DNA of 63,545 nt, counting the filler. It is 6 parts of 6 records of this genome, joined end to end, with 100 filler letters (N's around TTAATTAATTAA, not from the genome) between each part and the next. Parts side by side here need not be neighbours in the genome. Positions count along the whole stretch, not along the records: positions 1 to 21,989 come from SRR31156797_10057; 5 more parts are not named here. One strand, written 5' to 3'. Below are positions 1 through 63,545 of this stretch, one piece after another; the first letter of the stretch is position 1, and the number at the start of each line of letters is the position of its first letter. A program made the position numbers and the translations under genes. Below the pieces are notes generated by a model, which saw nothing but the letters and a program-made list of their open reading frames with translations, was not told the origin of the DNA and did no database searches.

Positions 1-447
1 GCTAAGACGCCCCGTCACCCTTCTGATTCGATGCCATGTTATCACGCTCATCAATCACCACTTGGCTAAAACCTGTAAGCATATAGATGAAGAGAACCTT
101 GCATGGAAGAGAGGAGGGTTGATCAGAGCCATGTCTACCAAAAATGGAAATCTTGCACCGGTAAAAGAAAAAACTAGAGCATTACTTTACGCAGCAGCCT
201 GCCATAGAAAAGTTCTGGTTATTTAGGTATGAACTTGCGGGGTTATCTTACGGGATCAGGATTAGGAATCCTGCAACTTTATTACAAAAACAAATAATTA
301 CAGGCAATAGTCGTAATTATGGGCGCAACCTAATTTAGCCCCTAATATTACCTGTTTTAAAAAAATTGCGGCGACAATCAAAGATTGAGCTCAAAAGCAC
401 TTGATGAAATGATCACCTGGTCTTTTAAGAAAATTGACTAAGAAGAT

Positions 448-483
448 ACCTGAACCCCATATACGGGAAGGAGGGGTTCAGGT
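448..483 (-). terminator. Inverted repeat / probable terminator after the last fez-like gene
   Basis: ACCTGAACCCC...GGGGTTCAGGT, 11-bp stem just downstream of the stop at 497; weak U-tract. Confidence 0.55.
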
Positions 484-496
484 AAATGGTGACAGA

Positions 497-823
497 CTAC
501 TCCCCTGCCTCGGCCTGTTTTTCCGCTACAGCTTCAGCCTTTGCATCTTCGAGTTTTTCCTTCATTTCCTCAATTCCGCACTGGGCTGCGGCAGTGAGCT
601 TGGAAACTGTCTTAACCACACCTTTCTGCACGGACTCATTGGTCACCAGCAGGGTTACTGCCGCGCCTATCAGGGCACCTTTCCAGAACTGAGAATCCTG
701 AACATCCAGCCCCAGAACAGAAGTTGGTGTGGTTGCTGCCGGGTAAACTGGTTGAACTTGTTGAACTGGCTGTTGATACACGGCCTGAGGTGGAACCTGC
801 TGCTGATAAATCTGATCTGCCAT
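497..823 (-). CDS. Small YtxH-like GxxxG membrane protein, ferrosome cluster accessory
   Basis: Q/P-rich N-terminus, FWKGALIGAAVTLLVT hydrophobic segment, coiled acidic C-terminus; AAGGAG RBS. Confidence 0.8.
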   Translation of the reverse strand: MADQIYQQQVPPQAVYQQPVQQVQPVYPAATTPTSVLGLDVQDSQFWKGALIGAAVTLLVTNESVQKGVVKTVSKLTAAAQCGIEEMKEKLEDAKAEAVAEKQAEAGE

Positions 824-888
824 GACGAAATAACTCCTTAAATTACCTAATATTAATGTTCAATGAAGAGAATAAGCCTGTTTTTGTC

Positions 889-1278
889 TCACTTACTCAG
901 GAGATAGCTGACGCCGGTAGCGGTGGCGATGGTCACGGCCAGACCTGCTACCCCACCCTTGGTCAGGCTTGACGCGGCTGCTGTTGCTGAAGCTGCTGCC
1001 GCCCCTCCAGCAGCTCCTTTGACCAGGCTGCCAATCACTGCTTGATTCATAGACATTTCGCCTGCCTGAACCTGGTGCAGACCGCTGCCCAGTGCTCCGG
1101 TACCAGCAACGACAAAGCCAAAAAAACCAGCGGCCAGGGTCGGTGAGGCCGTTTGCACAGTCGGTACTGCCGGCGGCTGATCAGGTAAAGCTATATATTG
1201 ATGCAGGGGTGCGGTCTGTGACAACGGGGTATGCATCGATTGTTCAACTGGTGCGGTATGTACAGTCCCTGTTTCCAT
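889..1278 (-). CDS. MamC-like Gly/Ala-rich membrane protein (fez cluster)
   Basis: GFFGFVVAGTGALGSGLHQVQAGEMSMNQAV..KGAAGG; paralog of 11308-11682. Confidence 0.75.
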   Translation of the reverse strand: METGTVHTAPVEQSMHTPLSQTAPLHQYIALPDQPPAVPTVQTASPTLAAGFFGFVVAGTGALGSGLHQVQAGEMSMNQAVIGSLVKGAAGGAAAASATAAASSLTKGGVAGLAVTIATATGVSYLLSK

Positions 1279-1286
1279 TATTTTTG

Positions 1287-1928
1287 TTACTCCTTTTCTG
1301 ATGGTGAGTTGTTAGATGTATTATCCGTCGGTTCAGGCTTGACAGTGGTTTTTCCGGTTTCCTTCAAACCTGGAAAAACACTGCCAAATGTTTTCCCCAT
1401 GGCCTCCCGCACAGGACCGCTGGTCAAGAGGATTGTGGCCGCGGCACCTACAAGAAGCCCTTTCCAGAGCTGATCATCCTGAGCGGTATTGGCATACAAG
1501 GTTTTGACCACATCGGACACAGTGGCATCCCCTTCCACAAAACTTTCAACCGATTGCATGATTACCCCATAGCGCTGCTGAGCAGCGGCCTGCTGAGCAG
1601 CGACCTGTTCCGGGGTCAACTGCGGCGACACATACATTACCGAAGGCTGCACCGGCTGCTGATACCCGACAAATACGCCCTGACCGCTCGCCGGATCAAT
1701 GGCATAACCCGGCGGAAGCTGCACCGGCTGTTGAAAGACAGGTTGTTGCGGAGGTGGTTGCTGTTGTGTGTCATGCCCTTCAACCGTCTGTTGACTGTTC
1801 ATCGCCTCTGCAGCCGGAGATTCCTCCAGCCCTGCCCTTGGTGCGGACACTTCCTCTTCAGCAGCCTGCGATTCTCCGCTTGTCTCAGCCTGATCCTGCA
1901 TCGACTCCTCCTTGTTCATCTCCTCCAT
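1287..1928 (-). CDS. YtxH-like GxxxG membrane protein with long Q/P/E-rich N-terminus (fez cluster)
   Basis: QLWKGLLVGAAATILLT matches the motif in 497-823; GGGAGG RBS. Confidence 0.8.
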   Translation of the reverse strand: MEEMNKEESMQDQAETSGESQAAEEEVSAPRAGLEESPAAEAMNSQQTVEGHDTQQQPPPQQPVFQQPVQLPPGYAIDPASGQGVFVGYQQPVQPSVMYVSPQLTPEQVAAQQAAAQQRYGVIMQSVESFVEGDATVSDVVKTLYANTAQDDQLWKGLLVGAAATILLTSGPVREAMGKTFGSVFPGLKETGKTTVKPEPTDNTSNNSPSEKE

Positions 1929-1941
1929 GTCCGACCTCCCT

Positions 1942-2283
1942 TTAAGTATCGCTGAGTATGGTAAGCAAACGCTCCTTCACACTCTCCCGGTGCAAAGGGT
2001 ATTCATTGAGCCTCCCTATATCTTCCCATAATGAAAACGGCAATATTTGAGAATTATACTCAATGACCACGGAAAAAGCCTTTTTGTTGACCCGATACGC
2101 ACCTATGCCAGGTATTTCAGCTATAATCCGCTCAATTTCTTCGCCATCCTTCTCGGCAAGTTTTTTCGCCCCGTTCCAACTAGCTTTGACTCGGATCCGA
2201 CCGCTTACGTGGTGGGCAATTTTCAGGTACCTGATATGATCTAAAAACGTATCAACTATTTCTTCATTCTGATAATGATTCAT
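1942..2283 (-). CDS. HMA-like (HxxGRxR-type) domain protein, FezC-like
   Basis: IAHHVSGRIRV...IPGIGAYRVNKKAFSVVIEY; probable start MNHYQ at 2283 (the ORF extends to 2313). Confidence 0.75.
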   Translation of the reverse strand: MNHYQNEEIVDTFLDHIRYLKIAHHVSGRIRVKASWNGAKKLAEKDGEEIERIIAEIPGIGAYRVNKKAFSVVIEYNSQILPFSLWEDIGRLNEYPLHRESVKERLLTILSDT

Positions 2284-2794
2284 TGTCTTCACAAGCCTCG
2301 GAAACAAATTCAAAATGCACTTTTATATCGACGATATCCCTTACAGTAAGAAAAAGCAGACGCGGCGCTTTAAGGCCATATGCCTTAAAAGACCATTTAA
2401 AGTCCAAATCAAAATTAATCACTTCTTTATCCCGTTGAACCCTGCAATTCAGGGGAAGCTGCCTTCGGATACCCCCTATTTCCAATATGCCGACCAACGT
2501 AACCTGATAGAGATCTTCTTCAATACGATGAAACCGACGACACTCTGTCATCACAAAAGTTGCTTGAGGGTAATCGACAAAGGAAAAATAATTCCTCATC
2601 GCTGTGGTCCGCTCCTGATCACCAGTTTCAAAAAGCATGGTTTCGGCGGCTGCTTCCAACCTGGTGATTGATAATCCTTTAAAATCAATTTCCATCTCAC
2701 TGTGCAACCCTTTGGTTGACCAGCCGACAAAAGTGTGCAGCGGAGCATGGGCGGTAAACTCCACCCGATTATTTGTTGAAAGAATATGGGTCAC
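2264..2794 (-). CDS. YceI-family lipid/polyisoprenoid-binding protein, no signal peptide
   Basis: VEFTAHAPLHTFVG...TGDQER...YPQATF...GILEIGGIRR...YGLKAP; GTG start with AAAGGAG RBS. Confidence 0.8.
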   Translation of the reverse strand: MTHILSTNNRVEFTAHAPLHTFVGWSTKGLHSEMEIDFKGLSITRLEAAAETMLFETGDQERTTAMRNYFSFVDYPQATFVMTECRRFHRIEEDLYQVTLVGILEIGGIRRQLPLNCRVQRDKEVINFDLDFKWSFKAYGLKAPRLLFLTVRDIVDIKVHFEFVSEACEDNESLSE

Positions 2795-2979
2795 TACTTC
2801 TGTTTCTCCTTTAGTTTATACACTTGTTTACCAAACGACTGCGGTGAGAGCTCCCTGACGGCAGCAGACACCCGGATTCCTCAGGAATGGGGTGAACTTT
2901 ACTTAGGCGTTTCAAATTATCTTGCAAGCAACGAACACTTAGCTAATAATTTTAAATAGTTACAAGGTCTGCCCAATGT

Positions 2980-3020
2980 TGTAACTCATTTTCACTCTCA
3001 ATTGAAAGTACTTTTTCAAT
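2980..3020 (-). promoter_or_regulatory. Candidate Fur-type boxes / internal promoter upstream of yceI-like gene
   Basis: TGTAACTCATTTTCA (2980-2994) has 2 mismatches to the delta-proteobacterial Fur consensus TGAAAATNATTTTCA; adjacent palindrome ATTGAAA-N6-TTTCAAT (3001-3020). Confidence 0.45.
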
Positions 3021-3073
3021 ACAGCTCCTTCCGCATACTTTGCATCACTCTTCGCCTGTTTACCAGCGAATCA

Positions 3074-5275
3074 CTACTTTAAGGTACAGACTTTGGGGAC
3101 TGTGCTTTTATATGACAACATGGCAGCCCCGTTGCTTACAGCGGCAACCGTGATCAGGTTATGCAGCAAAGCTCCACCAATAGGAGAAACAATTCCTGCC
3201 AACATGCATCCCAAAGCCAGGGAATTGAGGCCGATGGCCAGTAAGTGATTAACCTGGATAACCCGCACAGCATGCTGCCCCGTTGAAAAAACAGCTACCA
3301 ACTGGTGCGCATGGCCATCCTGAAGTACTATATCCGCATACTCCACGGCAACATCAGCTCCTCCCCTCCCAACAGACAAACTCAAATCGGCTGCCGCAAA
3401 CGCCGGAGTATCGTTAATGCCATCACCGAACATGGCCACCACGTCTTCCGGATGCTGTTTTTTCCACCTGCTTATCCACTCTGCTTTATTCTCTGGACTT
3501 TGTTCACATAAAATCTCATCAAACTGCATCTGTTCCCGGATACCCATTACCCCGGACTCCCCATCCCCCGTCAGAAGTACCACCCTTTTAATCCCGATCG
3601 CCTTAAGCTGGTCTACCAAGGTATCCATATTCCTTTTAATGATGCTGCCAGTCTCAATGATACCGACCAGGATTCCGTTAACAGCGATATAAAGGTTGCC
3701 CATTCCATGGGAACAGGGTTGCTCACCAGCATGCAGCGCCATATCCACCTGTACCCGGTGCTCCTCAAGCAACTGTTTGTTGCCGACAAGAACCTGAGAT
3801 GTACCAACTGCAGCCTCAATACCCCTGCCGGGAATCATTTGAGCCTCTTCGCAGCAAAGACGGTTGATTCCCAAAGCCTTTGCTTCACTGATCACAGCCC
3901 TGCCCAATGGGTGTTGACAGCTCTTCTGCACGCTGGCGGCAAACTGCAGGAGTTCTTCTTGCGAATAATTGTCGTCAAGGACCTTTATGGCTCTTACCTC
4001 TGCCACAGGGTCGGTGATAGTCCCGGTCTTATCAACAACCAGCACATTCACCTTGCCGGCAATCTCAACATATCGACCGCCTTTAATAAATATTCCGGAG
4101 ATTGCAGCATTGCTCATGGCAGCACTGACAGTAACAGAGGTGGATAATCGCAGCGCACAGGGACAGGTTATAATCAGCACTGTCATGGCCATCACCGGAT
4201 TACCTGTCAGAAGAAGAGTGGCCCCTGCCAGCGACAATGAAAAAGGTACCAGCTTCCTGGAAATATTCTGGCTGGTTCGCTGCAATTCGCCCATGTCCTG
4301 CTCTGCGTTTTCAATCAGCTTCAGTATTGCTGCCAGACGTGTCGACTCTCCGGTGTGAGTGACCCTGAGCTGTACATCCCCCTCTTCAAGAAATGTTCCG
4401 GTAAAAAGAGTATTCCCCTCCTGTTTTACGACAGGAAGTTCTTCCCCTGTCAAAATAGATTCGTTGATGATTGCCCGACCATGAATCACAGTCCCGTCAA
4501 CCGGCACACTGTTGCCTGTACGGAGGGTTATAATATCCCCTGGGACCAGATCAGTCGAATCCACCTCTATCTCAACACCATCGCGCACAAGCCAGACAGA
4601 GCTGAGCTTGCCGGTAAGCATCTCCCTGACAGCCCGCCTTGTTTTTCCCTGGATTCGGGCTTCGAGCCAATTACTCAGGTTAAACAACCAGAATACAGTG
4701 AGCGCAGCCACCCCATTGCCCATGGCAATGGTAACATACAGCATCCCGATGGATATCAGCCCCATGTCGGGCTGACCTGTTTTCTTCAATTTTTCCACAG
4801 CCTGCCGCTGAATCGGCAGAGAAAAATAAATTGCAAGCAGGGATGGCAGGCTTATAATCGGCGTTGTTGTTGTGGTGGTGCTGAACAGCACAGCGCGCCC
4901 AAATCTTTTAATTGCCAGATAACAGAGATACAGCCCGGTAAGGGCAAGGGCAGTGCCCGAAACATGATTTCGACAAACCCTCTTCCCTTTGTTCCTCTCA
5001 CAACAGGACTTTTTTACCCCAAGGCTGAGGTCACTGTTTCCGCCCTGCTTCTCCTCCAGAACCGCGTAAACCTCCTCACAGATAAAAGCGAGAGGTAAAG
5101 GTCCGGCGACATGTTCCACGATAACAGACCCGCTCGTGCTCCTGACGAGTACAGCATCAGCCCCCTTGGCCTCCTGCAACCTGAGCTGAATTTGACGACA
5201 GACAGCTCCCTGCCCTTTAAGAATAGGGAAACAGACCCTGGTTCTATACGATTTACGATGCTTAACTCGGTACAT
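3074..5275 (-). CDS. Heavy-metal P1B-type ATPase (CPC, TM6 HN)
   Basis: LTGE, ITCPCALRL, DKTGT, QHP, GDGINDTP, LLHNLIT. Confidence 0.9.
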   Translation of the reverse strand: MYRVKHRKSYRTRVCFPILKGQGAVCRQIQLRLQEAKGADAVLVRSTSGSVIVEHVAGPLPLAFICEEVYAVLEEKQGGNSDLSLGVKKSCCERNKGKRVCRNHVSGTALALTGLYLCYLAIKRFGRAVLFSTTTTTTPIISLPSLLAIYFSLPIQRQAVEKLKKTGQPDMGLISIGMLYVTIAMGNGVAALTVFWLFNLSNWLEARIQGKTRRAVREMLTGKLSSVWLVRDGVEIEVDSTDLVPGDIITLRTGNSVPVDGTVIHGRAIINESILTGEELPVVKQEGNTLFTGTFLEEGDVQLRVTHTGESTRLAAILKLIENAEQDMGELQRTSQNISRKLVPFSLSLAGATLLLTGNPVMAMTVLIITCPCALRLSTSVTVSAAMSNAAISGIFIKGGRYVEIAGKVNVLVVDKTGTITDPVAEVRAIKVLDDNYSQEELLQFAASVQKSCQHPLGRAVISEAKALGINRLCCEEAQMIPGRGIEAAVGTSQVLVGNKQLLEEHRVQVDMALHAGEQPCSHGMGNLYIAVNGILVGIIETGSIIKRNMDTLVDQLKAIGIKRVVLLTGDGESGVMGIREQMQFDEILCEQSPENKAEWISRWKKQHPEDVVAMFGDGINDTPAFAAADLSLSVGRGGADVAVEYADIVLQDGHAHQLVAVFSTGQHAVRVIQVNHLLAIGLNSLALGCMLAGIVSPIGGALLHNLITVAAVSNGAAMLSYKSTVPKVCTLK

Positions 5276-5412
5276 AGATTCCAGACAGCAATAAAGATAG
5301 ATAAAAGACTACAAAAGATGGAGCCACATAGACTGCCCTTTGGTGAACATTCTTCGCTATGTACAAATGGCCACAATAATCACGAGAACATCCTCGCCTT
5401 TTTCCGCACTCC

Positions 5413-7737
5413 TCATGTTAACATTTGTTTACATTGCTCGGTCCTGTTGGAACATCCTGCCCCCTTACTTCTGCAGCTTCGAGCACAACTGCTACACCTG
5501 TCCATTGGCTCCACCGGCGGTTCCCAGCTCAGCAATCGCCCTGAATTAATCAGTATACCGCCAGTATGAAAGACATGAATCATTCCTGCCATAATCGGCG
5601 ACAGAATTCCCAGCATACCGAGCGCTGCCCCAACCAGGTCTGTGGATACGGCAAAATAGTGATTCTGATCAATAACCTCCATGGTTCTGTGGCTCAGGTT
5701 CCTCACTTTCATCAACCCTTCCAGGTTAGAATCAGCCAGGGCAATATCCGCCGCTTCCATGGATACTTCAGCACCGCCTGCCCCCATTGCGATCCCAACA
5801 TCAGCGCGCGCCAGAGCCAGGGCATCATTAACACCGTCCCCAACCATAACTACGGGGTTGGTCTGTTTTAATTCGTCCACACGTATCGCCTTTTCTTCAG
5901 GAAGAAGCGAAGCCCGGCAGTCGTCAAAAGGAAATACATCCATCATTGACCTGGCCACATCGTCATGATCCCCTGTCACAAGATGCAGCCCCTTAACACC
6001 GTCTCCACGAAGACAATGGAGAACCCGTACCGTTTCCGGCCGTACCGGATTAGCAACCCCTATCATTCCCTGCGCCCTTCCATTTTTAGCCACATAGACC
6101 ACAGTGTTGCCGGAATGCTTCAGATTGGTTGCCTTCTTCTCAAACCAGGTGGTATCGATTTGGTGTTCATCCATAAACTGACGATTACCAACTATAACTA
6201 CTGCATCGCCGCCGATGGTACAGAGCACACCACGGCCAGCCTTGAACTCGCACACCGCGTGGGGGTCGGGAGAGAGGTTTCGCGCATCGGCTTCAGCTAA
6301 AATCGCTTTTGCCATGGGATGCTGATTATGTGACTCCGCTGTTGCGGCCATGGTTAGGATGGTATCGGCAGTCAGGTTAGGCGTTCTGCCGGTTATGGAA
6401 ATAATTTCAGGCAGTTCCGCAGTCAGGGTACCGGTTTTATCCAGGCAGTAAATATCCGCCTTCCCCACGGTTTCAAGGTAAAGTCCCCCTTTAATCAATA
6501 TCTGGTGTTTTGCCGCATTGGTTACCGCTGCAGTAACGGCGGAGGAGGCGGCAAGGACAGTGGCACAAGGGCACGACATCACCAGCATCACAGTCAGGGC
6601 CCTCATGGGATCCAGGGTGAAAAGAAAGGTCAGGGCTGTAGCTGCAAGCCCTATTTTCATCAGCCGGGATGCAAGCTGATCGGCCTTCTGTTCCACTGGT
6701 GCTTTATTTTGCAGGGAATCTTCCACCATTTTCATAATATGGGCAAGATACGTATCCTCACCGGTACGCTCAGTATCAATAAAAAGTATCCCCTGGCTGA
6801 CAATGGTACCGGCATGAACGCTGTCCCCCATGCCACGTAAAATGGTCTCAGCACTACCATTGATGGACGATTCATCAACATCGGCTTCACCTTCCTTTAC
6901 CCTTCCATCAACCGGAATCTTTTCGCCGGTGTGCACCACCACTACATCACCTGGCTGTATATCGGCAACCGGTGTTTCCACCTCCATCCCATCAATCAGG
7001 ATAAAGGCATTTGCAGGAGCGACTTCAAGAATATCACGAATGGCCTGGCGAGATCGCTGGGCAACATACTCCTCGGTGAGCTCGGCGACATTATAGATCC
7101 AGATTATCTGCAATGCGGAAAAGGCCTGCCCCATGGCAATGGTGGCAATGGTACCGGCTGCAAGAAATGGTTTAACCGTCAATTTCTTTTTCTCTGCTGT
7201 ATCCTTTGCAGCCTCAGCAAGCAGCGGAACAGCACCGGCCATCGCAGCAATACCGATTAAACTCAGCGGTGTTTGCACCAGGGGCAACCTGAAAATCCAG
7301 ATCCTGGCGGCTGCATAGACCATCATTCCAGTCAACCAGAAAACCCTTCTCACCTTTTTCGAGAAAGATTCCCCGGAGTCTGCATCACAGACTTCGCAAT
7401 AATTCTGAAAACCTGGAAGTTTTTCTTCAGGTTCTGTAAAAGCAACGGGGTGCCGGAGCTGTTCAATTATTTCAGCCAGCAACAAGCGAAGATGTGTTTT
7501 TTCCCCATCAAAAATAATAATAACAGATCCTGTCACAGGACGGGTTTCAACCTGGCTCACTCCTGATACACGCAGCAACCGCTCCCGCATCCAGCCTGAG
7601 GCAGCATCCTTGCGCCGCAAATTTCGCACGCTAACACGTATACGGCCGGCAATGGACTGCTTCACCTGTATGCCATTTTTTTTCAACGTGGACTTTTTTA
7701 TATAATCCGTACTCCCAACCGGGACGATAACGTTCAT
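5413..7737 (-). CDS. Heavy-metal P1B-type ATPase (CPC), FezH-like, with degenerate TGE motif and Cys-rich tail
   Basis: N-terminal GRIR, SSINGSAE, MSCPCA, DKTGT, QHP, GDGVND, HVFHT, C-terminal CSSCARSC. Confidence 0.9.
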   Translation of the reverse strand: MNVIVPVGSTDYIKKSTLKKNGIQVKQSIAGRIRVSVRNLRRKDAASGWMRERLLRVSGVSQVETRPVTGSVIIIFDGEKTHLRLLLAEIIEQLRHPVAFTEPEEKLPGFQNYCEVCDADSGESFSKKVRRVFWLTGMMVYAAARIWIFRLPLVQTPLSLIGIAAMAGAVPLLAEAAKDTAEKKKLTVKPFLAAGTIATIAMGQAFSALQIIWIYNVAELTEEYVAQRSRQAIRDILEVAPANAFILIDGMEVETPVADIQPGDVVVVHTGEKIPVDGRVKEGEADVDESSINGSAETILRGMGDSVHAGTIVSQGILFIDTERTGEDTYLAHIMKMVEDSLQNKAPVEQKADQLASRLMKIGLAATALTFLFTLDPMRALTVMLVMSCPCATVLAASSAVTAAVTNAAKHQILIKGGLYLETVGKADIYCLDKTGTLTAELPEIISITGRTPNLTADTILTMAATAESHNQHPMAKAILAEADARNLSPDPHAVCEFKAGRGVLCTIGGDAVVIVGNRQFMDEHQIDTTWFEKKATNLKHSGNTVVYVAKNGRAQGMIGVANPVRPETVRVLHCLRGDGVKGLHLVTGDHDDVARSMMDVFPFDDCRASLLPEEKAIRVDELKQTNPVVMVGDGVNDALALARADVGIAMGAGGAEVSMEAADIALADSNLEGLMKVRNLSHRTMEVIDQNHYFAVSTDLVGAALGMLGILSPIMAGMIHVFHTGGILINSGRLLSWEPPVEPMDRCSSCARSCRSKGAGCSNRTEQCKQMLT

Positions 7738-7802
7738 TATAGTTTACCTTGTCATTGGAATATCACGTGAATCACAATAGATAGCTTTCTGTCTTAGGGC
7801 CT

Positions 7803-7817
7803 TGCAATAATATTGCA
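7803..7817. promoter_or_regulatory. Perfect 7-1-7 palindrome in divergent intergenic region
   Basis: TGCAATA-A-TATTGCA between 7737(-) and 7954(+). Confidence 0.45.
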
Positions 7818-7850
7818 GACAACAAACAAAAACCTTGTATTTTTAAACAC

Positions 7851-7879
7851 TTGACAGCAATTCCCTCCTGTTATACTTT
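7851..7879 (+). promoter_or_regulatory. Sigma70-like promoter for the two small + strand genes
   Basis: TTGACA (7851) then TGnTATACT / TACTTT at 17-bp spacing. Confidence 0.5.
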
Positions 7880-7953
7880 AATTACTAAACTAGGAAATAA
7901 TAACGAATTTAACTCGTTTTAACTTTATCCATACATTATTACAGGAGACCACC

Positions 7954-8139
7954 ATGATTTACCTCCCCCTTACTACCACCCCTCTGGGATGGCTTATTCT
8001 GGGTGCCAGCGGCTATGCACTGTACAAAGCCGGTAAAAAGAAAGGAGAAGAAGAGTCCGCAGCATCCCAAATCACTGAGCTTCCTGCTCCGTCTGCAGCA
8101 GAGGCCTCCAGCAATGAAAATGAAAAAGGAGTAAAATAA
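7954..8139 (+). CDS. Small membrane protein (61 aa), fez cluster
   Basis: AGGAG RBS; LTTTPLGWLILGASGYALYKAGKK motif shared with the next gene. Confidence 0.75.
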   Translation: MIYLPLTTTPLGWLILGASGYALYKAGKKKGEEESAASQITELPAPSAAEASSNENEKGVK

Positions 8140-8420
8140 TGTCACATCCAGCACTCTTTATCCCATTATTAACCACAAACCCTGTTGGCTGGGCCGTTCT
8201 CGGCACCGCCGGGTATCTTGCCTACAAGTCCGGCAAAAAAGCCGGAAAAAAAAGCGACGAGCTGATTGAGAAGGAGCCCCTTCATGACCGTGTTGTAAAA
8301 GGGGCAATGAAGTCGGCCTACAAAACCAAGATGAAAGTGGACGAGTCCCTGAGCGGTACCAAAGAAAAGTATTCATCCATGTGGCGCGAAGCACAGGATG
8401 AGGTTGCAGACAAGGCATAA
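8139..8420 (+). CDS. Small membrane protein (93 aa), paralog of 7954-8139
   Basis: TAATG stop/start overlap, AAGGAG RBS; LTTNPVGWAVLGTAGYLAYKSGKK. Confidence 0.8.
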   Translation: MSHPALFIPLLTTNPVGWAVLGTAGYLAYKSGKKAGKKSDELIEKEPLHDRVVKGAMKSAYKTKMKVDESLSGTKEKYSSMWREAQDEVADKA

Positions 8421-8432
8421 ACTCAAGAGAAC

Positions 8433-9194
8433 TTATGCTCCGTTACCGGACGAGCCTTTCTTCTCATCGTCTGGTTCAGCACCTTTCACAATCACATTTT
8501 CGGCTTGGGCTGGGGTTAGGTATAAACGTAACCCCCCCGGGCTTGAAATAGTGATGGGTTCAACTCCGGGTTTATGAGCACCCTGGGCCTGTTCAATGGC
8601 TTCTAAGGTCAGAATTTCTCCCATACTGACTCCGTGCGTCAGCAGATGTTGCCGGGCTTTTTTGCCACCGATGATATCGAGTACCGTAAAAGGTTTGCCC
8701 TGTCTGGCAAAATAAAACTGCTGTTCGTCCTCTTCCTCACACTGACCCCAAATGCGTGCTGCTTCACTTTCCGAAAGCCGGGTTCGTTCTTTCCCATCCA
8801 GCAGTGTTATATAATCCATATGCGGCAACGCCCTGATAAATGAGACCTCACTCCCCTCAACAATCCCCATCTTGCCAAGGGCGTTAATGCAGCCCATGCC
8901 GCACGACATGGTCTCAACATGTCCTTTTTCCTTCCGTTTCATCTCCACCAACGGTTTACGCTCATCATTATCAAGATGAACGAATACCTTTATCCCGAGT
9001 CCGGCAGGGACGATTATATCTCCTTGCAAGCCATGTATACGAACAGGGTGATAATTAATCTCGCGATCATGGCGTGTCATACTGCTACCTACAAACAACC
9101 CAAGCCGCTGCAGCCATGAAGCAAGATTTGGCCGAGTGATCTTGAGAAGGATCAATTCTTTGTTAACCGGCGCATCAATAAGTGATGAATACAT
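8433..9194 (-). CDS. Multi-FeoA-domain protein (three FeoA-like repeats)
   Basis: Repeats LQRLGLFVGS / LGKMGIVEGS / LLTHGVSMGE resemble the FeoA LxxLGxxxG motif. Confidence 0.7.
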   Translation of the reverse strand: MYSSLIDAPVNKELILLKITRPNLASWLQRLGLFVGSSMTRHDREINYHPVRIHGLQGDIIVPAGLGIKVFVHLDNDERKPLVEMKRKEKGHVETMSCGMGCINALGKMGIVEGSEVSFIRALPHMDYITLLDGKERTRLSESEAARIWGQCEEEDEQQFYFARQGKPFTVLDIIGGKKARQHLLTHGVSMGEILTLEAIEQAQGAHKPGVEPITISSPGGLRLYLTPAQAENVIVKGAEPDDEKKGSSGNGA

Positions 9195-9211
9195 AGGCTC
9201 TATTGGTAAAA

Positions 9212-11311
9212 TTAATCGGCTCGCTGCTGGCTTTTACGACCACGGATTCCCGCGTATCCAAGAATGCCGATGGTACTAACGTTGTGGAGCAAAGCAGAGG
9301 TGACGGGTGCAATCAATCCCAGAGAGGCCAGGAGCAAAAAGGACGAATTCAGCCCGACAGCAGCAACAAAAGAATGCCTGATGGTCTGACGACTCCTTTG
9401 AGCAACAAGGCGACCATTCAAGAGACACTGCAGATCATCGCGCAATAAGATAACCTGGGCTGACTCCTTGGCAAGATCAGCACCTTCAGGAAGACAGATC
9501 CCAACATCAGCAGATACAAGGGCTGGAGCATCGTTGACCCCATCGCCAACAAAACCGAGCATGTGTCCTGCCTCCTGCAGTTCTTTGACGATACGGGCCT
9601 TATCCTCGGGCTTCAGTTCCCAGTGCACCTCATCTACTGCCGACAACTTGGCGGCAAGAGCCCTGGTGGTAAGCTCGGCATCCCCGGTGAGAATAACAAT
9701 CCGCTCAATTCCAGAGTCCTTCAACCCGGTCAGGACAGCCTCTGCCTCTGGCCGTAACTCATCGCGCAGCCCTATAACACCGGCTAACTTTTCTTTACAG
9801 GCGACATAAAGGACACTCTTCCCCTGCTCCTGTAGCTCGGATACGGCGGCATCCACCCCGTCACATTTAATGCCCTCATCATCTTCGATAAAATGACGAC
9901 TGCCTACCAGTACGTTTTTACCGTTAATATAAGCAGACACTCCGTGGGCCACAATAAAATCGACCTGGCTCGTTGGCGCCAGCTCAAGGCCTCTCTCATG
10001 TGCAGCGCTGACCACTGCCGATGCGACAGGATGTGAGTAATGTTCCTCCGCACTTGCGGCAAGCATCAAAAGTCTCTCCCCGTCATAGCCGTTAACACCG
10101 TGGATATCGGTCACTTCAAGCTGCCCCTTGGTAAGGGTACCGGTTTTATCAAAAACCAGGGTGTCGACCCGGGCAAGACCATCCAGAGCCTGAGAACCTT
10201 TCAACAACACACCTTGGCCGGCAGCGGCATACATCGCTACCCGAACAGCAACTGGATTAGCCAGTTTAATGGCGCAGGAATAGTCAACCGTTAAAACAGC
10301 AGCAGCCTTGTCAAGATCACGGGTGAGAGCAAGTAAACCAAGACCAAGGCCAAAGGTTACCGGTACCAGTTTATCTGCAAGCTCTTCACTTTCCTTTTGT
10401 GATTTAGACTCGTAGCGCAGGGAATTTTCCAGGAAACTGGAAATACGGGCCATAGAAGTCTCAGCACCGACCCGCAATGCCTCAAATACAATGCGCCCAT
10501 CCTCAACAACCGATCCGGAAAGCACTTCCTGCCCAGGTTCTGCATGGACAGGCACAGATTCGCCGGTTATAGAACTTGTATTGATCGATGCCTCTCCCTC
10601 TACAACAATGCCGTCAAGAGGGATCAATTCGCCAGGCCCACATATAACCTGGTCGCCAATGGATGCATCCGCAAGAGGAACCTCCAACTCCTGACCGTCC
10701 ACCTGAATCCAGATCATTTCCACCTGTGGTTTAAGCAGGCTTTTGAGTAGACCAGTGGTCCGATTCTCGCTAGCCTCTTCCAGGTATTCGCCAACACCAA
10801 GGAGAAAAACTATGGACGCAGCTGTAAAAAAATCGCCTCGCACCAAGCAGAAAAGGACAGCTGACCCATCAAGGACCTCTACCTTTATCCCTCTGGTCCA
10901 CAAGGTGGTCACTCCTTCAATGACCACAGAGGCACAAAAGGCTACGGCAAGCGGAGCAGCAACAAGAGGCGGCAGCACCAACAGGGAGAGGGCTATGCTC
11001 CCTTTTGCCACAAGACTCAGCACGGAATGGAATGTTTTTACCTGCCCGTTCCCGTTAAGGATATCTGTTGGGAGGTCAACCAGACAGGTAATAAGCGCAT
11101 CACGGGTACGGGTAAGCCCATCGTATTCCGCAGCAACCGACGCAGCACGTGTATTGACACGTACAGCAGACACCCCAGGTATATTTTCCATGATCGCTTC
11201 CAGATAGAAAGGATCAAGTTCCGGTCTTTTTATGACCCGGCTGCGCAGACGAATACGCTGTTCAAGCTCATGAACGATAGTCACAGAGAACCGGCGCTGT
11301 GTCGCTATCAT
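9212..11311 (-). CDS. fezB: P1B-6-type ATPase, ferrosome FezB-like
   Basis: N-terminal HELEQRIRLR, ITGES, TM4 DYSCAIKL (10271-10285), DKTGT, GDGVNDAP, TM6 LHNVST. Confidence 0.85.
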   Translation of the reverse strand: MIATQRRFSVTIVHELEQRIRLRSRVIKRPELDPFYLEAIMENIPGVSAVRVNTRAASVAAEYDGLTRTRDALITCLVDLPTDILNGNGQVKTFHSVLSLVAKGSIALSLLVLPPLVAAPLAVAFCASVVIEGVTTLWTRGIKVEVLDGSAVLFCLVRGDFFTAASIVFLLGVGEYLEEASENRTTGLLKSLLKPQVEMIWIQVDGQELEVPLADASIGDQVICGPGELIPLDGIVVEGEASINTSSITGESVPVHAEPGQEVLSGSVVEDGRIVFEALRVGAETSMARISSFLENSLRYESKSQKESEELADKLVPVTFGLGLGLLALTRDLDKAAAVLTVDYSCAIKLANPVAVRVAMYAAAGQGVLLKGSQALDGLARVDTLVFDKTGTLTKGQLEVTDIHGVNGYDGERLLMLAASAEEHYSHPVASAVVSAAHERGLELAPTSQVDFIVAHGVSAYINGKNVLVGSRHFIEDDEGIKCDGVDAAVSELQEQGKSVLYVACKEKLAGVIGLRDELRPEAEAVLTGLKDSGIERIVILTGDAELTTRALAAKLSAVDEVHWELKPEDKARIVKELQEAGHMLGFVGDGVNDAPALVSADVGICLPEGADLAKESAQVILLRDDLQCLLNGRLVAQRSRQTIRHSFVAAVGLNSSFLLLASLGLIAPVTSALLHNVSTIGILGYAGIRGRKSQQRAD

Positions 11312-11682
11312 CCTTCCTGATCCCCGATCTCGCAGAGTTCTTTTTTGCTCTTCTTCATCCCGGTGTCAATCATGTAGGCGGCTGCAGCAAGTACACCGGA
11401 AGCTACCAGCACCTGGGTGGTTGTAGTTCGTGGAAGACGGGAAAGAATAAGTGAGGCAGCTGCGCCCTTGGCAACCCCGTTTATCACGGCCTGCGGCAGA
11501 CTCATTGAGCCGTTTCTGACATCAACAATATTAGATCCGATAGAAGCCGCGCTTGCTACAGTAAGAGTGGCAGCAATTGCACCCACAGAAGCAACCGATG
11601 GCGCTGCTACAACTGGCTGTTGCAAAAGCTGTGTTGGATAGGCCACCTGTCCAATGTTGGTTTGTGATTCTCCATACAACAT
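11308..11682 (-). CDS. MamC-like Gly/Ala-rich membrane protein (fez cluster)
   Basis: IGSNIVDVRNGSMSLPQAVINGVAKGAAA; GAGGAGG RBS; ATGA overlap with fezB. Confidence 0.75.
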   Translation of the reverse strand: MLYGESQTNIGQVAYPTQLLQQPVVAAPSVASVGAIAATLTVASAASIGSNIVDVRNGSMSLPQAVINGVAKGAAASLILSRLPRTTTTQVLVASGVLAAAAYMIDTGMKKSKKELCEIGDQEG

Positions 11683-11701
11683 ATGAACCTCCTCGCCTCC
11701 T

Positions 11702-12172
11702 TTAATCCTCTAGTTTCTCTAGGTATTCCTGAAAGCAATGCATACCTTTGGTCCCACAAACTTCATGGCTCCCTTTTTCTTTCAGGTAACGGGTGTAAAG
11801 AACCATACGCTTGATTATGTTACCAGAAGCAACATGCTCCATTTTACAAGCGCCCTCATCAGCAACACTCGGGGCAACCCCGAGCACCTCAACAAAAAAA
11901 TCACGCAAGGTTTCATGCCGATACAATATATCTTCGGCAACCTCCTTGCCTTTGGCAGTAAGCCTGATGGGTTCATAGGGGGTGTAGTTCACCATGCCGC
12001 GCTCGTTCAACTGCTGCAGGGCCTCGGTTACCGAGGGACCAGAGACATCCAAACGCTCCATTATGCTTTTGGATCGAGCTTCCCCACTATCCTTACTGAC
12101 CACAAGAATGGCTTCAAGGTAATCCTCAAGGCTTGCACTCAGATTTTTCCCTTTTCCATTTGCTCCAGCCAT
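11702..12172 (-). CDS. DtxR/MntR-family metal-dependent repressor
   Basis: SLEDYLEAI, VSGPSVT, LTAKG, RHETLRDF, EGACKMEH. Confidence 0.92.
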   Translation of the reverse strand: MAGANGKGKNLSASLEDYLEAILVVSKDSGEARSKSIMERLDVSGPSVTEALQQLNERGMVNYTPYEPIRLTAKGKEVAEDILYRHETLRDFFVEVLGVAPSVADEGACKMEHVASGNIIKRMVLYTRYLKEKGSHEVCGTKGMHCFQEYLEKLED

Positions 12173-12338
12173 TTTTATTCTCGTCTATTTGATAATCACC
12201 TGACGCATTTTGTCAGCCTAAGTTCTTTATGCTTCTGACATGACAAAGAAAATCTCTCCTTCTTCTTAATGTCATCAGACATAGCGTTCTTTACCTTTTT
12301 CAACCGGTCAAAACATCCTGCAAAAAAAATGAGCCTCG

Positions 12339-12367
12339 AAATTAGCCAACCCTAATTTCAAAGTCAA
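12339..12367 (-). promoter_or_regulatory. Promoter with overlapping DtxR-type palindromic operator
   Basis: Minus strand TTGACT-17-TAATTT; palindrome AAATTAG-N6-CTAATTT at 12339-12358 covers the spacer and -10. Confidence 0.65.
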
Positions 12368-12526
12368 GAACTATTTTAGCCTTGTCAAAGTTTATGCACC
12401 TGGCCACACATATTTAAGACGCCAACTACAATTACGCACACCAAAACTTATTAAGCCAGACCTGGCAAACCCGAACCTGCTGACATATTTTTTTGAAAAT
12501 CGAACCGCCATTGAGGCCGAAAAACC

Positions 12527-13027
12527 TTATTCCTTTAGCCTATTTTCAGAATTACACGTATTGCGGGAACAACTCATCTCCGAGCATCCTTCTTTACAAT
12601 AATAACCAAAACCTGATTCCCAGCTTATCCCTCCTTTTGGACAAGTTTCTACATATTCAGAATACTTTACCAGGCGATCTACAATAGTCTTAGGTACAGA
12701 GTGTTCCATTTTACAGGCTGCCTTGTCGGCGAGATCCGAATCCACACCCAATACATTGACCATAAATCGCTCAAGAGCCCTATGCCTGCGAACTATCTCC
12801 TTGGCAACGTGGACCCCTGTTTTTGTAAGAGTTATCAGATCATAAGGAGCATAATTAACCAGTCCCATTTTGCTCAGTGTCCTAAGCGCAATAGTGACAG
12901 AAGAAGCACGCACTCCAAGTTGCTGGGCGATATCCTTTGCCCGTGCAGCTACCTTCTCCTCGACGATAGTGTAAATTGCCTCTAGATAATCTTCCTGACT
13001 TGCTGTGAGCTGTTGATTGTTTTCCAT
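12527..13027 (-). CDS. DtxR/MntR-family repressor with Cys-rich C-terminus
   Basis: SQEDYLEAI, RASSVT, RRHRAL, AACKMEH; tail CPKGG..YCKEGCSEMSCSRNTC. Confidence 0.92.
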   Translation of the reverse strand: MENNQQLTASQEDYLEAIYTIVEEKVAARAKDIAQQLGVRASSVTIALRTLSKMGLVNYAPYDLITLTKTGVHVAKEIVRRHRALERFMVNVLGVDSDLADKAACKMEHSVPKTIVDRLVKYSEYVETCPKGGISWESGFGYYCKEGCSEMSCSRNTCNSENRLKE

Positions 13028-13270
13028 AAACCTTTTCCCTAAGATATTTAACCTACCTCCTTCTAAAAAAATTACGATGCAGGTAAAAAGTCAACTATAA
13101 TATTTCCAGCAAATAGACCACTCTTGCTAAGCTACAGATATTTCGTATTAATTAAACCATAATACTTTCCTCAATAAAAAAAAAAGATGCATTCAACCAA
13201 CGGAACTCGACCCAAAAGTGAAATCTCAACCAAAAAAATGAACTTTTTAAGGGGGCTTTAACTTTTACAC

Positions 13271-13368
13271 TTGCAACTTTATTAGAAACATCTTACTTTC
13301 ATCATTGATCGATTGATCCTCCTTAGAAAATGGTCCCTGCTGCATCCCACACAGCAGGGGCCATCTTT
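13271..13368 (+). ncRNA. Candidate small RNA (promoter, anti-SD motif, terminator)
   Basis: TTGCAA-17-TACTTT, then GATCCTCCTTAG, then a 13-bp hairpin at 13330-13364 followed by CTTT; no ORF on this strand. Confidence 0.45.
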
Positions 13369-13781
13369 ACCGGCCAAAGTCCCTCCCCTCCCCTTCTTTT
13401 GAGCGCCATCCACGGATACACTCTCGTCAAACAACACCATGTAAAAATACAAAAAAAATAAGTATCCCCAGAGAAAAAGGAAAATTTGACTTTTGAGTCA
13501 AGGCAGTCCGTTATAGTAAAAGAATACGTCGGACTCTAGAGGCTTATTATCCAGATTTTTGAAATAAGAGGAGTTGTACAGAGTTAAAAAAAGGGGGCGA
13601 ACTCGTTTAAATGAAATAACCGGGAAACCATTTCGACTGTCCTCTATTGAGGGGTGAAGAAAACAATTACGTGGGACAGCTTGTTACTTTATCCTAACTG
13701 TTCAAACTGCCCTGAGCGGGGTATCAGCAGAAAAGTTATAAATCAAGTTTTTGATACTTACTAAAGGGTTACAACGTATCT

Positions 13782-14132
13782 TTATATATTTAGTTTAGAA
13801 GCAATTTCAGGATGAACAAAAGAGGCAACCGTAACTGCAACATTCTTCTGGTCACATATGGACGATGAATCAAGGGGCTGCGCGAACGCTCTACTCGTCT
13901 CTGTAACAGCATTTTTTCCCTTGCAGCACGTAGACTGACATGTATTTTGTTGGCGGCACCTGGTAAGGCCAATACATAACCAGCAAAGTACATTATATAA
14001 CTTTTCCTGCTCATCTGTGGAAAGTTTTTTGTAGCTGAGCAAGTCATCAAGAAATGGAGCCTGACGGCACCCTTCTCCCCTTGCAATTGCTTGACCACAA
14101 GATATATTCTGCTTCATCTTCTTTCTTTCCAT
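13782..14132 (-). CDS. Hypothetical Cys-rich protein
   Basis: 116-aa ORF with a possible AAAGG RBS; no family recognised. Confidence 0.35.
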   Translation of the reverse strand: MERKKMKQNISCGQAIARGEGCRQAPFLDDLLSYKKLSTDEQEKLYNVLCWLCIGLTRCRQQNTCQSTCCKGKNAVTETSRAFAQPLDSSSICDQKNVAVTVASFVHPEIASKLNI

Positions 14133-14427
14133 CGCAACGCCTTTCTAATCATTTTTACATTACCAAGCCTGTTAGTCGAACATACTCGCCTAAAGACAAA
14201 CAACACTGCAAACATTACAGATTGAACTCTCAGTATCTACCAATAAGTATGAAAACAATAGAGGTAAAACTCTGTGAGATCGTACTATGGGTCATAAGAT
14301 ACGCTAGCAAACAATCGAACGCAACCTTTTTATTAGCCTGCCCAATAAATATTCATACTGACTAACAAAATAAGAGAACGGTAAGGAGGCCGATACACTA
14401 TCCCTTACTGACTTTCGTCATGATTGT

Positions 14428-15282
14428 TTAGCTTCTTAAAGCAAAGGCAAGGATACTCTTTGAGAAAAAAAGGAATATCAATCCAGCTGCAGAGAGGAAA
14501 GGTCCAAACGGGACTTGCGATCCAATTTCCCGCTTTCCAAAAACATGAAAAAGGATACCTGTTGCTGAGCCTATCGTAGAGCTAAAAAAAACCAAAAAAG
14601 GTAATGCCTGCCAGCCGAGAAAGGCACCCATCATAGCAAGCAATTTGATATCTCCACCGCCCAATCCGGTTTTTTTCCGCAGTGTGGAGTACGTCCAGGC
14701 CACAAGATAGAATATGCCTCCACCAACAAAGACCCCCATAAGGGAATCGAGCCATTTCACATCTGGATTGAAGAAAGAAAAAAGGAAACCGAAAATAATG
14801 CCTGGAAGAGTGATAACGTCAGGGATGATCTGGTGTTGAAAATCTATAAAAACGATAACAATAAGCGCTGTTACAAAATAGAAATAACCTGCGGTTGTCA
14901 GGGTCATGCCGAATGCATAGACAAGAGCAGCTGTAAAAAGGGCTGTAAGCAATTCCACCACAGGGTACTGCATCGATATAGAGTTTTCACAATGGCGGCA
15001 CTTACCAAGTTGGACGGTGTAACTCAAAACGGGTATATTTTCATACCACGACAGCATGTTTTGGCACTTTGGGCAATGTGACGCCGGAAAAACAATGGAA
15101 GCACCCTGTTTGGGAAGACGATAAATAACAACATTGAGAAAGCTGCCGACGGTGCCCCCAAAAAGTGCTGCGTACAGGATATAAAACAAATCGTTATTTA
15201 CGTGCAAAACAATAACCACATCCGTCATACGGAATGACTGCTGCATCTCTAGGCCAAGAGGTGAATCGCCAGGGTACAACAA
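14428..15282 (-). CDS. pilD: Prepilin peptidase/N-methyltransferase (A24); true start probably further downstream
   Basis: GSFLNVVIYRLP, SHCPKC, NIPVLSY, GKCRHC, FIDFQHQIIPD, GGGDIKL, PFGPFL. Confidence 0.93.
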   Translation of the reverse strand: MLYPGDSPLGLEMQQSFRMTDVVIVLHVNNDLFYILYAALFGGTVGSFLNVVIYRLPKQGASIVFPASHCPKCQNMLSWYENIPVLSYTVQLGKCRHCENSISMQYPVVELLTALFTAALVYAFGMTLTTAGYFYFVTALIVIVFIDFQHQIIPDVITLPGIIFGFLFSFFNPDVKWLDSLMGVFVGGGIFYLVAWTYSTLRKKTGLGGGDIKLLAMMGAFLGWQALPFLVFFSSTIGSATGILFHVFGKREIGSQVPFGPFLSAAGLIFLFFSKSILAFALRS

Positions 15283-15369
15283 GAGACCTCGTCACAAGTG
15301 ATGCCCAATCGTCTTCTGGAACAGCCTCAGGCATTCTATTTTCCCCCAACAACCTACACATGTTTACTC

Positions 15370-16017
15370 CTACCAGCCGGCATCAGTTACCTTTTCAGCA
15401 ATGGTCAAAAACACTTCATTCCCCTGCCCAAGCTGGCAAGACTGCCTGACAATAAAATTGTTACCTATTAACAGTCTCTTTGCATACTCACAATTCCTTA
15501 ACTGACATTTTTTTCTATAGGCGTCGTCCTTGGTACAATTCTGCAGGGCAGGTTGCGTCACCTCCTGAGTTTTACTGGCAACGCTCAAGGAAGAGAGCAG
15601 AACCAAACGACCTTCACAATCAAGAATCCTCCGTGCCTCTTCAACAACGTCTGCTGGACGAGGGACAACTTCAAGCAACTCCCCAATAAATACTGTATCA
15701 AAGCTTCTGTCAGGATAATGGGTACCGCAACAATCGACATGCTCAACAATAATGTTGCTGCAAGATGTAAGCGCCATTTTTGCAATAGCCACCATTTCTG
15801 CACACATATCAGAGGCAATCATTTTTTCAGCGGCTTGCCCGAGCACCTCACTGTAACACCCTTTCCCACAACCGAGTTGGAGCAGAACCCCAAGATTTTC
15901 AAGACGACAACGCAACTCCTGATTAACTACGCTCACAGTTGGTACATAAATATTATTGTCCTTCTCTTGACCATTACGCTGGCTAACAGGAGAACAGTTT
16001 ATAGTTTCAGTCAACAT
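15370..16017 (-). CDS. Class I SAM-dependent methyltransferase
   Basis: LQLGCGKG, SDMCAEMV, YPDRSFDTV, ARRILDCEGRL; AGGAG RBS before the ATG at 16017. Confidence 0.8.
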   Translation of the reverse strand: MLTETINCSPVSQRNGQEKDNNIYVPTVSVVNQELRCRLENLGVLLQLGCGKGCYSEVLGQAAEKMIASDMCAEMVAIAKMALTSCSNIIVEHVDCCGTHYPDRSFDTVFIGELLEVVPRPADVVEEARRILDCEGRLVLLSSLSVASKTQEVTQPALQNCTKDDAYRKKCQLRNCEYAKRLLIGNNFIVRQSCQLGQGNEVFLTIAEKVTDAGW

Positions 16018-16105
16018 AAATACTCCTGACCAGGGGTCTATATACGACAAATAGATGCGAGTTGTCTCGGTTCTGCCAGAACCCACACTTGCAGATAAAA
16101 AATGA

Positions 16106-16669
16106 CTATTCCAGCGGCAAGAGTTGCTCGACACGCAGTTTTATCACCCGCATACCCTTTGTTTGTTGTTGCTTGTGTGTGACTAACGAAAGATGCTTGA
16201 GTTTTAACCTTGCCCCAAATGTTTCTCCGGTTGAACATTTTTTACCATACACAGACAGCATCGCGACACCGGTACGATTAAGGTTCTCCCTGGTCTGTCC
16301 GGGAGGTGATGCAAACCTGATAACATCTTCGGACTCAAAGACTGGATGAATAACAGCGACATACGGTGTGGCATCTCTATTGGTTGTAGCAATCATGGAC
16401 ACCATCTTGCTCTCATTCATCAAATCAAGCAATGCGGTTATGGAATCAACTGAAACGGGAAGAGTGAATTCTGGCTTGGAAGCACCACTTACGCCATCAA
16501 CCGGGACAGAGGCACCACTGACAGCATCAACGCCGGCTGCTTTAGCGGCATTACCGGCGGGGCAATAGACAGAAATGAAAACAAACAGCACCGTAACAAA
16601 AAATATTGCCCCCCTCCCCAGCTTTAAAGATAATGAAGCGACAAAAGGCTCTTCTGCATCTAAAATCAA
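16106..16669 (-). CDS. Exported PNPOx-like (split-barrel) protein with two DxxSGAS flavinylation-type motifs
   Basis: Hydrophobic N-terminus, DAVSGAS and DGVSGAS, then IATTNRDATPYVA...QTRENLNRTG. Confidence 0.7.
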   Translation of the reverse strand: MILDAEEPFVASLSLKLGRGAIFFVTVLFVFISVYCPAGNAAKAAGVDAVSGASVPVDGVSGASKPEFTLPVSVDSITALLDLMNESKMVSMIATTNRDATPYVAVIHPVFESEDVIRFASPPGQTRENLNRTGVAMLSVYGKKCSTGETFGARLKLKHLSLVTHKQQQTKGMRVIKLRVEQLLPLE

Positions 16670-16695
16670 GATATTGTCCGGGTCAAAAAGGAAAA

Positions 16696-17229
16696 TTAAC
16701 CGTCATTACGAACGCATCGCACAAGGAATTTTTGCTCTGCATCATATGCACTGTTGTCGCCCACAAAAAAACCTACCGTCATATAATGCCCCGCATCCCC
16801 CCCATGGGGTGTGACTGTCCAGTAGTTACCTTCTTCACATGCAAACACACCGTTAATAATATTCTGACTTCGCCCATAATCGGCGATCCCCATCAATTCG
16901 TCATGATCTGGTATTCGCCAATCAGAAAATCCGGCTAATCCCAGTGATTCACAATAATTTTCACCCTCCGGATACGTTCCCACTTGAGCTTCTTCAACAT
17001 TTTCCCACCGGAGATTTGTCCTCAAGTCTGTGACCGACTGATCACCATTGTCACGGTAAACAGCATCCCCGGCAGCAGCAGACGTCGGACAAGATACCGT
17101 CTCGCCATAGTCATTATAGCAAACCGGTGTGCTGGCCGCAGGTCCACTCTCCGCGTAAGCAGGGCAACCAGCAACAAGTACAATCACAAGAGTAAACGTT
17201 GGACAGAGGTAACTCTTTTTAGGCTTCAT
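16696..17229 (-). CDS. Secreted DUF1566 (Lcl C-terminal) domain protein
   Basis: Signal peptide; DNGDQSVTDLRTNLRW, YCESLGLAGFSDWRIP, YWT, VRCVR; AAAGGAG RBS before 17229. Confidence 0.85.
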   Translation of the reverse strand: MKPKKSYLCPTFTLVIVLVAGCPAYAESGPAASTPVCYNDYGETVSCPTSAAAGDAVYRDNGDQSVTDLRTNLRWENVEEAQVGTYPEGENYCESLGLAGFSDWRIPDHDELMGIADYGRSQNIINGVFACEEGNYWTVTPHGGDAGHYMTVGFFVGDNSAYDAEQKFLVRCVRNDG

Positions 17230-17360
17230 GTTGCTCCTTTGATAAGTGATTATTGCGAAAACCACCGACAGGTAAAATCAGTTCGAAAAGCGGCCGCAAC
17301 ACAACACCATACCAAGGAGAATCCTCCAGGGTATGGCGTTTGCGGTTCTCAATGTAGAAA

Positions 17361-18857
17361 CTAAATAGCCTGTAAAAATTTAATTAATGCATCCCGATCA
17401 GCTTTAGGGAGATTACGGAACTCCTCCCTTGATTCCTCACCTTCGCCAAAGTGCCAGAGGATTGTCTCCTCAAAATCCCTTGCTCTCAGGTCATGCCACA
17501 TGTCGGTATGATCCACAGCATTTTTCATCATCTGCCGCGCCCACAAAGGTGGTGTTCTAAAAGTTTTTTTCAACCCGTGGTTCATTTCTCCCATTTCGTG
17601 CATCAGGAGATCGGTATACGGGTAGATTTTCTGATTGGCATAGCCAGGGACGTACTTATACTCTTTCCCCGTTGTCCAGAAGGGTTTATGGCACTGATTA
17701 CAGCCGATTCCGTAAAACATCTTCTTACCGCGCTGCACTTTCGGGTCATCCAGGTTTCGAGCTGCGGGGACACCTAAGCCACGCGTCCAGACCATGAGAT
17801 CACTCAACTCCTCCTGGGTCATCTCTTCTGGCTGGTGGCTGTTAAGCAGGGTTGTATCAAGCCCTAATTCCCCCTGTTTATCTATCCATTGTTGAGTTGC
17901 AAACAGTTTCGGCCTGTCTTTACGGGTATAGTTGTACACGCTCCAACTACCGTTGAACCCGGGACCATTCTGCAGGCTTGCCCTGGCATTGTGAGAGGTA
18001 AATTTGCCGAGGTGCTTCTTGCCATCATAGGGTTCCTTGATCCATCTCCCGTGCTTGCCTTTGATCGGGCCAGGCAAAGCCTGCTGTCTTTCATATTCTT
18101 TAATTATGTCTTCATCAGGAATGGCATCAAGCAAACCTGTTCCGTAAATACCAATGGTCCCTTCTATGCTTACCTTTGCGCCTTCGGGCAGAGGAAACAT
18201 TGGATCAACTATTTCAGCAGTGGGATATATAAGGGTTCCCTCATACGCTTTACCTGCGTTATAAGGAGTACCGTCTGGATACGTGTTGTCATATTGGTCT
18301 ACGTATTCATGCCAATCAATTTTCACGTCACTTGCAGGCGGAACATATGGCGGTGTTGCCATGGTCTGCAGCATGAACTTATAACCATCGACAAACTTCC
18401 CCTCCTTTGTATGAACAAAGGCGATATAACCATTACCGAACTGATGACTCTTAAATTTTTCCACTCTGCGGGCCCGCCCATAGTTCGGATGGCAGTTTCT
18501 GCATGATACATTATTATAAACAGGTCCTAAGCCACCATATGGAGCATCGGGGTCAGTCACAAAATCCGCTTCAAAAATAGCTTCCCCTTCTGCAAACTGT
18601 TCTGAAAGTTTCGGGTCAGCATCAATGGCAGGCGATGGCAATTCAAGACAACGTGAGGTTGTGCTGAACACTGTCCCCATCTTACCCCCTGAAAAATATT
18701 CTTCGGAAAGTCCAGGCGGGATCCCGCCAATGGCGACATGGGCCTGCACCATTGAATAGAGTCCGCCGGTAATACATTCCGCAGCTCCCAACGCGCCTAA
18801 AAGACAAAATGTTGTCGTCAGCTTTTTCTTTCTGTTTACAACAGATAATATATTCAT
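17361..18857 (-). CDS. Di-heme oxidoreductase family (DHOR/DUF1111) c-type cytochrome
   Basis: GLGPVYNNVSCRNCH, GTGLLDAIP, GCNQCHKP, YTDLLMHEMG, RTPPLW, HDLRAR. Confidence 0.9.
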   Translation of the reverse strand: MNILSVVNRKKKLTTTFCLLGALGAAECITGGLYSMVQAHVAIGGIPPGLSEEYFSGGKMGTVFSTTSRCLELPSPAIDADPKLSEQFAEGEAIFEADFVTDPDAPYGGLGPVYNNVSCRNCHPNYGRARRVEKFKSHQFGNGYIAFVHTKEGKFVDGYKFMLQTMATPPYVPPASDVKIDWHEYVDQYDNTYPDGTPYNAGKAYEGTLIYPTAEIVDPMFPLPEGAKVSIEGTIGIYGTGLLDAIPDEDIIKEYERQQALPGPIKGKHGRWIKEPYDGKKHLGKFTSHNARASLQNGPGFNGSWSVYNYTRKDRPKLFATQQWIDKQGELGLDTTLLNSHQPEEMTQEELSDLMVWTRGLGVPAARNLDDPKVQRGKKMFYGIGCNQCHKPFWTTGKEYKYVPGYANQKIYPYTDLLMHEMGEMNHGLKKTFRTPPLWARQMMKNAVDHTDMWHDLRARDFEETILWHFGEGEESREEFRNLPKADRDALIKFLQAI

Positions 18858-18917
18858 ATGATTCTCTCTTTAATCATTTTTTACCCACACGATGTTGATA
18901 TACGCCCTTTTGCGCCA

Positions 18918-20090
18918 TTACTTCTTGAGATCGCTGCCATAAGGAGCAAAAGGTTCCACTGCCGGGTCTGCGGTTACCAGGGGAGTAGCCACCATCATCC
19001 GTGAAGCCAGCTTTTCGCACTCAGCTATCGCCAACTTTACAGCAACCTCCTTTTTCTCAGGCGGTGCTCCCTTTATTGCTGCTATACGTTTGGTTGTATG
19101 TGCAAACGCGGTTTTTATACGGTCATCGAGGGCTTTATCCTTAGCTGCAACCAACTCGGAAAAAGAAGTCCCACGGGCACTGGGTACACCGCCAAGATAG
19201 GAGTTTTCAACCCCTTCAAGAAGGTCAGCCAGCTCAGTATACGGGTCAATACTGTCCCAGTATTCAAGATTGTTTTCATCTCTTTCAGTGAGTTCCTCAA
19301 TGGCAGGCACCATATCTTCAAGAACAGTGGTACTTTCCTGGATAAGCTCCTGCAGCGGAACGGAAACGGAAAAATAGCGGCTTCCCTCCTCACCGGGATT
19401 TTTAAATTCCCAGGCATAAGAAGTATGGTGTTTGAAGCCTGCTTTTTTTAGAATCTCCTGTTTTTGCGGGGAAAGATTATTTGTACCTACCCAGGTTGCC
19501 TGAAAATCAACCCCCTCTTCAACCATAGCTCCGGAAACGGCTGCAAGATAATCAAGTTCAACCGGAGTAATATCAGCTGCGTTACGTGGTTTCCCGTCCC
19601 TGAACAACAGATATTTTATGCTATAGAGACCGCGTATGGATGCTGTTTGCTCGCGCAGCGCTGCAGGTGTAGTTTCAAGCTTACCAGCTTCCACCTCTTT
19701 AAGAGCATGTTCAAGCAGAACCTTATCTACCGGCCAGATGGCCAACTGCTTATGGTAATCGTAATGTGCTGCCGGTCCGTACATGAAAATCTGTGATTTA
19801 TTAAACTCGGCTAGAACATCTGCCCAGGCCTGCACGGTTTCGTTCAGAGCGGCATCGTCCTTATTTTTCTGCAGCGTATGTGTTGCCTGATCCAACACCA
19901 GAATATTCTGAACCAGTACTTCTATTGTTTTCAAAACAGTATTATCGGTATAATTTTTGATGGCTTTTACGGCCTTACGTTTAAACAAATAGTCTCCCAC
20001 GTTGTCTTTTACGCCTGCACTCACCGGCATAACACCAACCAAGGCAGTCACGGCCAGACAATTCGCCCATACAACAAAAAAACGCTTCAT
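18918..20090 (-). CDS. Imelysin-family periplasmic protein
   Basis: Signal peptide, QAW..FMYGPA, IWPVD, RGLYSIKYLLF, NSYLGG; AGGAG RBS before 20090. Confidence 0.8.
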   Translation of the reverse strand: MKRFFVVWANCLAVTALVGVMPVSAGVKDNVGDYLFKRKAVKAIKNYTDNTVLKTIEVLVQNILVLDQATHTLQKNKDDAALNETVQAWADVLAEFNKSQIFMYGPAAHYDYHKQLAIWPVDKVLLEHALKEVEAGKLETTPAALREQTASIRGLYSIKYLLFRDGKPRNAADITPVELDYLAAVSGAMVEEGVDFQATWVGTNNLSPQKQEILKKAGFKHHTSYAWEFKNPGEEGSRYFSVSVPLQELIQESTTVLEDMVPAIEELTERDENNLEYWDSIDPYTELADLLEGVENSYLGGVPSARGTSFSELVAAKDKALDDRIKTAFAHTTKRIAAIKGAPPEKKEVAVKLAIAECEKLASRMMVATPLVTADPAVEPFAPYGSDLKK

Positions 20091-20377
20091 CTTTACTCCT
20101 GTCTGTCTTTTTTGTTTTACCCCAGGGGGGCACCCCCACATCTCGTATACTGAAATATCACCTTTAAAGTTACGGCTCAGATGGCTACATATTGCCCCTG
20201 CCCAGGCGAGCAGGGCAACTCTTCCGGCTTTTCACGTAAGCCCCAAAAAACAGCGCCTTAGGGAAAAATTTACCCCTTACCCACACCCCAATGCCATCAG
20301 GTCATGGAGTAGATATAAGCAAGGAAAACCGTAGCGTTACGATCCCTATGGGTAGTTACACTAATATGTATGCTCAC

Positions 20378-21496
20378 CTACTGCCGAGTGAGCTGAGCCT
20401 CCAGCCCAGCCCGTACATTGAGTTCCAAAACAAGTGCGGCTTCTGCAATGAGTTTTTGCAGTTTATCCAAGTGCTTATAGACTTTCTTCAAAGCCTTAGA
20501 ATCTCTTTCCAGCGCTTGATAGAATACGACATTCTTGTTCTCCATCTTGGCGAACATTTTCTTCACCTTATCCAACTGTTTTTCAATATCTTGGGATAAT
20601 GCAGGATTTTTTTGATGGGACAGACCATCCTTGGTTGCGACAAGCTCAAGTAGCCCAATGTTGTCTTCACCTGCCAAAACTGACTCAACGCCTTCAATGG
20701 TGGCTAAGAATCCCTCTCTGGTGCTTTTACTGTATGGCGCATCGAGCAATTCAGGTTTGGCCTTACCTTTAAAAAAATTACTTGGAATACTAATTTCATC
20801 GCGCAACATTTTTTCCAGTGTATTAAGGGTTTCAGCGACCACCAGGCTCATTGCATCTCCAGGAAGAAGGTATGGCAGCCCGTCCCCGGCAGAGATAAAT
20901 CCTTGCCTGAATTCCTTGTCCCATTGTTCCTTTGCTTCCGTCGTTAAGGTGACTATTTCACAGGTAACATCAGCAAGATGTGCGCACCGCGCGTTGCCTA
21001 CAGTTTCATCTACACTTTTCGGAGCAAAGAGCAGGTACTCTACTGCCCTGTATCCGCGCACGTCAGGACCCCTTCGCAGGTCGACAAATTCATCAGAATT
21101 AACAACAGCCTCAAGCACGATGTCATTTATTGGTTTACCAATCTGATCCGCCAACGTATCGGCAGGTTCAATCAAATAAGGTGCAGCACTACGCCATGCA
21201 AGGTGAGCTTTTTTCCAAGCATTCCGTGTCGACAGAAGAGCTTTATCATCTCTACCCGTACACAACTGTTGCACTGCCTTTTCAAGGCTTTTGCCAGTCT
21301 CAACTACATTGATCAGATGCGCATCGATCCCTTTTGTTGTCATAACTTCAAGCACCTCAGTTTCCGTTGGCCCAGCAGTTGCGACACTAACTGCCATAAA
21401 GGTAGAAAAAGTAACAATGAACCCTGTAGCCATGACTAATCGACAGCGGCACCATAAAACTGAAAAACGATTATGTAGCATGATATTCAACTCCAA
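20378..21496 (-). CDS. Imelysin-family periplasmic protein
   Basis: TRNAWKKAHLAW, RGYRAVEYLLF, ARCAHL, DAPYS. Confidence 0.8.
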   Translation of the reverse strand: MELNIMLHNRFSVLWCRCRLVMATGFIVTFSTFMAVSVATAGPTETEVLEVMTTKGIDAHLINVVETGKSLEKAVQQLCTGRDDKALLSTRNAWKKAHLAWRSAAPYLIEPADTLADQIGKPINDIVLEAVVNSDEFVDLRRGPDVRGYRAVEYLLFAPKSVDETVGNARCAHLADVTCEIVTLTTEAKEQWDKEFRQGFISAGDGLPYLLPGDAMSLVVAETLNTLEKMLRDEISIPSNFFKGKAKPELLDAPYSKSTREGFLATIEGVESVLAGEDNIGLLELVATKDGLSHQKNPALSQDIEKQLDKVKKMFAKMENKNVVFYQALERDSKALKKVYKHLDKLQKLIAEAALVLELNVRAGLEAQLTRQ

Positions 21497-21989
21497 TTGC
21501 TAATGCAGGAATGGGTTAAACTCTTCACCCCCATACAGGTTTAGACGCTGGATATACCATCTCGATAATTCAACATCTCATTTTTTGAAAGTGTGAACAT
21601 AATTTCAATTCCCTAACTTTTCCGTGACAAATATCACGAAACACAATGATACGATCATATTTTAAGACATCTTAAAAAAGAACCCGCACCGCTGTCCTGA
21701 TTACAGAAAATGCTAACCCGAACTCCTTATGAACTTTTTGATTTCAAACTCAATTAAATGACATTATTGTTTGAAAATTAACTGTTCAATTAACATTGTG
21801 TTTCTTGTTTTAAATCAAAAAGTTCCCACTTTGGGCTAAGGAGTTATCCTTAACCTGTAAAAGGTACTTAATTGGAGCGAAAAAACTAAAAAAGCCCTCT
21901 GCAATTATATTGAAATCCATTACAGTAACAGGGATAGTATTGGACAAATGGAGAGAATATCAGTGCTGTCTCATAGTTTAGCCCCAGAA

Positions 21990-22089
21990 NNNNNNNNNNN
22001 NNNNNNNNNNNNNNNNNNNNNNNNNNNNNNNNNTTAATTAATTAANNNNNNNNNNNNNNNNNNNNNNNNNNNNNNNNNNNNNNNNNNNN
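21990..22089. other. Artificial contig linker
   Basis: N44-TTAATTAATTAA-N44. Confidence 0.99.
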
Positions 22090-22150
22090 TCATCCGTATC
22101 ATCCACCAGACTACAGCGACAGAAATCAACAGAACAAAAGCTGTCTTCAT
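22090..22150 (-). CDS. 5' fragment of a gene cut by the contig edge
   Basis: MKTAFVLLISVAVVWWMIRM, signal/TM-like. Confidence 0.35.
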
Positions 22151-22332
22151 TTTCTCAACCTTATGAAATGAGTATAGTAGCAATTTAATTTGCAGTTATG
22201 ACTATATGAGCGAAGCATTACGAGAGCGTTACACTCTTGTTATTTTTTCGTTAACTGGGCCGTAAAACATTTTCGTTGCGCTGATACATGCTGCATGAAA
22301 GAGGATGAGGAAGGGAATCCAAGGTAAGCTAT

Positions 22333-22787
22333 CTAGTGTCTGTCCATAAATGGCATTTTTTTCAAAGGCGGTCGCTGCCAGTCGTCCCAGCGAACACAAT
22401 CGATTCATGGGACAAGCAAACTTTTGCTGTCCTTTTTAGCTTGTCATATGCAAATTCCTTCAAAAACCGAAATCAAGGCGCACCTATCCAGTCTGTTTAG
22501 AGACAGACCGCCAAACAACTGGCTGTTAAGCGAGTTGTTGACGCGCTATGGTAAGCAGGTTGGCAGAGACTATCGACGCCACACATAACTCTTGAACGCC
22601 TCAAATCCTTTCCAGGTGCAACGAGGCAAGCCAAGGCTTCGTTTCAACCGAGAGATACCGGATTCTATCCCTGCTCTAAAGATTCGAATGCCCTTATCTT
22701 TTGCTTCCTGAAGGTTTGTTTGAGATGCAAAACCGCCATCAAAACACGCCTGCAAAGGATAGCGACCGTAAATATCATTTTGCCTGT
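22333..22787 (-). mobile_element. Degraded IS (ISNCY/IS5-like DDE transposase) 3' remnant with probable terminal IR
   Basis: DGGFAS..NL..AK..GI / FRAGIESGISRLKR..GL.RCTWKG..F; frameshifted tail ASIVSANLLTIAR ending at 22526; IR-like CTAGTGTCTGTCCATAAAT at 22333. Confidence 0.75.
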
Positions 22788-22805
22788 CAGGCTTGCTGCT
22801 AACTG

Positions 22806-23145
22806 TTAGTGAATATTCTGTGCCGCAACCCTGACCTTGTCAATTACATTAGCTGGAAGCGGAATGTATCTGGCCTTGTCAGAAATATTCTGTCCTTCAT
22901 CAAGGCAGCAGGTAACCATCTTACGCAGTGATTCAGCTTTTTTAGGATCGTCGTACTTCTTGTAGAAAACCATCCAAGTATAGGTTGCAATGGGGTAAGA
23001 CTCAGCAACAGCTGGATCGGAGAGCCATACGATCATGTTCTCAGGAATGGTAGCGTTGGCAAGTGCAGCCTGACCACCTTCAAGACCAGGAGCAGTGAAA
23101 TGTCCTTCCTTGTTTTCCAGGCTGGCCATTGCAAGCTTGGCCATT
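22806..23145 (-). pseudogene. pstS: PstS phosphate-binding protein C-terminal fragment
   Basis: ASLENKEGHFTAP, DPAVAESYPIATYTW, YIPLP; the N-terminal two-thirds is absent. Confidence 0.75.
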
Positions 23146-23707
23146 GTTAATGAGGGCAATAAATAACGAGCCGTTTGTCACGATGAAGTTTGACAACGGC
23201 AAGTAATTGGGTCACTTGAATTTTCTGAATGACCCAACCTGAAAAATCGTATAAATGACGTAATGAGGGGTTGCTGGACATGATTGAGAGTCACCATAGT
23301 TAAATAATCTGAGCAATTATTTGATATGGCAAAACTTTCAGCCAGTCAACCCCTCACTATTTTCTGCAACTGTGACAAAGACCCAAATTTTTCATCCCAT
23401 CCAAGACTGACCACCTCTCTCAAAATCAGCCAGCCTTGTTTCCTCAATATCTATTTATGAGGTGACCATTTTTCTAGTCACCCCTGACAATGGGTGGTTT
23501 TAGTCACATATTTTTCCGCAAATGAGAGGCAAGCAGGTCCCAAGGGTCTTTATACGGACAGCTTTGTTGCCAGTATTTTCCATACTTTTATTACCGTGAT
23601 GCTGACTCGCGTCCCAAATTTAACGGTTTCTATCTGATGGGCTTTATAGTGCACTCAGGTCATGTACGTTCCGGCCATACAAAGTCGTCGGAATCTCTAT
23701 AGCAGAC

Positions 23708-26700
23708 TCAGCTGTTTTTTACTCTGTACTCAAGTGGGTTATTAACATCCATTTGTTCTTGAATGAGATAATCTTCCCCATACTTGCGGCAGACATCACT
23801 CTCCAGTAACAGATTAAACAGATCTCTATCCAGATGCCCTTCTTCGCACATCTGTTTCATTATCAGAAGTACCTCACTCAAAGGCTTTGCCTTTTTATAT
23901 GGTCTGTCCCATGAGCTCAGAGCTTCAAACACATCAGCTATTGCCATCATTCGTGCAGGCAAAGACATCTCACTCCCTTTCAAGCCACGCGGGTAACCCT
24001 TTCCATCTATTCGCTCATGATGATTTGTAGCAAACTCAGAAATATTTGAAAGCGATGGAGGGAAAGGCAGGGTATCTAGCATGAAAATGGTCTGGATAAT
24101 ATGCTCTTGGATGATAAATCGCTCTTCTACGGTTAGCGTTCCCTTTGGTACGGAGAGGTTATACAATTCCCCATAGTTATATTTATATTGAGGGACAGGC
24201 ATAACAAAATTATGTGTACTCAAACGACGCAGCTCTTCCTCGGAACGAAAGACAAGATGCTCGGGATTGTCGACAAGCAGTAGCCCAGTACCTGGTAATG
24301 GAGTATCTGATGGAAGCTTTTTGAGCTCCTCAGCTGACAGCCCAAGTTTTTCATCAAAATAGGTCTTGAAAGTCCGCGAGCCAATCACCTTAAGCCTTTC
24401 TTGCTGACTCTGACTAAGCACTTCACTATTCAGGTTGCATCGTGCAACAAAGGCAAAATCATCGGTGAGCTTCTGCCTCTCCTGCTCAAGCAGTTTGCTT
24501 ATATTTTTTTCTACATGTTGTAGATCAATTTGCTGTCTCAACAGGGTAATTTCACTGTCACGTAAGAGCACCTCAAAGCGGGTTCGAATTTCATGAATTC
24601 TGTTAGTAAGTATCTCAAGTTTTGTTGCCTTCCCTACCACCCGCTCAGGAATGGTTAGTTTCCCGCAATCATGAAGCCAGGCAGCAACTTCGAAGGTCCG
24701 CCATTCATCTTCGGATTGAAAAGAAAAATCAGCAAGTGGTCCATCGCGGCAATCATCTGCTACTTCAGCAAGCAGCCGAGCGACAACCGGGACCCTAGCA
24801 CAGTGGTTTCCAGTGTGGGGTGACTTGGCATCTATGGCACCAGCCATCACTTTGAGCACTGCATCCATAAGCTCCTGGAGTGAAGCAAGTAAATCCCTGT
24901 TTTCAAGAGCCGCAGCAGCCTGTGCAGCGAGTGCCTTGGCAAACTCTATCTCCCGTTCACCAAACAACTCCTGTTGCGCACCCTCCACTAGAGGATCCTC
25001 AAATAAAAGCAGAAGTCCTTTACTTTTTCCCTGCGAAGTATTCATAGGTACTGATAGCAACGTACACCTGCTACCCTCTTCCAGAAGACCACGCGGGAAC
25101 CACTCGTACTCGTAAGGAGTGAATGAGCTTATTCTGATTGGTTGATGTTGCTCAGTTATATTAAATAAGTATTCGTGAATACTTACGGCCCCACAGCTAC
25201 CTGCCTCCTTGAACTGTATGGGCGCTATTTCAACAGGTTCTCCATCAACACAAACTGCCGAAGAAAGCCCATTTTTATGGAGAAAAACAGGATAAAGGAT
25301 ATGCTGTTTTTCATCCATCCGATACAGGACTGCGTGTTTTGCACGTGTAAGCTCAATAGCGGAATGAAAAATTAACTCAAGCAATCTGTTGATATCTTTT
25401 TCAGATGAAAGCGAAATTCCACGATCAACAAGTGTTTCCAGTTTTCGCTGCGTTGCATAAAGGCTTTCAGTTCTTTCCCGTATAGTCGTCTTCATCAGGG
25501 TAAAGGAATGAATAAGAGTGTATATTTCGCGAATAATAGAGTCTTGTTTGGGAGAGTCGGTAAAGTCAAGCTGCTGTACTTTTTCAGCCTCGCCAGCCAA
25601 GCGTGTGAGCGCCTGTGATACCCGAAAAGAAAGAAGCAGCGCAAAAAATACAGCTATGAAAAGAACAAAACCTGAAAGCAAAAACGTTCGACGCTGCATT
25701 TTCCTGATGTGCCCAGTGAAGTCTGTTACCGGGGCCACGATAGCTGCTATTTGCTCCCCCCCCCACCGACTACCAAAGCGTTCAAACTGCACCATGCTCT
25801 TCTGACCGTTTATTTCAAAAAAAAGGAGTGTCCATGGATTAATCCCGCGATAACTGTCCCAGAGTTCTGCGACCGCTCGTACCTCAGCATTCTGTGAATT
25901 TTCCATGTCGACATACCAAAGACTCGATTGGGTACCCTTTCTTATTACTGCTACTGCCAATTCGTTGGGGTGCGCCAGCAATCTGCTCTTGTGATCAAAT
26001 AAAAAAGCCGAACCATGATCAGATACCTGCTGATCCCAAAAAAATTGAGTAAAGTGGGATAGAGCTATATCCACACCAAAAACTCCATTTCCATGTTCCA
26101 TGGCACAAACACATGTGATCCCTGGGATATTTCCATATTTCAGGACATATGGTTCGGTAAAAAACAAAGTAGTCCTATCTTTTATAGCTTGACTGTAGTG
26201 CGGAAGATCGCGTGGATCAGATGAAGTGCTTGTAGAGCTGTAGCTCTTCACAATATCTCCGGTAGCAGACAAATACGTCCAATGTTCTTGCCATATGGCA
26301 CCAGAACCTTTGGTTATTGCATGGATAATTTTATAGGTTTTTATTGGAGCCTCAAATGCAACATTTTGCGCGACTTTCCCTTTTGTGGCAATAACCTGCA
26401 GATAGGCACCACCACCATACGTACAGTGAAGAGCTAACAGATGTTCATTTGAATCCAATGCCTGCATAAGCCATGGCAGTGCAGGATGCCCCATCCCGTT
26501 ACCTGTAGGCTCAACGGGAAGAGAAGTGTGAATGGATGCAGTTTCTGCGAGAGCAGCAGTTCGATCATAGACCGCTGAACCTTTAGCCAGAAGCTTGGCA
26601 CCAATTTCAGTAAACAGCCGCTCTGTCATATCGATAGAGGCAGCAGTACTTTCATGTTGTACAATAAGGAGGGTTGCTCCGGAAAGGCCTATCACAAGTA

Positions 26701-26842
26701 GTATGACAAGGGTGGCCAGGCTGACGGAGAATTTAATCTTTACGGGATTTTTGAAAATCATCGTTATGATCTCTGGCAATATAGAAAAATCATGTGCAGG
26801 CGATCTTTCTTTACCTTTTGTAACTTTTTGATCAGATGACAC
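23708..26842 (-). CDS. Membrane HD-GYP phosphodiesterase (Cache-HAMP-GAF-HD-GYP)
   Basis: Two TM segments around a Cache-like region (TEPY..GVDI), DAKSPHTGNHC, WLHDCGK, HHERIDGKGYP, ADVFEAL. Confidence 0.9.
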   Translation of the reverse strand: MSSDQKVTKGKERSPAHDFSILPEIITMIFKNPVKIKFSVSLATLVILLVIGLSGATLLIVQHESTAASIDMTERLFTEIGAKLLAKGSAVYDRTAALAETASIHTSLPVEPTGNGMGHPALPWLMQALDSNEHLLALHCTYGGGAYLQVIATKGKVAQNVAFEAPIKTYKIIHAITKGSGAIWQEHWTYLSATGDIVKSYSSTSTSSDPRDLPHYSQAIKDRTTLFFTEPYVLKYGNIPGITCVCAMEHGNGVFGVDIALSHFTQFFWDQQVSDHGSAFLFDHKSRLLAHPNELAVAVIRKGTQSSLWYVDMENSQNAEVRAVAELWDSYRGINPWTLLFFEINGQKSMVQFERFGSRWGGEQIAAIVAPVTDFTGHIRKMQRRTFLLSGFVLFIAVFFALLLSFRVSQALTRLAGEAEKVQQLDFTDSPKQDSIIREIYTLIHSFTLMKTTIRERTESLYATQRKLETLVDRGISLSSEKDINRLLELIFHSAIELTRAKHAVLYRMDEKQHILYPVFLHKNGLSSAVCVDGEPVEIAPIQFKEAGSCGAVSIHEYLFNITEQHQPIRISSFTPYEYEWFPRGLLEEGSRCTLLSVPMNTSQGKSKGLLLLFEDPLVEGAQQELFGEREIEFAKALAAQAAAALENRDLLASLQELMDAVLKVMAGAIDAKSPHTGNHCARVPVVARLLAEVADDCRDGPLADFSFQSEDEWRTFEVAAWLHDCGKLTIPERVVGKATKLEILTNRIHEIRTRFEVLLRDSEITLLRQQIDLQHVEKNISKLLEQERQKLTDDFAFVARCNLNSEVLSQSQQERLKVIGSRTFKTYFDEKLGLSAEELKKLPSDTPLPGTGLLLVDNPEHLVFRSEEELRRLSTHNFVMPVPQYKYNYGELYNLSVPKGTLTVEERFIIQEHIIQTIFMLDTLPFPPSLSNISEFATNHHERIDGKGYPRGLKGSEMSLPARMMAIADVFEALSSWDRPYKKAKPLSEVLLIMKQMCEEGHLDRDLFNLLLESDVCRKYGEDYLIQEQMDVNNPLEYRVKNS

Positions 26843-27056
26843 GCCTGTTTAACAAGCAGGCGCGAAGGCGGATAAAGAGTTGTACTATTCCCCGCGTTTA
26901 TCGATTTCAAACTGAACATCAATGAGGTTGGACAGCTGTAGTTCATAGAAAGGACACATTAATTCCGCATTAGGAATCAACAAGAAAACCGTTAAAATCA
27001 TTCATCAGAGAATAAGTATTGTGTGTAATTTACAATTGCAAAAATATTACCCAGCC

Positions 27057-28090
27057 TTACAAAGCACCCTCAATAATTTTAGCTTTTAACATTTCAAGTT
27101 CTTCCAGGACGGCTTCGGAGACGAGGTGGGAAGTATAGGTCATCGGCGAGAGCGAGACACCTTTTTCTCGTAAACCATAGAAATGAACCCCAGGAACAAA
27201 GGTCCCTTCTAAAGCCTGGGTTACAGCCTCATAGGTGGCCGTGTCAATGCGCTTCATTACACTGGTCAAGACAGTCCCTTGCGCAATGTAATCCTGGTTC
27301 GCATCGATCCCGATTACATATTTTTTATTTTTAACCGCTGCACGTATTACCCCATTTCCTGAAGCTCCGGCAGCGCTGAAGATGATATCCACGCCTTGGT
27401 TATACAGGTTATTGGCTTTGATAAATCCCAGGGCCCGGTTATCAAAACCGGATGCAAAGTCATCTCCTTCTGCAAGATATTCACTAATGGGTGTTATGGC
27501 CTCATCAACCAAACTAATTCCTTTTCTAAACCCTTGAAAAAAGTCGCGAATCGCGGGAGCATCCTTCCCGCCAATAAAACCAATCTGCTTACTTTTTGTA
27601 ACCCTGGCAGCAAGCACACCAGCTAAAAGAGACACCTCCTGAGTCTTAAAGACGGAAGAATACACATTGGCCAGGTCGTCTACTGCGACATCATTGATAA
27701 TAAAATAACATTCCGGGTGTAATGGTGCAAAATCTCGCACAATCTTCTCAAATTCAAAACCATTCAAAACAATAATACGCGCACCTGTACCAAGCAATTT
27801 TTCCATGGAGGTTCACGATTTCCATTGGTTACCCCGAAAACCTGCTCGATCACAATTTCAATATTATGCATCTCCGCAGCCTGCAGTAACCCTTCATGGG
27901 CCATATCGTTGAAAGACCGATCACCAAGTCCTGATGCGGGCAATAACAAACCAACGAGGGTACCCTTTGTGGCTGAGGGAGGAGCAGCATTTCCAGCCTG
28001 AGCCAATACAACATCGCAGCAAAAAACGACGGCTAGAAAAAGGGACACAAGTAAGGCGAAAAAGAGAGACGGCTTGCTACTGCACTGCAT
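27057..28090 (-). pseudogene. BMP/PnrA-family substrate-binding protein split by a frameshift near 27800
   Basis: N-part GLGDRSFNDMAHEGL (27764-28090); C-part IGFIGG, GVDIIFSAAG.SG.G, IGIDANQ, SVMKRID (27057-27806). Confidence 0.8.
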
Positions 28091-28094
28091 GTGG

Positions 28095-30851
28095 CTACCA
28101 CGTACGGTAAAATTCGACGAATTTATCTATTGACAGTGGTTTGGAAAAAAAGAATCCCTGTTGTAAATCAGCACCAGCTGCCTTCAGGTAATCACTTTGC
28201 TTCTGGCTCTCAACGCCTTCTGCAATAATCTTTATTGCCATGGATTTTGCCATAGCAATGGTCGCATTAATAATTTTTTCTCCATTGCTCTTCCTTTCAA
28301 GCTCTCCAACCAGGAACCGATCGATTTTCAACCCATGAATGGGCAGGTTATGCAATGAATTTAGGGAAGAGTAGCCTGTTCCAAAATCATCAAGTTCTAT
28401 CCGGAGTCCTAACTCGTTGAGTTCCATAAGGATGCTATTCACATAATGAAAGTCATGCACCAGGCAACTCTCAGTAATTTCAAATTTAAGGTGTTGAATT
28501 GCTACACCCGACTGGTGGATAACATTTTTTGTCTTTTGTAGAAAAAACGGATCCTTAAACTGGTGAGTGCTGATATTCACTGCAACGGTAAAATCCTCGG
28601 GGACCCCATTTTCCAAAAGTACCCTTATATGATTGCATGCCTCTTGCAAGACCCAATCACCAATGGGAACTATAAGTGAGCTGCTTTCAGCAAGTGGTAT
28701 AAATTTTACAGGAGAAACAGGTTCTCTATCAGCAGGAAACCAACGCAGTAGCGCCTCTGCTCCACTAATCCGACCCTGTTTATCTATTTGAGGTTGGAGA
28801 TACAGGGCAAGTTCATTGTTTTTCTCGGCTTCCTGGAGTGCCTGAATCAGCGTGTTCTTACTTTTAATTTCCTGCAGCCGCTCCTTGCTATACAGACAAA
28901 CCCTGTTACGTCCCTTTTCCTTGGCCTCATACATTGCGATATCTGCTTGTTTGAGCAAACTGCTTTCATCATTTTTCCTGCCCTGAAAAAGGACAACACC
29001 AACTGAGCTGCTGCAGTGATGTACAACCTCTCCGTCATTAAGGTGATACGGCTCACTTAACGCCTGACGAATTCTTTCACCGGAACTGAGCGCGTAATTT
29101 TCTGCTGTATCACTGCTTTGGCCAAGCCCTTCACACATAACGATAAATTCATCGCCTCCGAGGCGAGATATGGTATCACTTTCTCTGGTGCAGCTGTTAA
29201 TCCTCCTGGCTACTTCTATTAGCAGCGCATCCCCTGCTTCATGCCCATGAGTATCATTCAAGGCCTTAAAATTATCCAAATCCAGCATCATCAGCGCACC
29301 CCACTGTGCAGATCGATCAGACACTGCAAGACCATGGGTCAATCGGTCATACATAAGCCGCCTGTTGGCCAGACCCGTGAGCGGATCATACAGGGCAAGC
29401 TTTTTTATACGATCTTCCGATTTCTTTCTATCCGTAATATCCCATATATACCCGTACCATAGAACGCTTTCATCAACCATGCGACCTGGTGTAGCATGAC
29501 CTTCCAGCCAGACCAGACCTTTTCGAGGGTGATTGATTTTGAAACTGGAATGCCAGGGTCGCAAATCAATTGAACATTCATCAAAATCAAACTTCACCCG
29601 TTCGACATCATCTTCTGCTATCAAGTCAAACAACTGTCCAGAATCCTCCAGAAGTTGACCAGGTACAATGCCACAGGTCTCTACTATCCCTTTGCTGGCA
29701 TAGGAAAAAAAATACTCTCCCTGTAGCTTCCTATGACATTGGAAAATAAATCCAGGCACATGCTCAGAGAGCTTTTCAAGCCGCACAGAGAGCTCTTTAC
29801 GTTCTGTAATATCCTGAATAGTCCCAGATAACTTCAATCGTTTATCACATGCTGCAGGTTTCTGTGTTGCATACTGGTACACTAGTCTCTCTGTGCCGTC
29901 AGGACGGATAACCCGATACTCATACTTGACTGAATTCTTATTATTGGAAACCTCTTCTATGATATGCTTTACTAATTGGTGGTCTTCAGGATGGACGAGC
30001 TTAAGAAAGGTTTCCCGCGACACGGCTTCATTATTTTTTGCCATTCCAAAGATGGAATACAGTTGGTCAGACCAGGTAAAAAGTTCCTGTTCTACATCAA
30101 ATTCCCAGTCCCCAACCAAGGCAAGTTCTTGTGCGGCTAGTAGTCGTTTACGTAATTGAGTAAGCTCTGCTATGGTTTCCTCAAGGGATTTTAGGGTATT
30201 TTTCACCTTGCTTTCCAAAGGGATAAAAATAAAGGCGATTTCAAAACAGAGCACAATAATCGTTGCGATCCAGATAATTCGTTCTAGCCGTTCGATCTTC
30301 AGGATTGCCGCTTTTCCTATAAATTCATACTCATCTACGGCCGCATCAAGCATCGGTTCAAGGACGTGCGGACCGTACGTTGTAAGATAGATATAAGCTG
30401 ATGACTTTATGGACAGCGAATTAATATCAAGCTGATAAACCTTTTCTGCTTGATCAAGGAAATTGCCTATTGCCGTATCAAGCCCAACCATTGGGTCCCC
30501 ATAGATAACCTTCAGATTTTCATTGGTAACCAAAGGAATATTTTTCTCAGGGTTACCTTCTCGCAAAATATTATGGGTTTGCCGCATCTTATTGATGGTT
30601 CTACCCACTTGGCTACGGGCAATATTATACTCTTCCTCATCATCGGTAGATGCCATCAGGCTGGCAAAATAGGCTATTCGATTGGTCAGCCCGGCCTGAT
30701 GACCAGCCATATTGACCATGGTTGAATGGGAACGCTGCTTGGAAATGACCTGCTGCATCATAAAATATGAAGTGGTCACCAGAAGCGCTATAGCACTCAG
30801 GCCAACGACATAGCGAAACCTGAGGCTGCGTACTGTATCTTTATGTTTCAT
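28095..30851 (-). CDS. Diguanylate cyclase/phosphodiesterase (PilJ/NarX-like sensor, PAS, GGDEF, EAL)
   Basis: VNMAGHQ..LTNRI, two PAS/PAC regions, RLGGDEF, EALLRW, DDFGTGYSS. Confidence 0.92.
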   Translation of the reverse strand: MKHKDTVRSLRFRYVVGLSAIALLVTTSYFMMQQVISKQRSHSTMVNMAGHQAGLTNRIAYFASLMASTDDEEEYNIARSQVGRTINKMRQTHNILREGNPEKNIPLVTNENLKVIYGDPMVGLDTAIGNFLDQAEKVYQLDINSLSIKSSAYIYLTTYGPHVLEPMLDAAVDEYEFIGKAAILKIERLERIIWIATIIVLCFEIAFIFIPLESKVKNTLKSLEETIAELTQLRKRLLAAQELALVGDWEFDVEQELFTWSDQLYSIFGMAKNNEAVSRETFLKLVHPEDHQLVKHIIEEVSNNKNSVKYEYRVIRPDGTERLVYQYATQKPAACDKRLKLSGTIQDITERKELSVRLEKLSEHVPGFIFQCHRKLQGEYFFSYASKGIVETCGIVPGQLLEDSGQLFDLIAEDDVERVKFDFDECSIDLRPWHSSFKINHPRKGLVWLEGHATPGRMVDESVLWYGYIWDITDRKKSEDRIKKLALYDPLTGLANRRLMYDRLTHGLAVSDRSAQWGALMMLDLDNFKALNDTHGHEAGDALLIEVARRINSCTRESDTISRLGGDEFIVMCEGLGQSSDTAENYALSSGERIRQALSEPYHLNDGEVVHHCSSSVGVVLFQGRKNDESSLLKQADIAMYEAKEKGRNRVCLYSKERLQEIKSKNTLIQALQEAEKNNELALYLQPQIDKQGRISGAEALLRWFPADREPVSPVKFIPLAESSSLIVPIGDWVLQEACNHIRVLLENGVPEDFTVAVNISTHQFKDPFFLQKTKNVIHQSGVAIQHLKFEITESCLVHDFHYVNSILMELNELGLRIELDDFGTGYSSLNSLHNLPIHGLKIDRFLVGELERKSNGEKIINATIAMAKSMAIKIIAEGVESQKQSDYLKAAGADLQQGFFFSKPLSIDKFVEFYRTW

Positions 30852-31614
30852 CTCGAGTTCTTCATCTGATAGATGTTAGCCCACAATGGGCTTATAGCTA
30901 TTCATATTACAAGCATTTTACTTTAATTAGATGAGACACTCGTCTGCATCCAGTTAAGCAATTGTTAGGCTTTTATCAGGGAACTGTTAAAGCAAGCCCC
31001 TGTAAACTTATTGCGTCTCTCGCGACAAGAGAAATGAGCTGATAAAATACAACCGGAAAACAGCTCTAGAGCGTACGCCTATACATTTTTTGAATGATAC
31101 CTCTGTGTAGCCTGGCTAAGAAGTCGCACACCTTGATCATCAAGATCGATGTTAAACTAAAACAGCAGCAAATAGGTTGACGTCGTTAATTATCATGAAT
31201 GTGTATTTAAGGTGAGATGGAGGCTGCAATCGAAACAGTAAGGCGGATGACATTTTGGCAGGCAAGTTACTGGAGGAAAAGCAGGTAAGCCGGACACTTA
31301 TTCAAATTGGCTGGCAATTTGGTCCCAAGTGATTGGATAGACAATATTGCCAAGACCTTTCAATGCCTGAGTATTTCGTACTTGAAGCAGTTACTTTGAC
31401 AACTGGTTGCACTGTCCAGCATAAGGGAACCAGGATCGAAAAATTTCAATCTTACGAAGGACAGTTATAAACTTGCCCACTATTATTCAAATGACCCTTA
31501 TTTTTCCTGTTTCTGTATGCCTCAGGTTGACAGGTAAAGTATCGCACTCTGCCTTAACTGAATTATAGTCTAATGTTCCGGGGTATTTTGCTGGTGAATC
31601 TTTAATACTTATCC

Positions 31615-32115
31615 TTATCTGGTGTAAGGACAGAAACCAAGATAACAACTCTCTGTATCGGAACGTTTACTAATAACTTGCTCAATACCTGATGGAATAA
31701 AAGACAGTGCATCGAGTTTCTCTATCTTGACCCATGTCACAGCTGTTTGGTGCTTATCTGGAATCTGGCCCATTTGTGGTAAATATCCGTCAGGAACAGT
31801 ACAAAGAAAACCAAACTCAATTCTACGGTTTTTTCTTGTCTCATCCTCTGTTGGCTTGTCAAACTCGCAAACGTAAAGCAACCGGATCACCTCTGGGGTA
31901 CAGTTTATTTCCTCATGACACTCTCTATGCAAAGCATCAATCAAGGTTTCCCCAGGATCGGGAACTCCTCCAGGAAGAGTATAGTGGAGTGTCCCGTCTG
32001 GAAGCTTCTTCTCAAGCAACAAGATGTAACTGTAATCATGGTTATATATGACTGCCTTGCTGGTGTTTTTATGTTTCAAAGTGCCGCTCCCATTAGGTGT
32101 TGCCTGAACAGGCAT
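31615..32115 (-). CDS. NUDIX hydrolase
   Basis: PGGVPDPGETLIDALHRECHEEI Nudix box. Confidence 0.88.
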   Translation of the reverse strand: MPVQATPNGSGTLKHKNTSKAVIYNHDYSYILLLEKKLPDGTLHYTLPGGVPDPGETLIDALHRECHEEINCTPEVIRLLYVCEFDKPTEDETRKNRRIEFGFLCTVPDGYLPQMGQIPDKHQTAVTWVKIEKLDALSFIPSGIEQVISKRSDTESCYLGFCPYTR

Positions 32116-32217
32116 GAAAAGAGTAGAAAATTGATGTCACCTTGCTGAAAGTATACTTCAGATTTCTTTATAGGTGAAGGTGAAATAAGGTATACATAAA
32201 ACAGGTTGAAGTCTTGA

Positions 32218-32554
32218 TTATAGGTAGAATAAGGCTGTTTCGATGGAGGTGTCAAGCTGGCGAATAAGCTTAACAAGATGGAAGGGTGAGCCACCGTAAA
32301 CAACCTCTTTCAAATGAATCGGGCCAGTTGGGAAATCAATCTGCTCAGCGAAGATTTTAGCTGTCCATCTCGCCCGTTTGGCTGGCGAGATAATCATCAG
32401 CCTTAATACCTTGTTTGTGTGTGCAACCACTGACCCATCACCGGGGCATCAAGCTTGCCCGCTTAATGAAACGGGTGGTCCTTATCTCCTTATCAAAAAA
32501 GCACAGGTCTTCCCAACTGGACTTTACATGTCTGCAGACCAATAGCCGCTTCAT
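32218..32554 (-). pseudogene. sixA: SixA-type phosphohistidine phosphatase, frameshifted
   Basis: ATG overlapping the parA stop gives MKRLLVCRHVKSSW; other frames give GKLDAPVMGQWL and ISSPAKRARWTA. Confidence 0.7.
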
Positions 32555-33303
32555 GATCCGCCCACCTGTTCACATACTTCCTGCCATAGGTTGTTGTAGG
32601 CCTGGGCAGCACGGGATCGTGGTAAGGCTGCGGTAACCGGCTGCCGATAAATACCCATACGCTCAATATCAGCAAGATAAGGGATAGGTGTTTTCAACAC
32701 CCCCTTTTTTTTGCGCATCGCTGCCATGAGCTCCATATGCATTTTCTTGCGCTGCTCAACCATGGAAAACAGCACCAGCGCCTTTTGCCGTTTTTCTCCA
32801 ATCTTTTCCATAAACTTAAACAACTGCTTAAGCGACATGAGCGAAAGTGAAGTCGGAATAATGGGCACCAGGATCCAATCTGCAGCGTAAAAAATATTTT
32901 CTGCAAGAAGGGTCACATTGGGTGGACAATCCAAAATGATCCGGTCATATTCATCAAGCAACGGATTGAGCACGCTGCTCAACCGGGTGGTGGATTTTTT
33001 CAACTCATCCAGGGCAATATCGATGTTGCGGTAGGAAAAATCAGCAGGGAGCAGGTCCAGATTGGGAAAATCCGTGCCCCTGATATTTTTTTCCACATGC
33101 TCGCCACCTTTGAGCAGTTTCTTGGTGTTCAGTTTTTTCGGCGACCGGATCCGAAAATAGTAGGAGGCTGAGCCCTGCGGATCCAGATCGCAGAGCAGGG
33201 TTTTGGTGCCCTGGCTTGCCGAGAGATAGGCTAAATTAACCGAGGTGGCGGTTTTTCCCACTCCGCCCTTAATGTTGTAAACCGCTAAAATAGTCATTCC
33301 CAC
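32551..33303 (-). CDS. ParA/Soj-family ATPase (CHAD-operon associated)
   Basis: KGGVGKT, DLDPQG, LDCPP; reading frame intact. Confidence 0.9.
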   Translation of the reverse strand: MGMTILAVYNIKGGVGKTATSVNLAYLSASQGTKTLLCDLDPQGSASYYFRIRSPKKLNTKKLLKGGEHVEKNIRGTDFPNLDLLPADFSYRNIDIALDELKKSTTRLSSVLNPLLDEYDRIILDCPPNVTLLAENIFYAADWILVPIIPTSLSLMSLKQLFKFMEKIGEKRQKALVLFSMVEQRKKMHMELMAAMRKKKGVLKTPIPYLADIERMGIYRQPVTAALPRSRAAQAYNNLWQEVCEQVGGS

Positions 33304-33308
33304 TCTCC

Positions 33309-34752
33309 TTACGAGGCAAAAAGCTGTTCAAACAGCACCGTGTTGCGGCTGCCGCTGAACTTCCTGAAAACAGCTCCAAAATCGTCACGGGCCTTGACCT
33401 GCTCCTGATGCAGGTTAGCCATCAAACCACCAAGGGCTGCGGCAAGCTCAAGGTTTTTCCTGGACCCGGGTCGGGGCTGACCAATGTAGTCCTGCAGCAT
33501 TTCCTGTTGCACTGAAAGATCGTTGAAATCACCCAGATAGTTTTGCTACCGTTTAAGCCGTTTGATGGCTGTTTTAATATTCTGTTGAGGAAAGAGTGAG
33601 CTGAAAAACTCAATGGGATAACGTAGCTTCTTGCCTTGGATACGCAACCGGTGAATATCCTTATCAGGGGTATATTCAGTGATGGCAAGTCCGTCATTGA
33701 GTACCCGCTTATAGCGCTTAAAGATGATTTTCTTGGCAATATCGATCACCGGCACCTCGGCAAACTTTTCGGTTGACTCCCCCTGCTCATCCAGGTAATC
33801 ACCCCAGGAAGCTAATATTTTCTCCACATTGCCCCCCTTAAACTCTTTCACCAACGTCCTTTGTTCCTTAATCCGGAATGCAGTCAAGTTTTCAAAAAAG
33901 GTATGCAGCCCCCCTTGCAGGATTCCGGCAAGCGGGCCTTATACTTCTCTTCATAGAGCAGGTACACATCCAGGTCCCGGGTAGGACCGGTGATTTTTCC
34001 CAGGTAGGCAAAATCAGCTTTATACTGCTTAACCACCTTTTCAGGCAGGATATTTTTAATCAATGATAGCCCGGACCGGGTCCTTCTGATGGCGACTCGC
34101 AGATCGTGAAGGAATTCAGAATCCAGATCTGCAATGGTTCCTGGAATGTTGGTGTACATAGTCTCCAACAGCTGTTTGTAGATAACTTGCATTGCTGAAA
34201 AAGCAGTCTGATCGGGATCAAGCCTGAGGATAAACTTAGAGGTATACTCCCCTGGAGTTCTACCTTTTTGGGCACATCCCTGTTCAAGCACAAAACGCCC
34301 TGGGGAGATATTAGCTGGAGCACATTTTTTAAACACCTTGCGCGCCCGATCAAGCTCCTCTGCATATCCGCGAACCGATTCAAGTCGGGCAACTCGCAGC
34401 ACCTGGTCGTTCTCCTCCACCGCAAACTGTTCAACAACCAGCCGGACCACGGTTTTTTCGTCTTTGTTGAGCAACCGAAAATTCTGGGAGGTCACATTGG
34501 CTTTGGTTATAGGTGAAACGCTGCGGATATCCAGAACAAGAACGACTTTGTCCTGCAATTCGCCGGGCTGAAAGGCTTTGGCAAACAGCCCCTGCGCCAT
34601 CCTGGGGCCACTGTCTTCACAAATAATTTTTCTTGAATCTAAGGCAGATAACGTCCATTGCGCCCCGCTGCAGGTCAGCAGTAAGCCTGCCTTAAACAGC
34701 CGCCAGTCAAATGAATCGCAGTATGTGATCCCTTTGGTAACTCGCTGCCATG
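33309..34752 (-). pseudogene. CHAD-domain (polyphosphate-binding) protein, disrupted
   Basis: YCDSFDWRL, LHDLRVAIRRTRS, TRDLDV, HRLRIQGKKLRY, LGDFNDLSVQ; in-frame TAG at 33546-33548, frameshift near 33890, start ATG out of frame. Confidence 0.82.
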
Positions 34753-35215
34753 ATCTCTTCTCTCTCTATTTTGATTAGAATGTTCAACAGATGTTTACAC
34801 CCTTGTTTCAGTTCTTATTTATCCCGTCATATAAAAAACGTCCGATCCTACCCTACAATTACCCGCATTGATAAAGCTATATAGGTTGCAATTGGATCGT
34901 CGCTTGATCTGGCATCTACTCTTTCCGAAAGAAAATCCTCTTGAACCAGGAGCATCCGGTATTTTATGGGCCGATACCGCGACAGCTCCTTCGCTGGCTT
35001 GATACTGTATTTTTAAATCAAAGATAGTACCCAGGGACGCGAAGAATCGCTTTGGAGCGCGGGACGACATATACGCCACTTGTAAGAGAAGAGTGGCATT
35101 GGAAGGTGGGAGAAACGTGAAGATAAGGGGTGTTTAGCCGATTGAGCCGCTCTTCAAAGTAAGCAGATTGCACACACCCTTTTTTGCATATTTTTCATAT
35201 TAAACGCACAAAATA

Positions 35216-35252
35216 AAAAGACCGATTAAGCCAACGGCCTAATCGGTCTTTT
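35216..35252 (-). terminator. Rho-independent terminator downstream of tRNA
   Basis: AAAAGACCGATTA...TAATCGGTCTTTT. Confidence 0.7.
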
Positions 35253-35260
35253 ATATTTAA

Positions 35261-35310
35261 TGGTCGGAAAGAGAGGATTTGAACCTCCGACCCCAGCGTC
35301 CCGAACGCTG
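35261..35310 (-). tRNA. tRNA-Pro(CGG), 3' part only (cut by the contig end)
   Basis: Reverse complement: CAGCG-TT-CGG-GA-CGCTG anticodon arm, GGAGGTTCAAATCCTCT T-arm, ends CCGACCA. Confidence 0.88.
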
Positions 35311-35410
35311 NNNNNNNNNNNNNNNNNNNNNNNNNNNNNNNNNNNNNNNNNNNNTTAATTAATTAANNNNNNNNNNNNNNNNNNNNNNNNNNNNNNNNNN
35401 NNNNNNNNNN
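35311..35410. other. Artificial contig linker
   Basis: N44-TTAATTAATTAA-N44. Confidence 0.99.
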
Positions 35411-35602
35411 TTTCATAATCCCCATCCAAAGGGTTAAAACTCCTGTTAATCCCAATGATATTTCAAAGCCAGTCTTTGCCATATCAAAAGTGGCCTTTAC
35501 CATTTCCGGGAAAACTTCCACATCGCCCAGAAAAATAAGACGCGCCAGGCCAATTATAAAAGCTGCTAAAAAGAAAAATATAAAGAGGTAATTTAAAGCC
35601 AT
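35411..35602 (-). CDS. SpmA/SpmB nucleoside-recognition (Gate) domain protein, 5' partial
   Basis: MALNYLFIFFF...AKTGFEISLGLTGVLTLWMGIMK. Confidence 0.8.
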
Positions 35603-35883
35603 AAAAAATGTTGTATTGAAAAAGCAAATATAATCAGATTTAATTGGTCACACATGCTATTTGCTACAATATGTAAATTAACAACACTACTTTATTGATT
35701 TTTTCTTGAAATCTGTTTTTAAAATGAACTTTTTAAATTCAACCTATAGCCCATCTGCTAAAATTGAAAATGCCTGCCAATCGGCAGACGGGTAAAATGC
35801 ATAATTTTTATATTTGTAATATGTATTAAAACTTTGTCAAGCTCATTTTCTTATAAGTCATAATATTTGCAAAAACAAACCAA

Positions 35884-36771
35884 ATGAAAAAGGTATTATT
35901 CTGGTTTATGGCCATCCTGATCACACTGTCGGCTGTTATTTACCAACGAAAAACAGGGCCTACTTACGATAAAAAAATTACGGTTGAAGTAAATGATACA
36001 ACATATCAACTGAAATTAATCCGTAGTATGGAAATTGGTAGCGGCGCTTCTGTTAAACTTAACATAGAAGAAACGGACATAAAAGCCCGGCTGTTTTACA
36101 AACCTTACCTAACCAACGAAGCATATACATCGGTAGATTTTGTTTTTAAACAAAAAAATATCGACTCGTTTATTATGAACAAAGTATTTAAAATTTACGA
36201 AGAAAAGGGCTGGTTTGCTGCTGTTCCCGATCAACCCATGGCAGGTAAAATTCAATATTACTTCGAAATAACCGACAATAGAGGAAAGCTTACTTACTTT
36301 GAGAATGATCCGATTGTAGTACGTTTTAAAGGAGCAGTACCCTCAGCAGTTTTAGTCCCTCATATATTCTTTATGTTTTTTGCTATGCTGCTCGGAAATT
36401 TAGCTGGAATTATGGCCATCTTCAAACACCGGCGCTATAAATTCTACACCACTCTAACTTTGCTTACTTTGTTTGTTGGAGGAATGATACTTGGCCCCTG
36501 GGTGCAATGGTACGCATTTGGTGAAGCCTGGGCCGGAATTCCCTTTGCCTGGGATTTAACCGATAATAAAACCTTACTGGCATTTGTTTTTTGGCTAATA
36601 GCTTCTATAACCAACCGTAAGAAAAACCAACCTCTTTACACTGTTGTTGCGGCTATTGTAATGTTAATTGTTTATTCCATTCCGCATAGCATGTATGGAT
36701 CACAACTGGATCCGGAAACCGGAGAAATTATTCAGGGCTGGATTCAACCATGGCTGATTAAAAAAAGCTAA
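35884..36771 (+). CDS. Conserved hypothetical membrane protein
   Basis: YQRKTGPTY, QPMAGKIQY, several TM segments, WDLTDNKT. Confidence 0.75.
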   Translation: MKKVLFWFMAILITLSAVIYQRKTGPTYDKKITVEVNDTTYQLKLIRSMEIGSGASVKLNIEETDIKARLFYKPYLTNEAYTSVDFVFKQKNIDSFIMNKVFKIYEEKGWFAAVPDQPMAGKIQYYFEITDNRGKLTYFENDPIVVRFKGAVPSAVLVPHIFFMFFAMLLGNLAGIMAIFKHRRYKFYTTLTLLTLFVGGMILGPWVQWYAFGEAWAGIPFAWDLTDNKTLLAFVFWLIASITNRKKNQPLYTVVAAIVMLIVYSIPHSMYGSQLDPETGEIIQGWIQPWLIKKS

Positions 36772-36812
36772 AAAACAAGAGGCAAAACCCAAAATTTTTG
36801 CCTCTTGTTTTT
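36771..36812. terminator. Bidirectional terminator between convergent genes
   Basis: AAAAACAAGAGGCAAAA...TTTTGCCTCTTGTTTTT. Confidence 0.8.
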
Positions 36813-38084
36813 TTATAAAATTACCGGGTTTATTGGATTCGATAACTTTTCGGCCTCCTCCGAAATATATTTTTTAAATCCTTCTTCCGTTTTCCATTGT
36901 TTTTTATCCAGGCCCCAAACCGAAAAGAAATAATGTTTGGCCGGAACGTTAGGTTTACATTTCTGCCCTATGTAATAGGTTTCTGAAATAATATTGCTGA
37001 ATCCTTTTGATTCCACAGTTACAAATCCCTTTTTAAAATAGTTGATGTTGGTTGTTCTGCCAATCTTACCCGTTTCTTCTTTCGGAACTAATATAGCCAT
37101 TCCCAATTCATCGTTGTTTAACGATTGAATTCCGTGTGTTCCAATACACTGAAAACCGGCCTTTTTATAAGCAAAAGGTTCTTCTTTCAAATGACTGGTT
37201 ACAATTCCGGTAACGATCTCGTTTTTTTCGGAACATCCTTTTATGGTAACATCCGACTCAAACCAATATTTCCCGGGATAAATGGTAATGCGTTCAACTG
37301 CTTCCATTTCTTCATCATCAACATCCCATCCGGAATAACGTAACTCGAATATGGAACGAAACGGGCCTTCAATAATCTTCTGGTATTCATACACTTTTGT
37401 TGATCCCAAACGAATCAGGGAATCGTTTTTAAGAATTGCTAAACCTCCGGCTCCCAGTGAGCTTCCACAGTGCAAAACATCCATTCCCCAATCAGCTAAT
37501 TCATGATAACTCCCAAAATCAGGGGTGTGTACCTTATCGGCTACCAATTGAGGCAAACGTTTCCCAAAAAGGTCTTTTACGTTCCGGCAATCAAAATATA
37601 CCCTAAAGCCTATTTTATCGTTTTCCCAGGTAACTCCTTCTCCCTGAGAAATAACTTTAAAATCTTCGGTAGGTGGAATTGCTTTGTAATAGTCAACTTC
37701 TTTCCAGGTTTTATCTTCTTGTTTAATTCCCAAACGCACATTCGTCCGCTTGTCAAATTCAGGGAAGTCAGCTTCCTGAACAATTTCAATACTCACTTCA
37801 ACATTCTCGTTGGCAGCAAAATCTAATATTAATACTGCCTCATCCCACTTACCATCGCCATCCAAATCATCAAACTGAGAAGGAATAACTGTTCCTCTGG
37901 TTTTAAAAACCGGTAATTGTCCTTCCTGAAAAGATATTTTCTTCTCAATCTCTTCACGTGATAACACAATCACCTCATCATCGCGATCAATTCCAAGTTC
38001 ATTTTTAAAACTAATTGTTGAAGATGGTTCGCACGATATAAACAATAATAACAGGCCCAGGGATAAAAAACAAAGATTGTTCAT
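36813..38084 (-). CDS. DUF4861-family lipoprotein
   Basis: Lipobox FISC, WENDKIGFRVY, DLFGK, YHELADWGMDVL, SLGAGG. Confidence 0.8.
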   Translation of the reverse strand: MNNLCFLSLGLLLLFISCEPSSTISFKNELGIDRDDEVIVLSREEIEKKISFQEGQLPVFKTRGTVIPSQFDDLDGDGKWDEAVLILDFAANENVEVSIEIVQEADFPEFDKRTNVRLGIKQEDKTWKEVDYYKAIPPTEDFKVISQGEGVTWENDKIGFRVYFDCRNVKDLFGKRLPQLVADKVHTPDFGSYHELADWGMDVLHCGSSLGAGGLAILKNDSLIRLGSTKVYEYQKIIEGPFRSIFELRYSGWDVDDEEMEAVERITIYPGKYWFESDVTIKGCSEKNEIVTGIVTSHLKEEPFAYKKAGFQCIGTHGIQSLNNDELGMAILVPKEETGKIGRTTNINYFKKGFVTVESKGFSNIISETYYIGQKCKPNVPAKHYFFSVWGLDKKQWKTEEGFKKYISEEAEKLSNPINPVIL

Positions 38085-38106
38085 AAAATAATAGTTAGTT
38101 AGAAAT

Positions 38107-38140
38107 AAAAAATCCCACTCAGAAATAATATGAGTGGGAT
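38107..38140 (-). terminator. Terminator after gluconate 5-dehydrogenase
   Basis: ATCCCACTCA...TGAGTGGGAT with a T-tract on the minus strand. Confidence 0.65.
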
Positions 38141-38155
38141 ATATAATCGGGATAA

Positions 38156-38956
38156 TTATAGTACGTCGTTTTCGCCTTTTACATATCCGAAGTTAGCTAA
38201 GATCCCACCATCTACATAAAGCACCTGGCCATTTACAAAATCAGCTGCTTTTGAAGACAGGTACAAACAAGCATTACCAATATCTTCAGGCTCTCCCCAA
38301 CGGTTTGCCGGTGTACGAGTCATTACCAGATCGTTGAAAGGGTGTCCTCCTTCGCGGATCGGAGCGGTTTGCGCTGTAGCAATATAACCAGGTCCAATTC
38401 CATTAATTTGTAAGTTGTATTTAGCCCACTCGCAGCACATATTTGCCGTAAGTAATTTCAAACCACCTTTTGCTGAAGCATAAGCCGAAACATTTTGACG
38501 ACCGTATACGCTCATCATCGAACACATGTTAATGATTTTTCCCTGACGACGTTCGATCATTCCCGGAGCAATACGCTTGGCTACAATTAACGGAGCTACC
38601 AGGTCAACATCTATTACCTGTTCGTATTCTGCAACTGTCATTTCCAATATGGGAACACGCTTAATAATTCCTGCATTGTTTACCAAAATATCAATAGGAC
38701 CAACTTTATCTTCAATTTTTGTTACTCCTTTATCCACATCTTCTTCACTGGTAACATTAAAGTTTACCGTAAAAACATCAATACCATCTTTGGCATATTC
38801 TTCTTTTGCTGCTGCCAGTTTCTCATCGTCAATATCGTTAACGCATAGTTTTGCACCAGCTTTTGCAAGTGCTTTACCGCAAGCCATACCAATACCATGG
38901 GTACCGCCTGTTACCAAAGCAACTTTTCCGTTTAGATCAAATAACTCCTGAATCAT
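38156..38956 (-). CDS. idnO: Gluconate 5-dehydrogenase / KduD-like SDR
   Basis: TGGTHGIG, NNAG, YASAK, NGIGPGYIAT; start MIQELF at 38956. Confidence 0.85.
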   Translation of the reverse strand: MIQELFDLNGKVALVTGGTHGIGMACGKALAKAGAKLCVNDIDDEKLAAAKEEYAKDGIDVFTVNFNVTSEEDVDKGVTKIEDKVGPIDILVNNAGIIKRVPILEMTVAEYEQVIDVDLVAPLIVAKRIAPGMIERRQGKIINMCSMMSVYGRQNVSAYASAKGGLKLLTANMCCEWAKYNLQINGIGPGYIATAQTAPIREGGHPFNDLVMTRTPANRWGEPEDIGNACLYLSSKAADFVNGQVLYVDGGILANFGYVKGENDVL

Positions 38957-39035
38957 CTTATTATTTTTTTGATTAATTTTTAATGTAAAAGAGTAAAACA
39001 AATGATGCTTTGATCGGCACCATGTCCCATTCCTG

Positions 39036-39878
39036 TTATCTCAATTCTTGTGGTTGAATAACATCCATATCCGTATAATCCAGGTTTTCACCTGCCATAC
39101 CCCATATAAAAATGTAATTTGATGTACCTGCAGCAGAGTGAATCGACCATTCCGGAGAGATTACAGCCTGTTCATTTTTCATCCACAAGTGGCGTGTTTC
39201 GGTTGGCTCACCCATAAAATGGCAAATTGCCTGATCTTCTGGCACCTCAAAATAAAAATACACCTCATTTCTTCTGCTGTGCTGATGTGGAGGCATTGTA
39301 TTCCAAACACTACCGGTTTTTAATTCGGTCATCCCCATTTGTAATTGACACGTATCTACCACTCCGTTAATCATCAACTGGTTGATATTTCTTTCATTTG
39401 AAGTTTCAAGAGCACCTAAATGTAAAACATTGGCATCAGCCATAGTCACCTGTTTGGTTGGATACTCTTTATGAGCTGGCGCTGAGTTAAAATAATAATG
39501 AGCTGGTTTAGCAGCGTTATTTGACTTAAACTCTACTTCTTTGCTTCCACGACCGATGTACAAAGCATCTTTAATATTCATATTATATTCAACACCGTCA
39601 ACTACAATAATTCCGGCACCACCAACATTGATTACTCCAACTTCGCGACGTTCGCAAAAATATTCTGCTTTCAACGGATCAATAGCCTCAAGGGGTAGTG
39701 GTTCTGCACCAGGAACGGCGCCACCTACAATATAACGTTCAATAGAAGAATACACCATTCTTACGTTGCCCTCTTCCATCAGGTTCTCAACTAAAAATTC
39801 TTTTCTGATTTTTTCAGTATCATACTTTTTAAAATCTTCTGGGTGATATGCATATCTGCATTCGTAAATTGTTGCCAT
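39036..39878 (-). CDS. kduI: 5-dehydro-4-deoxy-D-glucuronate isomerase
   Basis: [49 protein letters not shown]. Confidence 0.95.
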
Positions 39879-39917
39879 GTTTATTAATTTTTTAGTTAAA
39901 AAGACATTCTAACACAA

Positions 39918-39982
39918 CAAATGTAGGAAGAAAAATGAAAAATGCAATCGATTGCATTGATTAAAAAATATTTTTAACTTTG
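39918..39982. promoter_or_regulatory. Divergent Bacteroidetes -7 promoters with LacI-type operator
   Basis: TACATTTG (minus, 39918-39925), TAACTTTG (plus, 39975-39982), perfect palindrome AATGCAATCGATTGCATT at 39941-39958. Confidence 0.75.
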
Positions 39983-39999
39983 TCATCAAAGAATAAATA

Positions 40000-41028
40000 A
40001 TGGCGCAAAAACCTGAAACAACAATTCACGACATTGCTAAAAAGCTAAATATTTCGGCATCAACCGTATCCCGAGCCCTAAAAGATAACCCATTAATTAG
40101 CGAATCTACCAGAAAAAAGATCAAAGAAACTGCTCAGGAAATGGGGTATCGTCCCAATATAATGGCAGCAAATTTCCGGACTAAACGAACAAATACCATT
40201 GGAATTATTGTTCCACTCATTAACCGGCACTTCTTCTCTTCGGTTATCTCAGGTATTGAAGAAGTGGCTTACAAACAAGGTTTTGCCGTAACGATATCTC
40301 AATCGAACGATAATTTTGAAAAAGAAAACCAGATAGCACATACCTTGTTTGCAAACCGGGTTGATGGATTAATTCTATCGATTGGAATGGAAACACAGAC
40401 CTACGATCATTTAAAACTTTTTACCGACCGCAATATTCCACTGGTTTTTTTCGACCGGGTAGTAGATCAAATAAATGCCCATAAAATTGTTATTGATGAT
40501 CTTGGAGGTGCATACAAGGCAACCCGTCATTTAATTGAACAAGGAAGAAAAAACATTGCACATACAGGCGGTCCGCTTAGCGTTGCCATCTACAGACACA
40601 GGGAACAAGGCTATCGTAAAGCACTTGAAGAAGCTGGTTTGGAAATTCGGGATGATTACATTCTGCATAATAACCTAACAAGAGAGGATGGTATAAAGGC
40701 CATTAAAAAATTATTGCAGTGCGATAAACGCCCGGATGCAATTTTTTGCGGTAACGATACTACGGCTCTTAGCATCATAATCTATCTTAAAGAAAAAGGA
40801 ATCAGAATCCCGGAAGATATCTCAATAGTTGGTTTTAGTAATGAACCTTATACCGAATTGGTTACTCCTTCGATAACAACTATTAAGCAACCCGGATTTG
40901 AAATGGGGCAAAAAGCAGCAGAGTTACTGATCAAACAAATCATAGAAAAAAGCACCCCTGATCATTATGAAACAATTACAATGAAAACAGAATTGGTTAT
41001 TCGGAATTCCTCCTCTGTTTTACGGTGA
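40000..41028 (+). CDS. LacI-family transcriptional regulator
   Basis: TIHDIAKKLNISASTVSRAL, YRPN, sugar-binding domain. Confidence 0.95.
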   Translation: MAQKPETTIHDIAKKLNISASTVSRALKDNPLISESTRKKIKETAQEMGYRPNIMAANFRTKRTNTIGIIVPLINRHFFSSVISGIEEVAYKQGFAVTISQSNDNFEKENQIAHTLFANRVDGLILSIGMETQTYDHLKLFTDRNIPLVFFDRVVDQINAHKIVIDDLGGAYKATRHLIEQGRKNIAHTGGPLSVAIYRHREQGYRKALEEAGLEIRDDYILHNNLTREDGIKAIKKLLQCDKRPDAIFCGNDTTALSIIIYLKEKGIRIPEDISIVGFSNEPYTELVTPSITTIKQPGFEMGQKAAELLIKQIIEKSTPDHYETITMKTELVIRNSSSVLR

Positions 41029-41227
41029 ATCGGCTTTTAAACCTGAAGTTTTGTAAGCTGCTTTAATTCTTGTTTACATAAAAAAATATTTTCGGCTTCA
41101 AACAGCCTACCAGCAAACAGGCAATATTTACCCTGAATTCCAACACTCTAGCCGGCATTTTTCAGCAAATCGTCCATCTAATGTTTACTGTTATACCCGT
41201 AATTTTGAGAATATATAGGCTAACATT

Positions 41228-42436
41228 TTGAATTTGAGAACCTGCATATTGAAATTTGGATTGGTGTGTGTCCTTATCTTTCTTACAAGTTTCGTTACAC
41301 ATGCAAATAAACTGCAAAAGCAAACTCCAACAAAAAACTGTGAAGAGCTTTCCAGAGGCATACCTCCTGTTGCACTAAACGATACCTTTGTCCATATTGC
41401 TGGTATTGCTGTAACCATTAAAGGCAATGTGTTGCTTAACGATTATGATCCAAATGGAGACTCTATCGCTATATATTTTGCCGAGTCGCCCCGCGAAGCT
41501 TTTCTAAATATGATGGAAGACGGTAATTTTGAATTGGAAATCCCAACCATGTACGCAGGAAATTTTAGTTTTGAATATTACATAAAAGAATTAACAGAAA
41601 GTGAGTATAAAGCGCTTGCATTGGTTTATGTTGAAATTGTTGAAAACTATGATCTGGATGAAGTAGCCGATTTAGTAGATCTTGACAACGATAATGATGG
41701 AATTCCTGACAAGGATGAAGGTTATGGGAACCTGGACAGTGACAACGATGGAATTTCAAATAATTATGACATTGACAGCGACAATGACGGAATTACAGAC
41801 AATATAGAATGGCAAAAAGAGCATGGTTATATACCTCCTTCATACATCGACGCCAATAATAATGGCTGGGACGATGCTTACGATACATTAATGGGAGGAA
41901 CATATTATAGTGCTGTAGACACTGATGGGAATGGAGTTCCCGATATATTTGATAAAGACTCAGACAAGGACGGACGGAGTGACTTACTGGAGGCTTTTGA
42001 TTTTGATCAGGATGGTAAAGCCGATCTTCAGCTATTGTTTACCGACTCGGATAAAGATGGACTGGATGATGCATTCGATTCGGTTTTTAAAGGAGATGAT
42101 ATCTGTAATTCAATTGCCAGCACGTGTCAACTAATTGATGCCAATAATAATGGAATTCGTGATTGGCGTGATTTCACGAGTCATTTCTCATCCTCCTCAG
42201 CGTTTGTATATCCCAATCCAATCAGTTCTTCATATCAAATTCATCATCCCGATTTGCAATATAATCAGTCTGTTAAGATTCAAATTTACGACTTAAGGGG
42301 GCAATTGATACAGGAAAACGAAACAGAACACAGCAATGATCATATCTCCGCTCACCAATTACTTAATGGAATATATATTCTCAAAGCCAGTTCTCATTCA
42401 TTCATACATACACAACGAATCGTTGTTAAACACTAA
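41228..42436 (+). CDS. T9SS type-A-sorted protein with Ig-like domain and thrombospondin-3-like DxDxDG Ca-binding repeats
   Basis: PPVALND..NVLLNDYDPNGD, many DxDNDG repeats, C-terminal VYPNP..IYDLRG..GIYILK. Confidence 0.85.
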   Translation: MNLRTCILKFGLVCVLIFLTSFVTHANKLQKQTPTKNCEELSRGIPPVALNDTFVHIAGIAVTIKGNVLLNDYDPNGDSIAIYFAESPREAFLNMMEDGNFELEIPTMYAGNFSFEYYIKELTESEYKALALVYVEIVENYDLDEVADLVDLDNDNDGIPDKDEGYGNLDSDNDGISNNYDIDSDNDGITDNIEWQKEHGYIPPSYIDANNNGWDDAYDTLMGGTYYSAVDTDGNGVPDIFDKDSDKDGRSDLLEAFDFDQDGKADLQLLFTDSDKDGLDDAFDSVFKGDDICNSIASTCQLIDANNNGIRDWRDFTSHFSSSSAFVYPNPISSSYQIHHPDLQYNQSVKIQIYDLRGQLIQENETEHSNDHISAHQLLNGIYILKASSHSFIHTQRIVVKH

Positions 42437-42471
42437 TTCTAATTTTATTTTATAGGTTTTGCAACCCTGGG

Positions 42472-42571
42472 NNNNNNNNNNNNNNNNNNNNNNNNNNNNN
42501 NNNNNNNNNNNNNNNTTAATTAATTAANNNNNNNNNNNNNNNNNNNNNNNNNNNNNNNNNNNNNNNNNNNN
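42472..42571. other. Artificial contig linker
   Basis: N44-TTAATTAATTAA-N44. Confidence 0.99.
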
Positions 42572-42588
42572 CTCTTTACCGTCTGCCT

Positions 42589-43917
42589 TTGTCTATGCAA
42601 CTATTAGAAATGAGTTACAAGGATATGATCAAAAAACAGGGAATAAAAAGGTATGCCCGCAACACCTCATGGCTATTTGCCGAGAAAATTGCCCGGATAA
42701 TCAGCAGCCTGGTTGTCGGGATATGGGTTGCAAGATATCTGGGCCCTGAAAAATTCGGCATTTTTAACTATGCCATGTCATTTGTCGGGCTTTTCGCAGT
42801 ATTCACAACCCTGGGGATTGACGGAATATTGGTTCGGGACATCGTTAACAGCGAAGACAGAAAGAATCAACTGATCGGTACCGCCTTCTGTCTTAAACTC
42901 ATGGCCGCGGTCTTTGTCCTGGTGATTTTGACAATTTCTCTGACTTTTTGCTCAAGCGGCAGAACCGTTAACACACTTATTCTTATCATTGCAGCGGCAC
43001 CTGTTTTTCATAGTTTTGATGTCATAGACAGCTTTTTTCAAAGCAGGGTGCAAAACCGGTTCCCCGTCTATGCCAAACTCATCAGTCTTTCGGCTTCATC
43101 GGTCCTGAAAATTATATTGATATGGGTTAAAGCTCCCTTGTCGGCCTTTGCCTGGGTAGTTTTTTTTGATAGTGTGATTTTGGCGTCCGGGTTTTTATAT
43201 TTTTATTTTCATAACACACTTTCAGCAGGCTCCTGGCGGTTTGAAAAGAATACGGCAAAACGTCTTTTAAAAGAGGGGTGGCCTCTCATGATAAGCGGGG
43301 CCTTTATTACTATTTATATGAAGATTGACCAGGTCATGATAATGGAAATGCTGGACGGTGAAGCGGTTGGTCAATATGCTGCTGCCGTAAAACTTTCCGA
43401 AATCTGGTATTTTATACCGGCTGTTATTTGTACCTCAATATTCCCAGCCATTATAAATGCAAAAAAGGTTAGCGAGGATCTGTATTACAGGCGGCTTCAA
43501 ACACTCTACGATTTTATGATATGGATTTCCTTTGCCATTGCCCTGCCCGTAACGTTTTTCTCCGATGAAATTGTCGGCTTTCTTTACGGAGAACACTATG
43601 ATCAGGCAGGATTGGTGCTGATGATACATATCTGGTCGGGGGGGTTCATGTTTTTATTAAACAGCAGCGGGCGGTGGCTGATCATTGAAAAACTGACCCG
43701 GTATGCATTATACAGAAATTCTTCGGGTGCCGTCATCAATGTCATCCTCAATATTTTTCTGATCCGGCAATTCGGAATTGCAGGGGCAGCCGTCGCAACA
43801 TTGATATCCTATGCATTTGCCGGATTCTTCTTTGATTTTTTCACAAGCGAGATGAGGGGGACTTTTTATATGAAAATGGATGCAATCCTGTTCAAATCTT
43901 TATTGAGCAAAAAATGA
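42589..43917 (+). CDS. wzx: Wzx polysaccharide flippase (start may be 42610 or 42625)
   Basis: NTSWLFAEK, ARYLGPEKFG, IYMKIDQVMI, GQYAAA, GIAGAAVAT. Confidence 0.9.
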   Translation: MSMQLLEMSYKDMIKKQGIKRYARNTSWLFAEKIARIISSLVVGIWVARYLGPEKFGIFNYAMSFVGLFAVFTTLGIDGILVRDIVNSEDRKNQLIGTAFCLKLMAAVFVLVILTISLTFCSSGRTVNTLILIIAAAPVFHSFDVIDSFFQSRVQNRFPVYAKLISLSASSVLKIILIWVKAPLSAFAWVVFFDSVILASGFLYFYFHNTLSAGSWRFEKNTAKRLLKEGWPLMISGAFITIYMKIDQVMIMEMLDGEAVGQYAAAVKLSEIWYFIPAVICTSIFPAIINAKKVSEDLYYRRLQTLYDFMIWISFAIALPVTFFSDEIVGFLYGEHYDQAGLVLMIHIWSGGFMFLLNSSGRWLIIEKLTRYALYRNSSGAVINVILNIFLIRQFGIAGAAVATLISYAFAGFFFDFFTSEMRGTFYMKMDAILFKSLLSKK

Positions 43918-45014
43918 AAATAACCCTCATTACAACACAGAACCATAATATAGGGGATGATTTTGTCCGGGAAGGGCTAAAGTATCTGCTCCGACAGCAT
44001 TTCAAAAACACAAAATTAGAATTCCAGAATATCCATAAACATGCGCCCATTACATCCCGGTATGGGTTTGAAGGATTTCGTTATCACCGCCTGTCATCTA
44101 AACTTGATACATATCTGCCCAAGCGCTGGTCCAAAGATAGAATGCGGGAGGCGGATCTGGTGATTCAAAGCGGTGCACCGGTATATTGGTGCCACGACAT
44201 AGGCGGAGGTCACTGCCATGACACCGACTGGTACGGCCCCCTGATAAAAGAACGATTCCTGAAAAAACATGGGGGCAAATTTTTGAATTTAGCTGCCGGT
44301 ACCTGCCAAAGGTACCATTCAACCGGTGACGAATTCTGTGATAAGTGTAAAGATTACATTAAAGAACTGTATAATATCACTGCTGTTACAACACTCAGGG
44401 ATACCCTGTCAAAAGAAATTCTTTCAAAACTAAATCTTGATTCCCCTGTCATCCCCTGCTGTTCAATTTTTGCCGGTGATGCCCACGGGTTAAAACCCGA
44501 AACGGGGGAATATGTGGTGTTAAACTATATGGAGGGCGGAGCCCATTATACATTTGGCCAGCCCATTGATATAAACAAATGGAAAGAGACATTTACAAGA
44601 TTCTATCTTAATCTCAGGAAAAAGGAAAAGGTCGTCATTGCCTGCCATAACCGGAAAGAAGTCGATGAAACCCTGGCATTAGTTCCCCAGGCCGATATTT
44701 TTTTTGAAGAAAATGATTTTTTGGCATATATGAAATTCTATCAAAAAGCAAAATTCGGCATAGTGAACCGGGTGCACAGTGCTTTTTTAATTGGCAGCTT
44801 TGAAAAACCTTCAATTGTTATCGGCAACGACAGCCGGGCAAGAATGGCGGAAGAAATAGGATTAAGGCACTTTTTTGTAAATGAGGTGGATTATGATACC
44901 TTGAGCAAAAGCTATCTTTATCTAAAAAACGGGGCTGAAAATTTCAGCGGGCGGTTCCGTCTGATTAAAAAAAAAGCGTACAAAGACTATCTGAAAATAT
45001 TATCAACGATATGA
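43914..45014 (+). CDS. Polysaccharide pyruvyl transferase family protein
   Basis: NIGDD, TTLRD..S, NRVHSA. Confidence 0.8.
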   Translation: MKITLITTQNHNIGDDFVREGLKYLLRQHFKNTKLEFQNIHKHAPITSRYGFEGFRYHRLSSKLDTYLPKRWSKDRMREADLVIQSGAPVYWCHDIGGGHCHDTDWYGPLIKERFLKKHGGKFLNLAAGTCQRYHSTGDEFCDKCKDYIKELYNITAVTTLRDTLSKEILSKLNLDSPVIPCCSIFAGDAHGLKPETGEYVVLNYMEGGAHYTFGQPIDINKWKETFTRFYLNLRKKEKVVIACHNRKEVDETLALVPQADIFFEENDFLAYMKFYQKAKFGIVNRVHSAFLIGSFEKPSIVIGNDSRARMAEEIGLRHFFVNEVDYDTLSKSYLYLKNGAENFSGRFRLIKKKAYKDYLKILSTI

Positions 45015-46177
45015 TTAAAAAAATTTTAATTTCAGTAACTTATTATTGTTCTTTTCTAATCAATATTTTTACGAAGCCAAAGCCTGTATTTATTCCCGAT
45101 TCTCTTTTGTTGATACGTCTCGACGGAATCGGGGATTATCTGCTTTTCAGAAACTTTATAAAATCCATAAAACACAGCCGGCGGTATCGCCGCCATAAAA
45201 TCACCCTGCTTGGCAATATTGCCTGGAAGGATCTGTTCGAAACATTGGACAAGGAAGATATCGATACCTGTATCTGGCTTGACCAGAAAAAATTCAATAT
45301 GAATCCCATGTATCGTCACAGGAAGCTGAATCAAATACGGTCTGTCTGCTATGAAACGGTTTTAAGCCCCGTTCTCAGCAGGGATTTTGAATTTACGGAT
45401 TATATTGTAAACCTCAGTTGTGCAAAAGAAAAAATCGGAAGTGCCGGGGATCTGTCAAATATAAAAAACCGGCAAAAAAAAATGTCAGATCTCTATTATA
45501 CCGACCTTATCCCCGTCTCACCCGGACCGGTTTTTGAATTTTACCGGAACAAGGAATTCCTTGAAATCCATCTGGGAATAAAAATTGATCTGAAAAAACC
45601 CGATATCAGGCCGAAATCAGGAACCGGCTGTCAAATCATCCCCCCCAAAAAATACGCGGTGCTTTTCATTGGGGGAAAGGGCGGGTTTAAACAATGGCCC
45701 ATGGCGCATTTTTCCAAGGCGGGGGCTTTCATCCATGAAACCTATGATCTCAAAATTGTGCTCTGCGGGGGGCCTGGGGAGAAAGGAAATGCAGGGGCTT
45801 TCTCAAGAATTTTTCCCTTTGATTTTCTGAATCTTGTCGGCAGGACCTCCCTGACGGACCTGCTGCATATCATTAAAGGCAGTTCGCTCATGGTTTCAAA
45901 TGAAACATTTGCCCCCCATGTTGCCGCGGCACTGGACATACCCCATATTTTTGTGATCTACAATGGGAACCATTTTGGACGGTTTACCCCCTATCCAAAA
46001 AATATCACCAAAGGGTATCACCTTGTATCCCACCCAAAAATTGAAACGGATACGGAAGCCTATAAACAGATTTGCATGCAGGAGGGGTATGAGAGTCTGC
46101 TCAAAATAAAGGATATTGCCCCGGCGGTTCTCATAGATAAGATTAAAAAAAGTATGGCAGGATGCACTGGATGTTAA
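45011..46177 (+). CDS. Glycosyltransferase family 9 (heptosyltransferase-like)
   Basis: IRLDGIGD, KQWP, NLVGRTSL, VSNET..HVAAAL. Confidence 0.88.
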   Translation: MIKKILISVTYYCSFLINIFTKPKPVFIPDSLLLIRLDGIGDYLLFRNFIKSIKHSRRYRRHKITLLGNIAWKDLFETLDKEDIDTCIWLDQKKFNMNPMYRHRKLNQIRSVCYETVLSPVLSRDFEFTDYIVNLSCAKEKIGSAGDLSNIKNRQKKMSDLYYTDLIPVSPGPVFEFYRNKEFLEIHLGIKIDLKKPDIRPKSGTGCQIIPPKKYAVLFIGGKGGFKQWPMAHFSKAGAFIHETYDLKIVLCGGPGEKGNAGAFSRIFPFDFLNLVGRTSLTDLLHIIKGSSLMVSNETFAPHVAAALDIPHIFVIYNGNHFGRFTPYPKNITKGYHLVSHPKIETDTEAYKQICMQEGYESLLKIKDIAPAVLIDKIKKSMAGCTGC

Positions 46178-48934
46178 CCCATCATTCCCATAAAAAAAAT
46201 ACCGGTTTTCTTATTATCTGCTTTCTTTTGATATTCACACCCCTGGCCAGGGCCGGGGTTCATCTCTGGGCCCAAACCATTGTTCAGACGGCGGCCCTGT
46301 CAGGGCTGTTTATCCTGATTGCCCAAAGGATAATCCGTCGGGATGCCCTGGTTCAAAAAAACACCCTGGATGCCCCCTTGGCTGCCATTGGCCTCCTTGT
46401 GCTGGCGGCGGCGCTGGGGTCTGACTATCCAAGCCTGGCGGCTGAAGGAGCCGGTCTGTTTTTCACCTACACGGCAGTCTATTATCTTGGGGTCAATTTT
46501 ATCACAACAAGGCAGGAGCAGCGGATTACGGTGTATACCATTGCCGGAACAGCCGTTTTTATTTCCGTGATTGCCCTGTTAAAACAATTTGAGATCAATC
46601 CCTTCCCCTTTTGGGAATACAAAGATCTGACTTCAAATACCTTTCTCACCGGCACCTACGGGAACCGCAACCATTTTGCAGGATATCTGGAAATGGCCAT
46701 CCCCATGGTGCTTTGTCTTCTTTTTACCCGGAACCGTCCTCTTCCGACAAAAATGCTCATCATCGCTGTTGCCGGCATTCTCCTGATGATACTGACATTT
46801 ACCGTGTCACGAGGCGGATGGATTTCAACGTTTTCAGCGTTGTTGTTCATGGCCGGCGTCAGCCTGAAAAAAAACTATGGTAATCCATTTTTTATCAGGA
46901 CCCTGTTCTTTCTCATCCTTGCCCTGATTCTCATCCTGATCACCACCCCGGCATTCCAGCGGATGGCCCCGTTGATTCAGGCAAACCGGTCAGACCATGT
47001 GGGGTTCCGGTTAAAGGTATGGAACAGCAGTCTTGATCTGATTAAAGACCATCCGGTCACCGGCACCGGCCCTGGAACCTTCGGACAGGCGTTTCCCCGG
47101 TATAATCCGGCGGGTTTTGATGTATTGCCGATTAACGCCCACAACGATTATATCCAGTTTACCGCTGAAACCGGCCTAATGTTTCTTCCCCTGGGGCTGT
47201 GGCTGGTGTATCGTTTTTTTTGCACGGGCTTTGTTAAATTAAGGAGCAAAAGCCGCCAGACAAGGGGGATGACACTCGGGGCAATGACATCCGTGTTTGG
47301 GCTTCTCGTTCATACGGCAGTGGATTTTAATCTGCATATTCCGGCCAACGCCCTGGTGTTCACCCTGCTTTGTGCAATGGTTTGCGCTAAGCCCGACCGG
47401 GCCGGGATCGAACTCACCGTTACCCGGAAACCGGGGGCGGGGCAGGCAGTGAAAAAGACATCCCGCATTTTAATTTTAACCGGGTTGACGGCGGTCTTCC
47501 TTTTATGCATTATTTTTCAGGGATTTTCTTTGATGTCACGCTGGCACTACCGGCAGGGTATTGTTTTCTATAAGACCGGACGGTATGACAAGGCCCTTGA
47601 TTCATTTGTCCGGGCCAACCGGATTCTTGATGCCCGAATTTTCACGATTTCCGCCCCAAGGGACAGATTCCGGGTTCACACGGCAATGGGGAAAACATAC
47701 TACCACCTGGCCCGAAAGGCCAAAACCACCAGAGAATTTTATGATGTATTAACAAAGGGGGCCAAGGCCGTTGACAAAGCCATTGACCATGACGGGGGCA
47801 GTTACCGGACAACCTTCTGGGCCGCAAAAATTCACACAGGACTTGAAACCGTCTGGCCTGTCTTATTCAAAACACAGAAAAACAACCCCTTCAATGCCCT
47901 TCCCCTTTATGAAAAAGCCGTCGTCCTGAACCCCGCCGGGCACCGCATCCGCTACGATATGATTAAATATCTCTACCATAGGGGGGATCGGGATAAAATA
48001 CCGAATCTTGTCAAGCATATGGTCAGCGTCTATCCGTTATCGATCAATCAGCTGGAAAAGGAACCTTTTTATTCGGATCATATCCGTGAAAAAATAAAGC
48101 AAGGACTCTTAAAGGCCCTGAGCAACCACTCTCACCCCAGAATCACTCTCTTTTACCTTTCCCGGATGGCCATGGAAGAAGACGATGTTGATAGGGCTTC
48201 GGCATACTACCGGCAGGGATTGGCGCATCAGCCCCATCTGAATACAGACGCCACGATGATTCACATGGGGGGGCTGCTGCTCAAACAAGGGGCGTACAAG
48301 GATGCAGATCGCTTTTTTATCAAAGCGCTTCAGGCAAATGAAGATTTTAAAACCGTTCTGAAACAAATATACTCCGTATTTAAAGCAGACAGCCGGTATG
48401 AAGAATTTGTGAAATTCTGCAGCAAGGTGCAAAATACCTTATATGCCTCTCCCTATATTGATTTTATGGTTGCCGTCTCTCATATGGACTCCGGGAAACT
48501 CGAACCGGCAAAAAACCTGTTGAATCGGTTGAATGAGGGTGGTGATGACGCCGGGGTCTATGATTTGCTGGCACAGGTTCACCAGAAACAAAGCCATTGG
48601 AGTGCCATGGAAATTGCCGCCCAGAAAGCCACAACCCTGGCCCCCGGGAATCCGGTTTACTGGATCCGGCTTTCCACCTCCCTGGCTGCCCAAACAAAAT
48701 ATTCACAGGCAGAGGCGGCTGCCACAAAGGCCATTGCCCTTTCGACCCCGCCTGTCTTCTGGTATTTCGGCCAGCGTGCCGGTATTAGGAAAGAAATGGG
48801 ACGCGGCCGGGCAGCTCTGGCAGACTGGAAAACGGCTGTAAAAATAAAGCCGGATCATGCAAATTACCATTATGCCATTGCCCTGTCATATCAAGCACTG
48901 GGAAAACCCGGACAGGCCCTGACCGCCATTGACC
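46162..48934 (+). CDS. O-antigen ligase (Wzy_C) family protein with C-terminal TPR repeats, 3' partial
   Basis: GTYGNRNHFAGYL, SRGG, GTGPGTF, AHNDY, DFNLHIPAN, then TPR-like helices. Confidence 0.88.
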
Positions 48935-49034
48935 NNNNNNNNNNNNNNNNNNNNNNNNNNNNNNNNNNNNNNNNNNNNTTAATTAATTAANNNNNNNNNN
49001 NNNNNNNNNNNNNNNNNNNNNNNNNNNNNNNNNN
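48935..49034. other. Artificial contig linker
   Basis: N44-TTAATTAATTAA-N44. Confidence 0.99.
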
Positions 49035-49830
49035 CAATGGCCAGTTGCGCCGGCGTCACGTCCTTTTTCGCGGCAAGATCCTCGACCCGGCGCACCAAGG
49101 CAAGATTGGCTTCGAGCGCGTCGGCGGCGAACCGCGGGTTGTTCAGGCGCCAGTCACCGGGCGCCAGGTCTTCCCGGCGCTTGATTGCGCCGGAGAGAAA
49201 TCCCCGCCCGAGCGGACTGTAGGAGACGAAACCGATCCCCAACCGTCGCGCCGTCGGCAGGATGTCGTCTTCGACTTCCCGGGACCAAAGTGAATATTCG
49301 GTCTGCAATGCCGAGATCGGATGCACCTTATGGGCGCGCTCGAGGATGTCCGGGCCGACTTCGGACAGGCCGATGAAACGAACCTTGCCCTCGGCGACCA
49401 GATCGCTCATCGCCCCGACCGTTTCCTCCACCGGCACGTCGGGATCCGGCCGGTGCTGGTAGTAGAGGTCGATGTGATCGGTCTTGAGCCGCCGCAGGGA
49501 TGCCTCGCAGCACTCGCGGACGTACTCCGGCCGGCCGCTTATTCCGAAGAACTCGCCGCCGTCGCTCCGCCGGATGCCGAATTTCGTTGCCAGGATCACT
49601 TGTTCGCGACGGCCTTCCAGCGCCCCGCCGAGCAGTTCTTCGTTGATGAAGGGGCCGTAAATGTCGGCCGTGTCCCAGAAATTACACCCGAGCTCCAGGG
49701 CCCGATCGAGAACAATGAGGCTGTCGCCAACGTCGTCGCGGCTCCCGTAGAAATCGGACATCCCCATGCAGCCGAGGCCGATGGCCGGGACCTCGAGGCC
49801 CTGCGTTCCAAGTTGAACCGTTTGTGTCAT
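49035..49830 (-). CDS. Aldo/keto reductase, 3' partial
   Basis: [36 protein letters not shown]. Confidence 0.92.
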
Positions 49831-50094
49831 GGGCATCTCCATCAATCGGGGTGGGGCAGGCCGGCATCGAGTAGACGATAAGTGTCATCCCGGCGGCCTC
49901 GTCGCGCGATGATACCGGCGCCTGGAAGGCGGGGGCAATACCAGCCGATAGTCCCCGGTCGCCTCCCAAATGCGGCTGCGATGGTAGCCGAATCGGCCCC
50001 AACCTGGAACCATGAACGGCATTTTCTCCCGGCAAGCTGAGATTTCGACTGCCGGATTGCCAGCCTCGGCTATCTGCGGCCCGAGCAAGTCGTT

Positions 50095-50127
50095 AAAAAA
50101 AGGGCCGCTGCCCGGCGGCAACGGCCC
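50095..50127 (-). terminator. Rho-independent terminator after ABC substrate-binding gene
   Basis: GGGCCGTTGCC-loop-GGCAGCGGCCC then a T-tract on the minus strand. Confidence 0.8.
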
Positions 50128-50175
50128 ACTTTATCCGGTCGAAACGGTCCCGTGTGGACCATTCCGGAAAATCCG

Positions 50176-51165
50176 CTACATCGGCATCTTGATCGAGGTG
50201 TCGATGAAATCGTTGGTGAAGTGCTTCGCCGGGTCGAACGCCTTGTCCAGATAAGGCTCGAAAATGCCGTAGGAGAACTTCATCCGGTCCGGGTCCATGT
50301 AACCGAGGCCGACGGTGGTCGAAACCTTGTCGCTCATCAGTTCCTTGACCAGGGCCCAGTTGGTGGTTTCGTTTTCGACCTGCAGGCCCTTGTTGGCTTC
50401 GACCAGGGCCGCGATGCAGGGCGCCGCGTCGACGGCGCAGGCGTGGAAGGCCTTCTGCGTGACCTTCACGAAGGCACCGACGGCGGCCTTGTTTTCCTTG
50501 ATGAAGGCGCCGTTGGCGATGATCGAGTTGCCGTACGGGTTGATGCCGTATTCCTTGCCCGGCGAGAAGCCCATGTCGTCGCCCAGTTGCGCCTTGAAGA
50601 TGTGGTGGATGTTGTAGAACGACGTCGTAACGTCGATCGACCCGGCCTTCAGCGCCGAAAGCTTGGCGTTCGGCTGTACGTTGACCCAGGTCACGCCCTT
50701 CGGATCGATCCCGACGGCGTTGGCGAAGGCCGGCCACATCTGACGCGCCGCATCCCACGGCGGGTTGCCGATCTTCTTGCCGACGAAGTCCTTCGGCGAC
50801 TTGATGCCGGAGCTTTTCAGCCAATAGAAGCCGTAGGGCGAATTCGCGTAGACGTTATAGACCGCCACCGTTTCGGCGCCCTTGGCGATCGATACGAACA
50901 CCGGCGGCAGGTCGGCCAGGCCAAGCTCGTTTTTGCCGATGCCGACGCGCTGCGCGGACATCGACGACCCCTTGCCCTGTTCGATGTTCAGGTCGATACC
51001 GGCGTCTTTGTACCAGCCCAATTTCTGCGCGTAGTAATAGGGCGCGTGGTCGCCGCCGGCGATCCAGTTGAGAACGAAGTTGATTTCCGTCGCCGATTGC
51101 GCGCTCGTGGTGGCCAGGCCAAGCACCGCGCACGCGGCCGCCAATGTTGTCAGAGATCGTGCCAT
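50176..51165 (-). CDS. ABC substrate-binding protein, NMT1/THI5-like
   Basis: Signal peptide MARSLTT, LNWIAGGDHAPYYYAQKLGWY, GKGS, PYGN; GGAGG RBS. Confidence 0.88.
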   Translation of the reverse strand: MARSLTTLAAACAVLGLATTSAQSATEINFVLNWIAGGDHAPYYYAQKLGWYKDAGIDLNIEQGKGSSMSAQRVGIGKNELGLADLPPVFVSIAKGAETVAVYNVYANSPYGFYWLKSSGIKSPKDFVGKKIGNPPWDAARQMWPAFANAVGIDPKGVTWVNVQPNAKLSALKAGSIDVTTSFYNIHHIFKAQLGDDMGFSPGKEYGINPYGNSIIANGAFIKENKAAVGAFVKVTQKAFHACAVDAAPCIAALVEANKGLQVENETTNWALVKELMSDKVSTTVGLGYMDPDRMKFSYGIFEPYLDKAFDPAKHFTNDFIDTSIKMPM

Positions 51166-51269
51166 GAAATCCCACCTCCCCGGTGATCGATGCGGGTGGA
51201 CGATGAAGCGGCGCGTCGCCTGTTTTGCAGTCCGCCGCCCGGCAATATCCACCCGGGGACATTGCAATA

Positions 51270-51391
51270 AGTAACCAATGAGTTACTCCTGAAGAAAGTT
51301 ATGGATCGAAACCCGTTCTGTCAACGTCTAGCGCGCGCCATTGAGGCTTGACGACGGTGGGGGAGAGGGGTTAAGTAACTGAATGGTTACT
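51270..51391. promoter_or_regulatory. Two AGTAAC-N6-GTTACT palindromic operators in divergent promoter region
   Basis: 51270-51287 and 51374-51391, both preceded by TA and followed by CCTG. Confidence 0.7.
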
Positions 51392-51411
51392 CCTGCGGGG
51401 GCGGTTGAGAA

Positions 51412-52473
51412 ATGGCACTTCATTGGTCCGATATTCCAGCCGACGTCATCGGCGTCCTGCGTGCCGGTTCGGTCATCCCGGCCCATCCCCTGGCTTTAGA
51501 TGCTGATCGAAAGCTGGATATCCGGCGGCAACGGGCACTCAGCCGTTATTATCTGGATGCCGGGTCCGGCGGGTTGGCCGTCGGCGTTCACACCACACAG
51601 TTCGAAATCCGCGATGTCGGCCTGTACGAACCGGTCCTGCGTCTGGCGGCGGAAACCGCCGACGACTGGTCGGACCGGCCGTTTTTGCGCATAGCCGGTC
51701 TTTGCGGCAAAACCCGACAGGCCATCGACGAGGCCCATCTGGCCCTGTCCCTGGGATATCGGGCCGGGCTGATGAGCCTGGCCGCGATGAAGGGTGCCAA
51801 CGCCGATGAACTGATCGACCATTGCCGGGCGGTTGCGGCCGAAATTCCCCTGGTCGGGTTCTATCTGCAGCCGGCTGTCGGCGGGATCGTTCTGGGCGCC
51901 GATTTCTGGCGGCGATTCGCGGAAATCGACAATGTCATCGCCATCAAGATCGCGCCGTTCAACCGCTATCGCACGCTTGACGTCATCCGCGGCGTCGTCG
52001 AGGCCGGTGCCGAAGACCGGATCACGCTCTATACCGGCAACGACGACCATATCGTGCTCGACCTGGTGACGCCGTTCACGATCATGCGCGACGGCGAACC
52101 GGTCACCGTGCGCATTAAGGGCGGCCTGCTCGGCCATTGGTCGGTGTGGACGAAAAAAGCGGTGGAACTTCTGGCCCGCTGCCGGAACGCGTCCGGCCGG
52201 GACGGCATCAATGCCGACCTGCTGGCGCTCGATTCCCGCGTCACCGACTGCAACGCCGCCTTTTTCGACGTCGCCAACGATTTCGCCGGCTGCATCGCCG
52301 GCTGTCACGAGGTCCTGCGCCGGCAGGGATTGCTGGAAGGCATCTGGTGCCTCGATCCGAACGAGGGCCTGAGCCCCGGCCAGGCCGAAGAAATCGACCG
52401 TGTCTATGCCGCCTATCCGGATCTCAACGACGACGATTTCGTATCTGCCGGCTTGGATCGCTGGCTCGCCTGA
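51412..52473 (+). CDS. Dihydrodipicolinate synthase-like (DHDPS/NAL family) aldolase
   Basis: IPAHPLAL, GVHTTQF, FYLQ, AIKIAPF, YTGNDD. Confidence 0.85.
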   Translation: MALHWSDIPADVIGVLRAGSVIPAHPLALDADRKLDIRRQRALSRYYLDAGSGGLAVGVHTTQFEIRDVGLYEPVLRLAAETADDWSDRPFLRIAGLCGKTRQAIDEAHLALSLGYRAGLMSLAAMKGANADELIDHCRAVAAEIPLVGFYLQPAVGGIVLGADFWRRFAEIDNVIAIKIAPFNRYRTLDVIRGVVEAGAEDRITLYTGNDDHIVLDLVTPFTIMRDGEPVTVRIKGGLLGHWSVWTKKAVELLARCRNASGRDGINADLLALDSRVTDCNAAFFDVANDFAGCIAGCHEVLRRQGLLEGIWCLDPNEGLSPGQAEEIDRVYAAYPDLNDDDFVSAGLDRWLA

Positions 52474-52568
52474 GGGAAACTGTCGGCGGCCATGCCTTAA
52501 GCGCCCTCGCCGAGACGGGGGCAAATGCGGCATAAGGAATAAACGGAGACGATCGGAGAATTGCCGAA

Positions 52569-53342
52569 ATGAAACCCCTATCGGAATATGCCAAAAGGTC
52601 GGGGCCCGCCATCGCCGTTCATGCGGTGGTTATTCTGGGCTGGTACCTGTGGGTGAAACTGGGCGACGTTCCGCAGTATGTGATGCCGTCTCCGGCCGAT
52701 ACCGTCGGCGCCATCCTGAAGGAATACAACTGGGTTCATAACACCATGATCACCGCCGGCGAGGTCTTTTTCGGATACCTTCTGGCGGTCGTCGTCGGCG
52801 TCGGCATGGCGCTCATGTTTTCGTGGTCGCGGCTGCTCAACGACACCCTGATGCCGCTGATGGTCAGCACCAACATGATCCCCAAGGTGGCGCTCGGGCC
52901 GCTGTTCATCGTCTGGTTTTCCTACGGCTTCTTCCCCAACGTCATCATCGCCTTTTCGATCTGCTTCCTGCCGATCCTTCTGACCACGGCGCGCGGCCTG
53001 CGCGAGGTCGAACCGGAACTGATCGACCTGGTCCGCTCGTTGCGCGGCACCAACTGGCAGATCTTCAGAAAGATCCAGCTGCCGGGGTCGCTGCCCTACA
53101 TCTTCTCGGGCATGAAGGTGGCCGTGGTGTTGGCCGTCGCCGGCGCCATCGTCGGCGAATTCATCGCTTCCGAGGAAGGCCTCGGCTATTTGATGCTGCA
53201 GGTCCAGGTAACGCTGGATACGGCCGCCATGTTCATGGCGGTTCTGCTGATCACCTTCGTCGGCGTTGCGCTCTATGCCATCGTTATCCTGCTTGAACGC
53301 CTGTTCGTCGTCGGCGATCAGCGCCTGGAGTCCGGCGCATGA
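52569..53342 (+). CDS. ABC permease (SsuC/TauC-like)
   Basis: MPSP, IPKVALGPL, LPYIFSG, GAIVGEF. Confidence 0.9.
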   Translation: MKPLSEYAKRSGPAIAVHAVVILGWYLWVKLGDVPQYVMPSPADTVGAILKEYNWVHNTMITAGEVFFGYLLAVVVGVGMALMFSWSRLLNDTLMPLMVSTNMIPKVALGPLFIVWFSYGFFPNVIIAFSICFLPILLTTARGLREVEPELIDLVRSLRGTNWQIFRKIQLPGSLPYIFSGMKVAVVLAVAGAIVGEFIASEEGLGYLMLQVQVTLDTAAMFMAVLLITFVGVALYAIVILLERLFVVGDQRLESGA

Positions 53343-54103
53343 GCGATCCCTTCATCCATCTCAACGAAGTCCGCATGGTCTATCGCACCGGCAACAAGGA
53401 ATTCCTGGCCGTGTCCGACGTCACCCTGGATATCGGCGTCGGCGAACTGGTGTCGCTGGTCGGGCCGTCGGGCTGCGGCAAGACGACCGTGCTGCGCATC
53501 CTCGCCGGGCTGCAGGAGCACGCCTCGGGCACCGTGCGCATCGGCAACGACGAGACGCCCTTCGATCCCAGCCGCGACATCGGCATGGTGTTCCAGCAGT
53601 CGCTGCTGCTGAAATGGCGCCGCATCATCGACAATGTGCTGCTGCCGGCCGAACTGCTCGGTCTGCCCATGGACGAAAGCCGGGATCGCGCCCGCGACCT
53701 GCTCAATATGGTCGGTTTGGAAGGGTTCGAGGACAAGTACCCGTACGAGCTTTCCGGCGGCATGCAACAGCGCGCCGCCATCGCCCGTGCCCTGGTTCAC
53801 GACCCCAAGGTCATCCTGATGGACGAACCGTTCGGGGCGCTCGATGCCCTGACCCGGGAAAAGATGAACCTGGAACTGCTGCGGATCTGGGAGGAAAGCA
53901 AAAAAACCATCCTGTTCGTCACCCACAGCATCCCGGAAGCCGTCCTGCTCGGCTCGCAGTGCGCGGTGCTGACCGCCGGTCCGGCCCGAATGGCCGATCA
54001 TTTCACCATCGAGTTGCCCTATCCGCGCACGCTGGACATGAAGACGCACGAAGGCTTCGGCGACTATACCCGCCGCATCTACAGGCTGCTGGGGATGGAG
54101 TAG
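53339..54103 (+). CDS. ABC ATP-binding protein (SsuB/TauB-like)
   Basis: GPSGCGKT, LSGGMQQR, MDEPFGALD, VTH. Confidence 0.93.
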   Translation: MSDPFIHLNEVRMVYRTGNKEFLAVSDVTLDIGVGELVSLVGPSGCGKTTVLRILAGLQEHASGTVRIGNDETPFDPSRDIGMVFQQSLLLKWRRIIDNVLLPAELLGLPMDESRDRARDLLNMVGLEGFEDKYPYELSGGMQQRAAIARALVHDPKVILMDEPFGALDALTREKMNLELLRIWEESKKTILFVTHSIPEAVLLGSQCAVLTAGPARMADHFTIELPYPRTLDMKTHEGFGDYTRRIYRLLGME

Positions 54104-54142
54104 GGGAGGCGGCGCCGGCTTGCCGATGCCGCCCCCGATCGA

Positions 54143-54755
54143 TCAGTTTCGGCCCAGATACAGATCCCGGCCGGCGACGATGGCGGCGATCTTGGCGTCC
54201 GCGATCGTCCGCTGCAGCATCCAGAAACCGCAATCGGGATGCACGTACTTGATGCGGTTCTCGCCCAGGGCCTTTTCCGCCCTTTCGATGGTCGCGGCGA
54301 CCTGGTCGGCGGTTTCCACCTCGGTCCGTTTGATGTCGATGACACCGAGGCCGAGGCCGATGTCGGGACGCAGGTCCTTGAAAGATTCGATCTCCTCGAA
54401 CGACCGGTGCGCGCACTCCATGACGATATGATCGACATGCAGGCTGTTGAGGTAGTCCAACAGCTTCGCCCAATGGCCTTTCTGTACGGTCTGCCCGCCG
54501 TAATTGCCGAAGCACAGATGAACCGCCGGCGTCTCCTTGACCGCATCGAGCACGTGGTTGATTGCGTCCGAGGCCCATTCCCATTCGTCCGGGTGGCCCG
54601 GCAGGTTGGCTTCGTCCAACTGGACGATGGCGGCATCGACGTGGGCGACCTGTTCGGCCAGCACCCGGGCGATGCCCATGGCCAGGTCGGGAAGGCTGCC
54701 GTAATGATTGTCGACCAGGGTCTTGGCCAGCATGTGCGGGCCGGTCACCGTGAAC
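54143..54755 (-). CDS. Cobalamin-independent methionine synthase II-family protein, 5' partial
   Basis: VQLDE, HLCFGNY, GVIDIK, HPDCG (Zn ligands). Confidence 0.82.
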
Positions 54756-54855
54756 NNNNNNNNNNNNNNNNNNNNNNNNNNNNNNNNNNNNNNNNNNNNT
54801 TAATTAATTAANNNNNNNNNNNNNNNNNNNNNNNNNNNNNNNNNNNNNNNNNNNN
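54756..54855. other. Artificial contig linker
   Basis: N44-TTAATTAATTAA-N44. Confidence 0.99.
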
Positions 54856-54909
54856 GAAATTGAAAGCTGGCCCTTCGAATTTTCGTTTTTATCTCTGTTT
54901 TCATATCCA

Positions 54910-56448
54910 TCACGGAGAATTTTGCATGGAACGGTCCAGACTCCTGTACTGAATGGCTTCCATGACATGGTGGGTTTGAATGTCGGTGATTGCCTCGAGA
55001 TCGGCGATCGTCCTGGAGATTTTTAATACCCGGTTATAGGCTCTGGCAGAGAGGCCCAGCCGATCGATTGCCGACTCCAACATTCGACCAGCCTCCTCCC
55101 CGATCCGGCAGAAAGCCCGGATATGTCGACTGGCCATTTGTGCATTGTTGTAAATATTGGTTTGCTTCAACCGCTGGTTCTGTAGCCGGCGAGCTGCGAT
55201 CACACGTTTTCGAATGGATGCGGAGGATTCGGATTGTCCATTGTCCATCAACTCTTTGTGGGGGACGGCAGGAACCTCCAAATGAATATCGATTCGGTCA
55301 AGCAAGGGACCGGAAATTTTTGATCGATAGCGGTGAATTTGATGTGCCGTACATCGACACGCATGGCGAGGGTCGCTAAAATAACCGCAAGGGCAGGGGT
55401 TCATGGCCGCAATTAGCATAAAGCTCGCCGGATAGGTCAATGTTGAGGCAGCCCTTGAAATGGTTACCTGAAGATCTTCCAACGGTTGTCGAAGGACTTC
55501 CAGGACGTTTTTCTTGTACTCGGGAAGTTCATCTAGAAAGAGAACACCGTTGTGGGCCAGACTCACCTCGCCAGGACGGGGGATATGCCCGCCACCGATC
55601 AATCCCGCATCCGAGATGGTATGATGCGGTGAGCGGAACGGACGGCGGGTTACCAGTGGCTGGTTCCGGTCCAACATCCCAACGACGCTGAATATTTTGG
55701 TTGTTTCTATGGCTTCTTCAAATGTCAGGGGGGGGAGAATGGTTGGAAGTCTACGAGCCAGCATCGTTTTACCCGAACCAGGAGGGCCCACCATGGCTAC
55801 ATTGTGCCCTCCTGCCGATGCAATCTCCAAAGCGCGCTTGGCATGTTCCTGGCCCATCACCTCCGAAAAATTTATCGTGGAAGAGTCCTGCTGATGAAAG
55901 AGGGTTTCAATATCCGTCTTCATGGGAAGAATTGATTTGAATCCCCTTAAAAAATCGACAACGTCTCCCAAAGTCCGAACCGGATACACGGAAAGCTCCG
56001 ACACAACGGAAGCCTCCTTACCGTTTTCTACAGGAACAATAATGCCGCGGTATCCCGACTTGCGTGCATGAATGGCCATGGGTAGGGAACCGTTAACCGG
56101 TTTAACGCGACCGTCCAGCGATAATTCCCCCAAAAACAGATAATCGGATATTGCGTTTTCAGAAAGAATTCCTGTAGCGGCAAGGATTCCCAACGCGATG
56201 GGCAGATCAAACCCGGTTCCGGTTTTTTTTATATCGGCAGGTGCCAGGTTGACCGTAATTCGGTCAGCCGGAAAAGAATAGCCTGAGTTGCTAATCGCAG
56301 ACTTAACCCGCTCCCGGCTCTCCTTTACCGCAGCCTCCGGTAACCCAACCGTGGTGAAAGTAGGCAATCCTTGGGCAATATCCACTTCAACTTCAACCAG
56401 ATACGCATCGATACCGATTACGGCGCTACTCAGTACCCTTGCAAGCAA
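54910..56448 (-). CDS. comM: YifB/ComM Mg-chelatase-like AAA ATPase
   Basis: [44 protein letters not shown]. Confidence 0.93.
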
Positions 56449-56603
56449 CGTTTCCCTCCCGGATATAAGGGATTACTTCGTATACAACCTAAGAAGTAAA
56501 ACCATACCAGCTCCTGCAAGCAAGGACAACGGTTTTATTACAAATAGGAAATGAAGGATAAATAGTAGTTGTAAAAAGAGAATTGGATGAATAACATGGT
56601 TAA

Positions 56604-57518
56604 ATGCATGAACGATTGAACAGCACAGGATATTCAGTGAAACAATACCAACAAACCATTGAAAAGCCCGTTCAATGCATCGGAGTCGGTGTTCATTCGG
56701 GGAAAACGGTCACCCTTTCCATCAAACCGGCTCCGGTGAATCACGGCATTCGATTTGTCCGCATCGATCTTCCCGGGTTCCCAGGGGTGAAGGCTCATTT
56801 CAACAAGGTTGTCGATACCAGTTTGGCCACCGTTATCGGTGACGAAGGGTGCATCGTCTCTACGATCGAGCATCTCATGGCCGGTTTTGCAGGCATGAGC
56901 ATTGACAACGCCATTGTGGAGGTTGACGCCTACGAATTGCCCATTATGGACGGTTCCGCAGGCCCATTCACCAAGCTGATACGCTCGGCAGGAACGCAAC
57001 GCCAAGAGGGTCTGAAATGTTACTTCAAAGTGAATCGCCCCATCTCCCTGTCTGAAAACGGCAAATCCGTATCGGTCTACCCTGCGGATACCTTAAAGAT
57101 CACCTGCACCATTGAGTTCAACCACCCCCTGATCGGTAAACAAACCTGCGATTTTTCAAACGATCGGGGGACCTTTGAACAGGAGATCAGCTCCGCCAGA
57201 ACCTTTGGTTTTCTTCATGAACTTGAAATGATGAAACAATATGGATTAGCCCGGGGGGGGTCGCTGGACAATGCCGTCGTTATTGACGGAGATCGCGTGT
57301 TGAATGAAGGGGGGCTTCGCTTCAAAGATGAATTTGTTCGCCACAAAATGCTCGACTGCATAGGCGATTTCTCCCTCATCGGAATGCCCATTATCGGACA
57401 TGTCATCACCAAAAAATCGGGGCACGCTTTCAACCATGCCTTTTTGGAAAAATTCTTCAAGGAAAAAGAATCATGGGAGACATTGACAATGGAACGGGAT
57501 CCGAATGAATTCGTTTAA
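56604..57518 (+). CDS. lpxC: UDP-3-O-acyl-N-acetylglucosamine deacetylase
   Basis: GVHSG, STIEH, PIMDGS, ARTFGF, HKMLD, SGH. Confidence 0.95.
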   Translation: MHERLNSTGYSVKQYQQTIEKPVQCIGVGVHSGKTVTLSIKPAPVNHGIRFVRIDLPGFPGVKAHFNKVVDTSLATVIGDEGCIVSTIEHLMAGFAGMSIDNAIVEVDAYELPIMDGSAGPFTKLIRSAGTQRQEGLKCYFKVNRPISLSENGKSVSVYPADTLKITCTIEFNHPLIGKQTCDFSNDRGTFEQEISSARTFGFLHELEMMKQYGLARGGSLDNAVVIDGDRVLNEGGLRFKDEFVRHKMLDCIGDFSLIGMPIIGHVITKKSGHAFNHAFLEKFFKEKESWETLTMERDPNEFV

Positions 57519-57544
57519 AACATCTTGCCATTTTTCCACGTTTT

Positions 57545-58174
57545 TTGTATGTTCGTTTTTTCTTTTCTTTTCATTGGGTTAACCATCCCTGCGGCATGAG
57601 TATGAATCGTTTAGTTCGATGGAGTAAGGCGTTTTGTGTGCTGACCGCCATTCTTTTTTTTGGGAATGGTCAGGTACTCGCACGCGATGCCACCCTTACC
57701 AATATCATCGTCACCAACACGAGAGACGATCTATTGGTCTATCTTACCGTGGAGGGCGCTTTTACCCGGGAGATGGAAGAGGCTGTAAAAAGTGGGGTAC
57801 CGGCTTCATTCACCTTCCTCGTAAACCTGTACAGATCCCGAAGCATGTGGCTTGACAAGGAGATGGCGGACCTGACGATTACACACACGATTAAATATAA
57901 CAGTATGAAAAAAGAGTACGCCGTTTCCCGAACGTGGGACAGCAACAGCCCGGTCGTCGTTCAGTCTTTCGAAACGGCAAAAAGGCTGATGACGGAAGTG
58001 GACAGCCTCAAAGTCATTCCCCTGAAATCACTCGAAAAAGGAAAACAATATCAGATACAGGCAAAAGCGAAACTCGACCGAATTACTTTACCCTACTATC
58101 TGCACTATGTTCTCTTTTTTCTCTCCTTGTGGGATTTTGAAACTGACTGGTATACAATCGATTTTATTTATTAA
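57545..58174 (+). CDS. DUF4390-family exported protein (start may be 57596 or 57602)
   Basis: Signal peptide, EAVKSGVP..F, WDFETDW; upstream of an NtrY-like kinase. Confidence 0.75.
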   Translation: MYVRFFFSFHWVNHPCGMSMNRLVRWSKAFCVLTAILFFGNGQVLARDATLTNIIVTNTRDDLLVYLTVEGAFTREMEEAVKSGVPASFTFLVNLYRSRSMWLDKEMADLTITHTIKYNSMKKEYAVSRTWDSNSPVVVQSFETAKRLMTEVDSLKVIPLKSLEKGKQYQIQAKAKLDRITLPYYLHYVLFFLSLWDFETDWYTIDFIY

Positions 58175-58195
58175 TTCTTACCTTCGAACGTTCTT

Positions 58196-60436
58196 ATGAT
58201 TTTCGGCAAGCGCAAGGAACCACATAAATTTATCCTCTCAAAAGAAGCGTTAAAACGCCCTAAACGTGAAGCGGTGATCAGCCTGGTGATCATCGTCGTG
58301 GTCATTTTGCTTACTCTGGTAGAAAACCGGTTGATTCCTTTTCCTTCCGACATACCGGTTTCCAATACGATTTTGATGTTCATTTTGATCAACATCAATC
58401 TTTTATTGTTGATTCTGTTGATATTCCTAGTTTTTCGCAATCTCGTAAAGCTTCTTTATACCAGGCGTCGAAAAGTAGTGGGGGCTCGACTGAGGACAAG
58501 ATTGGTCATTGCCTTCGTTGCCCTTTCGCTATTGCCGACCACGATTCTTTTTTTCTTTTCCATTAATTTTATCACCAATAGCATTGAATTTTGGTTCAAT
58601 GTCCCGGTGGAACAAGCCCTTGAAAAATCACTTTTGGTCGGTCAGCAATTCTATCGTGAAAATGAAATCCGCCACCAATTTTTTCTGGAGAGGATTTCTT
58701 ATCAAATCAATCGAAAGAGGATTCTTCCACGTAGTCGGCGCAAAGAACTCACCCATTACATTCAGATTGTTCAACGCGAATTCGATCTGGATACGGTGGA
58801 AATTTATTCGGCCAACCTGAACCGGCTAACGTATGCACTTAGCAAAGATTTGGAAAAAATTTCACTGGAGGCAACCCCTGCCGGAGCATTCGTTAAAGAT
58901 ACCGGCAGTAAAAGAGTGCGCGTTCACACCCAAGAACTGGAAAAAGGAGAACTCCTTCGAACCATCGGGACGGTTCCTTTCGATGTCGAGCCGGAAGCGG
59001 CGACTGCTTATATTGTAATCGGTTTGTACATCCCCCCCGATCTTTCGGAAAACATGGCGTCCATCTCCAGAGGGTTTGACGAATACCAGCAAATCAAATT
59101 ACTGAAAAAACCGATTCAGATCACCTATTACATTACCCTTTCCATCGTTGCGCTACTGGTCATTTTCTGTGCCGTGTGGTTTGGCTTGTATTTGGCAAAG
59201 ACCATTACCATCCCCATTATGGACCTGGCCGAGGGCTCCCGGCGAATTGCCGAAGGAGACCTCACCGTTTCCATTGACAGCACTGTCACGGACGATGAAA
59301 TCGGCAGCCTTGTCAATGCGTTCAATAAAATGACAAAGGAGTTGCGATCCAACCGTCAGGAACTGGAATTGTCGGCGCGAAAACTTACCCAACAGAATCA
59401 AGAGATCGAAGCGCGTCGCCAGTATATGGAAATTGTATTGAAAAATGTTTCAGCAGGCGTCATCACGTTGGATGCCGAGGGTATCATTACAACACTCAAT
59501 AAATCAGCCGAGCAAATGCTCTCCCTGAATGCGGAACAGGTATTGGATAGGCATTATCAAAACTTATTGCATACCGAACATCTGCAGTTTGCTGACGATG
59601 TGATGGAGAGAATCTCCTCGGTACGCAACCAGACAGAGGAATTCCCCCTTCGGATCACGGTATATGGGCAGCCGCGAACATTTCTCATCTATCTCAATAC
59701 ATTAAAAAACGAGGAGGGCAATCCTATCGGTATTGTCATGGTGATGGATGATCTCACCGAACTGGAAAAAGCCCAGCGAATGGCCGCATGGCGAGAAGTG
59801 GCACGAAGAATTGCCCATGAAGTAAAGAACCCGCTCACACCCATCAGTTTGTCAGCGCAACGGCTAAAACGAAGGTATAGCGATCAAATCAACGATTCGG
59901 TCTTCGATGAATGCACCCGCATGATCATCGATCATGTCGAATTGATTCGCAACCTCGTCAATGAATTTTCGACCTTTGCCCGATTTCCAACGGCAGATCC
60001 CAAACCCTGCCAACTCCCCCCCATTATCGAAGAGACCGTTTCCCTATACAGGGAAGGTCATCCGGATGTGGTTTTCAATGTGAATATCAGTAAAGACATC
60101 CCACAAATGAACTTGGACCGACAGCAGTTCAAGCAAGCAATGATCAATCTGGTGGACAATGCAGTGGCGGCCGTCCGCAATAAAGGGCTGATTGCCATCC
60201 TTGCCATTTACGACCCCATTTTAAAGATGGTACGGATAGAAGTTGCGGACGATGGCATCGGCATCGCCGATGCGAATAAAATTCGCCTGTTCGAGCCCAA
60301 TTTCTCTACAAAAATGAGTGGAATGGGATTGGGCTTGACGATTGTCAACTCCATCGTCACGGATCACAATGGTGTAATTCGTGTTCAGGATAACATTCCA
60401 AAAGGAGCCAAATTTGTTATCGAGCTTCCCGTTTAA
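58196..60436 (+). CDS. NtrY-like sensor histidine kinase (HAMP-PAS-HisKA-HATPase)
   Basis: AWREVARRIAHEVKNPLTPI, NLVDNA, DDGIG, GMGLGL. Confidence 0.92.
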   Translation: MIFGKRKEPHKFILSKEALKRPKREAVISLVIIVVVILLTLVENRLIPFPSDIPVSNTILMFILININLLLLILLIFLVFRNLVKLLYTRRRKVVGARLRTRLVIAFVALSLLPTTILFFFSINFITNSIEFWFNVPVEQALEKSLLVGQQFYRENEIRHQFFLERISYQINRKRILPRSRRKELTHYIQIVQREFDLDTVEIYSANLNRLTYALSKDLEKISLEATPAGAFVKDTGSKRVRVHTQELEKGELLRTIGTVPFDVEPEAATAYIVIGLYIPPDLSENMASISRGFDEYQQIKLLKKPIQITYYITLSIVALLVIFCAVWFGLYLAKTITIPIMDLAEGSRRIAEGDLTVSIDSTVTDDEIGSLVNAFNKMTKELRSNRQELELSARKLTQQNQEIEARRQYMEIVLKNVSAGVITLDAEGIITTLNKSAEQMLSLNAEQVLDRHYQNLLHTEHLQFADDVMERISSVRNQTEEFPLRITVYGQPRTFLIYLNTLKNEEGNPIGIVMVMDDLTELEKAQRMAAWREVARRIAHEVKNPLTPISLSAQRLKRRYSDQINDSVFDECTRMIIDHVELIRNLVNEFSTFARFPTADPKPCQLPPIIEETVSLYREGHPDVVFNVNISKDIPQMNLDRQQFKQAMINLVDNAVAAVRNKGLIAILAIYDPILKMVRIEVADDGIGIADANKIRLFEPNFSTKMSGMGLGLTIVNSIVTDHNGVIRVQDNIPKGAKFVIELPV

Positions 60437-60513
60437 AATAATCCAAACTTGGCGCAGATGAATCCGGTTACAAAACTTCCGTTTCTGGACGAACAATAAA
60501 GAGGAGAGGAGAG

Positions 60514-61857
60514 ATGTTTCCTTCCATATTAATCGTAGATGACGAACCGACCATTCTGCAGTCTCTCAGCGGACTGCTGACCGATGAAGGATTTGAGGTC
60601 ATTACCGCCAATAACGGCTATGAGGCCTTAAAAATAATCGATGCGGAAGCGCCTGATCTAGTCATGCTCGACATTTGGATGCCTGGAATTGACGGCATCG
60701 AAACACTAAAAGAGATCAAAAAAACCAATGCCGTGTTACCGGTGATCATCATTACCGGGCACGGGAACGTGGAAACCGCAGTGAAAGCAACCAAGCTTGG
60801 GGCATTCGATCTCATTGAGAAACCGCTCAATATCGACAAAGTTATTGTTGCCATCAACAATGCCCTCAATTTCCGTCGTCTGGAGGAAGAGAACCGATAT
60901 CTGCGGAAAAAAACGATTGAAAAACATTCCATCAGCGGAAGCAGTGAACCGGTTCAAGCCTTAAAGATGCAGATCGCCACAGTGGCCCCCACGGATTCCT
61001 GGGTGTTCATCAAAGGAGAAAATGGAACCGGCAAGGAACTCGTTGCCAGAACCATTCACCAGCTCAGCCCGCGTGCGGAATCGCCTCTGATCGACGTTAA
61101 TTGTGCGGCAATTCCGGAAAGTTTGATTGAAAGCGAATTATTCGGGCATGAAAAAGGGGCTGTTTCCGGATCAAGTGCAAAGAAAAGGGGCAAGTTCGAG
61201 CTGGCGAATACCGGAACCATTTTTTTCGATGAGATTGGAGATATGAGCCTCTCCGCCCAAGCCCAAATTCTTCGAGTACTTGATGAGAAAAAATTTCAGC
61301 GAGTGGGAAAAGGACGTACCTTGACCACCGATGTACGCGTGATTGCCGCAACCAACAAAGACCTCGAAGTAGAGATTGAAAACGGAAATTTTAGAGAAGA
61401 TCTTTACTACCGGCTCAATGTGGTTCCCATAGAAGTACCACCGTTAAGGGAAAGAGCCGAAGACATTCCCCTGCTGGTGGATATTTTTCTAGCCGAAGCC
61501 GCCACACATAATCGTGAGAAAAGAAAAACCATAACGAACGACACCATGAAGATTCTCACCGGATACAACTGGCCCGGAAATGTCCGGGAGTTGAAAAACC
61601 TGATCGAACGCCTGGCGATTATGGTACAGCAGGATCGCATTACGACAAAGGATCTTCCCGCCAACGTCTCGGGCCCGAAAAAAACAGAAGGTGAGATTTA
61701 CTCCATTGAAGCGATGGATGAAGCGCGGATAGCTTTTGAGACTGAATATGTAAAGAAAAAACTGGCCCATTATCAAAACGATATAGAAAAAACGGCAAAG
61801 GCCATCAGTGTAACGCAGTCCTATATTCACTCCATTTTAAAAACAGAATCGCCATGA
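60514..61857 (+). CDS. NtrX-like response regulator (REC-AAA-HTH)
   Basis: DDE/DIWMP, GENGTGKE, ESELFGHEKGAVSGS, FFDEIG, WPGNVREL. Confidence 0.9.
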   Translation: MFPSILIVDDEPTILQSLSGLLTDEGFEVITANNGYEALKIIDAEAPDLVMLDIWMPGIDGIETLKEIKKTNAVLPVIIITGHGNVETAVKATKLGAFDLIEKPLNIDKVIVAINNALNFRRLEEENRYLRKKTIEKHSISGSSEPVQALKMQIATVAPTDSWVFIKGENGTGKELVARTIHQLSPRAESPLIDVNCAAIPESLIESELFGHEKGAVSGSSAKKRGKFELANTGTIFFDEIGDMSLSAQAQILRVLDEKKFQRVGKGRTLTTDVRVIAATNKDLEVEIENGNFREDLYYRLNVVPIEVPPLRERAEDIPLLVDIFLAEAATHNREKRKTITNDTMKILTGYNWPGNVRELKNLIERLAIMVQQDRITTKDLPANVSGPKKTEGEIYSIEAMDEARIAFETEYVKKKLAHYQNDIEKTAKAISVTQSYIHSILKTESP

Positions 61858-62408
61858 GGGTTATTGCAGGAACCCTGAAAGGGAGGCGCCTTGCATCCCT
61901 TTCCGGATTGTCTATCCGCCCGACAGCAGATCGAACCAAAGAATCCATTTTCAACATTCTGTCCGGAGAGCTCGAAAATAAAATTGTACTGGATCTTTTT
62001 GCAGGAACAGGCGCATTGGGCATTGAGGCACTGAGCCGGGGCGCCTCTTTTGCAGTGTTCGTAGACAAACAAAAAGCTGCTTTGGAAGTGATCCGCCGGA
62101 ATGTTCAATCGTTAAAACTGACATCACGGGCCCGGATTGTAAAGTGGGACATCCTTCGAAACGTCGATTTTCTAAAACGGGAACCACAAGCATTTGACCT
62201 TGTCTTCATGGACCCGCCATACGAAATCGACGCGTTGTACCCGGTATTATCCGGTATGTCGACCAATGAAGTTCTATCGGGTGATACACAAATCGTCATC
62301 GAACACAGTATCCGTGAGCCGATTGAGCATATGCCAGAACGACTGACCCTCGTGGACCAGCGAAGATTCGGGAAAACCCTTGTCTCGTTTATTAAACCCG
62401 TGCTATAG
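61854..62408 (+). CDS. rsmD: 16S rRNA m2G966 methyltransferase
   Basis: MRVIAG..KGR, RPT, DLFAGTG, DPPY. Confidence 0.93.
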   Translation: MRVIAGTLKGRRLASLSGLSIRPTADRTKESIFNILSGELENKIVLDLFAGTGALGIEALSRGASFAVFVDKQKAALEVIRRNVQSLKLTSRARIVKWDILRNVDFLKREPQAFDLVFMDPPYEIDALYPVLSGMSTNEVLSGDTQIVIEHSIREPIEHMPERLTLVDQRRFGKTLVSFIKPVL

Positions 62409-62470
62409 AGCGTCTTTGTCAGCATCAGACCTCATTTTTTATCTTCTTAATCAAGCTGCCGGGAGCCCTT

Positions 62471-62953
62471 ATGCAAAGTATTGCAATTTACCCTGGTTCC
62501 TTCGATCCGGTCACCAATGGGCATATTGATATCGCCCAAAGAGGGTTACGGTTATTTGATCGGATCATCATTGCAATCTTAATCAATCCAGAAAAACAAT
62601 CACTTTTTACCATCGAGGAAAGGCTGGAGATGCTGAATGAGTCCATGTCCGGCATTGATGGCATCGAATTCGATACCTTTGATGGATTGACGGTTGACTA
62701 TGCACGCCAACAAAATGCACAAGCCATCCTCAGGGGTATGCGGGCCGTATCCGATTTCGAATATGAATTTCAGTTGGCGCTCATGAACAGAAAATTGAAT
62801 CGGGATGTGGAAACCGTTTTTCTGATGACCGGCATGCGGTGGATTTTTACCAGTTCATCCATCATCAAAGAGGCTGCCAAATTTGGTGGCGACATCTCCG
62901 ACATGGTTCCACCCATGGTCGAACAACGCTTAAAAAATAAGTTTGGACTTTGA
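62471..62953 (+). CDS. coaD: Phosphopantetheine adenylyltransferase
   Basis: YPGSFDPVTNGH, RGMRAVSDFEYE, SSS. Confidence 0.96.
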   Translation: MQSIAIYPGSFDPVTNGHIDIAQRGLRLFDRIIIAILINPEKQSLFTIEERLEMLNESMSGIDGIEFDTFDGLTVDYARQQNAQAILRGMRAVSDFEYEFQLALMNRKLNRDVETVFLMTGMRWIFTSSSIIKEAAKFGGDISDMVPPMVEQRLKNKFGL

Positions 62954-62956
62954 TCA

Positions 62957-63545
62957 ATGGATCTATGGCAACTTCAAATTTTCTGCAAGGTTGTGGAACT
63001 GAAAAGTTTTTCCCGTGCCGGCCGGTCGGTGCACCTCTCCCAGCCTACCGTATCCAGCCACATCAAGGACCTGGAAGAGCATTTCAGTTGCCGGCTCATA
63101 GACCGTCTATCCAAAGAAGCGCTTCCCACAAAGGTGGGCCACCTGCTTTATCAATACGCGAAGCGGTTGATCGCCTTGCGCGATGAGGCCGAAAGCGCCA
63201 TTGCCGAATTCAACGGGCAAATCAAGGGCAATCTGGAAATTGGCGGAAGTACGATACCCGGCACATACATCCTGCCTCCAATAATCGGTGAGTTTACGTC
63301 AATATTCCCGGACATCAGCATCACCCTCACCATTGCCGACACCCAGCAGACGATCGAAGCGATCGTCTCCGGGGAATTGGAGTTGGGTATGGTGGGCTCC
63401 GATTCCGACCATTCCGACATCTCACAGATTTCCCTGGTGGATGACGAACTCTGTCTTGCCGTGCCATATGATCATCGCTGGGCAAATAGAAAACAAATTG
63501 AGGCCGAACAGCTACTGACGGAAGCGTTTCTTCTTCGAGAAGACG
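62957..63545 (+). CDS. LysR-family regulator (CysL/selenium-associated type), 3' partial; not in the ORF track
   Basis: MDLWQLQIFCKVVELKSFSRAGRSVHLSQPTVSSHIKDLE...IGGSTIPGTYILP. Confidence 0.9.
   Translation, partial: MDLWQLQIFCKVVELKSFSRAGRSVHLSQPTVSSHIKDLEEHFSCRLIDRLSKEALPTKVGHLLYQYAKRLIALRDEAESAIAEFNGQIKGNLEIGGSTIPGTYILPPIIGEFTSIFPDISITLTIADTQQTIEAIVSGELELGMVGSDSDHSDISQISLVDDELCLAVPYDHRWANRKQIEAEQLLTEAFLLRED

Follow-up and report, generated by a model that had tools for sequence, protein, structure and literature searches.

The question raised by the gene cluster at 497–13,027 of the window, the whole 63,545-nt stretch of DNA that we analysed, is whether its three P1B ATPases and their small neighbours belong to a ferrosome-type (fez) system. 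Judging from the sequence, we consider this likely, and the cluster would then be the large form of such a system common to Desulfobulbales and Desulfobacterales. Its 14 genes are six small hydrophobic ORFs, three P1B ATPases, a pair of DtxR-family regulators and single genes for HMA-like, FeoA-domain and YceI-like proteins; Pfam, NCBIfam and motif reading located every element that the initial annotation had listed at its coordinates (Table 1). The description of the cluster as fez-like is supported by the three FezB motifs, the clade of motif-bearing ATPases, and the GxxxG proteins and R-rich HMA-like protein on the flanks. The observation is confirmed: the genes present, their motifs, the placement in a clade and the synteny kept in relatives are established directly.

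Table 1. Features of the cluster and its candidate signals (window coordinates).
Position	Strand	Feature	Length	Characteristics
449–482	-	Hairpin past last gene		Core 10-bp stem (12 bp in fold, ~447–484), then UAUCUUCUU
497–823	-	FezA-like small protein	108 aa	Hydrophobic FWKGALIGAA (GxxxG) segment, then Glu/Ala-rich tail; alignment A3
889–1278	-	Two-helix Gly/Ala-rich membrane protein	129 aa	Weak MamC similarity; alignment A1
1287–1928	-	Gln/Pro-rich protein	213 aa	Hydrophobic WKGLLVGAA (GxxxG) segment; alignment A3
1942–2313	-	Soluble HMA_2-like protein		HVSGRIR (R-rich) motif; Pfam HMA_2 E 2.6e-5, under cut-off
2264–2794	-	YceI-like protein	176 aa	Pfam YceI E 4.1e-12
3074–5275	-	Third P1B ATPase	733 aa	TCPCA in TM4, HNLIT in TM6, N-terminal YRTRV (RTR)
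5413–7737	-	Second P1B ATPase	774 aa	SCPCA in TM4, HVFHT, GRIRVSVR in HMA_2 N-domain, Cys-rich C-terminal tail
7803–7817	.	Perfect palindrome TGCAATAATATTGCA	15 nt	Divergent promoter region, beside conserved block TGTCAAGTGTTTAA...
7954–8139	+	Small protein	61 aa	Paralogue of 8139–8420; 1-nt gene overlap between the pair
8139–8420	+	Small protein	93 aa	N-terminal hydrophobic PxGWxxLGxxGY, Lys-rich stretch, charged tail; convergent with FeoA gene
8433–9194	-	FeoA-domain protein	253 aa	Pfam FeoA E 3.8e-11, residues 81–149
9212–11311	-	FezB-type P1B-6 ATPase	699 aa	DYSCA, HNVST, N-terminal RIRLRSR within HMA_2-like domain
11308–11682	-	Small two-helix Gly/Ala-rich membrane protein	124 aa	Paralogue of 889–1278 (alignment A1)
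11702–12172	-	Second DtxR/MntR-family regulator	156 aa	Pfam E 2.9e-15 and 4.2e-16; first gene of FezB unit
12341–12356	.	Candidate operator, ATTAG-N6-CTAAT palindrome		Between TTGACT (-35-like) and TAATTT (-10-like)
12527–13027	-	DtxR/MntR-family metalloregulator	166 aa	Pfam Fe_dep_repress E 3.9e-19, Fe_dep_repr_C E 2.7e-22; Cys-rich C-terminal tail

The genes appear to be arranged as three transcription units. Unit 1, on the minus strand, runs from a DtxR gene (11702–12172) through a small protein and fezB to feoA and is preceded by the separately transcribed DtxR gene 12527–13027; unit 2 is the divergent small-gene pair on the plus strand; and unit 3, again on the minus strand, consists of ATPase 2, ATPase 3, yceI, HMA and three small genes. 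Gene spacing is tight, with a 4-nt overlap between the stop of 11308–11682 and the FezB start and other gaps of 8–19 nt. The terminal hairpin (RNA fold −21.9 kcal/mol, z −4.8; none of 200 shuffles reached that stability) is likely the end of the last unit; scans for consensus promoters and terminators gave results at chance level.

The text of the preprint by Grant & Komeili (10.1101/2020.01.10.902569) defines FezB by three sequence motifs, and all three, as first claimed, are present in 9212–11311 (DYSCA at residue 343, HNVST at 676 and RIR/RSR at 19–25), together with DKTGT, TGES and GDGVND. The heavy-metal P-type ATPase subfamily TIGR01525 (NCBIfam) matches all three pumps (E 5e-134 to 8e-143), the value for 9212–11311 being 8e-143. 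For the proposed phylogenetic check, we built a tree of 83 P-type ATPases in which the FezB rows are homologues known by sequence and which also holds E. coli CopA and ZntA. Sixty rows carry both D[YF][SA]C[AV] and HNxxT, and these, with one truncated DFSCA row, form a single 61-row clade (SH-aLRT 100) that includes 9212–11311, excludes CopA and ZntA, and is named by its motifs, not by validated FezB or FezH. Membership of FezB is supported by motifs and by a clade of homologues; the best public relatives are from Desulfobulbaceae (75–76% identical).

P1B ATPases usually export metal through the cytoplasmic membrane, and membrane location is not readable from sequence alone. An alternative, which we find unlikely, is that the three pumps form an efflux platform for excess Fe, Mn, Zn or Co and build no organelle, the small proteins, with a membrane segment and a Glu/Ala-rich tail, stabilising and clustering the pumps as mycobacterial PacL does with CtpC, and the DtxR/MntR regulators inducing at metal excess. 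The third ATPase is CtpC-like by sequence: its CPC in TM4 and HN in TM6 agree with the description of CtpC as "P1B6-like" in the text of Boudehen et al. (10.1101/2021.10.01.462712), and members of its family carry the JGI label "manganese/zinc-transporting P-type ATPase C". It also shares an N-terminal R-rich domain with the CtpC/PacL1 platforms of Mycobacterium tuberculosis, and its neighbours include genes for small single-pass proteins whose tails are Glu/Ala-rich, among them 497–823, whose family has weak matches to DUF5132 (6 of 26) and YtxH (5 of 26). According to the text of 10.1101/2021.10.01.462712, genes for PacL-like DUF6110 proteins typically accompany those for P1B6 ATPases, but domain scans of the cluster proteins found no DUF6110 or DUF1490 match, the small proteins have no C-terminal His/Asp metal-binding motif, and the gene lies within a FezB cluster. 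In favour of efflux, the best regulator matches are NCBIfam MntR models, though under cut-off.

Against efflux, FezB-type pumps with these motifs are needed for ferrosomes in D. magneticus and fez clusters encoding FezB in S. putrefaciens and R. palustris, and the S. putrefaciens fez operon sufficed in E. coli, according to the preprint text (10.1101/2020.01.10.902569). The iron in C. difficile ferrosomes is described as ferrous phosphate inside a membrane compartment, dependent on fezB (PMC13307979). Nine to ten conserved accessory genes are, moreover, many for a simple efflux pump. Metal leaves the cytosol in the efflux and ferrosome readings alike, and the two do not wholly exclude each other.

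The R-rich N-terminal motif, described for FezB and FezH in the text of 10.1101/2020.01.10.902569, is retained by all three ATPase types, whereas their membrane metal-site motifs differ (DYSCA/HNVST vs. SCPC/HVFHT vs. TCPC/HNLIT). In the second ATPase, HVFHT aligns with the HNxxT position of FezB and GRIRVSVR lies close to the N-terminus. This ATPase is a candidate FezH. It sits in its own 12-row clade of the 83-row tree (SH-aLRT 100), and its relatives, at most 77% identical, are mainly from Desulfobulbales and Desulfobacterales, plus Magnetomoraceae and Thermodesulfovibrionales. The third ATPase has a separate 7-row clade (SH-aLRT 100) and belongs to a tight family of 76 protein clusters (E ≤ 1.6e-157), followed by a gap to 9e-92, with a best identity of 57%. 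Its gene directly follows that of the second ATPase here and lies at the far end of the cluster in L003–L008.

The suggested synteny comparison in Desulfobacterota showed that 11 of the 12 closest Desulfobulbales/Desulfobacterales loci (L001–L012) carry most or all of the layout, L011 having the FezB unit only, and six (L003–L008), including the isolates Desulfobacter curvatus DSM 3379 and D. vibrioformis DSM 8776, have all three ATPases. The conserved order is g12, FezB, FeoA, two plus-strand genes, SCPC ATPase, YceI, HMA, three small genes and TCPC ATPase. Chance does not explain the arrangement, given that related genomes repeat both the genes and their order. The presence of the layout in many sulfate-reducing relatives marks it as a version conserved in the lineage, not an isolated oddity.

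These comparisons also bear on whether only unit 1 (small protein, fezB and feoA) is a ferrosome module, with ATPases 2 and 3, yceI and their small genes forming a co-regulated neighbouring module for the homeostasis of another metal. The separate units with a divergent promoter region, the different metal-site motifs, the reversed unit order in L010, the lone fezB unit in L011, and a third ATPase that is missing from L009 and L010 and shifted in the window all fit such a composite locus. We nevertheless hold it doubtful: the units are adjacent in 11 of the 12 close loci (L001–L010 and L012), the two-helix paralogues are divided between units 1 and 3, and the canonical fez accessories, GxxxG protein 497–823 and the R-rich HMA protein, are in unit 3 and not beside fezB, so that the units share ferrosome-type parts. 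Homologues of these two proteins flank fezB in Azospirillum, Azotobacter, Thauera and other proteobacterial loci, those of 497–823 lying immediately upstream of it (e.g., L016 9606–9968). In S. putrefaciens and R. palustris, experiments showed that this short operon type makes ferrosomes (10.1101/2020.01.10.902569, preprint text).

The cluster is a lineage variant of the known fez system. With D. magneticus fezABC, the six-gene operons of S. putrefaciens and R. palustris, and C. difficile fezAB it shares small hydrophobic proteins with GxxxG, a P1B-6 ATPase that carries D[Y/F]SCA and HNxxT and is R-rich at its N-terminus, an R-rich HMA-like protein, a FeoA-domain protein, another R-rich P1B ATPase whose membrane motifs differ, a nearby DtxR gene and an anaerobic host lineage. 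It differs in size, its three units holding 14 genes where the preprint text reports clusters of two to ten, and it has not one extra ATPase but two, each from a clade of its own. It also has a cytoplasmic YceI-like protein, a divergent plus-strand pair and a two-helix MamC-like pair, and its Pfam and NCBIfam scans found neither DUF4405 nor DUF2202 ferritin-like proteins, both conserved fez proteins according to the text of Grant & Komeili (10.1101/2020.01.10.902569). Fez clusters are tied to ferrosomes by experiment, whereas the 14-gene layout is known from genes alone. The initial annotation had suggested an undescribed architecture, which is supported only in part: the layout recurs in 11 related loci, and FezH as a second R-rich P1B ATPase of larger clusters, FeoA-domain proteins and frequently nearby Fur/DtxR genes are already reported, but the CtpC-like ATPase, YceI (0 occurrences), the divergent plus pair and the MamC-like pair were not found in the preprint text (10.1101/2020.01.10.902569), whose figures, supplementary tables and Nature version (PMC10906721) may show the layout.

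The six small proteins, claimed to be Gly-rich membrane proteins, are indeed hydrophobic and form three paralogous pairs (alignments A1–A3), but GxxxG is invariant only in the pair 497–823 and 1287–1928. Ten orthologues of the latter occur at the same position within L001–L012 and a more distant one in L014, and homologues of 11308–11682 lie immediately upstream of fezB in 10 loci. The two genes between FeoA and the second ATPase are read on the plus strand, not the minus: the plus frames of 7954–8139 and 8139–8420 are 54–77% and 50–71% identical in 11 loci, vs. only 37–43% for the overlapping minus-strand ORFs (for 8158–8418, in four to five loci), which we rejected. blastp gave 20 and 21 matches for the plus frames vs. 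1 and 4 for the minus ORFs. In the plus pair, AGGAG stands 8 nt ahead of the ATG of 7954–8139, P10, G12, G17, G20, Y24 and G27 are invariant (alignment A2), and 8139–8420 has no Pfam or NCBIfam match.

Protein 889–1278 resembles MamC (NCBIfam NF038051) in size, two hydrophobic helices and a conserved loop, aligning over ~80 of 97 model positions (E 1.6e-4, 22 bits). The model matches 8 of the 20 members of alignment A1 and 42 of 96 profile hits, sequences intermediate between both families reaching 67.6 bits, and NCBI labels some relatives "magnetosome protein MamC". A magnetosome-related cluster is nevertheless highly improbable and already disfavoured: all scores are far under the curated cut-off of 100 bits and may be inflated by Gly/Ala-rich composition, and no other magnetosome gene family was found by Pfam in the whole window or by NCBIfam in the cluster. 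One relative named MamC comes from Desulfuromonas thiophila, which is not known to be magnetotactic.

For the soluble HMA_2-like protein, the real start is probably the ATG at 2283; homologues occur in Desulfobulbales loci and proteobacterial fez clusters, and FezB N-termini also match. The YceI-like protein, with homologues at the same position in eight loci, has no detected hydrophobic N-terminal signal segment. The FeoA gene follows fezB in 12 of the 14 closest loci (L001–L012 and L014; not L013). A triple FeoA had been proposed; Pfam gives one significant domain only, but the AlphaFold2 model (pLDDT 84.9) repeats the same strand and helix order three times, which suggests two FeoA-like repeats flanking that domain. 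Profile comparisons between the repeats are weak (hhalign P 0.0015–0.03), and Foldseek returned no PDB match at E ≤ 0.001, with FeoA chains among the top-ranked.

From homology we infer that an organelle is made, which metals are carried, where the proteins sit and how they are regulated, as follows. When iron returns after starvation, the ferrosome-type cluster would build membrane-bounded cytoplasmic compartments, and FezB would move Fe(II) from the cytosol into their lumen for precipitation with phosphate. The small hydrophobic proteins (GxxxG, two-helix and plus-strand pairs) would give the organelle membrane its shape, reside in it, or organise the pumps. The soluble R-rich HMA_2 protein would be a free copy of the pumps' N-terminal domain and, with the FeoA-like protein, may pass metal to the pumps or regulate them. 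The other two ATPases, with the same R-rich N-domain and different membrane metal sites, may load a second cation or act on a different pool of metal.

The DtxR-family regulators may link expression to Fe/Mn status through a promoter-overlapping TTAG-N6-CTAA operator. Both have the Fe_dep_repress domain above the Pfam cut-off, and NCBIfam MntR/DtxR models match 12527–13027, which has its own intergenic region upstream, under their cut-offs. Like DtxR/IdeR/MntR, they show both Pfam domains and a candidate palindromic operator overlapping a promoter; unlike them, both are short, without the SH3-like third domain, and have Cys-rich tails. The IdeR box is 19 bp, and TTAG-N6-CTAA is shorter. Orthologues of 12527–13027 are 66–74% identical in L002, L003 and L007, and those of 11702–12172 (58–64%) lie immediately upstream of the fezB unit in L001, L002 and L009. 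Regulator genes adjoin the cluster in only four of the 12 close relatives (L001, L002, L007 and L009), and one lies ~7 kb away in L003. The candidate operator, ~170–185 nt upstream of 11702–12172, is the sole ATTAG-N6-CTAAT in the 63.5-kb window, a count not significant alone because 2.1 chance matches are expected at one mismatch. TTAG-N6-CTAA recurs in fez promoter regions of six relatives, upstream of the SCPC ATPase in L004, L005, L006 and L008 and of DtxR in L007 and L009, and we infer that a regulator may bind there. The palindrome TGCAATAATATTGCA is not conserved in relatives, so any role is conjecture, whereas the adjoining block TGTCAAGTGTTTAA... is conserved in L001, L002, L007, L009 and L012.

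The region from 497 to 13027 contains 14 open reading frames, 12 on the minus strand and 2 on the plus strand, whose families we assigned with Pfam and NCBIfam. The initial annotation had implied an operon of 14 genes on a single strand, and this part of it was not upheld: open reading frames occur on both strands in the interval that separates the FeoA gene from the second ATPase, and two of the 14 genes are assigned to the plus strand by identity in relatives. The plus frames retain 50-77% identity in 11 related loci, whereas the minus-strand frames overlapping them reach only 37-43% and have matches in few loci. On this conservation, we read the plus-strand pair as probably transcribed away from the second ATPase and towards feoA, separating an apparent first unit (DtxR, small protein, fezB and feoA) from a third (second and third ATPase, yceI, HMA and three small genes). 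The small gene at 11308-11682 and fezB overlap by 4 nt and other gaps are 8-19 nt, which suggests that expression is coupled within units.

Genes of the cluster, in order of decreasing coordinate
Feature	Position	Strand	Length (aa)	Family source
DtxR-family regulator, first in transcription order	12527-13027	-		
DtxR-family regulator, second in transcription order	11702-12172	-		
Gly/Ala-rich membrane protein	11308-11682	-	124	
P1B ATPase, FezB type	9212-11311	-	699	
FeoA protein	8433-9194	-	253	Pfam
Small gene between FeoA gene and SCPC ATPase	8139-8420	+		
Small gene between FeoA gene and SCPC ATPase	7954-8139	+		
P1B ATPase, SCPC type	5413-7737	-	774	
P1B ATPase, TCPC type	3074-5275	-	733	
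YceI-like protein	2264-2794	-		Pfam PF04264
HMA_2-like protein	1942-2313	-		Pfam
Small protein	1287-1928	-		
Small protein	889-1278	-		
Small protein	497-823	-		

Ferrosomes depend on the P1B-6 ATPase FezB, which is defined by the motifs D[Y/F]SCA and HNxxT and an R-rich N-terminus (10.1101/2020.01.10.902569). The ATPase at 9212-11311 has DYSCA at residue 343 in the fourth membrane helix, HNVST at residue 676 in the sixth and RIRLRSR at residues 19-25, an N-terminal RxR/RxRxR motif without a CxxC metal-binding domain; Pfam finds HMA_2 instead of the classical HMA domain, and the universal P-type motifs are also present. Its aligned DYSCA column pattern is common to 60 rows classed as bearing the FezB motif. 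We placed the three window pumps in a tree of 83 P-type ATPases (quick IQ-TREE search, LG+G4), together with E. coli CopA, ZntA and KdpB (annotated K-12; KdpB as root) and 77 open reading frames, which were all those in 59 related loci with a length of 500 aa or more and a match to the window ATPases at E <= 1e-30. The FezB-type pump fell in a clade of 61 rows with D[YF][SA]C[AV] and HNxxT (SH-aLRT 100), both motifs being found in 60 rows and the remaining one being a truncated DFSCA row; because the tree holds no validated FezB or FezH sequence (none from D. magneticus, S. putrefaciens, R. palustris or C. difficile, and no FezH reference), this membership is relative to motif-bearing homologues. 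The SCPC pump grouped with 12 rows in all carrying SCPC and H[IV]xHT, and the TCPC pump with 7 rows in all carrying TCPC and HNL[IV]T (SH-aLRT 100 for both). The three clades join together (SH-aLRT 97), separate from CopA and ZntA, in a tree with thin outgroup sampling and a tool warning on long branches.

The two other pumps are both candidates for FezH that agree with its verbal description (SCPCA/HVFHT and GRIRVSVR in 5413-7737; TCPCA/HNLIT and YRTRV in 3074-5275). Each family keeps an R-rich N-terminal motif, GR[MIL]R[VI] among SCPC pumps and [YF]RTR among TCPC pumps. The SCPC pump shows up to 77% identity in relatives; its type is present also in Magnetomoraceae and Thermodesulfovibrionales, and has a Cys-rich C-terminal tail in Desulfobulbales. 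The TCPC family is small and sharply bounded, with 76 protein clusters at E <= 1.6e-157 and the next at 9e-92, its named members being nearly all Desulfobulbales or Desulfobacterales and the top identity only 57%. This pump resembles CtpC of M. tuberculosis, described as a 'P1B6-like' ATPase that pairs CPC in TM4 with HN in TM6 (Boudehen et al., 10.1101/2021.10.01.462712): it has both, as TCPCA and HNLIT, whereas in the SCPC pump CPC is present but HVFHT replaces HN. The main rival to a ferrosome is an efflux platform of PacL/CtpC type at the cell membrane. The two readings are alike in pump direction, out of the cytosol, and only localisation and granule phenotypes would discriminate between them.

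The neighbours of the central ATPase, together with its FezB motifs, bear out the proposal of a fez-like cluster in the initial annotation. The HMA_2-like protein carries an N-terminal R-rich motif of the kind found in FezC/FezD-type neighbours (HVSGRIR; HMA_2 E 2.6e-5, under the Pfam cut-off), has homologues in 33 loci and also in proteobacterial fez clusters, and is similar to the N-terminal domain of the pumps themselves; it looks like a soluble, chaperone-like Fez component. The six small proteins form three paralogous pairs by alignment. Members of the pair 497-823/1287-1928 have in common a hydrophobic segment with GxxxG (GALIG; GLLVG), invariant over the 26 sequences of their alignment, proteobacterial fezB neighbours included. 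The segment is followed in 497-823 by a Glu/Ala-rich tail, and homologues of this protein lie immediately upstream of fezB in Azospirillum, Azotobacter, Thauera and other proteobacterial loci. By these similarities, the pair is predicted to be the canonical FezA-type component. The plus-strand pair shares PxGWxxLGxxGYxxYKxGKK and matched no known family in Pfam or NCBIfam, and the pair 889-1278/11308-11682 is two-helix and Gly/Ala-rich with a conserved loop. The distribution of these genes also bears on a composite locus made of separate modules, a reading that loses weight from the presence of canonical fez accessory genes in the third unit and from the division of paralogues between units. 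We consider the cluster to be, with good probability, a ferrosome-type iron-storage system in a large, lineage-specific form.

Within the pair 889-1278/11308-11682, the former matched the NCBIfam MamC model NF038051 weakly (E 1.6e-4, 22 bits, not reaching the curated cut-off of 100 bits), and 8 of the 20 members of the pair's alignment matched MamC at E <= 0.01. A profile of this family, searched against 1.84 billion representatives, retrieved only 96 proteins at E <= 0.001; 42 of these matched MamC at E <= 0.001, the best with 67.6 bits (E 8.6e-19) and none at the cut-off of 100. MamC was the only model matched repeatedly, two others giving single weak matches (representatives P0328 and P0329). 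Some relatives are named 'magnetosome protein MamC' by NCBI, for example in Desulfuromonas thiophila, and some of the genomes with such names are not known to be magnetotactic. One sequence intermediate between the family and MamC comes from a Magnetomoraceae genome, and FezB-type and SCPC-type homologues are likewise named from Magnetomoraceae genomes. The matches suggest a MamC-like superfamily with some members in fez clusters, the scores of which could be inflated by Gly/Ala-rich composition; for 889-1278 itself, the profile scores point to similarity to MamC, not membership. A link between ferrosomes and MamC was not the topic of any literature found, as judged by title and abstract. A magnetosome island was rejected as a reading because mam gene families were absent from the Pfam scan of the window and the NCBIfam scan of the cluster.

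The protein at 8433-9194 had been described as a triple FeoA. Pfam detects one FeoA domain (PF04023, residues 81-149, 43.3 bits, cut-off 23), and flanking FeoA-like repeats were not significant in segment scans or in internal HMM and hhalign comparisons. In the AlphaFold2 model (14 sequences, pLDDT 84.9), the strand-helix-strand order occurs three times; the whole three-repeat model gave no Foldseek match to the PDB at E <= 0.001, the top rows including FeoA and DtxR-family SH3-like domains. Three FeoA units are thus plausible from the predicted fold, not proven, with one of them significant by sequence. A Feo-type uptake system was rejected because the Pfam scans showed no FeoB in the window. 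The YceI-like protein matches its family with 47.2 bits against a gathering score of 23.7, and both DtxR-family frames exceed the cut-offs for the DNA-binding domain PF01325 and the metal-binding/dimerisation domain PF02742.

A palindrome, ATTAGCCAACCCTAAT, lies at 12341-12356, upstream of the second regulator gene and between -35-like and -10-like hexamers; its pattern has a single match in the window, and one match is no more than chance. In relatives, the palindrome TTAG-N6-CTAA precedes the SCPC pump in four Desulfobacter loci and DtxR in two others (L007 and L009); it is a candidate DtxR-type operator that may resemble the IdeR box. Within the divergent region 7738-7953, one sequence block is conserved in Desulfobulbales, and a perfect palindrome at 7803-7817 is not conserved. 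Short intergenic palindromes were located by script, the inverted-repeat tool run on intergenic regions having missed them. Consensus promoter/terminator scans of 1-14000 yielded chance numbers of matches (13 against 16.1; 17 against 14.9), and Rfam and tRNA scans of the window were negative. The last gene is followed by a hairpin of 12 bp (-21.9 kcal/mol, z -4.8), the likely end of the last unit, just past which lies a partial open reading frame (2-226, plus strand) truncated at the 5' edge of the window. In four Desulfobacter loci (L004, L005, L006 and L008, at ~13400-14300), the divergent region measures ~800-900 bp versus 216 bp in the window and may contain more small open reading frames.

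The scan for related loci, with one genome per species, gave the 59 loci used for the tree. The twelve closest by FezB identity (55-76%; L001-L010, L012 and L013) belong to Desulfobulbales, Desulfobacterales or unclassified Thermodesulfobacteriota. Gene order in L001-L010 and L012 is [DtxR]-two-helix protein-FezB-FeoA-(two plus-strand genes)-SCPC ATPase, then YceI-HMA-GxxxG protein-two-helix protein-FezA-like protein-TCPC ATPase, with members missing in some loci and several contigs stopping within the cluster. The layout is therefore lineage-typical, found in public genomes including those of cultured strains, and not unique to the window. The TCPC pump is at the far end of the cluster in L003-L008 and absent from L009 and L010 within the sequence available; in the window it directly follows the SCPC pump, with spacers of 137 and 279 nt on either side, a local rearrangement. 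A DtxR gene adjoins the cluster in L001, L002, L007 and L009, is ~7 kb off in L003, and was not found in the Desulfobacter, Desulfobacula and Desulfobulbus alkaliphilus loci. Two FezB-type pumps occur in some relatives (L014 and L011); in L014, from a Desulfovibrio sp. MAG, an SCPC-type pump precedes FezB, FeoA and a second FezB (44.5% identity), echoing the two FezB copies reported for D. alaskensis (10.1101/2020.01.10.902569).

The suggestion of an undescribed architecture held in part: the layout recurs in those eleven loci, and four components appear new against the available text of the ferrosome preprint. A second pump, a FeoA protein, R-rich and GxxxG proteins and a nearby DtxR are known from fez clusters (10.1101/2020.01.10.902569); the CtpC-like third pump, the cytoplasmic YceI-like protein, the plus-strand pair and the MamC-like pair look new relative to that text. 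Among the literature matches listed, 'FezH' in the ferrosome sense appeared only in the same preprint, and the term 'ferrosome' was absent from those for Desulfobulbales and Desulfobacterales names. The cluster itself counts, as the evidence stands, as an expected member of the described system. Work on ferrosomes has been confined to species whose clusters are short, with two to six genes. Sulfate reducers widespread in marine and freshwater settings, cultured Desulfobacter and Desulfobulbus strains among them, have a conserved version of 12-14 genes; they offer tractable organisms in which to study the role of the additional parts, and make testable whether storage extends beyond iron, how the pumps are fed and organised, and how a DtxR-type regulator instead of Fur exerts control. 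The MamC likeness, if real, would tie together the two known bacterial iron organelles. It is an unlikely, speculative extension that the large Desulfobacterota cluster builds a compartment more elaborate than the ferrosomes studied, in which the differing metal sites of three pumps load more than one cation and the two-helix proteins are true MamC relatives, ferrosomes and magnetosomes sharing an older set of membrane proteins.

The GC content of the cluster (1-13000) is 46-51% and that of the adjacent 20 kb (12000-34000) 41-47%; the cluster may have come in as a single unit. Upstream of it on the same strand, 16696-21496 encodes an Lcl_C-domain protein, a di-haem oxidoreductase (DHOR) and two imelysin (Peptidase_M75) proteins, a periplasmic set presumably linked to iron handling and not conserved beside fez in the relatives examined. 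Two genes appear split, in 33546-34600 and 27057-28090: a CHAD-domain protein falls into two frames (model positions 5-90 and 105-209), and the N-terminal part of a Bmp/PnrA-like binding protein lies in a separate frame, the alternatives being frameshifts, pseudogenes or sequencing errors. At 34000-46000 and 50000-54000 the window is a strong compositional mosaic, which could reflect horizontally acquired islands or an assembly chimera. Its 38-42% GC block encodes a T9SS sorting-domain protein (Por_Secre_tail), KduI, DUF4861, a short-chain dehydrogenase and a LacI regulator, a set that we associate with Bacteroidota, and its 61-62% GC block carries NMT1/ABC-transporter genes.
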